From positions 61,246,902-61,310,901 of the forward strand of contig NC_091134.1 in assembly GCF_041381155.1 (NCBI RefSeq): a DNA stretch of 64,000 bases. Reading direction: 5' to 3'. The notes below the pieces were generated by a model. It did no database searches. It saw only the letters and a list, made by a program, of their open reading frames with translations, and was not told where the DNA came from. The translations under genes were made by a program, and so were the position numbers. Positions 1-64,000 of this stretch are shown piece after piece. The stretch is from Argopecten irradians (lineage: Eukaryota). Positions within the stretch are counted from its first letter, which is position 1; every line of letters begins with the position of its first letter.

Positions 1-663
1 CAATAGTTAGTTAGCAACTCTTTGTATAAAGAAGACAAATAAAACCAGGCTACTCCAATCGATTCATATTTCTATACGGCTTAAATTTTCAAAAATGGCT
101 ACTGGAAGATGGAAATTGTCCTCGGTTCACCACTGTCACCGGAACAGGCATTGAATAAGTTAATTTAAAATTCGAACCACAACTAATACTTTCAGAAACA
201 CAAAATTTGAAAATATGTATCATCATGAAAGTTATGCTTTCAACTAATTTGAATTTTTGAATAGTTGTATTCCAATATTTAGTCAAAGCAAACATTATCA
301 CCATCTTTTGTTACGTTATACGTATTTGAAATTGTACTTTACCAATGTATCAAATCTCTCGGAATATCTTTTATTTATACAACCTAGAGGAGTAAGCCAC
401 AAAGTCATAATCAAGTTTTGATGCTTATATACACAATTAGGATATTATAGTAATTTCGACAATCGATTCCAAATTTCATAGAATAAATATCATTTTGGAT
501 TCCTTTTGATTAATAATGGTAAGTTCTTTTTTTGCTATCGATATGCACGATGCATTTTGTTTTAATTCCAAGACGGCAAAACAATGAATTTAACCGAATA
601 GAACGAAGAAACGACTGTACGTTCTATATTTATCATGCTTTTATTGATAATATGACATTATAA

Positions 664-3600
664 TCAGGGACAGCCATATACTTCCACACGTAGACCTGGG
701 AGACCGCCGGTGTGCCATACTTTGGGATAGAAACGGACGAATCTGGCCTGTACTGGTGTCACAAAGTCGTGTTTTATCACCATATCGTAGCTTGAACTAC
801 CAGAAAACGTCTGCAATAGATCAATATAGAAATTTCAATGTGGTATTATTAAGAAACGAAAAATATTGATACTTTTTAAGCTTCTCGCTGCAAATATGAT
901 CATGTAGCTTTAACGTACGATAAATAGCTTCTTACAATAACGTCATACAAGCGCAAAATTAAACAATTTAAATTCTTCTGAAAACGTTTTTATCGCCTTA
1001 AGAAAAGAACAAGAAGCCTCTAACTTACGTTTCCGCCTGACACCGCCGCGTCCCGGAAGGTGTTGCCGTCTTGACTGTAGGTAACGGTGTAGGTTAAGGT
1101 GTAGTAGGAGGATGAACGGTAACCCTGTGTAGCCACGCCGTACACTGTCGATACGTTACCAAGGTCCACCTAATTAAATAATATACATCTATAATAGAAG
1201 TCAACGCCTTATGCTTTAGTTCGTATCAGAATGGGCGCTTTTATCCGTTGTTAACATGCTATGAAAATATCACATTACCCATACATTATAATCACTTTAT
1301 ATTTGGAAAATTGAAAAGAAGGCATCCACCGCAGCGCTTTTCTTTCTTTAAGTGTGACCACCGTGTCAACTTCCCTGGGTTCTACACTTACTGTCACGTT
1401 AATTTTGCGAAATTCCGTCATTCTCTCAAATTTATGAAATTTCATTTATTAGCCCCAGACAAGAAGATTAGATAACTGCATTATGGAAAACTGTTATAAA
1501 TTTAACCTGTAAGAAGGACCCGGTTCCATTCCCTACCCATCCTGTGCGTGAGTGCAGACGACCGTCGTGGGCATTGTACGTGTTGTAGGTTAAGTGTGCG
1601 GATAACTGGGCGTCAGGGATGTGCTTGACCGACTGGTCCACTCCGTATGAGTTCGTCGAACATACTGGGAAATACCATACAAAGTTCCATAAAAGAATAA
1701 AAGAATGAAAACATAAACGGTGTTAGTACCATAAATCTACCTGAAGGTAGCTCTCCACAGAAAATTACTGCATATTGATTTAAGGATGTACACCTCTGAG
1801 AAGTCAAAACTTTCTTGTATTAATTTTTTTCTGAAATATTTGTGTGTACATTCTTGCACGAATGTGGGGGTGTGTAAGGGTGAGTGTGTGGGTGGGAGTG
1901 TGTGGGTGTGAGGATGTGTGGGTGTGTGTATGTGTGTTTTTTATGTGTGCTCGCGAGTGATATGTGATTGTGAATACATATATATGTGTACCTGTATATT
2001 GTTTTATGTGACTGTGTACATTGTGTTGTAATGTAATTATGCAAAAATAAAAAAAAAATAAAAAAAATAAAAAAAAATTCTGATATAGAATTATCAAAAT
2101 TCATACCACAGTTCATACCATAGAAGAAAATGGAAGAAAAAAAATATGTCCGTGTGCTCGTTTTTTAACTATTGTCACTCAAAGTTAAATAAGTAATTTC
2201 TTCAAATTCCTGTATAGAAAATCTACTAAAAATAGAAATGTAATTTTTTGACAAAATTTGTAACTGGCAACTTGCTACAAGTATTGATAGGTTTTTTTAT
2301 CTATGTCGAAACGATACTTCAACGGGACTGAAACCTCAGAAGAATACACCCTTAATGGTAAAATTCATTCCTGTATACAAGGGAAATATAAATAATTGAT
2401 TGTTTACACTGGGAAGACATACAATTTTAAAGTAATTTAATCAGGGGATAACTCACTTGTTTCACATCTGTTCCCGCCATAGCCATGGACACACCTACAT
2501 GTGAATTGGTTTAGGTTATCCGTGCATGTTCCACCATGCTCACACGGCTGGTTTACGCATTGGTCTTGCTCTAAAAGAAAATCAAACTTTCTGTTTCTTT
2601 TTTGACGTTTTAACTACATAAGATAATATGTGAAATGACAACAAACCTTTTGCAAAAGAAATTAATACCAAGCAAAGAGTGTATTTAAAATATACAGACC
2701 CCGGATATTGATGCTGAAGGACCCGTCAGCATATTTTCCATGGACATCGGTGGCGCGAATTTCAAACTGGTAGGTTGCGTCTACATCGGGGGCAGTTCCG
2801 GATATCTCCCCAGTGGCGTTATTGAGTGTAGTACCTGGGGGCAGGTGGCCGGATACTAGTTCGTACACAATACGCTGTCCATCAGGATCCTGTGAAAAGT
2901 TTAATTGGTACAAAACATAAATAAATCACATAATTGTGTTGTAGCTCCCTATCATTTTTGATCGCCTGTTGTCTGTCTTTGTTTGGAAATGTTTTCGATC
3001 AAGATGTGTTGTATTACCATTACTTACCATAATTAAGTTTTAAACGATCACAAAACCCAGACCTGTTTTGTGAATTACCTTCGCTTCCACCGATACTGAG
3101 AAAGATTTCCCGGAGTTAAATGTACCAAGGGAACCATGCACTGATTGCTTAGTCCAGATAGGAGGAAGACTCTTCACTTTCTGAAAAAGAAAAACAATGT
3201 AATCGTCGCTATGGCCGCATTTGTATCTTATTGTATGCTGGTATGACATTTTGCTGTTTCAAAATCATTTTCGTGCAGCTGACGAATTTGACATTATCAT
3301 TTCCGAAGGGTATCGATGCAAACGTACCTTTGGTTTACTACCATGGCTAACACACGCCTTGTGAAATGTGAAAAATAAAAATCAGTCAAAAGAAATAAAA
3401 ATCTATAACTTTCAATGCGCTATATCTAGAAAGTACTGCTATAATACATTACATACGAAAAATAAATTGACATCATCAGTACTCAAGTGCTATACTTTCA
3501 CATACCTGGATGAACTTCCTGAGGTCCACTCCAGCTATATACACGGTTCCCCCAGCTCCAGGCTTCAGGATTACATCTCCACCCTGACCCGCCTGAAATT

Positions 3601-4104
3601 AATATTTTTATATAGACTTTATCATAAAAATAGCATGTTCTCATTAATTTGACTAAGGAAAATATGATTTATGATATTTAGGCAATGCGTTTGCGGAAAA
3701 CCAATTCGAGTTGAAATTCAGTGATACATTCCACCACCGGTAATGTAAACGTGCTAATATTTTATTTCACATAGAAACACAACTTAGGATTTATTCAGAA
3801 TATTTTTTTTCATATTTATTTATTATATATTTTCAAACACTAAATGATCAATTTAGAATATAATGATACACGTTTATAGCATACCTCAAATATAAGATCT
3901 CCATTTGGTTCTGAGGAAATGTTTACATTCGGGTAGTCCACTTGGAAAAAGCTGAAAAATTGAATGATATAAAACACAGAAACTAATAAAATGTCTTTGT
4001 TTTAGAAAACATCACTAGTATCCGCAATATAAAAGTTAAACACGGACTTACCTGGCTTTAACAAGTGCTGGTAATATCAGAAAAATAGCGTACATTGCCG
4101 CCAT
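664..4104 (-). CDS. Secreted cadherin-like(He_PIG)+EGF+discoidin(F5/8-C) protein, paralog 1 (352 aa). CDS complement(join(664..810,1029..1169,1507..1664,2457..2570,2700..2889,3079..3180,3506..3592,3885..3951,4052..4104))
   Basis: Hand-built exon chain. Every junction is GT..AG, phases are consistent and total 1059 nt. Start ATG is at 4104-4102 with signal peptide MAAMYAIFLILPALVKA, followed by GTAAGT. He_PIG exon: DPDGQRIVYELVSGHLPPGTTLNNATGEISGTAPDVDATYQFEIRATDVHGKYADGSFSINIR (overlaps ORF 2662..2913). EGF exon: EQDQCVNQPCEHGGTCTDNLNQFTCRCVHGYGGNRCET. Discoidin exons: ...GVDQSVKHIPDAQLSAHL..., VDLGNVSTVYGVATQGYRSSSYYTLTYTVTYSQDGNTF..., ...ARFVRFYPKVWHTGGLPGLRVEVYGCP*. Stop TGA is at 666-664 and a minus-strand AATAAA at 645-640. 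Confidence 0.65.
1850..2080. repeat. Low-complexity GT-rich (gtgtgtgg-like) tract plus (A)7-8T repeats, lying in an intron of paralog 1
   Basis: gggtgtgtaagggtgagtgtgtgggtgggagtgtgtgggtgtg... and aaaaaaaataaaaaaaataaaaaaaaa. Confidence 0.8.
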
Positions 4105-5509
4105 GATGGATTTCTAACTTTTCAGTAACCGGAAACTCTTTCTTTCGAAAGCTTTACTAACTCTACTTGTGTGGGATACACCATGAACTCATTTTAATAT
4201 CACCATGGTAACATAATGTGTGACACAGGTCTAGGACAAGGTTGGAGTTTTACCGTTATTTACTGTTCTAAAACCCAGGCTAATCCATGGATGTCATTCA
4301 TATTTACCTCGTGTTTCCGACTCCATGTAACCTAACAACGAGTCTGACAACGATGATACAGGCAGACTTTAAATATCTGTAATTAAACTTCCTCCTTGTC
4401 ACATGTCCTCTCCAACTATACGAACTAGTGCTTACTTAACTCATCTCATTTCACCTTGAACTATATTGACTAAACAAAATGTTGCAACATATATCTGTGT
4501 CATTAATTATTATGTATAGTAACACACCCAACACTAAAACAACGCCATACATTTTATTGTACCATTAGCTCATGCAGTTAAAGAGAACTTTATATTTTCC
4601 TGCTTTTAATAATTCTTTTTTTTTTCAATTATGGTACAGTGTATTTTTGTAGCTTATAGAAGTTCCTCTATCCCTCTACTTGGCTTAATTTACATGACAT
4701 GTGATCAGTTTAAATATCATTTAATACGAAGCCGTGTTTACCAATGCCATACTTGACACATAAGAAGAACTGCGATCTCGTATATATGTTTGACAATATT
4801 ACTGAGTCACAGTTGATTTACAAAACGCTTTTATTTAGTTGAACATTCTCGCATCGATCACACTACGATTACTATTATTAGTGAGACTAGAAAACGATGA
4901 AAAACGCAAAAAAGGTATTTTTTATATACAAAGAATTGAAATGAAAAAAGACACTTGGTTTCCTCATAAAAAATATTCAAAATAACAAAACTAATATTTT
5001 AACAAAATGCAACTTTTTGTAATTAAATTTGGGAAAAAAAAGTAAAAGAGGATATATTAGTCCGCTGCTTCATTGACGACATACCTTATAGGATTCTTGT
5101 AAAATCTGGGTGAAAGCACCATTTCCATTTCAAATTGTACAAGTTAGAATTAATCCTATAAAATTAATTAGAAGCACCTTTTGTATTGTACTATGGAATG
5201 TGGTATTGTTAGTCAGAAAAACCATGTTTAGACTTCATTGCATCTTATTTTACTTTAATACAAGTATTTGAATATTAAGCTTTTCATAATACATAGATTT
5301 TCCTCTTTCGATTGTTTTCCACATGATACCGATTCACCGCTTTATACCATCTGTAGGTAGCTGTATTTAACCAGGTAAAACTAGAGACACCAGGTTGACT
5401 TTCCAGAACATACGCTACACCATTCCTGTACCAACTTTAACAACACAAACATGCAGACATAACAGTGATTATAGACATCGAGCTTCCTTCGGTGACCGAA
5501 TCAGAAGAT
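4105..5509. promoter_or_regulatory. Shared 5' intergenic region (putative bidirectional promoter) between divergent paralogs 1 (-) and 2 (+)
   Basis: Start codons sit at 4104 (-) and 5510 (+). The ~1.4 kb AT-rich spacer has no long ORFs. Confidence 0.4.
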
Positions 5510-8500
5510 ATGGCATGGCATATTGGAATTATATTTATATTTTCAATTATTTTATCAGCTATTGATGGCTCCCCTGGCAAGTAAGTATTTTCAATAATGT
5601 CTTTCAATTAATCCATTTATAAAAAAATCATTGCCGTCATGGCGGAAATGACGTCACAGTCAATTTTGTAACGTTAAAATACAGTTATGCTTTACGTAAA
5701 ATACATCTGTTTATCTTTAAAAATCAAATGGATCGTTCATATATTGCAGCCTATTATTAGTATTTTTATGAACTGATATATCCAATTATCATTTTCCTTT
5801 TCATGACAATGTCGTTTTGTAGTGAAGATATCACATTTGATTATATTCTATGCTAAACTGAACTTTAAATAGAAATATACCTCATGGCAGTGAATGCTAG
5901 AGTATGTGGTATATGTTTGAATGCATAACTTTCATATTGAGATATTTGTTATTCTTATCTAAAAAGCGTTCTTCAGTTGGACTATCCTGATGTGACCATA
6001 GCTGCTCAAAAGAATGGAACATTTTTGGGGCAGGTAAAAGTGGTTTCAGATTAAAAGAAATACCATACTATTAAATTATCAGATGATTAAATAATCTGAA
6101 ATAATCAGGACCGATTTTACCGAAACTCTTAAAATTATACGAGGGTAAAAGGTAAAAGCTATACACGCAAGTAAAAATGCTTTCGAAACCAGGTGGATAT
6201 GAGTTAGCGTCTTAAAACCAATACAGATGTATATATTTTTTTAACGTTAAATCTGTTATTTATATATATGACACATTCCAACTATTACAAAAATGTTGTC
6301 ACGAATTTCTACTTTTTATTTGAAAAGCGTAAAATTGTCAATTTATTCCAATGTGTGTTATATTATTTAGTCCGGACTGAACGGCGACATCTACATACAG
6401 CCGAATAAGACCAATTTTGGAACCGTCTTCTTTGATGGTTATGATCTCCTAGAAATTATTGACGTATGTATATATTAAGGGAAACCAGTCAAACCTTATT
6501 AAATTGTAGCAGTCAATTAAAACCTACTTGAATTATTAGGTATTTTCTACATTGAATCATTAAAACATAACGATTATTTTGTAACTTTATTTGGGTTCAT
6601 CCAAATGCTTTTAAAATGATTTGCAGGTAGATAGCTTATGATATACCAATCGGCTAACAGTTGGCTTCCAATTGATAATCACAAGAACATATTTCAAAGT
6701 TATATGTGCTGTAACTGGGCGAACATTTTGACATTTTATTAATAACTTATTTTTCGATAATCTATTGAAAACCATACGGCTTAATGGGTCAAGCATATAT
6801 GATGTCTTTTAAACTTAAGTAAAACACAGAAATTACGCACTGTACAATTATTCTGCCTTTTTATGCCTTGTGCATATTAAGGAAGTAAATCGCCTGCAAA
6901 ACTCACATTACAATTACTACTAACACTGCAAAAATGTGAAATGAAACCTAATTTTGTTCTTTTCACTGAACTATACATGGATTTGTGTTTTTAAGGTACT
7001 GCCAAAAATCATTTTAGCTCCTATTTGTTCAATTACATTAATTATAAAATTGAAACTTATGCACTGAACATATTGTAATTATCAAAATGTTGGTAACTTT
7101 TGGTGGTGACTAACATAGATTAACTTATTGATTTATTTAGATCATTAACAACATGCCCCCTCTATGGCGGCTACACGGCCACACCGGTTACTCTGGCACG
7201 TTCGAGGGCGGCTCGGACATCAACATTCCACTGGAGGTGTTGGTGAGGTTTAGTATCCTGTTCATAACAAGCGGTGATGTATAGTAGAAAATTGAAAACA
7301 AGTTTTCTTCTTGATACCGGGAAAGATTTAACTTTCCATTACATTTTCCGTGTTCAGTATAGTTATATTGCTTTGCTTTATGGTGTTCCAATGAAATCAG
7401 CAAGAGGTGGCTAAATGTTGAATACCTTTTGTTTGAATATTTCAAATAGTTTCTTTCTCTGTTTTGATTTTGGATCTCCAGCTTCTGAATGCTTTTTTCA
7501 AGGAAAATTTATGCGTTTTTGCACAACTTTTCCGGTTAAGGTTAAGAGTGTTTTTTTCTAACATTGCAGGACCCCGAAAGTCAGGACGTACGATTTGAAC
7601 TTGTTGCTGGGAATTTCCCCATAGGTTTAAAAATAGCCAAAAATCCATGGAGAATCGAAGGAATTGTCCCGGACGAAGACGCCATTTTCACATTTACAAT
7701 CCGGGCACTTGATTCAAGTGATAAGTACGCTGATGCAGTGTTCAAGATAGAAACTCTAGGTAACGTAACTTATCAGTATCTCTGACATCGATATCAGAGT
7801 CTTAGAAAACCATTGCAGTTGATCAAACGACTCAAACTCGGTGGTATGTAGGAAGAAAATGGGATATATGTGTATAGATATATTGCTTAAATGATACCAA
7901 AACTCAAATGATCAAATTACATACTTTCATCAGTAATCAGTAAAAAAATAGTAAGAAATAAATTACCTCTAAATTGTTGTCAAGTGTTCATTGATGTGGA
8001 TTTTGTTTAGATTTTTGCTTCTTTGCATTGCTCATTGATTTAGAGGTAGACCAGTGCCTCCGGGAGATGTGTCATAACAATGGACAGTGTAACAATACCA
8101 ATACCCACCGTGGGTTTACATGTACATGTCCTACAGGATATGGCGGACCAACATGTGATATATGTAAGTATAATATTTCATTTGTATGTTAACTTTTACG
8201 TGTTCTTCAAACCAAATTGCGAAAAACATGTCTGCTCATTTGCATGTGTTTCAATGTTATTGGTTCCTATGACAAAACCTTAAAGTTCTTCGTTTAGTGG
8301 AAAATCTGGGCAGGCGGTGAAAATCATCCATACCTGTTCACTTCCGATTGGTGGAATCAGCATCAAGTGGTTGTTAAAGGCAGCAGTGTCACACCAATAT
8401 GGTGCCGCGATAATACTTCCTGTTGACTTGTTACTTAAACTATGTATTTGTATTGTAGATCCAAAGGAAGCAGTTTGAAGTTATAAAGATCTATGCATAC

Positions 8501-9743
8501 ATTAAATTAATACGCAAAAAGTATCAAGATTATATTTCCTTTTATTTATCTTTTTATATGTTAGCATTGCTAATACTATCCATTTATATCATATGTATAT
8601 CTAAAATCAAAACTAAATGAAACTTGTAGGATAATAAGGATTGATATCTGTGTTAATTGACGAGTATATTGCATCCACTTTCCCTTTATCTTGTTATATA
8701 CAGGACTAATTGTTATATTGTTTTTTACCCATTATGAAATGTTGTTATTCGTAACTTTTCCACTTTCTGTATTTCGACTTGTTTTAGCATGTACCAGGAC
8801 TGCCTTGGGGGTCGGGAATGCGTCCGTGGTTCCTGACGCACAAATGAGTGCTTACCTCTCCAGGTATTTGTCAAAGGCAGAAAACGGCCGATTGTCGAGA
8901 AGTGGGAACAATTGGTGCGGCGAAAACGCTAATTCGTGGCTACAAGTCGATCTAGGTATTAACACTGTAATTATACATAATCTATATATTTGTGAGACTT
9001 CACTATATATTTGTGAGACTTCACAGTTCATGTTTCACAAGCAGAATATTAGGCAACGGGGGGGGGGGTTGAGTGAATGGAACAGATTGTTTTCGTGTTT
9101 ACGAATTCCTTCCGTTTTTTAATTAGACAAAAAGAGCTACATATACTTGATTATAGATTAGCTTGAAAAGTAAAACTCATAATTCAGGTACCTAGAAAAA
9201 CCCCCATCAATTTCCTTTCCAGGTAGAAAAGCACAGATCTACAGAATAGAAACAGCTGGAGCCAACTCAACGTTCTACACAAAGACGTATACACTATCCT
9301 ACAGTACGACCGGAACCAGCTTTGACTTCGTCAACAGTGTGAATAGTACAACTGTACATGTAAGTATTGAGGTGTAAACACTTTATAACATATCATCATC
9401 AAACAGCTCTGGTAACTAACAAGGTTCTCATTCATGATGGACCGTAGCTTCATCAACACCGATGGTAGTGCCTTCTAACATTATCAGTTGTTTAAATGCT
9501 ATATACTGTTTATTTATAGTAAGGCGATGTCAAAAGAAGAGTAAGATAAAAAAAAGAATGGCACCTAATAAATCTTTACATTGTTATTTTGTTTTGTTAC
9601 AGACATTTCATGGATCTATTGGTGCAGAATACCAAACTCTGCCCGAACCTTTAGAAGCACGTTTTATCCGGATTCATCCGAAGACATACGACAGCCGATA
9701 CCACCCCTGCTTGCAGGTCGAAATGTTTGGCTGTTGGCTTTAA
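5510..9743 (+). CDS. Secreted cadherin-like(He_PIG)+EGF+discoidin(F5/8-C) protein, paralog 2 (362 aa). CDS join(5510..5580,5967..6033,6371..6463,7141..7242,7570..7759,8044..8163,8788..8955,9223..9359,9603..9743)
   Basis: ATG is at 5510 with signal peptide MAWHIGIIFIFSIILSAIDGSPG, followed by GTAAGT. All junctions are GT/AG with consistent phases, total 1089 nt. He_PIG exon: DPESQDVRFELVAGNFPIGLKIAKNPWRIEGIVPDEDAIFTFTIRALDSSDKYADAVFKIETL (ORF 7564..7785). EGF exon: EVDQCLREMCHNNGQCNNTNTHRGFTCTCPTGYGGPTCDI. Discoidin exons: SCTRTALGVGNASVVPDAQMSAYLSRYL...NSWLQVDLG, GRKAQIYRIETAGANSTFYTKTYTLSYSTTGTSF..., TFHGSIGAEYQTLPEPLEARFIRIHPKTYDSRYHPCLQVEMFGCWL*. Stop TAA is at 9741-9743 and AATAAA at ~9785. 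Confidence 0.7.
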
Positions 9744-11002
9744 CCGGACTTTACTCTGTTTGAACCGCATGTTTTATTTACAGAATAAACATAGAAGTAC
9801 GTGTAAAACAATTTTGAAGTATTTTTTGTCTTTAAAAGTCAGTTTTTGTTTCAAAAGCAACATAGTCAAACGAAACAGCTTCACATTGGACAAACAATTT
9901 CTGTACCATGATATTCATGTCTTATTTAAGTTGCATTATGGCATTGTTGTTATACTGCTTGAAGATGGTTGTATTTTTATACTAACAACAAGTCTTTCGT
10001 ATTTGAGAATAGAATCTTATTCAGATTTTACCTAAACTTCTAGTAAGTGGATAGCTCCCCGTGAAGACGCTTATTCTCCTGATGCAACATGTTCAATTTT
10101 CATTGTATTTTTTAAAATGTGCTCCTGTAGACACTGATCTATGGTTTTGTAAATTATATCAACATTTATTGGTTGACATAACCCTGTCATCCTCCATGAC
10201 CATTTGGCCTAATGTAATGATGGCTAGTTCATTATACCAATTTTTTTTCCTTTTCTCATCTAGATCACTTTACGACGCAAAACCCAGATAGGTCTTCCTA
10301 AATTAAAAATATCGTAGCGGAAAGCATATATTCCATTTTTTTAAAATTCAAATTTAAACAAATAATTATTTCCACTCTTGGACTTCAATGGGAAAAGGTG
10401 TTAACTGTGAGCAATATGAGATAGAGACAGGTTTTGATTTGTGGAGATGATTTCTTATGTAACCGTTGACGCCAACTATATTTCAATCGTCTTATATCTA
10501 TTCAACGAGATGCATGCGTATCTTGGGATTAATATGGGTTTGATTAATCAATTACTTATTCATGTTACTATTGAAGGACTAACTGTTAACATCTGTTTGA
10601 TATAGTTGTAGAAGTATATATAATATGATTGGTATAGAGTAGGTAATGATACTTTAAATTGAGAATGTTCTTGTGATAAAAATATAAGAATTGATAACAA
10701 ATTCAGCACCATTCTTTTACTCTATTTCCACCAGGAACAATTAACGCTTTACATAACTGATTCAGGTTCTATATAGTTAATTACACAAACTCACTTACTG
10801 ACATTAGTATGATATTATTTCGTAAAAGTTACGTTAAGTATTTTAGTTATAGTAAAACTGTGAGTTTGATATCCGATGCATTAACAGTTCTTATTTAAAA
10901 AAAAGACTTGAACACAGATTTGTTAGACTAAATCAAAATAGTTTTATTACTATTTAAATCAAAATTAAATCTGAAGACTTGATCTATACACCATCTGTGT
11001 TT

Positions 11003-14000
11003 CTACGAATTAATCTCGCATCCGTAAACCTCTACACGTAAGCCTGGGTGACTACTATACGTAACTGGCTTAAATCGGATGAAGCGTGCGTGGATTGGTG
11101 GAGTTAGTACGTGTTTAGTGATGGTGTTGACGTTGGTGCTGCCGTTATACACTTGAAACGAGAAAACATGGTGTCAAAAAGACTAAAATCTAAACAATAA
11201 AACCACAATAGAAAACAGAAAAAGGTTATCATAAAAATATGATCCATATATTTATTTGTTTGTTTGATTTATTAACGTCCTATTAACAACTATGGTCATG
11301 TAAGGACGGCCTCCCATGTAAGCAGTGTGTTGCGTGTATGTTGTGCGAGGTGCGTGTTTTGGGAGACTGCGGTATATTCATGTTGTGTCTTCTTTTATAG
11401 TGGACCTGTTGTCCTTTTTATAAAGCTATATCACTGAAGCATGCCGCCGAAGAGACCAAGCGACACAACCCACCCAGTCACATTATACTGACAACGGGCG
11501 AACCAGTCGTCCCACTCCCTGTATGCTGAGCGCTAAGCAGGAGCAGAAACTACCACTTTTATAGACTTTGGTGTGTCTCGGCCAGGGGACAGAACCCAGA
11601 GCCTTCCTCACAAGGGCGAACGCTCAACTCAAGGCCAAAAGTGAGGCGGTGCCAAGGGAGGCATTAGGAACGATAAAGTCGCCTTTTACGATCATGCAAT
11701 AGGGGCAGCAGGTACAATTATAATGCCCTACCTGCAATGATCCATTTAATTGCGTTAAAAGCTCAATCAAATATCTATCGATGGTCTCACATGTTGTTAA
11801 ACATGATTAATTAAACCTTTATCTGTGATATTGCACACTGCAATCCGTATGATAATGCAAACGATCAGGTTTAGATGCTTTAATGTCGTATCACAGTGTC
11901 AACCTACCATGTTGGATGTTCCGTTCTTTGTGTTGACGAAGGTATTTCCGTCAGAGCTGTACTGTAATTGGTAGGTTGATGTGTAGTAGGTCGAGGATGT
12001 GTAACCCTGGGTAGCGACGGCGTGAACATCCATAACGTTCCCGAGATCAACCTTATTGAACAATAGATTTCAGTCATTATACCTTATTATGACATCAGCA
12101 ACTGATAATGTTAACGAACATTGAAATATTACCACTTGAAAAAACATTGTCAACGTATTCTATTTCCATTGAAGGACGTGAATTGCAAGCATGTTTTGTT
12201 TGAGGCGCACGACAATGAAACATCATTTTCATTTTAATAAACTCATATAAATACTTTATCATACGAGATTATCAGATCAATACATATAACCAAGAAAGTG
12301 TGTTCTAGCGTATTCAGCATTAATTAGTAACCTGTAACCAGGATGCTGTGTTCTGACCAATCCAGCCTTGTGGAGCATTCAGCCGTCCGTCCGAAGCAGG
12401 ATGGTCTCCATACGAGTAGTGAGCAGACATCTGGGCATCGGCTATCTTCTTACTACTCTGGTCCACACCAAAGGCGCGGCTCTCACAATCTGGTACAGAT
12501 TAACACTTTTGTAAAAGTAATTGTTATCCAAAATTAAAAAAAAACTAATTGGAAAGATATCTTCAGATAATTACAATCAATGTCAAACTTATTTTGGTTT
12601 GTGTTTTTATCATGCTTTTGGTCATTTAGCTATTAATTAGACAATTCCGCCATTTTCCTATAGTGACATAACGTTAATGCTTGATTGAGCAATCACAGTT
12701 GATAACACGGAATGTACAGGTTTTTATCCTGATGATATACCACCTGGCCAACGTTCCAGGTTATGGGCCTGACATTGGGCGCGGTACTTACTAGTAGCAC
12801 AAGTCGTCCCACCGTACGGACTCTGACAGGTACAGACAAAGCTGTCTATATCGTCTTTACAGGTCCCACCGTGACTACAGGGGTTACTCAGACACTGGTT
12901 CTTCTCTATCACAATGTTAAAGCATAAAATAATATATGTGAGTTATCAATATCAGCACAACGGAATTACATAACTTAAAATACTAATGTATACCATGACA
13001 CTACATACCTGAAAACTTCCGTCTTTGGTTTAATGAATATTGCAAATCCATTAATAAAAATCATTTATACATCAAATAACTTTCCAGAATGCTATATTAG
13101 TCACATATAATACATATCAAAATATTTTTCAAAGAAATATAATAATCCTCATCAACAGAAAGACTGCATGTCTTGGTCATATTACTGGATAAAATATAAC
13201 GCCCACAACCATAGTTTCGAAACATTCCAATAACATTTTTTTAATATAAACATGTTAAACCAACCTCTTGTGTCAATGGAGAAAATTTGGTCAGCGTATT
13301 TTCCGTGTTTGTCCGTTACTCGTATCCCGAATTGATATGTGGCATCTACATCAGGTGCTGTACCGGAAATCTGTCCAGTGGCTTTGTTTAGAACCACGCC
13401 AGGTGGCAACGCTCCCGATACTTTTTCATATTTGAGAGATCCTCCTTCAGGGTCCTACATGAAATATGTTTTTTTTTTCATTAGGTAGTGATTATCAATG
13501 AATAAACAGAAGAATATACTATTTTGATCTTTATCACATTGTCATTTATCGATATTATGTTGAAGTTAGTAAGTACAGTAAATTAAGAGTTTCAATGAAT
13601 CAGGTAAAAACGTATAACGGGGCGTTTTTCCTGATGTTTAATACATTTATATTACAAAAAACTGAACAGTTTAACTCACTTTCGAATTCATCACATTTTT
13701 ATTACGTACAGTATTTCAATGTGTGATGCCTTACCACAGCTTCTAGATTCAGTGATATCAATGACCCTCCAAGGAATGTACCCAGTGAACCGTGAACGGA
13801 TTTCAATTCCCAGACAGGGGGCATGCTGTTGACAACCTAAAGATGACATCAAATCTGTCACACAATAAGCTTGTAGGCATTTTCGAACCATTCAAAGGTG
13901 GATTTCTAGTAATTACCAAATGTGTTTTGAATACATCAAGTTCGCGAATGACAGAATACAAAAACTTCTTATAAAGTACGTTTCCGTGCTATTCTAAGTA

Positions 14001-15059
14001 AAATTTATGAAAGCTGTGAAATGACGACTATTAAAAAGTTTCAAGAAGCAACATGACTTTGAGCAAATATAAGGACATTGATTAGGTCTCATTAGCAAAG
14101 GTATATCATTTAATCATTCAATCGATATACGGTGACTGTTAAGGCATGACAACAATTAATTGATTATCAGCATTAAATATAGAGTGCATCATCGATTTAT
14201 TACCTCAAACAGTTTCAGTATGTCCGTTTTGCCGATGTAGACAGTGCCGTTACCAGTAGGTTTCATTATGATATTTCCACCTTGTGGCCCCGCCTATCAA
14301 ACAGCATAAAGTAAATCATTTGAAGTACTGTTACATCACGTTTTGAACACAACTTTATTGTTATATTAACGGTTCAATTTTATAAGAAGTTTCCTCTAAT
14401 TAGCCCATTCAAAAATGAAATATAAACTAAACAAAGAGCAGAGGATATTAAAACATGCATAATGTAAACACCTAAATTTGATTGGTCTATGTAGTTACAC
14501 TAAGAGTATTCACTCACCTCTACAGTGAGGTTACCACCTGTTTCTGCCGTTACCAGTACATTAGGATACTGTATCTCGAAAAAACTGTAAAATAAGACAC
14601 AAACAAGATACAGATAATCCAGGTAACTAACATAGCTAATAACTCGGTAAATCTTTCCTGCTTCTAAAATCTCCTTTTCGTTTTTTATATGAGGAAGTCC
14701 CTTCTTTGTTTGTTTTTGTTTTTTTAAATTTAGTTCCCGAATTTTAATACATTCATCGTTCATTAGTGATTTCTTTGAAATATCTTAAACGTAAACTAGT
14801 GTTCAAAGCAGTCGTAGCAGCTGTAATATGAAGTTATCGAACAATCTTAAATACAAAAACAATCAGGAATATTGAATTGTATGGAATATCGAGAAACTTA
14901 TTAAAAATTATTTCGAATAAAAATATTTTAATGCAAATGGATATAATGAGCTGAAGCTAAATACCTAAGACACGAAGTAATGACAATAAACGAAATTTAC
15001 CTTGCTAAGGAGTTAGGCAAGAAGAGCAGGAGGAGGTACGCTGTTTTGATGGCCGCCAT
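11003..15059 (-). CDS. Secreted cadherin-like(He_PIG)+EGF+discoidin(F5/8-C) protein, paralog 3 (358 aa). CDS complement(join(11003..11151,11904..12051,12332..12489,12792..12905,13265..13454,13735..13836,14204..14293,14518..14584,15001..15059))
   Basis: ATG is at 15059-15057 with signal peptide MAAIKTAYLLLLFLPNSLA, followed by GTAAAT. He_PIG exon: DPEGGSLKYEKVSGALPPGVVLNKATGQISGTAPDVDATYQFGIRVTDKHGKYADQIFSIDTR (ORF 13182..13409). EGF exon: [38 protein letters not shown] (ORF 12724..12912). Discoidin exons: NCESRAFGVDQSSKKIADAQMSAHYSYGDHPASDGRL...SWLQ, VDLGNVMDVHAVATQGYTSSTYYTSTYQLQYSSDGNTF..., ...ARFIRFKPVTYSSHPGLRVEVYGCEINS*. Stop TAG is at 11005-11003. The junction between the last two exons is the least certain. 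A weak GTTGAC donor was chosen because only it gives a phase-consistent acceptor. Confidence 0.6.
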
Positions 15060-16555
15060 TTTGTTTAGAGATGGTAAACTGTCCTGAAGTCGTAAAATGG
15101 AGAGTTCACCTACCATATGTTGAAATGTTTGGTTGGCCTAGATGGTCATATCACGTGACTGTATTGGTTACCAGGTACGAAATCTCTCATACACTCATCA
15201 ACATTCATTCAATAAACATTATCTTGTTTTGATGGTAATGCTAAATGATTGGTTTGCTTTTCATATTTGTGAACATTCTGTATAACATTCGATAACATTT
15301 CAAAAGATTGTCAAAGCAATATTGGTTTCTAGTTATGTCAAGTTATTTACATCATCAAGGAAATCATTTTTAAGTATATATCCAAATGGTAAAATAATCA
15401 ATAAATATAATGGCCATTTTATTGTTTTCATTGTCAACTCAACTAACCAAATTCAATAAATAATTCTGAATGCTTACAAGTTACAGCACATAAACCAACG
15501 CATCCTTTATAGAGAGATTGAATTTGATGGTTCAGACCCCGAGATTCCAATGATGTGTGTTTTGTGTATCTAGAGGACTTTCGTGAGTACACAACCATGA
15601 TAATAAATTGTAGCCGGAATGGATTACAATCAAATCCTTTAATAGCAGATACCCATGTTTCCAGACATGGCCTGGAATTGGGTCAGATTGCTCTAGGTGT
15701 GTCTGAGAATGACTTGTCAGGTAATGCACATTCGCTGCAACAGGAACATGCAAAGTCTATTAAAGTAAATCTGACCTTTATAAGTAGGATGTTTATACAT
15801 CTCCCCGGACTAGCCTAATTTTTAATAAATGTTCAAACCAAAATATGCTTTCATATATTTTCTACAATTAAGGATAAAAGGCTAATTTCTTGTTATCATT
15901 AAATAAACTATTTTTGAATTTATTATGATAACATTTTAGGATAATTATCACACCTTGTTCATTAACTTATCAGTACAAAACTCGAATACTTTGCGGTCTT
16001 GTAAACCTATCATAAAACTAACTTTCCATTTATTATTTTCAAGGGCTCCACACATGTGGTGTGCTAAATCACCACTGTTAGCAAAATTGATGAAACTCAC
16101 ATTACTCATTAATGAAACGTCACTACGAAAAACAATTTCAAATGTTTACAATGGATCTGCTCTTAAACTGAAAGTAAGCAATAAAATGTGCTAAAACGTC
16201 TAAACCATTGATGAAGACACCTTATTTGATATTGCTGCATTTAGTTGAAAAAGCAAATATACATGTATTTGGCTTCGTGAACAAATATATACGTCATATT
16301 CTTTTCTATCGAAACTTAAGTATTGAACAGTTAATTTGTAAAACATATAAAGGACAATACATGTATTCTAAAAACATACATCGTCGATTCATAGAAAGTA
16401 TCTGAGATCAGTTAAAATGATATGTCATAAACTTTCACAATCTTTTATATTAGAGGAGCTGTTGAAGGTGAGACCAGATGTTGTTTCCTTGGCGACAGTG
16501 GTATCTCTAGCCACTTCACGGAACCGCACTAAGCTGTGCGTGAGTGTAATTCAAC
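15060..16555. promoter_or_regulatory. Shared 5' intergenic region (putative bidirectional promoter) between divergent paralogs 3 (-) and 4 (+)
   Basis: Start codons sit at 15059 (-) and 16556 (+). Only short spurious ORFs lie in this region. Confidence 0.4.
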
Positions 16556-19500
16556 ATGGCGAACATGAACAGAATGTTTTCCACTTTGACGCTCTTGTTC
16601 CTTTTGATGCCAATTGCTGTTTTGGCCGCCACTGAAGAGTATGTAAGTTTTAACATATAATTTCATCCAAATTAAACCTGTAATGTTAGCACATGGTATT
16701 CATCTTATCAGCGGTATAAGTTTACTGTAAGCAGAAATGTAGATGTACTATCTAAATCACTGCTATATGATATGTATCGAACCATTGATAATTTTTTGAT
16801 TGCTTGAATTGTGTATGTCTTTATGATATATAACATATACCAATGGCGTTATAAAACACGTTATGCTTATCTAAAACTCCATAGATCATATTGTCACAAC
16901 AGTTACTTACTGAAAATCATCTCTGGATTACATATCTAAAGACTGCATAATAATCTATGCATTTCACTCATTGTGATGTCCTCTCAGTATTGACGATTTA
17001 TTTTATATTTTTAGCCCTTTAAAAGTGGATTATCCTAGTGTGATCGTTCACGCAAAAGACGATGGAAACTTCACTATGGTGGTAAGTGAGGTTATTAAAT
17101 AAGATGTATCACTATCCGTATGTTATTCTTACTTATGGACTTCTTAATATATCTGTGGTTTGATAATTCCACAGTCTATTACCATATATTTAAAAAAATA
17201 ACACGAACCATTTGATTGTTTTGCGTGTCATTTAACATTTTTTCATTTTTAAACATTTGGGCCGAAGGAATGCACAATCTTTACTTTCGATAAAGTGTAT
17301 TGTTAAAAAGCATATCGTCCATAGACGATTTGGGTTAAAATGAAAGTGTAGTCTGTTTTTTATAACATGATAATTTAACTATTTTATACAAGGACAAATA
17401 CTATCAAATAATCATTTCGGGTTTTAATTGATCAGCACTTATTCTGTATGTTAACAGTCTGGCTTCAATGGTGATATCAAGCTGTTACCTGGTGCCAACA
17501 ACACAGGGAGGGTATACTTCGAGGGCGAGGACTTACTCTACCTGTTTGAGGTAAGAGATTGTAAAGAATGTAACTTACCAGTAAGTTGTGTTCTGTTGGT
17601 GAACAGCCCTTTCACCGTTTTCCATTCGTCTGCAATAGAAAACACATTAGTTCATTAGAAAACTAAAACAGTTATCAAGACTTTTGTCAATTTAATTAAT
17701 TATTTATAAAACATGCAAAACATATTCATGTCTTCACCAAAAATGAACCAAATGTATAAATAATGTAAATCACTTGCGATAAAAATTATTAGAAATGTGA
17801 ATGTTACCAAACTTACAGATCAAAAATCATTCTCAGTCTTAATTATTTATAATATTGCCTTTTTGCGTGCAGATCATCCTTAGCCAGCCCCCTGTGTGGT
17901 CTGAGAACTCGCCGTTCGGACACATCGGCGATTATCATGGAGGGCAGAGAGTATTCGTTCAGTTGGAAGCAGTGGTATCCTCATTACTTTTCATACATTA
18001 AGTTAAACCTCTTTATGGTCATTATCAATAAACATTACTACTAAAAGAGTGATAATTGTATTTTGGTATGTTTTCGGAGGTATGGACACAGAATTGTTTA
18101 ATATAAATTATACAGATGTGTGTATGTCAATTCATTTAATTACGAAAAATATAGATATAAGCACTTCTCTTTGAAAATCATGAAAGGATACATTTTTTGA
18201 TGAGTCTGTTTTATGCCACTGACAAAACTAAAAGTTACAAAAGCAAGTGTATCGTTTCAAAACTAATGAAAATTTAATATTTCTTTTGATATGGTCAGGA
18301 TCCAGAAGGAGGCCACGTGACATACTCTGTGGTAGCTGGTAATCTTCCTCCAGGAGTAACACTTGATTCCTCCTTAGGTGAAATAAAGGGATTAGCTCCA
18401 GATGCTGACACAACCTATACTTTCACTGTCCGAGCTACAGACTCACAGGGCAAATACGCCGATAACGTTCTGCAAATGAAGGTTCGAGGTAAGACATACC
18501 CGATTAAACAATTAAAGATTTCAAACATTTAGAAAACCTGACCATGTGCTCCGAAAGAGTTAATGTCTATTATAATTTAAAATTTGGATATTTTTATTCA
18601 ATGGATTGAGTGGTCAAAAAGGCCCTAAGCATACATAGTCCTTTCATACGTCAACGTATTGTTTTCTTTCAATAGAGTTGATATTCATTGTTTTGTCCTG
18701 TTGATTCAGAAAAAAACCTGTTTTATTGTACATATTGTATAGCTCAAATCGATAAGCTACGATGATTGTGCCAATACATAGATAACAAATTTTAATACCA
18801 TTTTGATTCGTTGTTACAGGTAGTAATTCGTGTACACGTACCACCTGTAGACACGAGGGGATCTGTCAGGACCATGTTAATGACTTCTACTGTACATGTA
18901 TACACCCGTACGGAGGCAAAACATGCAACCTGGGTAATAGTTAGCCTTTTAATAATACAGTACAATCACTAAAAATCTAGCATTTTTTCTATTTCTAAGA
19001 AGAAAGCTTGTACAGGTAAACATTGATGACTGCGACTCGATTCCCCTTCGTAGTTTAAAAAATATCTGGCTGGCAACTCAATTTTGTCTTTTAGTTTGCG
19101 ATATCTTTCTACGTCTTTTCATCCTTCATCTAAGCCAGTGATGATGGTAACTTAAACTTATTAATATTTGTTATCAATTGTCATTGTTATGCATTGAAAA
19201 AGTTAATATTGATACTTATACATATATCGATTTACCATCCAAATACCGTATCTGACACATCAAGTTTTTGTTTAAGACTGCCGAAGTAATGGCCTAGGAG
19301 TTGATAGTAGACACAAGGTTGTACCTGACGCCCACATGTCAGCCTTCAGAACCTACAGCAGCTACCTGGCCTATAATGGCCGTCTGTACGGGTCGGGATG
19401 GTATGGAGAGGACAGCAAATCATGGCTTCAGGTCGATTTAGGTAAATACGGTAATAGTTGGTAAATGTAAAACTCCATTACGCACAATCAAATTTTAGTG

Positions 19501-20631
19501 CAAAATTGATTTTGAAAAAAATAGCGCAATGATTATTTTTACGCATTTACAACAAATTGCTCTATTAAACAAAAACTTTCTGGCGCGAAATGCGTTAAAA
19601 TATTATCATTACTAAAATATGCACGTTTACAGTAGGGTAGGCAAGTTGGTCAGTAGTCGTCTATGTATTCGTGATGGTTGGAATATATTTAGATTTTTAT
19701 TAAAATGATCAAGTATTTAGATACTTACATTATCTAATTGCCTAAATTCATTTATCAAGTAATAAGTATATTAACTGGTCACTTCATTTGCCTAATATTT
19801 GCGTAATTAGCTTTCCTTTAATGAAAACAAATTCATTGAAAGTGATATAATAATTATGAAATAACATCGGAGTATACAATTATCTTTGTCATTTACATCA
19901 CAAGTTAGTCATAGTATTTGTTAGTAACACAACGAGGATTTGACTTACAAAGTCATCTAAGAAATGAACATTCGTCTATTATCAAAGCAGTATGAGTCAT
20001 AATGCCATTGTGTCCTAATAGGAAACATCACACAAATCCATGGCGTCCAAATGCAGGGATGTAGCAGCTACTATTATACTACAAGGTTTAATCTGCAGTT
20101 CAGCGTCGATGGGAATTCATTCACTAATTACACCACTGACGGCGTCAACCCGAGGGTAAGAATGATAGTCAAAGCATCAATCAGGCAACACATCACATGT
20201 AGTGAACGACATTAAGGTATCCATATTATAGGTAAAGGTTGAAATGGATGCATAAAACCAAAGCAGTGTATTAGAAAGCAGAAATATTTTTTTTAATTTA
20301 ACGCTACTTTCTACTTATTCATTACGGCAGCTTTTAAGATTACCACGTCTCATTTTTTGAAGTAACTAGCGTTTTATATATATTTTAACCGTTACAGAAA
20401 TGAAGTGCGATTGATGCTTAATGGGATCTTTCAAAAAAGACCTGAGGTGAATATTGAATTGTCCTTGTTGATTTCTAGGTATTTTCTGGGTACAGTAATA
20501 CTAACAGCGTGTATACGTCGGCATTGGCCCAACCTGTAGACGCACGATACATCCGGTTTGTACCCACCAACTGGAACCACTCTTACAGACCTTGTATGAG
20601 GGTCGAACTTCAAGGATGCTACTACTTATAA
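16556..20631 (+). CDS. Secreted cadherin-like(He_PIG)+EGF+discoidin(F5/8-C) protein, paralog 4 (366 aa). CDS join(16556..16638,17015..17081,17458..17550,17873..17974,18299..18488,18820..18933,19277..19441,20022..20155,20479..20631)
   Basis: ATG is at 16556 with signal peptide MANMNRMFSTLTLLFLLMPIAVLAATE. All junctions are GT/AG with consistent phases, total 1101 nt. He_PIG exon: DPEGGHVTYSVVAGNLPPGVTLDSSLGEIKGLAPDADTTYTFTVRATDSQGKYADNVLQMKVR (ORF 18317..18532). EGF exon: GSNSCTRTTCRHEGICQDHVNDFYCTCIHPYGGKTCNL. Discoidin exons: DCRSNGLGVDSRHKVVPDAHMSAFRTYSSYLAYNGRLYGSGWYGEDSKSWLQVDLG, GNITQIHGVQMQGCSSYYYTTRFNLQFSVDGNSF..., VFSGYSNTNSVYTSALAQPVDARYIRFVPTNWNHSYRPCMRVELQGCYYL*. Stop TAA is at 20629-20631 and AATAAA at ~20657. 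Confidence 0.7.
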
Positions 20632-21750
20632 GTATTTTTTTTCTTGTATTAGGCAATAAATGATAAGCCTCTTTGTCTTTAATGTTAATTCCTTAAAAAC
20701 AATGTAAACATTACCATATAGAAAGGTTTCTGATATTGGGTGTATACGTATTATATGACTGAAAATATCATACAACAAACATGTCTTGTCGAAAACATCG
20801 TCCTAAAACTATATCTTCATTAATGTGGATATTTAGTTTGGATCGCATTCCTTATAAATAATTGTAAATGGAATTGAATCCAAGACCAATATATAGAATC
20901 GGGACAAATGTAAGCAGACGCGGGGTGTTTTTGTTAATAATACATGTATATTTCATGAATTTTGGCAATAATTTTGAATAAAAAATATTTATTCTTTAAT
21001 TGATTTCTGCGGCTTACCAGGTTCTAAAATAACGTCCTTATATCCGTGCCCGATTTATTGTTTTCATGATTTAGAAGAATCATACAGAGATAGGACTAAA
21101 TCGAAGTCAAGATGAACGATAATGATTCGGAACTTGATCAAATCAAATAAATATTGAACATCACTAGGCGGGTCCTATTTAGTCAAACAAGCCAAATTAA
21201 GCCGACATTGCAACGTCGTTGCCGATAACGTCATGTGACTACCGTAACTACGTAACGTTTGTTGGAACTCTTTCGAGAACGGGTCATAAACTTTCCGACT
21301 TCCGTTCGGCGATAATCGTAACTTCTATGGCGACCAGTTTGAAATGAAGGCATGTTTACAATTATCGACTTCCAACAACTGCTTTACCAAAGTTATTAAG
21401 AAATCATCATAAATAATCTTTGGCATGACTTAATTTCAACTACATCTACAAATATTAACAATATCGGGATCGAATCTAACTTGACACTTTGTTAATAACT
21501 ACGTATAGTGTGACTTTAAAGTATGTGGATTTTTTTAATTTCAAGAAAACGCTACCAGAGTTAAAAATCTGAATAAATTCCGTTGTAAAAGAAAGTAGTA
21601 AAAATACTTGAAATAATATCTAAATACATGAAATATAAACAATACCAGAATTCCACGGAAGTGGGTGTGTTGCCTGCACAGCATATAAAACATCACAAAA
21701 AATAATTATTTACAGTTGAAAATATTGTAAATAACTAAGTTAAGTTATCA

Positions 21751-22400
21751 AGTCCCGTAACTCTTGCAAATATTGTCGGATTTTGACCAGTATCAAACCC
21801 ATCTGAGATCTCATTGATATAAAGTAATATACATAATTTGGTTGAAATCGGAGTATAAATACAAAAGTTATTGAGCGGAAACCAAGAAATTATCTGTTTT
21901 GATGATTTTAAGTTATTGAGCGGAAACCAAGAAATTATCTGTTTTGATGATTTTAAAGTTCCGTAACTCTTGCAAATATTGACGGATTATTACCAGTATC
22001 AAACCTATTCTAGATCTCATTAATAGCAAGCAATATACAACATTTGGTTAAAATCGGATAATAAATATTAAAGTTTTCCCACGGACCAAGAGATTGTCTG
22101 TTTTTACGGTTTTAAAGTCCCGTAACTCTTGTAAATATTAACGGATTTGGCCAGTATCAAACCAATCCGAGATCTCATTAATATAAAGCAATATACATAA
22201 TTTGATTGAAATCGGATAATAAAAACAAAAATTATCGAGCAAAAACCATGAATTTATCTGTTTTGGCGATTTCAAAGTTCCGTAACTCTCGCAAATATTG
22301 AAGGATTTTGACCAGTATCGAACCCATCGGAGATCTCATAATATCAAGCAATACACTAACTTTAGTTGATATCAAATAATGAATACTTAAGTTATCGTAC
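21751..22400. repeat. ~160-bp satellite, 4 copies. The first unit contains a 47-bp internal duplication.
   Basis: Units start with agt[c/t]ccgtaactct[t/c]gcaaatatt... at ~21751, 21956, 22114 and 22275. A duplicated aagttattgagcggaaaccaagaaattatctgttttgatgattttaa lies at 21857-21950. Confidence 0.75.
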
Positions 22401-24092
22401 GGAAACCTTTTCCCGGACGCCACCGCCACGACGACGCCTATGGGTCGCCCTTGCGTTGCAGGAGACACAGAGAATCAAACATTCAAATTATTTGTTAGAT
22501 TGTTGCATCTAGGATAACTTTGATCTAGGTAGCAATACTGTGACAGCAATAATGCCTGTCAAGACAAAATGAGGTAGTTGCGACTCAAATTGAAATAGTA
22601 TGTGTCCTAATTATCAATCGTATCAGTGCTGCAATATTGGAAGGTGCAAACCACCAAAAGCTTGGGGTAAAACAAGGAACCAATAACAACCGAGAAAATA
22701 CAATAAAATAAATGTGCATTTAACATTAGAGTTAAGTCTGAAATGCATTTTATTGAAATTAAATAAACGCAAAACGATGTGATATCAAAACATGAAGACC
22801 AGCTTCCTTTATTTGAATTAACTTGTATATATACCGCAATGTAATAAGATATAATTATTTTGTGAGAAGGAGTGTTTTAAGAATAAGTAAAAAGCATATA
22901 TAAAGAATCTGAAATACTTTGTAATGTCACAGTCCTTAAAAATATGCGAAAAATAATCAGCATGCATAAATTTATATTTCTTTTTCAATTTCATTAAGTT
23001 ACTTTACATTTAAATTCGAAATCAGAAGTAAGCAGTGGATGCAATTACCAATTATCGTCTATATCAGAGTACATTTAGTAGTTAGTAATAAGAAATAGGA
23101 AAAGTATAAAATAAAATGATAACCATTTTGCTAATGAACTGTGAAATAGTTACGTTATAACATCAGAACTGTATTATTTGTTGCCGATAATGGTTCAAGA
23201 AAAACATCATAAACCATACAAGATTATTCCATCAATTTTGTTCGTTTTCCCCATTCTATTTCTATTTCTTGCTCAAACATATTCTATGAAAGATGTATTT
23301 ATTGCACAAGTACTTGAGAGAGAAGACCAGCTCCCGTGATCATGTTTTAACAGAAATGCCAAATATTGTCAAAAATGGATGATTTGGTCAGAATTACGTT
23401 TTCCATTTCTTACATCTGAAAACGTATTACCCTAGATATGTAGGAATCATTATTGGTCCGATATATCTGACAAATAATTCATTCAAATTCACTGAAGGGA
23501 CAGTTTAGTCTTTGCGTTCATTGAAATATTTATCATCCTCTTGCTATGTAGGCGACTTATAAAATGAAAAAACCCATTAGATATAAGGTTTTCCTATCAG
23601 AGTCTGTGGTGTTCATCTTGGATTTTTGATTCACAATAAAAAGACACCACAACAAGATATTATGCCATGTTGGGACATCTCTTAGGGAATGCATTGGTTT
23701 TAGCTGGTAATATCTTGAATCAGGACATAGAAGACACATTACCCACCAATTCATATCTGGTTTATAGAAATAATCATTAATTATTAGTGGTGATAAAAAT
23801 TCCTTTGATTGTATGTGAATGGTCAAAGTAATATAAGGATTTGTTAAGGCTAGCGTGTATGATGAATGTACCTTGCTATATATTTTTCTCTTTACGAGAA
23901 GACTGAATATTTGAACCCGAGGAAAGAAAACTAACAATAAACTTATCATTTTACAATAACAATAGCATTATGTCAACATTTGCATAGAATTACTGTATTA
24001 GTATAACTGAACGGATGGAGACAACAAATCTCCGTGGTAACGATGTGCAGAGACGACGATCAACGGGTCCTAGCGACAACGTTTTAACAATA

Positions 24093-27000
24093 TTACCACA
24101 GAAATGCTGCTTTGATTTTCTTCTTCGAATCATCAACAATCTGAATGGCAGATCTACATTCCAGACAAGCGTGCTGCATTTTCGCACGATTTTGTTCAAT
24201 TGTTGCTGATATTTCTTTGATTTCTGCTTGACTTCTGGGCACATTGTCTACCATAGCAACGACATCCCAGCATTCCTCACACATGGTATTGAGGCGGGAA
24301 TCCATCGTCTGAAGGTTGCTGTCTATTGTAGGACATTCCGCTTGTATGGCCTTACACACGGCTGCAAACTGTTTTAAACACATGTGTATATACATGTATC
24401 TTTATCAAAAATCAGACGACAAAAAAGAATATAAAGACGTATTAGAACAAAATTTCGAAATTACTCTTAGGATCCTACTCTGGTTTTATCAATCGTCAAA
24501 TTGTATAGCATGGAATATTCGAGGGTGCTTTCTTTCGTGGTTTAAAGACTTAAAAGGTATTTTGTTGGCAAAACTATGCATGGTATGGAACAGCGATTCC
24601 AGTAACTTATTTCTGCTATATAAATAGTTCCTACTACATAACGAACATTTCATAGTATATAGTGTTAAATAAACCTTTCTCCTTAAATATAATAAATACG
24701 TAGTCAATCCAAGTGTCAGTAAATAATTATAAATAATTAATTACATATGCAAAACAACATGTTCTGTTCTAAAAGAAGCAAAACATTGGGATTACATAAT
24801 ATTATTTTGTTTTGTTAATTACAATGCATAAAGCATTGTGAACAGTATGAATTTTAACGGAATCCGTAGCTTGATAAAACTGCTTTATTTAATAGAAGCG
24901 CACCAATTACATGATTTCAAATGATGCAATGACATTACAATTAACCAAAATGTATGTATTTCACAAATCTTTATGATATCAACTGTCTTTCAAATCGGTG
25001 TAAGTTGTGTATAATAAAATGAATTCACTAATCAAATAGTCAGAAATATGGCAACTTACTTCATTGTGGAAGAGTTTCAAAAGTGTTCTCATTTTCTTCA
25101 CTGGCTTGAAATTTTCATCTTTAGAGACAGTATCCAGCTTACAGAAATCTTCATCTTTCTTCACCTGCAGAGTTAATAGTTAAAATCTTCACTATCAATA
25201 GTTTCTTGAAAAAGAAGAAGTTGCTACTAACTTAGGTAAATGAATAGTTGGATAACTTTGATAAGTTCCTCATCTCTTATGTTAACCTGAATCATTAATT
25301 CAACAATTATTTCCTGTGAATGAATAACAATGAAACTAGTATGACTGCCAAAATGGAGAACGACACAATTTAGGTACAATTGTAGATATTTAACATGTAC
25401 TTACTACAGGATGTCTTTTCTAAAGAGCAAATTTCAGTTCAGGCATGCTTTAGGCGCAAATGAGATATGAATCAAAATACTTTTTTTCAGTATGAACTTT
25501 GTACTTTTAAATCATCTCCTTTGTTCTTACCTTGAGTTCAGCTCCATCACCTATGTTCCGTTTGAGGGCAATTATACAATCTTCCAGACTTGTCTCCCCT
25601 GATTCCAGAATTTGGGCTTGCATGCACATCTCCTTGAGTTTTGTGACAGATTTATGGTGATAATCACGTAACAAGGCTACCTTCTTTACAGCAACGTCAG
25701 CCATCTCAAACACGTGGTCAAACTAATAACAAAACAAATTCTTGTATCATTGTAACATAGCAAACACGTGGTCAAACTAATAACAAAACAAATTCTTGTA
25801 TCATTGTAACATAGCAAACACGTGGTCAAACTAATAACAAAACAAATTCTTGTATCATTGTAACATATCTAACATGTGGTCAAACTAATAACAAAATAAA
25901 TTCTTGTATCATTGTAACATAGCAAACACGTGGTCAAACTAATAACAAAATAAATTCTTGTATCATTGTAACATAGCAAACACGTGGTCAAACTAATAAC
26001 AAAACAAATTCTTGTATCATTGTAACATAGCAAACACGTGGTCAAACTAATAACAAAATAAATTCTTGTATCATTGTAACATAGCAAACACGTGGTCAAA
26101 CTAATAACAAAACAAATTCTTGTATCATTGTAACATAGCAAACACGTGGTCAAACTAATAACAAAATAAATTCTTGTATCATTGTAACATAGCAAACACG
26201 TGGTCAAACTAATAACAAAATAAATTCTTGTATCATTGTAACATAGCAAACACGTGGTCAAACTAATAACAAAATAAATTCTTGTATCATTGTAACATAG
26301 CAAACACGTGGTCTAACTAATAACAAAATAAATTCTTGTATCATTGTAACATATCTAACATGTGGTCAAACTAATAACAAAATAAATTCTTGTATCATTG
26401 TAACATATCTAACATGTGGTCAAACTAATGATAAAATAAATTCTTGTATCATTGTAACATATCTAACACTTGGTCAAACTAATGATAAAATAAATTCTTA
26501 TATCCTGTCATTGTAATGTCATTTTAAAAACTTCACTCTCAGTAACATGGTCGATCAACCAAAACCTGTCCTTATAATGACCCTCTGCCAATTCTAAATT
26601 ACTTGAGGATGAAGTGTTTCCAAACATTAGGACAAGTTACCAATAAAACAATTCCAGGCACATTGCAATATTTTTAACAATTTCTGCATTATCCATGAAG
26701 ACTCCCCATCATTTCTAAAGACATGGCCAAATTATCAACAATACCAATCTCAAACAGGTGACCTATATACCAATAAACCAATCTATAATTTTACAATCTC
26801 TGCCTTTCAGAATCATTAATAAATTCATTATATGTATATAAATATATATGCCAGCACGACCATTACAATGAAGTACAACATTAAGGTGTCTATTAATTTC
26901 ACAATCATGGTTCAACTATTAACAAAACCATTTTTGTAACATTTAAGTAATATAATTGTAAGTAAGGAGTGGCATTTCAAATGAAAATTAAAAAACAAAA

Positions 27001-30000
27001 ATGCTTTGAACAAAGGTTATACACATCAACAATTAACTAACCTCCTTAACATTTGTCAGTTGTAGTCCTTCATACTCGAGTTCCTTGGCTTTCTTCTGCT
27101 CCGAAGTCTTATCTTTCCGTTTATACTTGTTAACTGCAAACTTGGTCTCCAGTACATGCCGTATAAGGTACTGTATTGCTTCTCTTACTGATCCATCGCC
27201 ATCTCGAGCAGACGCCATCAGGCTACACAGTAAAATCAGCTTTGTTAGAATAAATTGGTGTTTTATTTATTGCATGAATGAAAAATGGTTACAAAAATGC
27301 AATTTATAGAAAAGTACCATAATTGTATAATTTATTGGCCTCTCATCAATTTTTCTATAAATGTATTGCATATTGTGGATTTTTTTTAATTATTATTTTA
27401 CGTTTTTTAAACATGTTTTTTTCAATATATTAATCCTCCATCTTCTTGTTGCAATCCACTATTTGTTCATATGGTGAATAGTGATCAAGCATGTACCTGC
27501 CATGAAAGTTGTGGTCTGTTGCTGTTTTTTCTAAGAACTTAACACACTCCGGTTTCTCTTCCTCCGTCATTGGACCATTTATTGACCATATTTTCCGAGA
27601 ATTCTCCTCAATTTCTTGGTTCTCTTTATCTACAGAATAAAAAAAACTGGTTACTTATATAAATAATCTGTCTGTAAACAGTTTATGGCAAACCATCAGG
27701 TCTTCAATAACATATTACGATCTTATTGAATTATAGAAATATCATGATTCTTTCAAATTACATTGTAAAATATAAGATAACATGGTTATTAAGGCTTCAG
27801 TTGAGCAATATATGATTTGAATAAAACACCTGTAATAAGTCTGTGAATAATGCATTTACTACTAAGCATCACACATAGATAGTAAGTATGATTTGCTATA
27901 ATTATTTTACCTTCTTCCTCTTGACTTTTCTTCTCCACTTTAGCTCGCTCTGCCATCATTTTCTTTAAACGTTCAGCCTGTATCCTCTGTTCTATCTGAA
28001 ATTGGCAGTAGTTTATCTTATAAAAATTTTTTTTTTCAGATTGTTTTTGTTCAAAATCACAATATAATCTTGCTGAAATATACTGTTTTTCTTATGGATA
28101 GCATTGTTTTACTCCTCTTTGGCAAAACATAATGTAAATGTCTGTATGATATTAAGGTATACCCAGTAACAGATTTATACATAAATGATTGTTGGTACGG
28201 AAACTAAAATGGAGTTTTTATCCCTGTAGAGTGTACTTTAAGAGAAATAATGTGGTTGTAGTAGAACTATTTACAGAAATTTGACTGGTTCGATCATCGT
28301 GACCTGGTAGCTCAATCAGTAAGGCATCCAACTACTGACTGGAGGTTCCAGGCTCGTACTCGATTTAGCCACTACATCTTCTCCTCTTCTGTTATAATGA
28401 TTTAACAATGTCTTTCTGATAATGGATTACATGTACTTGAACGATTAAATATGTTGTTTTATTAAACTGATACATAGACATACATATTACATTAAAGAAT
28501 ATATCAAGTCACCCACCACATCAAACTTGTTGCCTAGTAACAGTATCGGGAAAGTTTCCTTGTCAACAGGGGTCTCCTCCATGGTGGTTGTGTGGACCTG
28601 GCCTGCCTTGTCCTCCACTGGGTGTGTTATAAAGGTGTTGTTTAGGACCGTCTGACGCCACACTGGAGCCATCTCTATACTGGTTTGTTCCGTCATATCA
28701 ACTACCACTGTAATACAGGAAAAGTAGTTCCATGAATCTACAGACAAATATTAATCACTATGAAGATATAGAGTTAGGATTTCTTACTAATTCTTCATTT
28801 TTTCCTCTAGTTCATCATTCAAAAAAGTCATATACACATTAAAATCAAGTTAGTTTTAATTTAATATTTATCTTGGTTTAAATCATTGTATGCTTTTTTA
28901 ATTTACAATTATAGAAACATTCTGATCTTCCTTTCATTCAATGATTTTTTTTTAAGTGTTGATTGCATATTGTTGTCTATATAGGTAAATTAGGAGTAAG
29001 GGGATGAGGGGGGGTGACGGAGGTATCCAACGTCCTGAAGGTACTGGTTGGTGAAGGTTCAATGGGTTCTGTAGGGCCATCCACAACATGTCAACTAAAT
29101 TATTTTTGAACAGAAACATTGATTTTGATGCTCCATCTCATTTCCATTTGTTGTCTTTATAGTAAACATGGTTGTGTTGGAATTAAGTATAGTGATAAAT
29201 TACTAACTCACCTATAGCAGCATCGAGATTCCTGAAGTAAGACTTATGGAGATCTATATCCTCTCGTCCAGGAATATCCCACAAAGTCAGGGAAACAACT
29301 GTATGGCCTGGAACATTCAACTTCCTAACTGTACTTTCTGAAATCAGAAAACAATATCAAGTTATACATAGGTATTTCTAAACTTCTTACATGATCACAA
29401 GTATTTCTATAAACCACATGTAGGTCTTACATCACATATAGTATTACAATAGTATGAAGAAATAATCATTTCGGGGGATGGAGGCGCAACGTCCTGGGTT
29501 ATGGAAAATGTAGAAATTCTTGATGGAACCGGCCTTGGATTCAAAAGAATACAGAGGCCTCACTTGTAATCCAGGTAAATATATAAAAGAGCGAGTCCAA
29601 CACGGTAGTTCCTTCCAGTAAGCTGATTTTTTAATCAGAGAGTTGTTGACATGTTTCGACTCTAAGCGAGTCGTCCTCCTGGTTCTGAGGACAACTCGCT
29701 TAGAGTCGGAACATGTCAACAACTATCTGATTAAAAAATCAGCTTACTGGAAGGAACTACCGTGTTGGACTCGCTCTTTTATACATTTAATAGTATGAAG
29801 AGTTATGATGATCATCTTAAACACTAAACACTTGGTGGCAGTTTATTCCTCAACCAGCTCTGTAATACCCCTTTGGAGGAGAAATCTGTCAATACTGAAG
29901 TAAGTCTAATCCATAGTGTTCTTACAACATACCATCGTACAGAACGTCCAAATTCATGGAGAAGAATAAGGGAAAAAATAATCATGTCAAGTACTGCAAG

Positions 30001-30629
30001 CAGGAATTAAACCAAGGTCTTTGTCGTAAACTGATGGATATATACCTGCTGAGCCAAAAAAGCATGCTCCATCAGCTGAGTGATACAGATTGTCTTTACT
30101 GCTAGTAATAATACATGTACCGGGTATGTGTATATAAGCCACACCAACATTTTATATGTATATAATTCTAACCATTCCAACTCACCTATGACTGCCTTCT
30201 TGGTGGGAATATACATAGGACTGAACTGGTTCTTGAGAAACCTCAGGGCTACACATGTTTTACCAACTTCAGGATCACCTAAAGCAACACAGAGGTATGT
30301 TTTTAAAGTATTTATACAGTGAGAAATTAAGTGTACAAAGTAATTCACAATTCAATACACAGTTTTAACAGTTGTACATGTATGGTAATACAGCTAATAC
30401 ATTTTAAATGTTAACCATCTGTACAAAGTGTTGTCCATTACATTTCAGAATTGACAATCAATCTGATAAATCTTGTGAAAATAGACTAGTATTCATCACT
30501 GCTTAGTGTTGTAAAAATAATTTACTGATAAAATATATCTTACCAACTAAAGCAATCTTCAGAATTTACTGATGAAATATATCTTACCAACTAAAGCAAT
30601 CTTCAGAGGTGGAACATGGTGCCCTGTGC
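24093..30629 (-). CDS. Atypical Rab32/38-like small GTPase domain fused to a coiled-coil C-terminal region with CxxC...CxxC. Model: complement(join(24093..24368,25060..25164,25531..25704,27042..27222,27497..27629,27901..27985,28517..28707,29212..29337,30186..30278,30588..30629)). A possible 5' exon lies at 31052..31127, giving ~493 aa.
   Basis: All junctions are GT/AG and phases are consistent along the whole chain. GTPase exons: KIALVG|DPEVGKTCVALRFLKNQFSPMYIPTKKAVI (P-loop GDPEVGKT and switch I YIPT), ESTVRKLNVPGHTVVSLTLWDIPGREDIDLHKSYFRNLDAAI (G3-like WDIPGRE, compare WDIAGQE of Rab32/38), VVVDMTEQ...FPILLLGNKFDV (G4 NKxD). No G5 SAK motif was found. Exon e joins the coiled-coil exon IEQRIQAERLKKMMAERAKVEKKSQEEE in phase 0. 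Downstream exons overlap ORFs 27033..27218, 25507..25713, 24979..25164 and 24093..24395 (...MCEECWDVV...ACLECRSAIQ...FLW*). The putative first exon MRKVCWWRKAVDTGEKPPTSGHAVL(G) at 31127-31052 ends at a phase-1 GTAACT donor that matches the phase-1 acceptor at 30631/30629. It is unproven. The GTPase part and the coiled-coil part could be separate genes. Confidence 0.5.
25713..26490. repeat. 54-bp tandem repeat, ~14 copies, inside the intron of the GTPase gene
   Basis: The unit is cttgtatcattgtaacatagcaaacacgtggtcaaactaataacaaaa[c/t]aaatt, repeated head-to-tail with a C/T polymorphism and terminal variants (atatctaacatgtgg). It produces the artefactual 144-aa ORF 25869..26303. Confidence 0.9.
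28290..28385 (+). mobile_element. tRNA-derived SINE-like fragment (A-box/B-box-like) in an intron
   Basis: gtgacctGGTAGCTCAATCAGTAAGGCATccaactactgactggAGGTTCCAGGCTCGtactcg. It resembles a tRNA D-arm (TAGCTCAGTNGGTAGAGC) and T-arm (GGTTCGANNCC) but has no valid cloverleaf. Confidence 0.3.
29577..29790. repeat. Near-perfect ~100-bp inverted repeat (foldback or MITE-like hairpin) in an intron
   Basis: Arm aaaagagcgagtccaacacggtagttccttccagtaagctgattttttaatcagagagttgttgacatgtttcgactctaagcgagtcgtcctc at ~29585-29680 matches the reverse complement of ~29686-29780 with 2 mismatches. The spacer is ~6 bp. Confidence 0.8.
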
Positions 30630-31999
30630 CTATAGGTGAAAAGATCAAGATGTTTATTCCATTTCACTTATAACTCAATGTAAACATCAGCTTTGTATTG
30701 AAATAAATCAGCATGAAAGTCTGAATGAAAAATCAATACAACCTGTAATAGAATTTGATCATTCTTATTGCATCTGGTTAGTGTTCGGAGGTTACGAGTT
30801 TGTCACAGGCCTTGTCGCTACATTTTCTCCACTTCTGTTAACAGCTTATTCTCAATAACAAATACATTTTTTGTATGTAACAAAAACTGCATGAAATTAT
30901 GGACACCTATGAAGAAAAAAAACTTTATTTAATTACAGTATATATCTTAAATGAATAATCAATAAACTTTGAGATGTCCTGACATATTGCCACAAGTCCT
31001 ACATCTCTGGGTTGCGAGTTTGAATCGCATGTACATGTATAACACAGTTACCAAGCACTGCATGACCACTGGTCGGTGGTTTTTCTCCAGTATCTACAGC
31101 TTTCCTCCACCAACAAACCTTGCGCATCCTTAAATTACCATGGTTATTAATAACTTAATAGGACAATAAACTAATAAAGTGAAACCTTGACTACCTGTCG
31201 GTTTAATTTGTCAGCACATACAATGTACATGTAGGTACTACACTATATTGTCAAAAGCTTGATACATAAAGCATCCATCCAGTTACTGTACACTATACAA
31301 AAACAATGTACATAAAAAGGGCAAACAACAATGTACATTGTAGTAATGTATATGCTGTAATGATTATAGTATAATTGTTTGATTTCAGATTTCCTGATGG
31401 CTTAATGATAAGTAATAAGCAAAATCCACCACTTTGATTTGGACTATTAAGTTTATGTATCAATTCACAGGGGTTAATTTGTAATGAATAACTATCAAAA
31501 TAACAATAATCTTAAGTCAAGATAAATATGAAGTATAACAATTATCTTCAGTTTAAGCTCTCAGAATCAAAATCATACATTTATGTGTAGCATTCAATTA
31601 AGACTGAGAGGAGAAAATGTAGTGGCCAGACCAGGTTTCTAGGTTATCAAATTTGGCATACTTGTAGAAAATTATCTTCAATTTCAGCTAATAATATTTA
31701 CATAATTTTCCTTTATGCACTTTTTGAGAAAACCGTATTTCATTACCACACAATACTTTTTCATTGCCATTTTGATAAAAACAAAGAAGTAGTGCACAAA
31801 AAGGATACATATGAAAACAAAATATCGGAAAATTATACAAATATTATGAACTGAAAGTGTAGACAATTCTCTACAAGTGTGCCAAAATTAAGTAAAATCT
31901 GCCAATAGACGAGATCAGGAAAAATCAAAGAAAAAATGTAAAAATACATAGAATATATAGGTAAAAATAAAAATCACGAAGACTTTTGGCATGTTACTG

Positions 32000-32087
32000 T
32001 AGCTACTGTTGTAGCGGAAAAGATATCACCTTCTGACAACAAAAAGTCAGTCAGAAGGTGATATCTTTTCCGCTACAACAGTAGCTA
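32000..32087. repeat. Perfect 37-bp inverted repeat with a 14-nt loop
   Basis: tagctactgttgtagcggaaaagatatcaccttctga ... tcagaaggtgatatcttttccgctacaacagtagcta. Confidence 0.8.
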
Positions 32088-32705
32088 AGCTACCTAACCA
32101 GATTTAGCAGTGCTACCGGACCTGCTAAGAAGCTCTTTGCAAAAACAATATCACTGTTCTAAACACACCTAACAGTGTTACCATCAAATATGTTGACTAA
32201 TGTCATAATTCTTGTTAATTTTACAGATAGTAAATATTATTTTAAAGTAGATTTCGTTCCTACGCATAGTAGTAATTATGAAAGCACAACGTAATCAGGT
32301 AATTATGTCAACTTCCATCATCGTAACTTTAAAAAAACACCAAGTAGGCTAATGCATATCAAATCATATCAAATCTTTGAATGTGTTGTTTTAAAACCAA
32401 CCAGAATAGACGAAGGGATTATCTAAATCTGAACTGCAACCTGCTCCCATTGTGATTTGTCTAATACAATCCAGAGTTCATTGTAATAATGTAACATATT
32501 TGAGATTGTCGGCCATGTTGTTGATATTGTAGCTAGGTGTTCTCGTGAAGAACGTCATCGTTTTATGTGTATTAACCTAACAGAGTCAGTCGTTATCACA
32601 TGTACAGAAATATACGACATGAATTACATTTTGCGTAAACCAATAGCGTTATAATTGTAAATACCAGTCAACATACCATTTTTAGCAAATGGGTTGGTAT
32701 GAGCT

Positions 32706-32778
32706 GGTTCTGTGGTGTAGTGGTTATCACGTCTGCTTTACACGCAGAAGGTCGCGAGTTCGAACCTCGCCAGAACCT
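32706..32778 (+). tRNA. tRNA-Val (anticodon TAC)
   Basis: GGTTCTG TG GTGT AGTGGTTA TCAC G TCTGC TTTACAC GCAGA AGGTC GCGAG TTCGAAC CTCGC CAGAACC. The 7-bp acceptor stem, D, anticodon and T arms all pair. The anticodon loop TTTACAC gives TAC. A T-run follows (ATTATTTTTCTTATTTTTTTTT), which is a Pol III terminator. Confidence 0.9.
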
Positions 32779-33139
32779 CTCGATTATTTTTCTTATTTTT
32801 TTTTACAATCTTTGTTTTTACTTATTTCTTGGATGTTAAAAATGAATTTCTCATATCTAACAAAATTATGTGATTATAAATGAATAACAATTACTGAAAA
32901 TGACGCATGTGTTTGCTTTTATGAGAATGCAGGGCCTACTAAGTTCTAAATCTCTGATGACTGGAGTGTTTTTATCAAAGTTCGTGTCATTATTTGAGGT
33001 AGACGTATATTTATGGTATAGAATGCATATATATCACAATAATACAATGATATTAAATAATAAAGACGCTGATAGCCTACAAGTATACTCTAGTAATACT
33101 CAACTCGAAATCCAAACATATTAGATATGACGACAGCTC

Positions 33140-33212
33140 GGTTCCGTGGTGTAGTGGTTATCACGTCTGCTTAACACGCAGAAGGTCACGAGTTCGAAAC
33201 TCGTCGGAACCT
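33140..33212 (+). tRNA. tRNA-Val (anticodon AAC)
   Basis: GGTTCCG...CTGC TTAACAC GCAG...CACGAG TTCGAAA CTCGT CGGAACC. The cloverleaf pairs and the anticodon loop TTAACAC gives AAC. A TTATTTTTGTTT stretch lies downstream. Confidence 0.9.
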
Positions 33213-34189
33213 AGACGATTATTTTTGTTTACATTATTCATAAATCAATATGTTAGATAGAAGACAGTATGAAAATTTCATTTATGTTTTTATGAATTGC
33301 TAATTTGTACACATGAGTTAGAAAATTCTGTATTGTTCATGCATACTTTTATACACTAACCATTCTAATTATGTTTACATATTTATTTTCATCTATTTTT
33401 CATCTTTACAAGATAAAAAAAGACTCGGTGTGTAAAGTGGCATGGTTATTTGATGAAAGAAATATGTACCGAACCCTGTGCACTTGCTGTATTGAAATGT
33501 ACAATTTTTGCATATTTTAAGCAACACCACAATTTACGACTAAACATTAATACAGGTACCTAAGATTTACCTGATGCATACACTGATACTATTTACAGTC
33601 AACGGAGTTAAACTCAAGTACACCTAAGAAGTGTTAGGTATATAAAATATAAACATGTCTAAAACCTTAATCATGATCAACCAGCCAACTTCCAATTCCT
33701 AGTATGGAGTACCGTAGAAGAGTCAATTGTGGATATTCGGACCACTACGGGCAATATTATATGATGAATTCATGAGCTGTGGTACGACCAAAGGACATCA
33801 ACCATTATAGATAAACCGGAGGTATATAAATAAAGTAAAACTTGAAAACATGAAAAAGGTATTATCAAATAACGTAACAAAAAACCCCAGAGAATTATTA
33901 AAGATAACAGGTATGATAAAACAACCTACCGGACTGATAATACTAATAACAGTTAATAAAGGATTAAGTCTGAATACATAAAGGACAAAGAAATAACTGG
34001 GGACTCATAAAGCATATATAAGTTGTCTAAATATAAAAAAATAAATGATTAAAAAACATGCGGAGATGTTGGTATGAGTTATTTTTTTTAAATAATTCTT
34101 TTATTTTTAAAATCATATTGATATTACAATTGATCATCCTCGTTATTATTTAAGATAATGCAATTCACCTTTTCACACATACATCTACG

Positions 34190-34500
<311 letters not shown>

Positions 34501-36421
34501 CACACAACCAATCACACTCTTAAATACATTATATGAGTTTTTAAAATTTACCAATGGCGGTGTGCGACCTGAATTATCACTGGGTGTATCGCATATCTTT
34601 GATATGTTTAGTCATTCAGTGTACTTATCTGATTGATCTGATAAGGGATAACATACTGATCTCATGCACTGTCCACAAGCAATGGTCACATCAATGTGAC
34701 TCATATTGACTTCACGCCTGTATAACAATATGCGAAGAGATACATGACAAGCATGTAAAGACACATATGTTGTCTAGCTGATCAGCTACTAAGGTCAATT
34801 CAAGGCCCAGGGATCCTATGTTTAACTCCCTGTCTATTGACTGTATTGACAACAAAACTAATATAATATACCAAATGTAAACTCTACTTCAAATAATACA
34901 AAGCGCTGTTGATAAAAAACAATTCACATAATCATATAAGCATTGATGTCAATATTTTTTAACTTCATCAGAGTAAGAAAGAAATGTTGTTTGAAAACTG
35001 TTTGAATCCGCGCACAAAAGTTTGCAAACAAAACGATAACATAACCCGATGGAGTTAATAAAAAAGTTACATCAATGCTTATAATTAATTTTTCAGACTA
35101 TTTGATAACATAAAATACTTTTAAGCGTACGATTCCATTGATTTTCCAATACGAAAGGTCGACGTCTCTATTGTGACGCCATGCTAACTTGGGTTTCCGC
35201 CATTCTCGGATTTTTTCGATATAGAATATGAAGAAAAAGAATCTGTCAAGCAGAAAGTCGGATTTCGTATGAATGCAAATAAAAATAAATTATATTTCTG
35301 TGAACTAATTTCTATTAGTACAAGGTACATATATCATAAAACAATAAGGCGATCATATTTCTTATCTTAGAAAGTGATTAAACTATGTGATGCTAGGGGG
35401 CCCTCATGTATTTTATGGGAATCAAAGACTACTAGAGAATGGATAAAAACGGGGCCAATTTAACAATTTTGTCGTTGACAAACTGATCTGAAGGAGTTTC
35501 ACGGTCTTGGGATATCAGTTTTCACGCCCGGCATTATGCAATTAAACTATAGAAAAAAGTAAATTATTGGCCATTATTTGTTCAATGGTGATATGGAATT
35601 ATACAAACTAATGAAAAGAAAATTTCAGTTTTAAATACACCTATCAGTCTTTGATACCAACAAAAACGTCAATATTTGTGTAATATTTTTGAAGGCATTA
35701 CAAATGGACCTCTGTCTTGATTCACGCCAAAGCATAGTCAAGCCATTACCATCATTGCTGTAACCGTTGGAGTGCAATCGCGGTCTCGGTGCATAAACTT
35801 TTTTTTATATCACAATAAGCAGCAACCCGTTTAAATGTCATCGTACATGACACTCCACGTTGCAGACGTCAACACGTTGGGTTTGTTATCATCTTCATTA
35901 TCACCTTTAGTACGTCTGTAGTTCAAATCAGAATAACAAATGAGAGATAAGAGTAAGGACATTTCGGTCGAAGTCGTGCATAGTGTTTCTTGACAGCAGC
36001 CTGTTAATAGATATGTCCTCAATTACGGTGACATTTAATGTTACTATCCTTCCCATATGCTTTGATAAGGGACTTGAATTTGTTCACTGATTCCGCATTC
36101 AGTGTCTGAAGGTAATAGCTACAGATCACTGACAAATGGATGTTTCCTAATGTTACATTTAAAGTCATGTTTATGTTTTTTGTAATCTTTAATTGTGTCC
36201 CTTTGGTCTGAAATAATCTTAAATCGACAGCAGACTGCGACCTCTATCACCTGTTGGGTCGATGTGTAATTGATAATTACGAATAAATGTAGAACATCTT
36301 CTCTTTTGCGTTTATACCCTAGAAATGGTAATCCGAGTTGGTCGGAATACGGTAATATGATAAATCTTTTCACCAGCTTGGTCGCCCTCCTTTGTACATT
36401 TTCTTGTTAATGAGAAGATCC

Positions 36422-39275
36422 TTAGGTAGCAGTGAACTCTGTGTGTTGAGACGGTTCAACAGTTACTTCGTTACTCGATTCCTGGTAATCTACGTATTCA
36501 GACGGTTCAACAGTTCCCTCTTCCCTTGATCTCTTGAAATCTGTTTGCTGATCTGATTCACCATCTCCCTCGTCCCAAAATCTCTTGCGGTTTATGTGCT
36601 GCGAAGGTTCATCAGCTTTATATAAACAAAACGTATATTTCAAAACAATGGCACATTTATGTTTCCAAAATAAACTATTATTCGCGCCATTAATATTGGA
36701 CAAACACGAATAAAGCTCTCTTTGTCAAATCACGTATGCTTTAGTTTTCTGAGACAATGCTTTAAGTACATCAGCTTTTGCAAAAATCAGATATTTGAAA
36801 TTATCACGTTTTTAAAGATTGTGAAATTACGAGAGAAATGTTGTATGTACATGTTAAGAAATAAAGTAGCATTATACACTGTACATGTACATGTATATTG
36901 TTTTAGACATGTATGCGATCAAGGAAAGGCATCGTATACGACCCAAGTTACACGTTGTTACACGTTTTGATATGATATTCAGTTTAGTCTACATACTAAA
37001 TAAATGATAGATACTTAGCCAAATTGAAATATTTTTAGGAGACAAAATGGTCTAAACCAAACATAGCTTGGCAAAAGATAATTTTAATTTCCTGCTCCTA
37101 ACTCTTGTCTTCGAAACACCCAATAATATAATAGACACTGTAATAAAATAAAACTATGAGATAGACACCTTAAACATCACAATAGATAAAAGTATATTGT
37201 GTAAACTGCTTTGAAAAAAAATCATTTGTCCATACTTTAACACTCAACATGACAAATTAATTTCATTAAATGTCATTAATAGACCTATTGCACTTGTTAC
37301 CTGTAAATGTGTGTTCTGTATACTGTATGGCTTCCTGAGACCTCCCAACGAGGACTAAACACTCGCCTGTGATGTGGTATATCGGAAGGTCACTAGTCAA
37401 CCTCAGCTTGCTAGAATTCTGCTCGATAAACACCTTCAAATCGTTTGCTACCTCTGACGCTCTGTTGAGATTTTCATATGCAAGAAAACAATGCAGCTTG
37501 ATCACGTGGGTGTAGAACAGCGGATTGATGAACAGGACACTTTGGGATTTTTGAAGGACTTTTTGAACAGCTTTCGGTAAGAATTCTGTAAAAACGGGCA
37601 GACAGGCGATGTCTAGGGCTATGAATCGCTTTAGGGTTTCCTCAAAGGTGCTTGTTTTGGAGCGATACATTTCATGATAATCCTCGTCGTTTGGATCTCT
37701 GTCTCTGTTATGGAATGTGTAATGGATGATTGTCCTGTTGTAGCGGCTGATGACATCTTCAGCAATGTCATGTGCCTCTTTTACCCTTCCTTGGTTCAGA
37801 TGAAATGTAGCCAGTACTACTAGACCACAGCAGAATGTTAAATCAGCTTGCCGTTCTAGTATTATTTGAAGTTCATTGTTATCACCTTCCATGTCTCTCC
37901 TTTGAGATTTGTAAAATTTGTGTATGGCATCAATGGTGTTGACTTCTTTCTGCAACATCAAACATATATTCTTTTGTAAATGTATATCCAAAGCTTTTTG
38001 TATTTTTTCTATGCTATGTTGCAGACATTTAGAAAATTTGTCAGAATTAGAAAAGAAATTCAGAATGATATGGCGAACAAAGCACAATGCGCTGAATGAA
38101 ACATGGTGAACATAAACGTCGTTTTCGGCGACTTCATTCATTCGTTTTTTAATTATTTCTCTCCATTTCGTGGAATTCCGATTTTCAAAGGCCTTTAGTT
38201 CTGCCAGAAGTCCGTCTAAATCCAAAGCCAGTTTTGTGTCCATCATATTGTTTGAAGGAATGAAATAGTTTTGTATTTCCTTTCTTTGTACACAGATTAT
38301 TATCATATTAAGAAACTTGTCCAGGCATTGGTAGATTTTCTGGCCTCCACAAGTCCTCTGGCGACTTCTCTACCATCCAAAGCATGACTGTTTTAATGAA
38401 ATAAGACGGGAAAGCGTCTGGAAACTTCGAACTTATCTTCGAGTGGAAGAAGATCTTCACGGTATCGACACAGGCATATTGGGTACTATTGAATGACCAT
38501 ATTAGTTCTCTTCCATCTTGTTGAACGATATTCTCCATTCTATTTCCTTTTGTAAGGAATCGGCATGTCCTACGGGGACTAGACAGCACCCTAATAAAGA
38601 GGATTTGTCGATAGTACTTCTACCGGGCCAGTTGTACTCTCGATGCCTAGTAAGCCAATCTTTGGCGGTTTTAGGCCAATCACATGTCAACGCAAACAGT
38701 GTGTCGATGTTGAAAATTCTTTCCATTCCTCCATACTGGAATGTTATGCAAGGTCCATGAGGCTCAAGCTGTTTGAACATACCATGACGAGGAAAATATA
38801 ATCCCTTCGCTATTTGCGTTTTCCAGTAATTTGACGTCTTTACACTCGATACGTATTCTGTGCCTTCAAAACAAAGTGATCGAACATCAATTTCACACTG
38901 GTTTCTTCTATTGACATCAAATAGTTTAACTTTGGTATAGCCAGGGTGAGTTCCATGTGTATCCATCACAACTATTGCATCGATTTCTTTCCTCGCTGAA
39001 CCTTGTGCACTCCCATGATTTTTCCTGTTTTGTTGCAGGTATTTGGCCTGTTCAATCTCAGTTGCTACCTTAATAGGTTGAGATTCATATATAAGATCCG
39101 AGTCGCAATCCAATCCTTGAATAAATTCAGCTCTGCTACCAGATACAAACATAGGTTTTCTGGTTATTTCTTGTATTGTGAAGTTTACCAATTTGTAGCG
39201 TTCGATCATCTTTGCTACTCGTTCCTTGAATAACTTCACTATCTTTAAACTAAGATCATCCATGTTGGCAATCAC
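36422..39275 (-). pseudogene. cGAS-like receptor (cGLR / Mab-21-type nucleotidyltransferase) paralog A, disrupted by two frameshifts. Exon 1 is complement(37300..39275) and the putative 3' exon is complement(36422..36540).
   Basis: It is co-linear with intact paralogs B and C but split into three reading frames. ORF 38502..39275 ends ...WRISFNKMEEN*. ORF 38308..38589 continues in another frame with ...ELIWSFNSTQYACVDTVKIFF...PSYFIKTVMLWMVEKSPEDLWRPENL. ORF 37266..38306 covers the C-terminal part. There is an apparent 1-nt deletion in an A-run near 38520 and a second shift near 38306-38320 (ENLPMPGQVS* versus expected ENLYQCLD...). The GS...DCDSD and VVMD catalytic motifs are retained. The phase-1 donor ACAG|GTAACA lies at 37300/37299. 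The putative last exon begins at acceptor CAAACAG| at 36541/36540 and encodes DFKRSREEGTVEPSEY...TEFTAT*. Confidence 0.6.
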
Positions 39276-40955
39276 TTATTCCTCTGGAACCGCTACCTAC
39301 ATTTTATATTGGAATACAACTATAATATTTGACCAATACTACCTACAGGATTACGGATTTAAAAAGGAATACGAAAGCAATAAAACTGTATATTTTCCTG
39401 TCTGAACATGCAGTAAAATATGACTACAACTGTTACAGTTCATATTTGCATAAGACTTTTAAAAACAACTCTATATTGGTTTATGGTTTAAGTTACTGTT
39501 AAAGCGACTCCTACAATGATGACACACAAACAAAATCATTCGGTAAATATAAACCATCAATACGAAAAGGAATTTTTAAAACTTCATGTTTTCTATATAC
39601 AATCAAAGAAATATGTTTGATAATATCGAATACTTGGTTAAAGGAAATGTCTCGTTCATCTCATACTTGATTTCTATAATTGTCTCGAACTTGTTCGCTT
39701 TAAAAGACAATCAAATGTAACGCGATACATGACGTAGGCATGCAGGGCAACACCTCGCTCCTGTAATGTTTAAATTGCATTGATTGTAAAATCTCGTAAC
39801 ATGAAGTATATTTACCCTTGGGAATGCACTGCATAACCGTGTCGGTTATATAACATAACCAAAGGGAATAAACAAAGATCCTTTTTTGGGCCAGCTTTTC
39901 TCTCCGTCTGTAGACTCATATAAATATATCATCATTTGAATAGTATTGAGATATCCGTTGACTTTCTAGATCAATTCGACTGAGATCTATGCTTTAGTAC
40001 TCCATGAATTGTTTTTTTAGAATCATTCTCAACAGACGAGGGTTAATTTTCAATTCATTTATTGATTTTCACCAGCATATAATATAATACAAAGTTGTAA
40101 GTAAATGGTCTATGTTTCTATATTTACGTATCATTAATTGATAGGGCAATTGCCTTACATCCTGGCTCTATTTTATAACAGAACCACCAATGGATGTAGA
40201 AAGTCAAACATAAAGTATTCCTTAAATGACTGTGGTTAGTATTCTCCTATTCGGCTAGATTAATGAGACTGCCGTTCAGTGTCCGTGGGGGTATGGTGTA
40301 GTGAGATATGTAAATTTTACACAATTACAAGACATGCCGTAGACTCCCAAAACACCATACAAAACAATCACTGCACACAACACTTCGTATTCACAGAAGA
40401 TCGCCTGAAATGACTAACCGTTAATTTGATTAAGACCGTCCTGAAAATAACCCTATTAATGAGACGAAACATAATGTGTATTCTGCATAGATTGGTTACA
40501 ACATTTATACATTCTATTCGATGCTATATTGGTTGATTTATGAACATTATAAAACATTGTTTCAGAGGGGAAAAAATATAAAAAAATATTTATCTATATA
40601 TACTTTACTACCACATTAATTTACATTAAACTGAAAAATAGAAGAACAAACAAATGAATGATGTTGTACTTCATGTCATGATTGAACAAATCGTAGAGGG
40701 CGGCCAAATTAAGAATATTACTTTTTCTCTTCCTAACTAGCATTCTCTTTTCTAACGTCTTTTTTGACACCACGTGCACCCCATTTGTGGTCTGGAGGAC
40801 GTTAAGCTTTATCATCCAAATAGCCAATCATATCATAACACAATTCTAGAGCCGAAACGTAAGTAATGAAATCCCTTGACGACTGTACACGGTAAGGCTG
40901 TTTTACGAATTTGGCGGTTTCATAGGCCAATATATATATTGATTAAATCTAATAC

Positions 40956-40960
<5 letters not shown>

Positions 40961-40986
<26 letters not shown>

Positions 40987-40990
40987 GACA
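40961..40990. repeat. Poly(A) tract, ~29-30 nt
   Basis: A homopolymer a-run. It may be a retroposon 3' tail, but no element body was recognised. Confidence 0.6.
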
Positions 40991-41864
40991 TAAACCTTTA
41001 TCGCTCCCAGCATCTCCTTGATGTCGCCTATAAACCACTTAATAATATCTGTAACACCCTGTCACACAATATTAACATAATTACATAAAATGATGATTGG
41101 CCTTTAAGATACAATGTAGCATGATGATGAAACAATGTCCAAACATGAGACAATTCATCCTCGATACTCCAGGGGTTACTATCACTGACGTTATATCTAC
41201 CCCTGGAATATCTCATAATAAAACTTGAGGCAACAGAAGACACCGATAATTTGATCCTTTCATCTCCATCACGTCAACGATACACTGTGATTGACTGTGA
41301 TGCTTTAAGCTTGGCGTCGCTCTCTCTCTGTAATCTTCAAAGAAAGTCTCTGCAGTCCTGTGAGTGGTCAGTGATTTCTCCTGAACTGATTCATTTCAGT
41401 GTCACTGGTGAAGCCTATAAAGATAATTGGTTTATTGTTTGGGCATTGCTGTTTCTATTTATCATGAAAATAAAAATAACATATTTTAAAACATTGTGTA
41501 AAATGCGTTATTTCTACACAGCTTAGCTATAGAATAATATGAATTACAAAATCATCCAAAATGTCGCAAATAACTAGCTATATGGTATAAATCGACTTCT
41601 AATACATATATATCACATATTTTGCATTAGAATACGTACTTCGCATCAATAAATTTTAACAATTTTTTTAAGTTTTATTAATAAAATCTTAAAATTTTGA
41701 AAATATGAAGTGTTAAAGATAACCAATGCTAATGAAACCAGTTTGCAAACGATGGAATATTGAGTCAGTATTTAGCCCAAGATCGTTTTGCTGATTCAGA
41801 ATTAATCATGTTGCCATGTTGTCATATCAAAACATCCTCTTTCAATAAGTTACACATTGATGTC

Positions 41865-44809
41865 TTAGTAATGTAAACTCACGTCAGTCCGGCTGACCTT
41901 TGCAGTATTTTCCGAGACGGCATTACTACTCGAATTATCCTCGTTCCTTGATCTCTTGAGGCCTGTTTTTTGAAAAGGTCAAACAGTGTATTAGCGTTAT
42001 TTTTGCAATTAGTATCCAAAATTCCAATATATTGAAATATAATTCTGCACCATAATGTTTTAATGGTATAACTGACATAACATCTTTTTCTAAAACAATC
42101 CTTACCTGTCATTTTCTTGCATTAATTGTAATACGTGTAAAGTGGTTTTCTTCAAATTAAATAACTAGATCAAATGCCTTTAGAGCTAAACAAAATCAGT
42201 CGATTATACTTCCAGATTTAATTATGCAGTTACGTCTAACTCTAATAATACTCTTTTGTCACAAAAATGACCTGTATTACAAATCAGCGCACATGTTAGC
42301 AATCGAATGTAATCTAATATGACTAGAATTGTACTAATATTCAGTTCGTAAACAGGAAAACAAATATTACGGAAACGATAGGAATTAAGTGTGTTTTTGA
42401 ATCATGTTTTAAAATATCCGTAACAACAAAGTTCCACATTCAAATTTTATATCTAATTTTATAAGATGTTTATACTGTGATATGTTATAAACAACACTTT
42501 ATATCGCATGTATTTTGCTATATACTAGTTGTTGCTTAGGGAGATAACTCATATAGGCTATGCCAGTTGTTCGATCCTTTTCAAATGTTTTTGAAATAAA
42601 ATATGTTGAAATTGCAACGTTTTGTTTGAGAATTCCTGTGTGAAAAAGCAGTGGGTTTTCTGATTATCAAGTAGCATGTTAGCGTATAGCCAGTTTATAA
42701 TGCTAAAAATTTAACGATTTTCCTTTTAAACGAAAAAAAATATCCTATCAAAATTTCGCCATCAGATTAAAACAATACATTAATACTACCGATTTCTTAG
42801 CTTTCAACAAATCAAACTTGGCTAGCATGTAAATGTCCGGCATTGAAAATACCAGCCTGAAAAATCTTACCTTTAACGGTATAGTCTGTATACTCTTCCG
42901 CCTCACGAAGCATTCCGACAAGCTTAAGGCACTCTGCAGTGATGTGATATATCGAAATGTCTGAAGACTGGTTAAGTTTGGGGGAATTTTCTTCAACAAA
43001 TGCCCTCAGATGGTTGGCTACCTCTGATGCTTTGTTGAGATTTTCAGACGCAAGACAGCAATGCAGCTTGATCACGTTGGTGTAAAACAAAGGATTGATG
43101 AACAAGACATTTTTGGATTTCCTCATGACTTTTTGAACAGCTTCCGGGTAAAATGGTATCAGAACGGGAAGGCATATGACATCAAATGCTATGAATCGCT
43201 TTAGCGTTTGTTGAAAGGTGCTTGTTTTAGAGCGATGCGTTTCATGATAATCCTCGTCCTTTGGATTCCTGTCCCTGTTATAGAATGTATAATGGATGAT
43301 TGTCTCATCGTAGCGGCTGATGACATCTTCAGCAATGTCTTGTGCCTCTTTTACCCTTCCTTGGTTCAAATGAAATGAAGCTAACATCAACCGACCACTG
43401 CAAAATGTTAAATCTGCTTGTTGTTCAAGTAATAATTCAAGAGCGTCCTCATCACCGATTTTCTGTTGGAGGTTGTGAATAGCAGAGATTGTTTCGAATT
43501 CTTTTTGTAAAATCACAAAAATATCCTTTGATAAATCTTGATCTATAGCTCGTTGAATCTTTTCGCGGATGTGTCGCAGACATCTTGAAAATCTGTCAGC
43601 CTCAGAGGTAGAAAGGAGATTCATGCTGATATGACGAGCAAGACACAGCCCATTGGACAAAACATGATGAACGTTTACGTCATTTTCAGCGACATCATTA
43701 GTTCTAACTTGCAAAACTTTATCCCATTTTGCGGGTTCAAGTGTTTTGAATGCCATCAGTTCCAAAAGGAGTCCGTCTAAATCAAATGTCAATCTTGTGT
43801 CCATCATGTTGTTTGAAGGAATGAAATAATTTCTCACTTCTTTTCTTTCTAAACAAGTTATAATCCTATTCAGAAGCTCATCAAGGCATTGGTAAAGATT
43901 CTCAGGTTTCCACAATTCAACTGGCGATTCTTCTATCATCCAAAACATGGTTGTCTTTATAAAGTACGATGGGAACGCGTCTGGAAACTTAGGACTTATC
44001 CTCATGTTGAAGAAGATCTTCATGATATCAATGCATGCATATTGAGCAGTATTGAATGACAACACAAGTTGTCTCTCCATTTTGTTGAAAGATATTCTCC
44101 ATTCCAGTTCCTTCTCGGATGAATACGCATGCCCTACAGGGACCAAACTACCTCCTAATGTGGCTGCCATTGCGAGTGTTTTCTCATCAGGCCAGTTGAA
44201 ATTTCGGTGCCTCGTGCGCCATTCGTTGGCAAATTCAGGCCAGTCACAGTGTAAAGAAAAAAGAGTATCTATGTCGTTAACACGTTCTAATCCCCCATGC
44301 TGAAATGTTATACATGGTCCATGAGGCTGGAACTGTTGGGACATTCCTTGGCTTGGGAATATTAAACCATTGGTTAATTGCTTTTTCCAATATTGAGACG
44401 TCTTCATACTTGATATGTAGTCTGTGCCATCAACACAGAGGGATCGAACATCAATCATCATTTTGGATTGGTATCGATTGACATCAAACAATTTAACTTT
44501 GGTGTAACCAGAATGTGTGCCATATGTATCCATTACAACTACTGCGTCAGTGGATGTTGGTCTAACTTGACGTTGATTAGTTAGATAGCTTGCTTGTTCT
44601 ACGCCAGTTGTTGCCTTAATAGTTTGCGATTCATATATAAGATCGGTGTCCGATTCAAGTCCATGAATGAATTCGGCTTTGCTTCCGGATAAAAACAGAG
44701 GCAGTTGGGCTATGACCTGGATTGTATAGTTAATAATTTCGTACCGTTTAGCCATCTTTGGTAATTTGTCCTCAAATAAGTGAACAACTTTCGAACATTG
44801 ATCATCCAT
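41865..44809 (-). CDS. cGAS-like receptor (cGLR / Mab-21-type nucleotidyltransferase) paralog B. complement(join(41865..41962,42871..44809)), ~678 aa.
   Basis: This is the 665-aa ORF 42812..44809. N-terminal sequence MDDQCSKVVHLFEDKLPKMAKRYEII...LFLSGSKAEFIHGLESDTDLIYESQ carries the GS and [DE]h[DE]h motifs. The third catalytic acid is in DAVVVMDTYG. The C-terminal part is a cGAS/Mab21-type helical domain: WRISFNKMERQLVLSFNTAQYACIDIMKIFF...PSYFIKTTMFWMIEESPVELW...NYFIPSNNMMD. Compare human cGAS SWRLSFS, SSYHVKTAFFHV and LENYFIPEFNLF. The ORF runs through a phase-1 donor AAAG|GTAAGA at 42871/42870. The proposed 3' exon 41962..41865 has acceptor AAAAACAG| and encodes GLKRSRNEDNSSSNAVSENTAKVSRTDVSLHY*, homologous to paralog A's tail. 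A possible micro-exon (...ATGACAG|GTAAGG at ~42108) is not resolved. Confidence 0.75.
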
Positions 44810-46868
44810 TATGGTTGTGGAATAAACTGGATCCCGCTACCTTGTACGATCTACGTTTTACACTGCACAATGAACCCTCCAAATTCTTTCCTACTTGTTA
44901 TAGTGCTACCCTACCTGATCGCTTATTTGATCATATACATGTACATGTACAAGGATACGCCTCCAGAAGTCATAAGGACTTAAATTGGTGTTTTAATTAC
45001 ATGATTACATGATTACACCGGACTGTAATCTTATTGATATACACTATACACCTACGTTTTGTGTGAACACCTGCCTAATTCTGAGCGCAGACATAATCAA
45101 TCAGGCGTTAAATTCATAATTAGTACTTGCGATCATACTATAAACCAGATTTGAAGGACAGATCGATTATGTGACACCAAAAATACATTAAATGTTGCGT
45201 CAGTCAGTTTATTACGATGAAAGAAAGCGGTTGCAACATTTATAAAAACATAATACGAACTATGTGACTGATACCTGATACCTTCCATAGACGTCAATTG
45301 TTAGTTGAAACCAGCTCATTCTAACGCGTTTTGTATAGATGAATAGATACTCCATTGGTTTGGATATTTGATCTACAATTTCTAAAATTAGTTTCAGAGT
45401 GGCCCTTGTGATTTGCTGAGATTTAACTTCTCAGTGGGTTACCGGATTTTCAAGCATGACTTTTAGGGGTCTAACTTTTGTGTTGTCCCTAGACGAAAGT
45501 CTGCTGTTATTTTTAAGTCATTTTCTCCCAGACTGGTAGATATATGCCTAATGTCTAACTGTTTGTTATGATTTCCGTCTCCAGTCTTTTTGGGGACATT
45601 GGATTCATAGAATCGTACATGGATCTGTCAAGTGTAATAGGTCTTGCTCTTCTTGCTGAACAGTTATTTATGTGCGATTGTGTCCCAGAAGGTAATACAT
45701 GTATAAATGTGGACCTGCTAGTGTTGAATTCTAGGTAAACTCATTCCTTTTAATACAACGAAGTTCCGTCTGGAAGTAATTGAATACGTTGTTTCACGGT
45801 AAACCTTTAAAAAGAATAATATATTGATCTAATAAAGATCCTTATCTTCCATTGTTCACAAAGAAGGTCTTAATCTATCTACGGTCTCTTTCTGTCTACT
45901 ATCATTCATATTTATCGTAAAATATTTTAATACGTTTCAACTTTAGGGAAATGGAACAACAGGTTGTCAGTACCGGTTCGAGGTGTGCTGCTGGATATCT
46001 TTGGTAGTTCATCAGGTGAAATAGCTCTATAAACATCATTAGGAGATAAAGCATCATCTGTGTTACGTTAAGTATCCATATCTTATGTATGTATTTGTAA
46101 AATATTGAAAATATAAAATAAATGCATGGAAACTAAATGTCATTGCGTCCAAAAAAATAAACGTGTTCCAGGTCCACTACCTTTCCGAAATAAAAAAAAT
46201 CAAAAAAAAAATCCTAAAAACAAAAATATTCTACAAAGCAATGTTTACATCGATAACGTAAGATGAATTTACAACGCTAAACAAATGCAATATTGAATAT
46301 TCCCTGTGTAACCTATGTTTTGCCGTCAGGCGCACATATAGTCAACTAACGTGCGGTAATCAGAACAACGGCGGGAAACATAACATTTCATTTATATTTT
46401 ATTTTATTTGAGTCATAAATATAGTATTAACTTTTGCGGGAAGGTTGTGGCCCGGTCCTTTAATGAAACGTAAGCATAGATTGAGATTCCAACCACTGTT
46501 CAGTCAATGTTGGAACTATTTCATAAAGGGTGTGTCAATATCACAATGAGTCACGGCACGAACCAAGCTTTTTCTTCAGTACGATATCTTCAGCATACTT
46601 TATTTATGACTTTTACTGCAAATGTGATGCTGAAAAATAATAAGAATTCTATATGTATCCCTACACATAGGGACAAAATTATTTTATCATACCGAACAAA
46701 ATTTAAATGAATTCATGAATATGTTATTTTTCTGGTTTAAGAACTCATAAAGATGTTACCCAATAACGTTGCTAAGTTCGTCGGATGGCAAAATATAAGC
46801 AACAACGTTGCCATTGTTGGTTGACGTTGCAGACGACGTCCACTTCCGTTCACGCACAGAGCTTCCAA

Positions 46869-46930
46869 GGGGTTATCTCCCTTGGGTTATTTCCCTGAGG
46901 GGTTATTTCCCTGGGTTATTTCCCTCGCCT
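46869..46930. repeat. Minisatellite (gggttatttccct-like) x4
   Basis: ggggttatctcccttgggttatttccctgaggggttatttccctgggttatttccct. Confidence 0.7.
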
Positions 46931-47731
46931 CCCAATTCAGGAGAGATATCTCACTTATTCAATGTCATGTGATCAAGTTTAATCCAATCAGAACATTGAA
47001 AGTGAAGTTAATAAATGCATCATTCGGATTCTATATGAATATAAGACAAAACAGGTACACGGTGATCGTGATCTTGAATGAATAGAATTATATTAGTAGT
47101 AATGCATACACTCTATAGATGTACATCAATTGATTTCAACAGTATGGTAGATACCTCCTAAACAATGTTTTGATTGTTTCAACTTTAATCAATTTGTATT
47201 GGTCAAAACATTATCAAAAGGATGTCAGTGTTATATGATATTTCTACTTTTGAAATCGTCACCATTGTCTCCATGTTTTCATAGTGTCATTGCAGACGGA
47301 CTCTTACATCAGTATTTCACAAAAAATCCGTATCAAGTATCAACTTAGATCTGTGATTATGACATTAAAGAATCATATTTTGACGGAAGGTTCATAACTT
47401 TGATAACTATATAAGACAAATAATGTTTTTTATCGTTTTCTATTGATGCAAAAATACCATATGTATGCATCTGCGCACATATGAAGAATAACGCAACATT
47501 TATATGAAATTGAAAGGGTGACAATTAAATTTATTGTCGAAAATTTCATCCTGTAAATACATGAAATAAAGATTGTCAATGCAAAGTAGTTGCACCCATA
47601 AACTATTTATAACTACAATCACTAAACTGCACATATACAACAAAATATCAAACTTATACTAGCCTTAGCGAGGTTAACAATTTATCACCGACAAAAACAT
47701 GAAATATATCAAGATTTATTTCTGGATTCTA

Positions 47732-49672
47732 TTATTCTACACACAGAGCCGCTATATCCTCCAGCTTGTTATTCTGATAATGTTTTGCAGATGCCGCGAG
47801 TTGTTGTGCTAGCTCTGCAGCCTCCTTATTGTATTTCTCAGCCTTAAAACAATGAAATTTGATAAGTTTGCCGTAAAATAGTGGGTTCATAAAAAGTACA
47901 GATTCCATCTTCTCTAACATAGTTTGAATTGATTTAGGATAAAGTGCATGTAGCATGGGCAGGCAGACAACATCAAACACAACAAACTTTTCAAGTGTTT
48001 CTTCTAAACTTGGTCTTGGGTACTTAATATCGAAATCGCAATCTTTTGGTTTTTTGTCCCTGTTGTGGAATGTATAATGAACAACGTTGTCGCCATAGCA
48101 TGGCACAAACATATCCACTTCTCTCCGTGCCTCAGGATATTTTTCCTGGGACAAATACCACGTTGCTAAGTGAAGACACCTGAAGCCTAAATGCACATTT
48201 TTCTGTCCTGTCATCCAAGCCACGAATTTATCATTGGTTTCTCTTTCCATTTCAGCAGATGTTAATATACCATTGATGTCCGCACGCAGGTCACTGCTTG
48301 ATCTAGTTTCAAATTGAATGTGTTCATGAAGCTTTTGAATAACGCCAATTTCAACTTGAAGAAGTGCCCATAACTCCTTCGATAGTTCTTGCTCAATAGC
48401 ATATTCCATGCTGCTGTTTATGTGTTCTATACATCGAGTGAATTCCTTGTTTTCTGTCGTAGAAAGCAGATTGATTATATAGTGTCGTACAGTGGACAAG
48501 GCGTTGATTTGGACATGGTAAAAATAAATATCATTTTCGTTTTTTTCATCTATCCTTGCTTTTAAAACAGGTTTCCATTTGTCTTGGCCTAACGTTTGGA
48601 ATTTCCTCAGCTCCACTAAAAGTGCATCAAGTCTTCCAGCGGGCTTCGTATCCATCATGTTGTTTGATGGAATAAAGTAATTCTTTAGTTCCTTCTTCTC
48701 AACGCAGGAGATAATACGATCAAGCAATCCTTGCAGGCAACTGCACAGGTTTTGTGGTTTCCATATATTTTGATCTGATTCTTCAACCATCCAAAACATA
48801 ATCGTTTTTATGAAATATGACGGAAACAAGTCGGGGAATTTCGGGCTGATTTTCACGTGAAAGAATATCTTCATAAAATCCACACAGGCAAATTGCGTGC
48901 CATTAAAAGACCAAACAAGTTGTCGTTCGGGCTTGTTAAAAGAAATTCGCCACTCTAGATGTCTTTGAGGAGAGCATGTATGTCCGATAGGCACAAGATG
49001 ACATCCTAGTGATTTTAATTTATTTTGAAGTTTCCCGTCTGGCCAGCCATGCTGTCTCGGCCTCGTAAACCAGTCGTTTGCCTGTTCGGGCCAGAGACAC
49101 GGCAAGGTAAAAACAGAGTCAATGTCTGTGTCGACTCGATTCTCGGTCCCTGTGTACTTGAATGTAATACATGGTCCATGCTGATACAGGCCATTCTTCA
49201 TCCCGTGAGAAGGAAACAGGTCCCGCCTAGACAGTCTGTCCTTCCAGAATATAGACACTAGATTGTTGGACAGGTAACCATCTATACATAAAGATGGGAC
49301 GTCTACCTCTTCATAGGCCTGATCACGCCGAATATCGAAAAGTTTTATTTTTGTATAGCCCTGATGTACCCCTTCCGAGTCAAACACCACCACGGCGTCG
49401 TAATCCTGCGTTAGTATACCTAGCTCTCTCGTCTGTTCCAGGTTTTGTACGACCTTTATTGTTTGGGACTCGTACATAATGTCAGTGTCCGAATTGAGTC
49501 CGTGGATACATTCAGCCTGACTGCCTAGATACATCATCGGCACACACCCAATACACTGCATCGTAAAATCGCGTAGTTTTACACGTGGGATCATTTTCGT
49601 TACCTTTTCCATAAAAATTGATACTGATTTCGTGCATAGCCTTTCCAAGTCGTTCTCGTCATCGTCAGCCAT
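47732..49672 (-). CDS. cGAS-like receptor (cGLR / Mab-21-type nucleotidyltransferase) paralog C, ~646 aa from the second ATG.
   Basis: This is the 672-aa ORF 47732..49750. By homology to A and B the start is the internal MADDDENDLERLCTKSVSIFMEKVTKMIPRV at 49672. Motifs present: ...MYLGSQAECIHGLNSDTDIMYESQ (GS and DTD), DAVVVFDSEG, WRISFNKPERQLVWSFNGTQFACVDFMKIFFHVKISPKFPDLFPSYFIKTIMFWMVEESDQNIWKPQNL and LKNYFIPSNNMMD. It ends in-frame at ...EDIAALCVE* (stop 47732-47734). Unlike A and B there is no obvious phase-1 donor, so the 3' end may differ. Confidence 0.8.
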   Translation of the reverse strand: MADDDENDLERLCTKSVSIFMEKVTKMIPRVKLRDFTMQCIGCVPMMYLGSQAECIHGLNSDTDIMYESQTIKVVQNLEQTRELGILTQDYDAVVVFDSEGVHQGYTKIKLFDIRRDQAYEEVDVPSLCIDGYLSNNLVSIFWKDRLSRRDLFPSHGMKNGLYQHGPCITFKYTGTENRVDTDIDSVFTLPCLWPEQANDWFTRPRQHGWPDGKLQNKLKSLGCHLVPIGHTCSPQRHLEWRISFNKPERQLVWSFNGTQFACVDFMKIFFHVKISPKFPDLFPSYFIKTIMFWMVEESDQNIWKPQNLCSCLQGLLDRIISCVEKKELKNYFIPSNNMMDTKPAGRLDALLVELRKFQTLGQDKWKPVLKARIDEKNENDIYFYHVQINALSTVRHYIINLLSTTENKEFTRCIEHINSSMEYAIEQELSKELWALLQVEIGVIQKLHEHIQFETRSSSDLRADINGILTSAEMERETNDKFVAWMTGQKNVHLGFRCLHLATWYLSQEKYPEARREVDMFVPCYGDNVVHYTFHNRDKKPKDCDFDIKYPRPSLEETLEKFVVFDVVCLPMLHALYPKSIQTMLEKMESVLFMNPLFYGKLIKFHCFKAEKYNKEAAELAQQLAASAKHYQNNKLEDIAALCVE

Positions 49673-51825
49673 GTTGTCTGTGTGACTCACACATATGTTA
49701 AAACATTTGTGTAAGTACACATATATGTAGCATGGATGCCCGCAGGGCATTTAAACGACTGTTATTAGACTTGCATGAGTCCGCACAATCATTTCTTCAT
49801 TCACATTTCCTTATCGATTGTTAATCTTATCTGGTTTTTACCACCTCAGATGAAATAATATGGTGTACACACGTCCAATTGTCCTTTATTAACCTATACC
49901 AAGAGACGACGTATTACAGGTACACTGTAACTTATCAGATTATTTGTTTTTATATCATATAGGGATTGGACAGTGCATATTAATAAAAATAAGAGCGTGC
50001 TGAAAGATATGTTTTGGGTTTAAGCATAAATATTTTCAATGCTATATATGGATAATAAAAGAGCTCACCTTCCCAGCTGTTCAGTAGACAGGCAATCCTA
50101 TACGAATAAGATATCCACGAAATTGAAAAATTACGTGGTGGGAGTCTTTCACTCGTTAATTTTAGTTTCCAATTGATTGACTGCCTAAAGTGAATAATAA
50201 ATCAGTTTTCTAAAATGTTTACATTCACATGATTACACAAAAGACGTGGTATGATATTTTATGTCTAAATCACAAATTTATATTCAAACATACTGTCACT
50301 GCTCCTTGCTGTGCATATTGCTACCGTTTCAACAATGGTCGGTAATAGCACTTGAATCAAATAAAAACAAAACCACTTTTCATCTGATTAATCTGATTAA
50401 TGAATCTAGACTTAACTGAAAAGATAACTTTTACTCCATCCGAGAATCTGCTTCTTTTCTTCATTCCCATCTCGAGAGAAATGTCCGTACAAAGCAATTT
50501 TAGCTCATATCTGCTATTAAATTAAAATTATTAGTTTGTAACTGTGTCGTCTAACGTTTTCGTGTTTCCCCGTTTTGTTTCATTATAAATCATTCATATC
50601 TATACTTGATCATATCTAATACAAAGATACAGGAATTAAGAAAACAACAACAATATTTTAAAGCAAGGCTATATGATATCACAATTTTATCAGAGTGTGC
50701 AAAATAGGCAAAACTACATTAGTAACATCAAATTGAAGATTTTCAAAATGAGTAGCACAATGTATATGTTTGTAATACATAAATGATCCTTGGTTCTATT
50801 CTATTCGAGGGTGAGAACAGAGCGGATAGGACCAGACGGAACGATATCGACACGGTACATGCTGCATTCATTCCCAACACGCCATGAATAAAAATCAAAG
50901 TATGTCTGTATTCAAAATGACACTGCCAAATCAAGAATGATATTCTTCAACAACCGTTTTCTAGACAGCAGCTTGCTTGAAATAGATTTTTATAAAGAAT
51001 TTGTTGTGTAAATTAAATGTTGATTTGACATTACGGGGTCCATCAGGGAGCTGTTTTGACTCTGCTTATTATCTAATATTAAAATTGACAATAAATTTAA
51101 TCATTGATTAAGGTTTTTCCTACCATGGCAATAACATGTCAATGAATGTTATTGCTTGTCTTCTTGGTTTCATCTGTTATTTTTATTACTTTATATTGCG
51201 CCAATAGCCAGCGTTATAATGTATTTTAATGAGTTTTGGGGCAGAGTGCAACTGCGTAAGCAGAAATCAACTACATCGATGTCCGAGATATGCAGGTTGG
51301 TAAAGAAGACTGCAGCAAAGCTTATTGCTCGATATAATTATCTCACCGGTACATCCTATGTTGTCATTTGGTAGAATAGGTCAGACTTGCTTACTATTTC
51401 CCTTGCTGTGCATTTTGCTGCTGTTTTATCAACAATTGTTGACGATAGGGCTTGAGTGAATTAAAAACCAAACCGCTGTTCATTTGGTTATACAACAATG
51501 TATTGCTGAATCTGGACTTGATTGAGAAGACAACTTTTTACTCCATCAGAGAATCTGCTTTTTTTCTTCATTCCCCTCTCGAGAAATGTCCCTATCCAAA
51601 TCAATCTTAGCTCATATCTGCTATTAAATTAAAATGGTTAGTTTGTATATGTGTCGTTTAACGTTTTCGTGTTTTCCCGTTTTGTTTCTTAATAAATCAT
51701 TCATATCTATACTTGATCATATATAATACAAAATGTTCTATGTCGATATGAAATATTGATGCAGAAGGGATAGCATAAAATGGAGTAACTTACAAGGCGT
51801 CTATTTGCTCTACTGATGGTAACGA

Positions 51826-51898
51826 GGTTCCGTGGTGTAGTGGTTATCACGTCTGCTTAACACGCAGAAGGTCACGAGTTCGAAACTCGTCGGAACCT
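51826..51898 (+). tRNA. tRNA-Val (AAC), array unit 1
   Basis: Identical to the 33140 gene. The acceptor pair GGTTCCG/CGGAACC holds, anticodon AAC. A terminator TTATTTTTATT follows. Confidence 0.9.
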
Positions 51899-52084
51899 GC
51901 AATTATTTTTATTGCATTTAACTAAATTATTTTCTCTATTCTTTGTGAAAAGAACCAATGCAAATTGAAACTTTCTTTCAAAACAGAATTAAATTCAAAT
52001 ATTTTTCTTTTCCAGTTAAAAAACTCCTAGGGAAAAGAATGTGAAACAAATACTATTGATATCTGGGCAGTGCATTAAGAAATC

Positions 52085-52157
52085 GGTTTCGTGGTGTAGT
52101 GGTTATCACGTCTGCTTTACACGCAGAAGGTCGCGAGTTCGAACCTCGCCGAAACCT
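52085..52157 (+). tRNA. tRNA-Val (TAC), array unit 1
   Basis: GGTTTCG...TCTGC TTTACAC GCAGA...GCGAG TTCGAAC CTCGC CGAAACC, anticodon TAC. A TATATTTTTTGT stretch lies downstream. Confidence 0.9.
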
Positions 52158-52582
52158 CCTTATATTTTTTGTATGCATTTAAACTTCACTTTTTAAAATG
52201 TAACTTTAAGTTGAATAAATTTGTTTTTGCACTATTAATTTTGTTTCACCATGTTTTTTTATATAGCATTAACCAAATGCACTTTGAAATAATTGATGAA
52301 ATATATATGTAATAATAGCATAATTAAATGTGAGAATATCAATTTTGCTTTACAAACACGTTACTTGAACCGACCGATAATTATATTTTCCAAACTAAAG
52401 AAGCCATCCCTTCCCATATATGAATTTTATATCGTCAAGTAACATCACACATTCTATCATTTCAGCAATAGTGATAGATGAACTAAATCGGTTTTCAAAG
52501 ATACATGAAATAAGCATATTTTTGTCAACAAATATCAACATGATAAAGCGTAAGACAATATTTGAAGAATGCGTAGCATATC

Positions 52583-52655
52583 GGTTTCGTGGTATAGCGG
52601 TTATCACGTCTGCTTCACACGCAGAAGGTCGCGAGTTCGAACCTCGCCGAAACCT
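52583..52655 (+). tRNA. tRNA-Val (CAC), array unit 1
   Basis: GGTTTCG TG GTAT AGCGGTTA TCAC G TCTGC TTCACAC GCAGA AGGTC GCGAG TTCGAAC CTCGC CGAAACC, anticodon CAC. It carries a D-arm variant (GTATAGCGG). A TTTTATTTTT stretch lies downstream. Confidence 0.9.
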
Positions 52656-54056
52656 CTTTTATTTTTACATAAGAACAAGACATTTTATTTTATTTTCATA
52701 TTAAGGCCTTAATACCAAGTTGATAGGATATCCGCGTTTATTAGCTTCAAATTACAAAATCAACGTTGTTTCTCTCTCTCTCTCTCTTAATTGATAACCG
52801 TATAAGGTGTTAATGTCGATAAGAAAACTCGTCCACATCAGCAGGAATTCGTATTTATACTATCCTTGTATTGCCAGGAATTAAGAAAACAACAACAATA
52901 TTTTAAAGCAAGGCTATATGATATCACAATTTTATAAGAGTGTGCAAAATAGGCAAAACTACATTAGTAACATCAAATTGAAGATTTTCAAAATGAGTAG
53001 CACAATGTATATATTTGTAATACATAAATGATCCTTGGTTCTATTCTATTCGAGGATAAGAACAGAGCGGATAGGACCAGACGGAACGATATCGACACGG
53101 TACATGCTGCATTCATTCCCAACACGCCATGAATAAAAGTCAAAGTATGACACTGCCAAATCAAGAATGATATTCTTCAACAAACCGTCTTCTAGACAGC
53201 AGCTTTCTTGAAATAGATTTTTATTAAGAATTTGTTGTGTAAATTAAATGTTTATTTGACATTACGGGGTCCATCAGGGAGCTGTTTTGACTCTACTTAG
53301 TATCTAATATTAAAATTGACAATAAATTTAATCATTGATTAAGGTTTTTCCTACCATGGCAATAACATGTCAATGAATGTTATTGCTTATCTTCTTGGTT
53401 TCATCTGTTATTTTTATTACTTTATATTGCGCCAATAGCCAGCGTTATAATGTATTTTAATGAGTTTTGGGGCAGAGTGCAACTGCGTAAGCAGAAATCA
53501 ACTACATCGATGTCCGAGATATGCAGGTTGGTAAAGAAGACTGCAGCAAAGCTTATTGGTCGATATAATTATCTCACCGGTACATCCTATGTTGTCATTT
53601 GGCAGAATAGGTCAGACTTGCTTACTATTTCCCTTGCTGTGCATTTTGCTGCTGTTTTATCAACAATTGTTGACGATAGGGCTTGAGTGAATTAAAAACC
53701 AAACCGCTGTTCATTTGGTTATACAACAATGTATTGCTGAATCTGGACTTGATTGAGAAGACAACTTTTTACTCCATCAGAGAATCTGCTTTTTTTCTTC
53801 ATTCCCCTCTCGAGAAATGTCCCTATCCAAATCAATCTTAGCTCATATCTGCTATTAAATTAAAATGGTTAGTTTGTATATGTGTCGTTTAACGTTTTCG
53901 TGTTTTCCCGTTTTGTTTCTTAATAAATCATTCATATCTATACTTGATCATATATAATACAAAATGTTCTATGTCGATATGAAATATTGATGCAGAAGGG
54001 ATAGCATAAAATGGAGTAACTTACAAGGCGTCTATTTGCTCTACTGATGGTAACGA

Positions 54057-54129
54057 GGTTCCGTGGTGTAGTGGTTATCACGTCTGCTTAACACGCAGAA
54101 GGTCACGAGTTCGAAACTCGTCGGAACCT
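54057..54129 (+). tRNA. tRNA-Val (AAC), unit 2
   Basis: Same sequence as 51826. Confidence 0.9.
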
Positions 54130-54317
54130 GCAATTATTTTTATTGCATTTAACTAAATTATTTTCTCTATTCTTTGTGAAAAGAACCAATGCAAATTTCA
54201 AAACTTTCTTTCAAAACAGAATTAAATTCAAATATTTTTCTTTTCCAGTTAAAAAACTCCTAGGGAAAAGAATGTGAAACAAATACTATTGATATCTGGG
54301 CAGTGCATTAAGAAATC

Positions 54318-54390
54318 GGTTTCGTGGTGTAGTGGTTATCACGTCTGCTTTACACGCAGAAGGTCGCGAGTTCGAACCTCGCCGAAACCT
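54318..54390 (+). tRNA. tRNA-Val (TAC), unit 2
   Basis: Same sequence as 52085. Confidence 0.9.
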
Positions 54391-54816
54391 CCTTATATTT
54401 TTTGTATGCATTTAAACTTCACTTTTTAAAATGTAACTTTAAGTTGAATAAATTTTGTTTTTGCACTATTAATTTTGTTTCACCATGTTTTTTTATATAG
54501 CATTAACCAAATGCACTTTGAAATAATTGATGAAATATATATGTAATAATAGCATAATTAAATGTGAGAATATCAATTTTGCTTTACAAACACGTTACTT
54601 GAACCGACCGATAATTATATTTTCCAAACTAAAGAAGCCATCCCTTCCCATATATGAATTTTATATCGTTAAGTAACATCACACATTCTATCATTTCAGC
54701 AATAGTGATAGATGAACTAAATCGGTTTTCAAAGATACATGAAATAAGCATATTTTTGTCAACAAATATCAACATGATAAAGCGTAAGACAATATTTGAA
54801 GAATGCGTAGCATATC

Positions 54817-54889
54817 GGTTTCGTGGTATAGCGGTTATCACGTCTGCTTCACACGCAGAAGGTCGCGAGTTCGAACCTCGCCGAAACCT
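54817..54889 (+). tRNA. tRNA-Val (CAC), unit 2
   Basis: Same sequence as 52583. The position was cross-checked against the in-frame ORF 54654..54938 (residue R55). Confidence 0.9.
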
Positions 54890-56293
54890 CTTTTATTTTT
54901 ACATAAGAACAAGACATTTTATTTTATTTTCATATTAAGGCCTTAATACCAAGTTGATAGGATATCCGCGTTTATTAGCTTCAAATTACAAAATCAACGT
55001 TGTTTCTCTCTCTCTCTCTCTCTTAATTGATAACCGTATAAGGTGTTAATGTCGATAAGAAAACTCGTCCACATCAGCAGGAATTCGTATTTATACTATC
55101 CTTGTATTGCCAGGAATTAAGAAAACAACAACAATATTTTAAAGCAAGGCTATATGATATCACAATTTTATAAGAGTGTGCAAAATAGGCAAAACTACAT
55201 TAGTAACATCAAATTGAAGATTTTCAAAATGAGTAGCACAATGTATATATTTGTAATACATAAATGATCCTTGGTTCTATTCTATTCGAGGATAAGAAAC
55301 AGAGCGGATAGGACCAGACGGAACGATATCGACACGGTACATGCTGCATTCATTCCCAACACGCCATGAATAAAAGTCAAAGTATGACACTGCCAAATCA
55401 AGAATGATATTCTTCAACAAACCGTCTTCTAGACAGCAGCTTGCTTGAAATAGATTTTTATTAAGAATTTGTTGTGTAAATTAAATGTTGATTTGACATT
55501 ACGGGGTCCATCAGGGAGCTGTTTTGACTCTACTTAGTATCTAATATTAAAATTGACAATAAATTTAATCATTGATTAAGGTTTTTCCTACCATGGCAAT
55601 AACATGTCAATGAATGTTATTGCTTATCTTCTTGGTTTCATCTGTTATTTTTATTACTTTATATTGCGCCAATAGCCAGCGTTATAATGTATTTTAATGA
55701 GTTTTGGGGCAGAGTGCAACTGCGTAAGCAGAAATCAACTACATCGATGTCCGAGATATGCAGGTTGGTAAAGAAGACTGCAGCAAAGCTTATTGGTCGA
55801 TATAATTATCTCACCGGTACATCCTATGTTGTCATTTGGCAGAATAGGTCAGACTTGCTTACTATTTCCCTTGCTGTGCATTTTGCTGCTGTTTTATCAA
55901 CAATTGTTGACGATAGGGCTTGAGTGAATTAAAAACCAAACCGCTGTTCATTTGGTTATACAACAATGTATTGCTGAATCTGGACTTGATTGAGAAGACA
56001 ACTTTTTACTCCATCAGAGAATCTGCTTTTTTTCTTCATTCCCCTCTCGAGAAATGTCCCTATCCAAATCAATCTTAGCTCATATCTGCTATTAAATTAA
56101 AATGGTTAGTTTGTATATGTGTCGTTTAACGTTTTCGTGTTTTCCCGTTTTGTTTCTTAATAAATCATTCATATCTATACTTGATCATATATAATACAAA
56201 ATGTTCTATGTCGATATGAAATATTGATGCAGAAGGGATAGCATAAAATGGAGTAACTTACAAGGCGTCTATTTGCTCTACTGATGGTAACGA

Positions 56294-56366
56294 GGTTCCG
56301 TGGTGTAGTGGTTATCACGTCTGCTTAACACGCAGAAGGTCACGAGTTCGAAACTCGTCGGAACCT
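56294..56366 (+). tRNA. tRNA-Val (AAC), unit 3
   Basis: Same sequence as 51826. Confidence 0.9.
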
Positions 56367-56552
56367 GCAATTATTTTTATTGCATTTAACTAAATTATTT
56401 TCTCTATTCTTTGTCAAAAGAACCAATGCAAATTCAAACTTTCTTTCAAAACAGAATTAAATTCAAATATTTTTCTTTTCCAGTTAAAAAACTCCTAGGG
56501 AAAAGAATGTGAAACAAATACTATTGATATCTGGGCAGTGCATTAAGAAATC

Positions 56553-56625
56553 GGTTTCGTGGTGTAGTGGTTATCACGTCTGCTTTACACGCAGAAGGTC
56601 GCGAGTTCGAACCTCGCCGAAACCT
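56553..56625 (+). tRNA. tRNA-Val (TAC), unit 3
   Basis: Same sequence as 52085. Confidence 0.9.
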
Positions 56626-57055
56626 CCTTATATTTTTTGTATGCATTTAAACTTCACTTTTTAAAATGTAACTTTAAGTTGAATAAATTTGTTTTTTGCA
56701 CTATTAATTTTGTTTCACCATGTTTTTTTTATATAGCATTAACCAAATGCACTTTGAAATAATTGATGATGAAATATATATGTAATAATAGCATAATTAA
56801 ATGTGAGAATATCAATTTTGCTTTACAAACACGTTACTTGAACCGACCGATAATTATATTTTCCAAACTAAAGAAGCCATCCCTTCCCATATATGAATTT
56901 TATATCGTCAAGTAACATCACACATTCTATCATTTCAGCAATAGTGATAGATGAACTAAATCGGTTTTCAAAGATACATGAAATAAGCATATTTTTGTCA
57001 ACAAATATCAACATGATAAAGCGTAAGACAATATTTGAAGAATGCGTAGCATATC

Positions 57056-57128
57056 GGTTTCGTGGTATAGCGGTTATCACGTCTGCTTCACACGCAGAAG
57101 GTCGCGAGTTCGAACCTCGCCGAAACCT
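57056..57128 (+). tRNA. tRNA-Val (CAC), unit 3
   Basis: Same sequence as 52583. The position was cross-checked against ORF 56893..57177. Confidence 0.9.
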
Positions 57129-58528
57129 CTTTTATTTTTACATAAGAACAAGACATTTTATTTTATTTTCATATTAAAATTGACAATAAAGTTGATAGGA
57201 TATCCGCGTTTATTAGCTTCAAAATTACAAAATCAACGTTGTTTCTCTCTCTCTCTCTTAATTGATAACCGTATAAGGTGTTAATGTCGATAAGAAAACT
57301 CGTCCACATCAGCAGGAATTCGTATTTATACTATCCTTGTATTGCCAGGAATTAAGAAAACAACAACAATATTTTAAAGCAAGGCTATATGATATCACAA
57401 TTTTATAAGAGTGTGCAAAATAGGCAAAACTACATTAGTAACATCAAATTGAAGATTTTCAAAATGAGTAGCACAATGTATATATTTGTAAAACATAAAT
57501 GATCCTTGGTTCTATTCTATTCGAGGATAAGAACAGAGCGGATAGGACCAGACGGAACGATATCGACACGGTACATGCTGCATTCATTCCCAACACGCCA
57601 TGAATAAAAGTCAAAGTATGACACTGCCAAATCAAGAATGATATTCTTCAACAAACCGTCTTCTAGACAGCAGCTTGCTTGAAATAGATTTTTATTAAGA
57701 ATTTGTTGTGTAAATTAAATGTTGATTTGACATTACGGGGTCCATCAGGGAGCTGTTTTGACTCTACTTAGTATCTAATATTAAAATTGACAATAAATTT
57801 AATCATTGATTAAGGTTTTTCCTACCATGGCAATAACATGTCAATGAATGTTATTGCTTATCTTCTTGGTTTCATCTGTTATTTTTATTACTTTATATTG
57901 CGCCAATAGCCAGCGTTATAATGTATTTTAATGAGTATTGGGGCAGAGTGCAACTGCGTAAGCAGAAATCAACTACATCGATGTCCGAGATATGCAGGTT
58001 GGTAAAGAAGACTGCAGCAAAGCTTATTGGTCGATATAATTATCTCACCGGTACATCCTATGTTGTCATTTGGCAGAATAGGTCAGACTTGCTTACTATT
58101 TCCCTTGCTGTGCATTTTGCTGCTGTTTTATCAACAATTGTTGACGATAGGGCTTGAGTGAATTAAAAACCAAACCGCTGTTCATTTGGTTATACAACAA
58201 TGTATTGCTGAATCTGGACTTGATTGAGAAGACAACTTTTTACTCCATCAGAGAATCCTCTTTTTTTTCTTCATTCCCCTCTCGAGAAATGTCCCTATCC
58301 AAATCAATCTTAGCTCATATCTGCTATTAAATTAAAATGGTTAGTTTGTATATGTGTCGTTTAACGTTTTCGTGTTTTCCCGTTTTGTTTCTTAATAAAT
58401 CATTCATATCTATACTTGATCATATATAATACAAAATGTTCTATGTCGATATGAAATATTGATGCAGAAGGGATAGCATAAAATGGAGTAACTTACAAGG
58501 CGTCTATTTGCTCTACTGATGGTAACGA

Positions 58529-58601
58529 GGTTCCGTGGTGTAGTGGTTATCACGTCTGCTTAACACGCAGAAGGTCACGAGTTCGAAACTCGTCGGAACC
58601 T
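58529..58601 (+). tRNA. tRNA-Val (AAC), unit 4
   Basis: Same sequence as 51826. Confidence 0.9.
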
Positions 58602-58788
58602 GCAATTATTTTTATTGCATTTAACTAAATTATTTTCTCTATTCTTTGTCAAAAGAACCAATGCAAATTTAAACTTTCTTTCAAAACAGAATTAAATTCA
58701 AATATTTTTCTTTTCCAGTTAAAAAAACTCCTAGGGAAAAGAATGTGAAACAAATACTATTGATATCTGGGCAGTGCATTAAGAAATC

Positions 58789-58861
58789 GGTTTCGTGGTG
58801 TAGTGGTTATCACGTCTGCTTTACACGCAGAAGGTCGCGAGTTCGAACCTCGCCGAAACCT
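58789..58861 (+). tRNA. tRNA-Val (TAC), unit 4
   Basis: Same sequence as 52085. Confidence 0.9.
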
Positions 58862-59288
58862 CCTTATATTTTTTGTATGCATTTAAACTTCACTTTTTAA
58901 AATGTAACTTTAAGTTGAATAAATTTTTTTTTGCACTATTAATTTTGTTCCACCATGTTTTTTTTTATATAGGATTAACCAAATGCACTTTGAAATAATT
59001 GATGAAATATATATGTAATAATAGCATAATTAAATGTGAGAATATCAATTTTGCTTTACAAACACGTTACTTGAACCGACCGATAATTATATTTTCCAAA
59101 CTAAAGAAGCCATCCCTTCCCATATATGAATTTTATATCGTCAAGTAACATCACACATTCTATCATTTCAGCAATAGTGATAGATGAACTAAATCGGTTT
59201 TCAAAGATACATGAAATAAGCATATTTTTGTCAACAAATATCAACATGATAAAGCGTAAGACAATATTTGAAGAATGCGTAGCATATC

Positions 59289-59361
59289 GGTTTCGTGGTA
59301 TAGCGGTTATCACGTCTGCTTCACACGCAGAAGGTCGCGAGTTCGAACCTCGCCGAAACCT
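59289..59361 (+). tRNA. tRNA-Val (CAC), unit 4
   Basis: Same sequence as 52583. The position was cross-checked against ORF 59126..59410. Confidence 0.9.
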
Positions 59362-60762
59362 CTTTTATTTTTACATAAGAACAAGACATTTTATTTTATT
59401 TTCATATTAAGGCCTTAATACCAAGTTGATAGGATATCCGCGTTTATTAGCTTCAAATTACAAAATCAACGTTGTTTCTCTCTCTCTCTCTCTTAATTGA
59501 TAACCGTATAAGGTGTTAATGTCGATAAGAAAACTCGTCCACATCAGCAGGAATTCGTATTTATACTATCCTTGTATTGCCAGGAATTAAGAAAACAACA
59601 ACAATATTTTAAAGCAAGGCTATATGATATCACAATTTTATAAGAGTGTGCAAAATAGGCAAAACTACATTAGTAACATCAAATTGAAGATTTTCAAAAT
59701 GAGTAGCACAATGTATATGTTTGTAATACATAAATGATCCTTGGTTCTATTCTATTCGAGGATAAGAACAGAGCGGATAGGACCAGACGGAACGATATCG
59801 ACACGGTACATGCTGCATTCATTCCCAACACGCCATGAATAAAAGTCAAAGTATGACACTGCCAAATCAAGAATGATATTCTTCAACAAACCGTCTTCTA
59901 GACAGCAGCTTGCTTGAAATAGATTTTTATAAAGAATTTGTTGTGTAAATTAAATGTTGATTTGACATTACGGGGTCCATCAGGGAGCTGTTTTGACTCT
60001 ACTTAGTATCTAATATTAAAATTGACAATAAATTTAATCATTGATTAAGGTTTTTCCTACCATGGCAATAACATGTCAATGAATGTTATTGCTTATCTTC
60101 TTGGTTTCATCTGTTATTTTTATTACTTTATATTGCGCCAATAGCCAGCGTTATAATGTATTTTAATGAGTTTTGGGGCAGAGTGCAACTGCGTAAGCAG
60201 AAATCAACTACATCGATGTCCGAGATATGCAGGTTGGTAAAGAAGACTGCAGCAAAGCTTATTGGTCGATATAATTATCTCACCGGTACATCCTATGTTG
60301 TCATTTGGCAGAATAGGTCAGACTTGCTTACTATTTCCCTTGCTGTGCATTTTGCTGCTGTTTTATCAACAATTGTTGACGATAGGGCTTGAGTGAATTA
60401 AAAACCAAACCGCTGTTCATTTGGTTATACAACAATGTATTGCTGAATCTGGACTTGATTGAGAAGACAACTTTTTACTCCATCAGAGAATCTGCTTTTT
60501 TTCTTCATTCCCCTCTCGAGAAATGTCCCTATCCAAATCAATCTTAGCTCATATCTGCTATTAAATTAAAATGGTTAGTTTGTATATGTGTCGTTTAACG
60601 TTTTCGTGTTTTCCCGTTTTGTTTCTTAATAAATCATTCATATCTATACTTGATCATATATAATACAAAATGTTCTATGTCGATATGAAATATTGATGCA
60701 GAAGGGATAGCATAAAATGGAGTAACTTACAAGGCGTCTATTTGCTCTACTGATGGTAACGA

Positions 60763-60836
60763 GGTTTCCGTGGTGTAGTGGTTATCACGTCTGCTTAACA
60801 CGCAGAAGGTCACGAGTTCGAAACTCGTCGGAACCT
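60763..60836 (+). tRNA. tRNA-Val (AAC), unit 5. This is a variant copy with a 1-nt T insertion in the 5' acceptor stem (GGTTTCCG).
   Basis: GAGGTTTCCGTGGTGTAG versus GAGGTTCCGTGGTGTAG in the other copies. The rest is identical. The insertion is predicted to disturb acceptor pairing at positions 5-7. Confidence 0.7.
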
Positions 60837-61022
60837 GCAATTATTTTTATTGCATTTAACTAAATTATTTTCTCTATTCTTTGTCAAAAGAACCAATGCA
60901 AATTCAAACTTTCTTTCAAAACAGAATTAAATTCAAATATTTTTCTTTTCCAGTTAAAAAACTCCTAGGGAAAAGAATGTGAAACAAATACTATTGATAT
61001 CTGGGCAGTGCATTAAGAAATC

Positions 61023-61095
61023 GGTTTCGTGGTGTAGTGGTTATCACGTCTGCTTTACACGCAGAAGGTCGCGAGTTCGAACCTCGCCGAAACCT
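61023..61095 (+). tRNA. tRNA-Val (TAC), unit 5
   Basis: Same sequence as 52085. Confidence 0.9.
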
Positions 61096-61520
61096 CCTTA
61101 TATTTTTTGTATGCATTTAAACTTCACTTTTTAAAATGTAACTTTAAGTTGAATAAATTTGTTTTTGCACTATTAATTTTGTTTCACCATGTTTTTTTAT
61201 ATAGCATTAACCAAATGCACTTTGAAATAATTGATGAAATATATATGTAATAATAGCATAATTAAATGTGAGAATATCAATTTTGCTTTACAAACACGTT
61301 ACTTGAACCGACCGATAATTATATTTTCCAAACTAAAGAAGCCATCCCTTCCCATATATGAATTTTATATCGTCAAGTAACATCACACATTCTATCATTT
61401 CAGCAATAGTGATAGATGAACTAAATCGGTTTTCAAAGATACATGAAATAAGCATATTTTTGTCAACAAATATCAACATGATAAAGCGTAAGACAATATT
61501 TGAAGAATGCGTAGCATATC

Positions 61521-61593
61521 GGTTTCGTGGTATAGCGGTTATCACGTCTGCTTCACACGCAGAAGGTCGCGAGTTCGAACCTCGCCGAAACCT
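61521..61593 (+). tRNA. tRNA-Val (CAC), unit 5
   Basis: Same sequence as 52583. The position was cross-checked against ORF 61358..61642. Confidence 0.9.
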
Positions 61594-63000
61594 CTTTTAT
61601 TTTTACATAAGAACAAGACATTTTATTTTATTTTCATATTAAGGCCTTAATACCAAGTTGATAGGATATCCGCGTTTATTAGCTTCAAATTACAAAATCA
61701 ACGTTTTTCTCTCTCTCTCTCTCTCTTAATTGATAACCGTATAAGGTGTTAATGTCGATAAGAAAACTCGTCCACATCAGCAGGAATTCGTATTTATACT
61801 ATCCTTGTATTGCCAGGAATTAAGAAAACAACAACAATATTTTAAAGCAAGGCTATATGATATCACAATTTTATAAGAGTGTGCAAAATAGGCAAAACTA
61901 CATTAGTAACATCAAATTGAAGATTTTCAAAATGAGTAGCACAATGTATATGTTTGTAATACATAAATGATCCTTGGTTCTATTCTATTCGAGGATAAGA
62001 ACAGAGCGGATAGGACCAGACGGAACGATATCGACACGGTACATGCTGCATTCATTCATTCCCAACACGCCATGAATAAAAGTCAAAGTATGACACTGCC
62101 AAATCAAGAATGATATTCTTCAACAAACCGTCTTCTAGACAGCAGCTTGCTTGAAATAGATTTTTATTAAGAATTTGTTGTGTAAATTAAATGTTGATTT
62201 GACATTACGGGGTCCATCAGGGAGCTGTTTTGACTCTACTTATTATCTAATATTAAAATTGACAATAAATTTAATCATTGATTAAGGTTTTTCCTACCAT
62301 GGCAATAACATGTCAATGAATGTTATTGCTTATCTTCTTGGTTTCATCTGTTATTTTTATTACTTTATATTGCGCCAATAGCCAGCGTTATAATGTATTT
62401 TAATGAGTTTTGGGGCAGAGTGCAACTGCGTAAGCAGAAATCAACTACATCGATGTCCGAGATATGCAGGTTGGTAAAGAAGACTGCAGCAAAGCTTATT
62501 GGTCGATATAATTATCTCACCGGTACATCCTATGTTGTCATTTGGCAGAATAGGTCAGACTTGCTTACTATTTCCCTTGCTGTGCATTTTTGCTGCTGTT
62601 TTATCAACAATTGTTGACGATAGGGCTTGAGTGAATTAAAAACCAAACCGCTGTTCATTTGGTTATACAACAATGTATTGCTGAATCTGGACTTGATTGA
62701 GAAGACAACTTTTTACTCCATCAGAGAATCTGCTTTTTTTCTTCATTCCCCTCTCGAGAAATGTCCCTATCCAAATCAATCTTAGCTCATATCTGCTATT
62801 AAATTAAAATGGTTAGTTTGTATATGTGTCGTTTAACGTTTTCGTGTTTTCCCGTTTTGTTTCTTAATAAATCATTCATATCTATACTTGATCATATATA
62901 ATACAAAATGTTCTATGTCGATATGAAATATTGATGCAGAAGGGATAGCATAAAATGGAGTAACTTACAAGGCGTCTATTTGCTCTACTGATGGTAACGA

Positions 63001-63073
63001 GGTTCCGTGGTGTAGTGGTTATCACGTCTGCTTAACACGCAGAAGGTCACGAGTTCGAAACTCGTCGGAACCT
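63001..63073 (+). tRNA. tRNA-Val (AAC), unit 6
   Basis: Same sequence as 51826. Confidence 0.9.
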
Positions 63074-63259
63074 GCAATTATTTTTATTGCATTTAACTAA
63101 ATTATTTTCTCTATTCTTTGTCAAAAGAACCAATGCAAATTCAAACTTTCTTTCAAAACAGAATTAAATTCAAATATTTTTCTTTTCCAGTTAAAAAACT
63201 CCTAGGGAAAAGAATGTGAAACAAATACTATTGATATCTGGGCAGTGCATTAAGAAATC

Positions 63260-63332
63260 GGTTTCGTGGTGTAGTGGTTATCACGTCTGCTTTACACGCA
63301 GAAGGTCGCGAGTTCGAACCTCGCCGAAACCT
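63260..63332 (+). tRNA. tRNA-Val (TAC), unit 6
   Basis: Same sequence as 52085. Confidence 0.9.
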
Positions 63333-63758
63333 CCTTATATTTTTTGTATGCATTTAAACTTCACTTTTTAAAATGTAACTTTAAGTTGAATAAATTTGTT
63401 TTTGCACTATTAATTTTGTTTCACCATGTTTTTTTTATATAGCATTAACCAAATGCACTTTGAAATAATTGATGAAATATATATGTAATAATAGCATAAT
63501 TAAATGTGAGAATATCAATTTTGCTTTACAAACACGTTACTTGAACCGACCGATAATTATATTTTCCAAACTAAAGAAGCCATCCCTTCCCATATATGAA
63601 TTTTATATCGTCAAGTAACATCACACATTCTATCATTTCAGCAATAGTGATAGATGAACTAAATCGGTTTTCAAAGATACATGAAATAAGCATATTTTTG
63701 TCAACAAATATCAACATGATAAAGCGTAAGACAATATTTGAAGAATGCGTAGCATATC

Positions 63759-63831
63759 GGTTTCGTGGTATAGCGGTTATCACGTCTGCTTCACACGCAG
63801 AAGGTCGCGAGTTCGAACCTCGCCGAAACCT
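63759..63831 (+). tRNA. tRNA-Val (CAC), unit 6
   Basis: Same sequence as 52583. The position was cross-checked against ORF 63596..63880. Confidence 0.9.
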
Positions 63832-64000
63832 CTTTTATTTTTACATAAGAACAAGACATTTTATTTTATTTTCATATTAAGGCCTTAATACCAAGTTGAT
63901 AGGATATCCGCGTTTATTAGCTTCAAATTACAAAATCAACGTTGTTTTCTCTCTCTCTCTCTCTTAATTGATAACCGTATAAGGTGTTAATGTCGATAAG

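Follow-up and report, generated by a model that had tools for sequence, protein, structure and literature searches.

Collagen IV genes are found in head-to-head pairs (COL4A1-A2, A3-A4 and A5-A6) that represent two subfamilies and were multiplied by pair duplication. The partners of a pair co-assemble into heterotrimers and use a short bidirectional promoter. With respect to protein architecture, the closest described systems are MFG-E8 (lactadherin) and EDIL3 (Del-1), which carry 2-3 EGF domains, one with an RGD motif, upstream of two tandem discoidin domains (C1-C2), and which bind phosphatidylserine by hydrophobic C2 spikes. Here we compare with both systems a locus of the bay scallop Argopecten irradians, contained in a stretch of 64,000 nt (the window; all positions refer to it). 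We consider the whole account given below, i.e. a conserved cluster with a gene pair duplicated as a unit, encoding secreted binding or bridging oligomers under shared regulation, to have a probability of about 0.6.

Our analysis shows that positions 664-20631 are a portion of a conserved molluscan gene cluster and harbor four intact, transcribed paralogues (spliced contigs are available for g2 and g4). A preceding interpretation of the DNA without database searches (the sequence-only reading) had claimed four paralogous genes, and four nine-exon genes were indeed rebuilt; the stop codons of the outer genes, 664 and 20631, are the exact limits it had given. The count of four refers to the genes inside the window. 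The four paralogous exon chains are confirmed as real, well above what chance would yield. When six-frame segments were compared all-vs-all by blastp, every exon found three counterparts (E 1e-5 to 1e-31), and no further matches to the four chains were seen within the window. At the DNA level the two halves of the cluster share next to nothing (one 130-bp match, 73%), and the duplication is therefore old, not recent.

The models form two divergent pairs, g1(-)/g2(+) and g3(-)/g4(+), as had been proposed. Gene g1 (A-type, minus strand, 664-4104 from CDS start to stop, 352 aa, all introns GT-AG) has its exons at 4052-4104, 3885-3951, 3506-3592, 3079-3180, 2700-2889, 2457-2570, 1507-1664, 1029-1169 and 664-810 (53, 67, 87, 102, 190, 114, 158, 141 and 147 nt). 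Its partner g2 (B-type, plus strand, 5510-9743, 362 aa) comprises exons at 5510-5580, 5967-6033, 6371-6463, 7141-7242, 7570-7759, 8044-8163, 8788-8955, 9223-9359 and 9603-9743 (71, 67, 93, 102, 190, 120, 168, 137 and 141 nt). The divergent 5' intergenic region between them (4105-5509), previously put at 1.4 kb, measures 1405 bp from ATG to ATG. In the second pair, g3 (A-type, minus strand, 11003-15059, 357/358 aa) has exons at 15001-15059, 14518-14584, 14204-14293, 13735-13836, 13265-13454, 12792-12905, 12332-12489, 11904-12051 (or 11908-12051) and 11003-11151 (or 11003-11152), with lengths of 59, 67, 90, 102, 190, 114, 158, 148 (or 144) and 149 (or 150) nt. Across a divergent 5' region of 1496 bp from ATG to ATG (15060-16555) lies g4 (B-type, plus strand, transcript 16454-20673, CDS 16556-20631, 366 aa) with exons at 16556-16638, 17015-17081, 17458-17550, 17873-17974, 18299-18488, 18820-18933, 19277-19441, 20022-20155 and 20479-20631 (83, 67, 93, 102, 190, 114, 165, 134 and 153 nt).

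The supposed identical nine-exon plan with matching intron phases was recovered in all four genes (2,0,0,0,1,1,x,0, where x is intron 7; introns GT-AG), save for intron 8 of g3. Here GT-AG borders are obtained in phase 1 only, which lengthens the product by a Val to 358 aa; to arrive at the 357 aa of RefSeq, the intron would have to be in phase 0, with borders that are GT..AA (or TA..AG) in our sequence. Accordingly, the g3 product differs from the Argopecten irradians RefSeq prediction XP_069142044.1 by this Val alone, where exons 8 and 9 join; the products of g1, g2 and g4 are identical to XP_069108507.1, XP_069108516.1 and XP_069142053.1, respectively. The exon chain of g4 agrees exon for exon with a spliced transcript: the 1252-nt Logan contig SRR19746225_16632 falls into nine blocks (98-100% identity) which coincide with the exons, and it adds a 5'UTR of at least 102 nt and a 3'UTR of at least 42 nt, placing the transcript start at or before 16454. 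The entire g2 product is encoded on a 1215-nt Logan contig (2 substitutions, 5' extension), which therefore represents spliced RNA.

The deduced proteins (~355 aa) are of the soluble type, with no transmembrane segment and no C-terminal tail past the last Cys, ending 1-5 residues beyond it. Their hydrophobic N-termini, with VKA|S, SLA|S or VLA|A at the end, derive entirely from exon 1; these sequence features predict secreted soluble proteins. Exon 1 encodes the signal peptide, exons 2-3 a family-specific module of ~55 aa, exons 4-5 the He_PIG or dystroglycan-type cadherin-like (CADG) domain with its Ig-like fold, exon 6 an EGF domain and exons 7-9 the discoidin domain, and the proposed order of signal peptide, He_PIG-like, EGF and discoidin parts held in the models and in Pfam. 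With Pfam, all four proteins contain a single F5_F8_type_C stretch (PF00754, 65-80 bits, cut-off 28.2). The He_PIG assignment (PF05345, cut-off 24) was reproduced in g1 (49.5 bits), g3 (43.1) and g4 (42.5), where weaker Big_9 and Cadherin matches cover the same stretch. In g2 Pfam recognized no such domain, yet its sequence can be aligned all along and shares 37-44% identity with the other three in this region; several other B-type proteins also fall under the threshold. EGF (PF00008) exceeds its cut-off of 21.5 in g1 and g3 and reaches 17.8-18.4 in g2 and g4. The six EGF cysteines (C174, C179, C185, C194, C196, C205) are invariant in the family, and the cysteines closing the discoidin domain (C209 and C353, g3 numbering) do not vary among 35-36 sequences. 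In the AlphaFold model of the g3 protein (mean pLDDT 81.5) the Ig, EGF and discoidin parts reach 85-97, the He_PIG stretch is confidently modelled as a beta-sandwich, and one discoidin domain is seen. No description of the He_PIG, EGF and discoidin combination was found in the searchable literature.

The best sequence and fold matches of the discoidin domain are neuropilin b1 and the C domains of factor V/VIII, with which only the fold is common. Foldseek matched the g3 domain to neuropilin b1, factor V/VIII C2 and lactadherin C2 (target-normalised TM ~0.85, rmsd ~1.8 A), which together with the AlphaFold model confirms the discoidin fold. In sequence (residues ~208-357) the domain retrieves neuropilin-1 b1 and the C domains of factor V with E ~1e-33. 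In the HMMER alignment, a gap and an Asn of g3 stand opposite the neuropilin-1 pocket residues W301 and D320, so that a C-end-rule peptide pocket has not been retained.

The N-terminal module is encoded at 3506-3951 (-) in g1, 5967-6463 (+) in g2, 14204-14584 (-) in g3 and 17015-17550 (+) in g4 (exons 2 and 3 including the intron). Its consensus, SFFxIxYPxVxVxAExxGNLTxxAGxGGDIxxxPGxxGTVYIxGxDLLKLIE, is conserved across the family, and a Pfam search as permissive as E<=10 brought up no family for it. A search with the module matched about ten clusters of the family (all six that were looked up are molluscan) and a few dozen short fragment peptides, but also upward of 100 repeat proteins, whose single repeats score up to 22 bits; those containing 3-23 repeats reached E 1e-10 to 1e-26 in a library of 1.8 billion. 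The module core GNLTxxAGxGGDIxxxPGxxGTVYI aligns with single copies of this metagenomic repeat (NGNIxLxPNGTGxVxI), which itself has no Pfam family and whose proteins match PHROG virion-structural families. In contrast to the arrays of the phage-like proteins, the scallop module is a single copy. The match covers ~28 Gly/Asn-rich, compositionally simple residues and nothing indicates common descent; being so short and biased, it could reflect convergence. A conserved 55-aa module outside Pfam with a core resembling a phage virion repeat is a new point. In the g3 AlphaFold model its pLDDT is low (46-59), which may fit folding in the oligomer only, and would equally fit an unstructured or poorly sampled region. 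In the hemichordate Ptychodera flava, where several copies of the family occur on one 47-Mb contig, the module helix is enlarged to a longer heptad-like segment.

The claimed division into two subfamilies (genes 1 and 3 versus 2 and 4) is borne out by exon-3 length and by intron 7, which in the A-type genes g1 and g3 is in phase 0 before VDLG and in the B-type genes g2 and g4 in phase 1 within the Gly codon of VDLG. Trees were built by simple NJ with a single distant hemichordate sequence as the root; in these, clade B received 86-93% and clade A 59-63% bootstrap support; clade A contains the g1 (96-99%) and g3 (100%) clades, clade B the g4 (80-98%) and g2(+g5) clades. The g1 clade and the g3 clade each include pteriomorph and heterodont species. 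Every A gene is head-to-head with a B gene, and in every species examined the partners are one A and one B, never alike. The gene order is g5(+) g1(-) g2(+) g3(-) in Pecten, g1-like(-) B(+) g3-like(-) g4-like(+) B(+) in Crassostrea virginica, g4-like(-) g3-like(+) B(-) in Mytilus, B(-) g1-like(+) in Dreissena, B(-) A(+) in the abalone Haliotis and A(-) B(+) in the chiton Liolophura. In the latter intron 7 interrupts the A gene at LQ|VDLG and follows DLG in the B gene, i.e. the type-specific intron-7 positions are kept from chiton to scallop. Since the A/B split, the intron positions and the pairing are all present in chiton, abalone and bivalves, they date to an early mollusc. Pecten maximus, whose g1 orthologue is 73-85% identical to the g1 exons at the DNA level, possesses the fifth paralogue g5, a further B copy in scallops; going by this species, a g5 counterpart would lie just left of our window. 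The sequence-only reading had suggested that an ancestral pair was duplicated as a unit, and the phylogeny, the gene order in six molluscs and the g1-B-g3-g4 order and orientation common to the scallop window and the oyster all support it. On this reading an A/B pair gave rise to g1-g2 and g3-g4 before the pteriomorph/heterodont split.

One could alternatively assume that each head-to-head pair had an origin of its own, through inverted duplication of a single gene or through rearrangement at a later time. We regard this as quite improbable, since a local inverted duplication predicts that partners are closest relatives, which they are not, and it leaves aside the consistent A plus B partnership, the type-specific intron 7 from chiton to scallop and the well-supported grouping of B-type genes. 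It is true that the identity between g2 and g4 is just 38% and does not exceed that of g2-g3 or g3-g4 (38-42% to g3), so that by raw identity neither is the other's closest relative; their grouping draws on the multi-species tree, the common intron position and a common extra Cys ('PC'). Support for clade A is also modest, and the cluster has been remodelled: Pecten g5 is tail-to-tail with g1, and in the oyster the partner of g1 is a g5-like gene while a g2-like gene sits after g4. Duplication of the pair as a unit remains our preferred explanation.

As to the proteins, the names MFG-E8 and EDIL3 were given in RefSeq because of the EGF plus F5/8-C arrangement in common, and the sequence-only reading had noted the same likeness. 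It stands as far as two domain types are concerned: the scallop proteins, too, would be secreted and have EGF upstream of a C-terminal F5/8-C domain with the conserved N-/C-terminal disulfide, and lactadherin C2 is among the Foldseek matches. The domain features that define MFG-E8/EDIL3 are lacking, however. Each scallop protein has a single EGF and a single discoidin domain, RGD is absent in 35 of 35 family members, MFG-E8 and EDIL3 have no counterpart of the He_PIG domain and the N-terminal module, and no vertebrate orthologue was found in database searches. In sequence, neuropilin-1 b1 and factor V (81-120 bits) are far closer than lactadherin C2 (58 bits), and the loop equivalent to the membrane-inserting first spike of factor V/VIII is shorter, polar and fails to align with factor V C2. 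Membership in MFG-E8/EDIL3 is thus largely refuted by domain counts, RGD and orthology; that the genes are molluscan orthologues bridging phosphatidylserine membranes to integrins, e.g. as opsonins or in vesicle-mediated calcification, is very improbable, and on sequence grounds we hold the automatic names to be misleading. A structural or adhesive role in molluscan secretions (shell matrix, byssus, mucus) instead of soluble recognition or bridging is improbable, too. The proteins are secreted, modular and Cys-stabilised with extracellular adhesion-type domains only, the family spans shelled molluscs including the chiton, and FA58C plus EGF domains occur in the sea-star adhesive protein sfp1 (PMC12817120) and in an abalone shell-matrix entry (PMC6003135). 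Against such a role, no protein of this architecture was found in the proteomic literature located, the four proteins have none of the low-complexity or repetitive regions typical of matrix proteins, and the family is present in the shell-less Ptychodera flava.

We favor secreted binding or bridging oligomers. The proteins would act extracellularly as ligand-binding or bridging proteins, with the discoidin domain supplying the binding site through its spike-equivalent loops. These loops are polar and Tyr/Ser-rich (HYSYGDHPAS, GYTSSTYY), which suggests a glycan or protein ligand and not membrane insertion. Oligomerisation, and with it avidity, would come from the N-terminal module, in which an amphipathic helix follows a single tail-fibre-like beta repeat; the secreted proteins are probably oligomeric.

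The long retention of the divergent pairing would be explained by shared regulation of the A and the B gene. Both 5' regions exceed 1 kb between ATGs, while the bidirectional-promoter criterion (<1 kb) counts from TSS to TSS; in oyster and chiton the gene calls of the two partners end ~500 bp from each other. Compared with Pecten, only the ends of the g1-g2 spacer are conserved, ~240 bp by the g1 ATG (to 4342) and ~67 bp by the g2 ATG (from 5443), and the middle is not. A further possibility, unlikely as it stands but worth stating, is that A and B are obligate partners of one secreted hetero-oligomer formed via the N-terminal module, and that the need for balanced co-expression keeps them paired. 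If true, the A/B pairing would have been maintained since before the divergence of chitons, gastropods and bivalves, and a collagen-IV-like genomic logic would exist in a previously undescribed extracellular discoidin family of molluscs and a hemichordate. The likeness to collagen IV lies in two ancient paralogue types, one of each per pair, that diverge from a shared 5' region and were duplicated as a unit; in contrast to the short collagen IV promoter, the spacers here span 1.4-1.5 kb and are conserved at their ends only.

Four related nine-exon genes lie between positions 664 and 20631 of the window, which is AT-rich eukaryotic DNA with a G+C content of ~33%. They were detected by comparing each six-frame stop-to-stop segment of the window with all others. 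Exon-sized segments fell into four co-linear, mutually matching chains, two on the minus and two on the plus strand (E 1e-5 to 1e-31), and this comparison found no additional copies past 20.6 kb. From the frames of the matching segments and GT/AG sites four complete nine-exon open reading frames were built, namely g1 (664-4104, minus strand, 352 aa), g2 (5510-9743, plus strand, 362 aa), g3 (11003-15059, minus strand, 358 aa if splicing is strictly canonical) and g4 (16556-20631, plus strand, 366 aa). The A-type genes g1 and g3 each stand head-to-head with a B-type gene, g2 and g4, respectively, and the start codons are 1405 bp (g1-g2) and 1496 bp (g3-g4) apart. Exon 1 is phase 2 in all four genes and codes for the signal peptide alone. 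Exons 2-5 measure 67 nt, 87/93/90/93 nt (g1/g2/g3/g4), 102 nt and 190 nt, and exon 6 (114-120 nt, phase 1/1) is followed by three discoidin exons. In g1 and g3, intron 7 splits Q from V in the motif LQVDLG; its position in g2 and g4 is 10 nt downstream, within the Gly codon. The structural interpretation of the sequence-only reading proved correct: the four genes could be rebuilt as it described them, and its exon lengths and phases agree with our models, intron 8 of g3 being treated separately below. Three mutually matching open frames opposite He_PIG exons (2774-2917 and 13336-13485 on the plus strand, 18298-18414 on the minus strand) were rejected as genes; they represent antisense readings of conserved coding sequence.

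A protein search assigns the sequence to Argopecten irradians, the bay scallop, in whose public annotation all four genes are already predicted, under misleading names. Our translations of g1, g2 and g4 are identical, residue for residue, to XP_069108507.1, XP_069108516.1 and XP_069142053.1, and the only difference between g3 and XP_069142044.1 is an extra Val where exons 8 and 9 join (sites 11904-11910 and 11151-11155). The RefSeq product of g3 needs a phase-0 intron 8, which reads GT..AA (equivalently TA..AG) in the window sequence; the sole GT-AG solution is phase 1, lies 4 nt downstream and adds the Val. Since the Ylistrum orthologue of g3 has the shorter form, phase 0 is probably the true state of this junction. 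The odd intron may come from genuine non-canonical splicing, from polymorphism or from an assembly difference. Matching intron phases, as claimed from the sequence, hold for g1, g2 and g4, and for g3 only if the phase-0 intron 8 is real. The same intron harbors a non-coding element of ~480 bp (11255-11736) with 72-76% identity to three separate sites within the Pecten maximus loci; it is probably a copy of a dispersed repeat or part of a transposable element, kept across scallop genera. At the transcript level, a 1252-nt contig from run SRR19746225 maps to the window in nine blocks (98-100% identity), all of which coincide with the exons of g4, and extends this gene by a 5'UTR of at least 102 nt (from 16454) and a 3'UTR of at least 42 nt. 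The g2 product is also carried by a 1215-nt contig, and since this is far below the 4.2 kb of the gene, the contig represents spliced RNA.

A recent segmental duplication as the origin of the two pairs is rejected, for the two halves of the cluster are alike at the protein level only. At the DNA level, the comparison of 0.6-10.8 kb with 10.8-21.5 kb left an almost empty dot-plot with a single weak match of 130 bp (73%), which argues that the paralogy is old. Full-length relatives occur in the scallops Pecten, Mizuhopecten and Ylistrum, in oysters, Mytilus, Mya, Mactra, Ruditapes and Dreissena, in the protobranch Solemya, in abalones and in the chiton Liolophura. The hemichordate Ptychodera flava also has a full-length relative of the same architecture (~33% identity), with at least three copies on a single 47-Mb contig; remoter matches have the discoidin domain alone in common. 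In bootstrapped neighbour-joining trees rooted with Ptychodera, the molluscan sequences form two clades, A (59-63%) and B (86-93%). Clade A comprises separate clades for g1 (96-99%) and g3 (100%), both with pteriomorph and heterodont bivalves, and clade B comprises a g4 clade (80-98%) and a group (51-88%) of g2 with g5, a fifth paralogue known from Pecten maximus. Raw identity is 53% for g1-g3 and only 38% for g2-g4, and B-type genes evolve faster. The unity of the B-type follows from the tree, the common intron position and a common 'PC' ahead of the last strand; the corresponding residues of A-type proteins are 'PG'.

Gene order in other molluscs places the duplication of the A/B pair deep in time. 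The order is g5(+) g1(-) g2(+) g3(-) in Pecten maximus, g1-like(-) B(+) g3-like(-) g4-like(+) B(+) in Crassostrea virginica, g4-like(-) g3-like(+) B(-) in Mytilus, B(-) g1-like(+) in Dreissena, B(-) A(+) in Haliotis and A(-) B(+) in Liolophura. In every case among the species compared, head-to-head partners are one A and one B gene, and C. virginica has two A/B pairs in the order and orientation of the scallop. The Liolophura genes also differ at intron 7, which lies between Q and V of LQVDLG in the A gene and after DLG in the B gene. The simplest history would be that an early mollusc already had an A/B divergent pair, that this pair was duplicated whole ahead of the autobranch radiation, and that local changes among B copies (g2/g5) came later. 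The A/B pairs across molluscs thus support the earlier proposal that an ancestral pair was duplicated as a unit, and push its date far beyond what the window alone suggested. Going by molluscan divergence times, the A/B pairing would then be over 500 million years old. If this reading is right, the strict head-to-head arrangement shared by chiton and scallop clearly exemplifies microsynteny of great age. Pecten g5 (354 aa) lies tail-to-tail with g1, ~1.3 kb past the g1 stop codon, and its upstream neighbour, 8 kb off, is a DUF7869 gene. An Argopecten counterpart would sit just left of window position 1, and with g5 present in Pecten the scallop cluster is probably larger than the four genes in the window. 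In the C. virginica locus record, a 495-aa prediction (1-5149, plus strand) joins a Peptidase_C78 domain and a B-type member in one protein, probably a gene-model merger and not a true architecture.

The remainder of the window holds other features. Three paralogues without introns stand in tandem at 37266-49750 (minus strand), two with intact reading frames (42812-44809 and 47732-49750; 665 and 672 aa) and one split (38502-39275 plus 37266-38306). In each, a Mab-21 nucleotidyltransferase domain and a Mab-21_C domain precede ~300 aa of helical C-terminal sequence that matches TPR weakly; the genes look like the cGAS-like receptor (cGLR) type. At 50306-64000 lie at least six tandem copies, 98-100% identical, of a ~2,235-bp unit, and the array continues past the right window end; a satellite, an rDNA-like array and a gene array are the candidates. 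Shorter repeats comprise a 160-bp unit x3 (21913-22396), a 54-bp minisatellite (x14.8, 97% matches; 25707-26504) and a (CATA)n microsatellite of ~76 units (34200-34506).

The domain calls made from motifs alone stood for the most part in Pfam searches. F5_F8_type_C was found in all four proteins (65-80 bits) and He_PIG in g1, g3 and g4 (42-50 bits); g2 gave no He_PIG match though it aligns throughout, and the EGF score of g1 and g3 passes the cut-off, which g2 and g4 narrowly miss. The six EGF Cys and the two Cys closing the discoidin barrel are invariant among 36 family members. An AlphaFold model of g3, computed with a 35-sequence alignment, reached a mean pLDDT of 81.5, with 85-97 in the Ig-like, EGF and discoidin parts and 46-59 in the N-terminal module. 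Each of the four proteins starts with a hydrophobic signal-like segment ending in a small-residue cleavage motif and ends 1-5 residues past the final Cys, which on sequence grounds indicates secreted soluble products. RefSeq also lists a g4 isoform X2 (XP_069142062.1; 318 aa), which starts at a Met just ahead of exon 3 and has neither the signal peptide nor the first half of the N-terminal module, so that this form, if real, would not be secreted.

The N-terminal module itself (exons 2-3) comprises ~55 conserved residues with the consensus SFFxIxYPxVxVxAExxGNLTxxAGxGGDIxxxPGxxGTVYIxGxDLLKLIE. Searched in isolation, it matched no Pfam family at a cut-off as loose as E<=10, and a PHROGs search with g3 gave no match. 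A profile of the module, searched against 1.84 billion representative proteins, matched ~10 family clusters (the six that were checked all come from molluscs), a few dozen short fragment peptides and more than 100 large metagenomic proteins, each with 3-23 copies of the repeat NGNIxLxPNGTGxVxI. Single metagenomic repeats score up to 22 bits against the module core; their proteins belong to no Pfam family and match PHROG virion-structural families. The core seems to resemble a fibre-type beta repeat, a likeness that does not imply homology, and is followed by a short amphipathic helix, lengthened in Ptychodera to a heptad-like stretch. From this likeness and the helix, a role in oligomerisation is the most economical guess. 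If the overall reading is right, the module is an unannotated conserved element that merits a domain definition.

RefSeq and UniProt label family members as EDIL3, lactadherin-like, MFG-E8, factor VIII-like, neuropilin-1 or contactin-associated protein. Foldseek matched the g3 model in the PDB to neuropilin b1, the factor V/VIII C domains and lactadherin C2 (target-normalised TM ~0.85, rmsd ~1.8 A), and the closest solved domains by sequence are neuropilin-1 b1 and factor V. Identity with MFG-E8/EDIL3 is nevertheless rejected: the scallop proteins have a single EGF and a single discoidin domain, and RGD is absent from all 35 family members checked. Conversely, MFG-E8 and EDIL3 are without the Ig-like domain and the N-terminal module. 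Factor V/VIII C2 domains carry a loop with a membrane-inserting hydrophobic pair, whereas the scallop equivalent is short, polar and not alignable with factor V C2. A neuropilin-like C-end-rule pocket was set aside because its key positions, the ones binding C-terminal arginine in neuropilin, are not conserved in the alignment. In the literature we found neither a paper describing this domain architecture or these genes nor a functional study of the family. Judged by its sequences, the family is a distinct, uncharacterised architecture under wrong labels, and 'EDIL3' or 'MFG-E8' in bivalve transcriptome or proteome lists would then denote a widespread mislabelled molluscan family. The recognition of this family, the A/B pairing from chiton to scallop and the undefined N-terminal module are new here; current understanding is not overturned.

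Our results reveal modular proteins, secreted to judge by their sequences, whose genes are conserved in A/B pairs. They could act as extracellular binding or bridging factors, in which a glycan or a protein would be the ligand of the discoidin domain and the N-terminal module would supply multivalency. The divergent arrangement might persist through shared regulation or through a need for joint production of partners, and the strict A/B pairing, if read correctly, suggests either shared regulation or co-assembly. Between Argopecten and Pecten the g1-g2 spacer is conserved at its ends only, which counts against shared regulation of this pair. In the boldest reading, the A and B products might form a hetero-oligomer. 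Collagen IV genes are arranged in head-to-head pairs and provide an analogue for the scallop A/B pair and its putative hetero-oligomer.

Follow-up and report, generated by a model that had tools for sequence, protein, structure and literature searches.

A head-to-tail array of tRNA-Val isoacceptor triplets beside Mab-21/cGLR-like genes in Argopecten irradians

Adjoining a cluster of Mab-21/cGLR-like genes in the nuclear DNA of Argopecten irradians is a tract in which three tRNA genes with different valine anticodons recur every 2.2 kb or so, which raises the question of what this repeat is, how it arose and what it might contribute to the cell. We analysed the 64,000-nucleotide stretch that holds it (hereafter, the window), in which the neighbouring ORF matches a protein of A. 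irradians at 100% identity. The reading that we favour, with a probability of roughly 0.85, is that of a head-to-tail array of nuclear Pol III tRNA-Val genes, born in this lineage by tandem duplication and most probably serving the bulk supply of tRNA-Val.

BLAST comparison of the window with itself resolves six head-to-tail units in a single register from 50630 to 64000 (Table 1), 2233–2245 bp long, in one orientation and 99.0–99.8% identical in pairwise comparisons, with substitutions and indels private to individual units. Unit 2 is used as the reference for unit positions. Besides the insertion in unit 1, the private features include a 4-bp insertion in unit 6, a 9-column cluster in unit 3 and differing (CT)n lengths, while the alignment of units also reveals certain variants common to non-adjacent units. 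The left boundary of the array is anchored in unique sequence. The partial copy at this edge corresponds to unit positions 758–1089, the segment directly upstream of the AAC gene, and the junction alignment shows it joined straight to unit position 1, skipping the 1.15-kb tRNA-bearing part. On the right, the array either extends past the window or stops just outside it. The initial annotation had described at least six units of about 2.235 kb and about 99% identity, a truncated tRNA-less unit on the left and an array running off the right end, and all of this agrees with the self-comparison.

Within each unit the genes follow the order AAC, TAC and CAC, with 259–262 bp between the first two starts and 498–503 bp between the last two (subtraction of ARAGORN coordinates), so the fixed order and spacing reported earlier hold throughout. 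The first triplet begins at 51.8 kb and the series continues to the end of the window with an AAC-to-AAC period of 2231–2237 bp; gaps of 1.4 kb separate the triplets of adjacent units. A (CT)7–9 run follows the CAC gene once per unit, as had also been noticed. The spacer, about 2 kb per unit, is AT-rich (31% GC) and non-coding; the spacers contain no ORF longer than 94 aa and no Rfam match besides the tRNAs, and the unit is devoid of coding or mobile-element features.

Table 1. Coordinates of the tRNA-Val genes, repeat units and associated features in the window
Feature	Position	Strand	Evidence
Solo tRNA-Val(TAC), outside array	32706–32778	+	ARAGORN; Rfam 69.4 bits
Solo tRNA-Val(AAC), outside array	33140–33212	+	ARAGORN, Rfam
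Partial unit, diverged, tRNA-less	50304–50625	+	blastn 83% over 334 columns; junction alignment
Unit 1 (2245 bp), edge unit, most diverged, private 15-bp insertion	50630–52874	+	
tRNA-Val(AAC), unit 1	51826–51898	+	ARAGORN; Rfam 64.3 bits; cloverleaf evaluation
tRNA-Val(TAC), unit 1	52085–52157	+	ARAGORN; Rfam 68.6 bits; cloverleaf evaluation
tRNA-Val(CAC), unit 1, A12·C23 D-stem mismatch	52583–52655	+	ARAGORN; Rfam 59.4 bits; cloverleaf evaluation
(CT)8 microsatellite, unit 1, ~115 bp 3' of CAC gene (runs in units 2–6 start at 55006, 57245, 59478, 61709, 63949)	52772–52787	.	
Unit 2 (2236 bp), reference	52875–55110	+	
tRNA-Val(AAC), unit 2	54057–54129	+	ARAGORN, Rfam
tRNA-Val(TAC), unit 2	54318–54390	+	ARAGORN, Rfam
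tRNA-Val(CAC), unit 2, A12·C23	54817–54889	+	ARAGORN, Rfam, cloverleaf evaluation
Unit 3 (2235 bp)	55111–57345	+	
tRNA-Val(AAC), unit 3	56294–56366	+	ARAGORN, Rfam
tRNA-Val(TAC), unit 3	56553–56625	+	ARAGORN, Rfam
tRNA-Val(CAC), unit 3, A12·C23	57056–57128	+	ARAGORN, Rfam, cloverleaf evaluation
Unit 4 (2235 bp)	57346–59580	+	
tRNA-Val(AAC), unit 4	58529–58601	+	ARAGORN, Rfam
tRNA-Val(TAC), unit 4	58789–58861	+	ARAGORN, Rfam
tRNA-Val(CAC), unit 4, A12·C23	59289–59361	+	ARAGORN, Rfam, cloverleaf evaluation
Unit 5 (2233 bp)	59581–61813	+	
tRNA-Val(AAC), unit 5, 1-nt T insertion in 5' acceptor strand (GGTTTCCG)	60763–60836	+	Rfam 55.9 bits
tRNA-Val(TAC), unit 5	61023–61095	+	ARAGORN, Rfam
tRNA-Val(CAC), unit 5, A12·C23	61521–61593	+	ARAGORN, Rfam, cloverleaf evaluation
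Unit 6, ended by window edge at unit position 2185/2236 (51 bp short)	61814–64000	+	
tRNA-Val(AAC), unit 6	63001–63073	+	ARAGORN, Rfam
tRNA-Val(TAC), unit 6	63260–63332	+	ARAGORN, Rfam
tRNA-Val(CAC), unit 6, A12·C23	63759–63831	+	ARAGORN, Rfam, cloverleaf evaluation

ARAGORN and Rfam RF00005 concur on 20 tRNA-Val genes in the window, the number originally counted, all on the + strand: six AAC/TAC/CAC triplets and two solo genes, with RF00005 scores of 55.9–69.4 bits (E values of 1e-9 to 1e-13) against a gathering score of 29. The genes are 73 nt long and intronless, and their 3' flank reads TGC, TCC or TCT, so CCA is not encoded. Every gene has an A box (TGGTGTAGTGG or TGGTATAGCGG) at position 8 and the B-box residues G53, T54, T55, C56, G57, A58 and C61, the core GTTCGAA being followed by C61. 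The claim that each gene has its own terminator also stands: a T4–T6 run begins 2–8 nt past the 3' end of every array gene and 9–10 nt past that of both solo genes. Of the 18 array genes, 17 are intact and retain their promoter boxes and terminators; the AAC copy of unit 5 is probably impaired by its acceptor-stem insertion. Each unit would therefore comprise three separate transcription units, with internal A/B box promoters and their own oligo-T terminators. Judged by RF00005 score, NAC anticodon, A and B boxes, oligo-T and the lack of introns, these are predicted to be eukaryotic nuclear tRNA-Val genes of the Pol III type 2 class.

The U13·U22 pair is typical of tRNA-Val, and the metazoan valine signature joins a GUGU D stem to a UYYGC anticodon stem (PMC9023262). 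Every gene has a cloverleaf, canonical but for U13·U22. Its evaluation in the AAC and TAC genes gives a GUGU D stem, a UCUGC anticodon stem and U13·U22. The CAC genes deviate, with a GUAU D stem that creates an A12·C23 mismatch in all six copies; the cloverleaf energy of the array CAC gene is −18.4 kcal/mol, compared with −22.4 for a G12 homologue in contig L003 (see below). Acceptor stems are GGUUCCG or GGUUUCG and T stems ACGAG or GCGAG, instead of the GUUUCCG acceptor stem and CCCGG/CUGGG T stem conserved in valine tRNAs of insects and mammals, the only groups on which those motifs were defined (PMC9023262). Environmental eukaryotic Val genes often have these stem variants too, so the divergence reads as probable lineage variation and not as disqualifying. 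The discriminator is U73. Of 113 related Val genes of environmental origin, 61 have this base as well; in the tRNA-Val of human, fly and yeast it is A73.

Compensatory changes at two acceptor-stem pairs, 5:68 and 6:67, distinguish the solo TAC gene from its array counterpart, the array Val-UAC having U5-A68/C6-G67; A12 is the corresponding marker of the array Val-CAC. A further double-sided compensatory change separates the T stem of the AAC gene from that of the TAC and CAC genes, and these double-sided changes indicate past selection on gene structure. The solo AAC gene has exactly the sequence of its array counterpart, and in self-BLAST their flanks are similar over only ~15 nt on the 3' side.

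In Pecten maximus and Ylistrum balloti, the 10 kb upstream of the orthologous locus contain no tRNA; the upstream genes are syntenic between these two species, and the window does not share this synteny. Given the absence of tRNA genes from the orthologous position, the array is lineage-specific at this locus. The short contig L003 (Logan SRR30047117), from another sample, carries a CAC gene and the end-of-unit/start-of-unit junction in colinear arrangement at 88% identity; identity within the array exceeds 99%, and the contrast would speak for concerted evolution if L003 were orthologous. We found no mollusc array of this type in the literature searched.

Under the favoured reading, a segment comprising the spacer and three tRNA genes would have been duplicated in tandem beside the cGLR/Mab-21-like cluster in the Argopecten lineage, and the array would then have expanded. 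Its uniformity of ~99% may reflect unequal crossing-over together with gene conversion, or simply youth. Unequal crossing-over or concerted evolution, the mechanisms proposed by the initial annotation, are the standard explanation and fit these data: divergence is greatest in the edge unit, and non-adjacent units have some variants in common. By wobble rules, AAC (read as IAC after A34-to-I34 editing), UAC and CAC form the full eukaryotic set for GUN codons. Since all four GUN codons are read by this trio once A34 is edited, each unit, if transcribed and its products aminoacylated, would provide everything needed to decode valine, with the three genes in a fixed 1:1:1 ratio. The most probable role would be bulk tRNA-Val supply through gene dosage, and not a novel device.

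It is possible, though on the unlikely side, that a genuine array is transcriptionally silent, or a decaying surplus left as a neutral by-product of local amplification in repressive chromatin and contributing little tRNA. Tandem Ser-Tyr-Tyr and Pro clusters of Arabidopsis are silent despite intact cis-elements (PMC7544208), and tDNA clusters turn over near-neutrally (PMC2888827). The D-stem mismatch of every array CAC gene and the insertion in one AAC copy are in line with decay, and the 1:1:1 isoacceptor ratio is set here beside codon counts from local ORFs (GTT 39, GTA 28, GTG 25 and GTC 22). Against silence stand the promoter boxes and terminators retained in nearly all array genes and the lower variation of the tRNAs, which vary in 1 of 219 alignment columns versus 72 of 2048 for the spacer (Fisher p = 0.008, on columns). 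The CpG observed/expected ratio of the spacer, 0.81, equals that of the rest of the window and gives no sign of heavy germline methylation, although a young array might not yet bear its mark.

A different and improbable reading is that the triad is an old, selectively kept module, linking the three valine decoders for joint amplification, silencing or activation at a fixed ratio, which the scallop has amplified as a dosage block and possibly also as a Pol III/TFIIIC chromatin boundary by the innate-immune cGLR cluster. We scanned metagenome contigs by pattern for adjacent Val isoacceptors and found the triad in three unrelated environmental eukaryotic contigs: L026 (ENA OREC01008489) has two tandem copies of AAC-TAC-CAC at a period of ~2.6 kb, and L122 (Ga0308023_1028308) and L081 (Ga0115552_1131605) have one triad each. 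All three resemble the scallop in tRNA-Val family, anticodon arm, U73 and the adjacency of three isoacceptors on one strand, and L122 and L081 also have its GCGAG/ACGAG T stems. However, spacer homology with the scallop unit is absent, and in L026 the copies are old, with only 140–359-bp blocks aligning at 78–81%. The cyclic order shared by the two tandem cases has a chance expectation of one in two. Whatever the merit of the module reading, grouping of Val isoacceptors is not unique to the scallop; the clustering described at the outset is real but less unusual than it was then taken to be.

It is very improbable that the periodicity is an assembly artefact, with the repeat over-expanded or collapsed so that six copies misrepresent the chromosome. 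The units are more than 99% identical, the array leaves the window, and one published A. irradians assembly was built from noisy 10-kb PacBio libraries (PMC11439060), whose reads would span ~4 units at most. Nevertheless, each unit has its own substitutions and indels, the left edge is fixed in unique sequence, and L003, an unrelated short-read contig, independently holds the unit junction. These observations support the tandem structure as true and leave the exact copy number alone in doubt.

Hardly credible is the idea that the units are a tandem tRNA-bearing mobile element, either a tRNA-derived SINE or a Helenus-type TRIM with tRNA-like LTR sequence. Helenus elements, defined by a tRNA-like head in terminal direct repeats and a PBS/PPT-bounded internal region, measure 311–1263 bp, are known from pteriomorph bivalves, Pectinida among them, and are able to build arrays in tandem (PMC10886601), and unit positions 758–1089 (segment A) do recur in diverged form at the left edge; however, the unit measures 2.24 kb and has no LTR-like direct repeats, nothing but the tRNA and ~15 nt of flank being common to its three tRNA-bearing segments (self-BLAST), a terminator right after each tRNA leaves no SINE body or tail, and BLAST found no unit-like sequence elsewhere in the window or in L001/L002. 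Membership in either element class was rejected on the grounds of this limited repetition, the size and the immediate terminators. The array tRNAs are, moreover, full-length and high-scoring with Val-type stems, whereas bivalve Helenus heads align with tRNA-Lys, the few families predicted to code for a tRNA encode tRNA-Thr, and most are non-functional (PMC10886601).

With its near-identical, co-oriented units, the scallop array is nothing out of the ordinary among the fast-evolving tRNA gene arrays known from many eukaryotes. The tRNA arrays of Entamoeba and Xenopus are grouped with the homogeneous tDNA clusters among the systems that it resembles. Tandem tRNA arrays and homogeneous tDNA clusters with fast turnover are well documented (PMC2888827, PMC7544208, PMC4041453), the latter across eukaryotes. 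Surveyed homogeneous clusters (Bermudez-Santana et al. 2010, PMC2888827) share with the scallop a single amino acid, parallel orientation, poor synteny and rapid turnover; the rule used there requires genes less than 1 kb apart, which the scallop array satisfies only within a unit. The human 1q23.3 tRNA VNTR (7.3-kb unit, 9–43 copies) is similar in its kilobase-scale unit, of which tRNAs form a small fraction, in its highly similar copies and in a spacer not conserved between species, but its unit binds CTCF and is GC-rich (PMC4041453), whereas that of the scallop is AT-rich. The Ser-Tyr-Tyr cluster on chromosome 1 of Arabidopsis thaliana (27 units; PMC7544208, PMC12308677) has the same regular three-tRNA unit repeated many times head-to-tail in one orientation, is likewise intergenic and represents a lineage-specific surplus in copy number. 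It is methylated and silent in most tissues (PMC7544208, PMC12308677), and its unit serves two amino acids, whereas that of the scallop carries the full isoacceptor set of one.

In the 64-kb window, ARAGORN called 20 tRNA-Val genes, every one of them on the plus strand. Rfam RF00005, whose gathering score is 29, recovered the same set at 55.9-69.4 bits, and 20 is also the number of genes given in the initial annotation. Two of them are solo genes outside the array; the remaining 18 are arranged as six AAC-TAC-CAC triplets, with an AAC-to-AAC period of 2231-2237 bp and, from subtraction of the ARAGORN coordinates, within-unit spacings of ~260 bp (AAC to TAC) and ~500 bp (TAC to CAC). Tandem Repeats Finder, limited to periods of up to 500 bp, misses the array; the register was taken instead from a repeat search and from BLAST of one unit against the window, a self-comparison of the kind that the initial annotation had suggested, which returned six units. 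Their pairwise identities are 99.0-99.8%. The earlier reading, namely at least six near-identical units of ~2.235 kb with AAC, TAC and CAC genes in fixed order and spacing, is confirmed as an observation and supported as an interpretation, and the array extends past the right end of the window as proposed.

Coordinates of the solo tRNA-Val genes and of the array units in the window
Feature	Position	Strand	Detection	Remark
Solo tRNA-Val(TAC)	32706-32778	+	ARAGORN, Rfam	
Solo tRNA-Val(AAC)	33140-33212	+	ARAGORN, Rfam	
U1	50630-52874			Edge unit
U2	52875-55110			Reference unit
U3	55111-57345			
U4	57346-59580			
U5	59581-61813			
U6	61814-64000			Truncated by window end (unit position 2185 of 2236)

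The truncated, diverged and tRNA-less unit described at the left edge was located at 50304-50625. It is 83% identical to unit positions 758-1089, the segment just upstream of the AAC gene, and is fused straight to unit position 1, so that it lacks the 1.15-kb part with the tRNA triplet and the (CT)n run; no convincing microhomology was seen at this left breakpoint. Two further features of the initial annotation, a T-run terminator for each gene and a (CT)n run after the CAC gene, were found throughout. A run of 4-6 T begins 2-8 nt past every array gene and 9-10 nt past both solo genes, and a (CT)7-9 run, differing in length among units, lies ~115 bp 3' of each CAC gene.

All three gene types fold into a standard cloverleaf in which U13·U22, a recognized hallmark of tRNA-Val (PMC9023262), is the sole non-standard pair apart from an A12·C23 mismatch in the CAC genes. 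The genes have an A box at position 8 together with the invariant residues of the B box, and none encodes CCA or contains an intron. The D stem (GUGU) and the anticodon stem (UCUGC) agree with the metazoan Val signature, while neither the acceptor stems (GGUUCCG, GGUUUCG) nor the T stems (ACGAG, GCGAG) fit the insect-mammal motifs of the same study (PMC9023262). In the acceptor stem, two double-sided compensatory changes separate the solo TAC gene (C5-G68/U6-A67) from the array TAC genes (U5-A68/C6-G67), and the T stem has A49-U65 in AAC genes and G49-C65 in TAC and CAC genes; selection on structure is visible in both differences. Across the six units, 1 of 219 alignment columns is variable in the tRNA genes versus 72 of 2048 in the spacers (Fisher p 0.008 when columns are counted), a contrast that becomes marginal when events are roughly counted instead. 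A12 stands opposite C23 in the D stem of all six array CAC genes (including that at 52583-52655), making the cloverleaf ~4 kcal/mol less stable than that of a G12 homologue outside the window (L003, a Logan contig), and the CAC Rfam score goes down to 59.4 bits. Given its presence in all six genes, a mildly destabilizing change has been fixed array-wide, which shows that it rode along with the amplification or spread through the array. The AAC copy of U5, whose acceptor stem carries one additional T on its 5' strand, scores 55.9 bits.

That homologue lies on a 1755-bp contig from run SRR30047117, reached by using the CAC-overlapping ORF as a protein query. Positions 1137-1753 are colinear with the window across the boundary between two consecutive units (88%), including the CAC gene, and homology to the scallop unit ends 205 bp upstream of that gene, the sequence beyond being unrelated. 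The junction between the tRNA-bearing part and the unit start is thus also present outside the assembly of the window, which argues against an artefact. The unrelated part of the contig (1-1136) contains a long near-perfect hairpin at about 985-1075 (ttaccttttactgtcttata...tataagacagtaaaaggtaa), and this region might represent either the edge of an array or a MITE-like insertion.

Scanned against metagenome contigs, the Val anticodon-arm pattern matched 120 loci, with 113 well-formed Val genes. The exact sequence of the solo TAC gene occurs ten times in the scanned contigs. One environmental eukaryotic contig (ENA OREC01008489, 2036-5967, minus strand) carries AAC-TAC-CAC twice in tandem with a ~2.6-kb period, similarity being confined to short 78-81% blocks; a second (Ga0308023_1028308) has Ala-[AAC-TAC-CAC]-Ala inside 700 bp, a third (Ga0115552_1131605) has the order AAC-CAC-TAC, and a further locus (L099) has 14 Val-TAC genes with a 138-bp period. 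The clustering of isoacceptors proposed in the initial annotation therefore stands, but not its description as unusual, given that Val triads occur on the first three of these contigs; with Val isoacceptors often adjacent in environmental contigs, such clustering is a recurrent arrangement. The same genes bear on the discriminator, which is U73 in all 20 tRNA-Val genes of the window. Human, fly and yeast tRNA-Val have A73. Of the 113 environmental eukaryotic genes sharing the anticodon arm, 61 have T as discriminator and 52 have A, T73 mostly going with the GCGAG T stem, and all matches from the ORF-based protein search have U73. These numbers make U73 common within the related tRNA-Val family, and we rejected it as an oddity of the array.

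The spacers contain no ORF longer than 94 aa, the longest simply reading through the CAC gene, and this CAC-overlapping ORF was the only one in the spacer regions to give protein-search matches. No homologous units were returned by a 1209-aa protein query built by concatenating six-frame translations of the spacers, a 29-nt stretch of spacer conserved in both the window and the Logan contig matched nothing in a metagenome scan, and a permissive Rfam scan of 50200-55200 detected tRNAs and no other RNA family. Unit sequence was not found elsewhere in the window, the left-edge fragment excepted, nor in the orthologous loci of Pecten maximus and Ylistrum balloti. Helenus-type TRIMs, which carry tRNA-like sequence inside LTRs, measure 311-1263 bp and are known in Pectinida (PMC10886601). 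A mobile-element origin from such a TRIM or a SINE was rejected on unit anatomy, since similarity among the three tRNA-bearing segments is confined to the tRNA plus ~15 nt.

The window is bay scallop nuclear DNA with a GC content of 30-40%, and the array begins ~550 bp upstream of, and is oriented away from, a 672-aa ORF (47732-49750, minus strand). This ORF matches with 100% identity an uncharacterized protein of Argopecten irradians (75.5-Mb contig), followed by proteins of P. maximus (68%) and Y. balloti (64%). Together with two neighbouring ORFs it has Mab-21 nucleotidyltransferase and Mab-21_C domains, which identify the three as relatives of cGAS-like receptors. They are tandem, apparently intronless paralogues on the minus strand (37266-39275, 42812-44809 and 47732-49750) with 73-75% DNA similarity; one has a weak Pfam TPR match, and the first is split into two ORFs (38502-39275 and 37266-38306), which may reflect an intron, a frameshift or a pseudogene. 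Orthologous pairs are present in P. maximus and Y. balloti, where the downstream Mab-21 paralogue is syntenic and upstream exons are common to both species; no homology to their upstream neighbour genes was found in the window. Neither species has a tRNA gene within 10 kb upstream of the orthologue of the 672-aa ORF, which makes the array a derived trait of the Argopecten lineage at this locus. Other repeats in the window include a 54-bp tandem repeat at 25594-26649 (about 15-20 copies, core identity 94-98%), which overlaps a 144-aa minus-strand ORF with low-complexity Pfam matches only and could be a coding exon of 18-aa repeats or a minisatellite. An 8-bp-period tract at 34172-34544, ~1 kb downstream of the solo tRNA pair, overlaps a 129-aa ORF without a Pfam match, and a ~125-nt direct repeat at 21745-22394 has four copies at a spacing of 158-206 bp (identity 60-83%).

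As to its origin, we infer that the array would have arisen by tandem duplication of unit positions 1-2236, with unequal crossing-over or gene conversion acting afterwards. U1, at the array edge, has diverged most (12-22 substitutions relative to the others), U5 and U6 differ by only 4 substitutions, and some variants recur in non-adjacent units (column 138 in U1, U5 and U6; column 370 in U1 and U5; column 445 in U1 and U6), all of which fit such a history. The ancestral order may have been the left-edge fragment, the unit start, the segment upstream of the AAC gene and the tRNA-bearing part, with the last three amplified, or else upstream segment, tRNA-bearing part and unit start, with a deletion in the edge copy. 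Each array gene would act as an independent Pol III unit, and the array would multiply a complete Val decoding set at 1:1:1. Under the wobble rules, GUU and GUC are decoded by IAC, GUA by UAC and weakly by IAC, and GUG by both UAC and CAC.

Bivalve genomes contain hundreds to thousands of tRNA genes, with large differences between lineages; A. purpuratus has 1664 (PMC5905365), and Ostrea shows strong isotype skews (PMC9679248). Our literature search found no description of this scallop tRNA-Val array, which shows amplification of an entire isoacceptor set as a single block. It is a candidate copy-number-variable marker in an aquaculture species and a trap for assembly and tRNA gene counts, with at least 18 of the genome's Val genes at one locus. 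A12 in Val-CAC and acceptor pairs 5:68 and 6:67 in Val-UAC are natural tags that would distinguish array from dispersed genes in tRNA-seq, making expression versus silencing of clustered animal tRNA genes directly testable here. The array otherwise leaves existing knowledge of tRNA biology unchanged. Tandem tRNA arrays with kilobase units exist in several lineages, Xenopus among them. Further arrays of this kind are found in Entamoeba, zebrafish, Nematostella and others (PMC2888827); in Arabidopsis, a Ser-Tyr-Tyr array of 27 tandem copies is silent in most tissues (PMC7544208), and at human 1q23.3, a tandem tRNA array has a 7.3-kb unit in 9-43 copies (PMC4041453). The scallop array, neat but ordinary, belongs to this already known class of tandem tRNA arrays and is a clean molluscan addition to its lineage-specific members.
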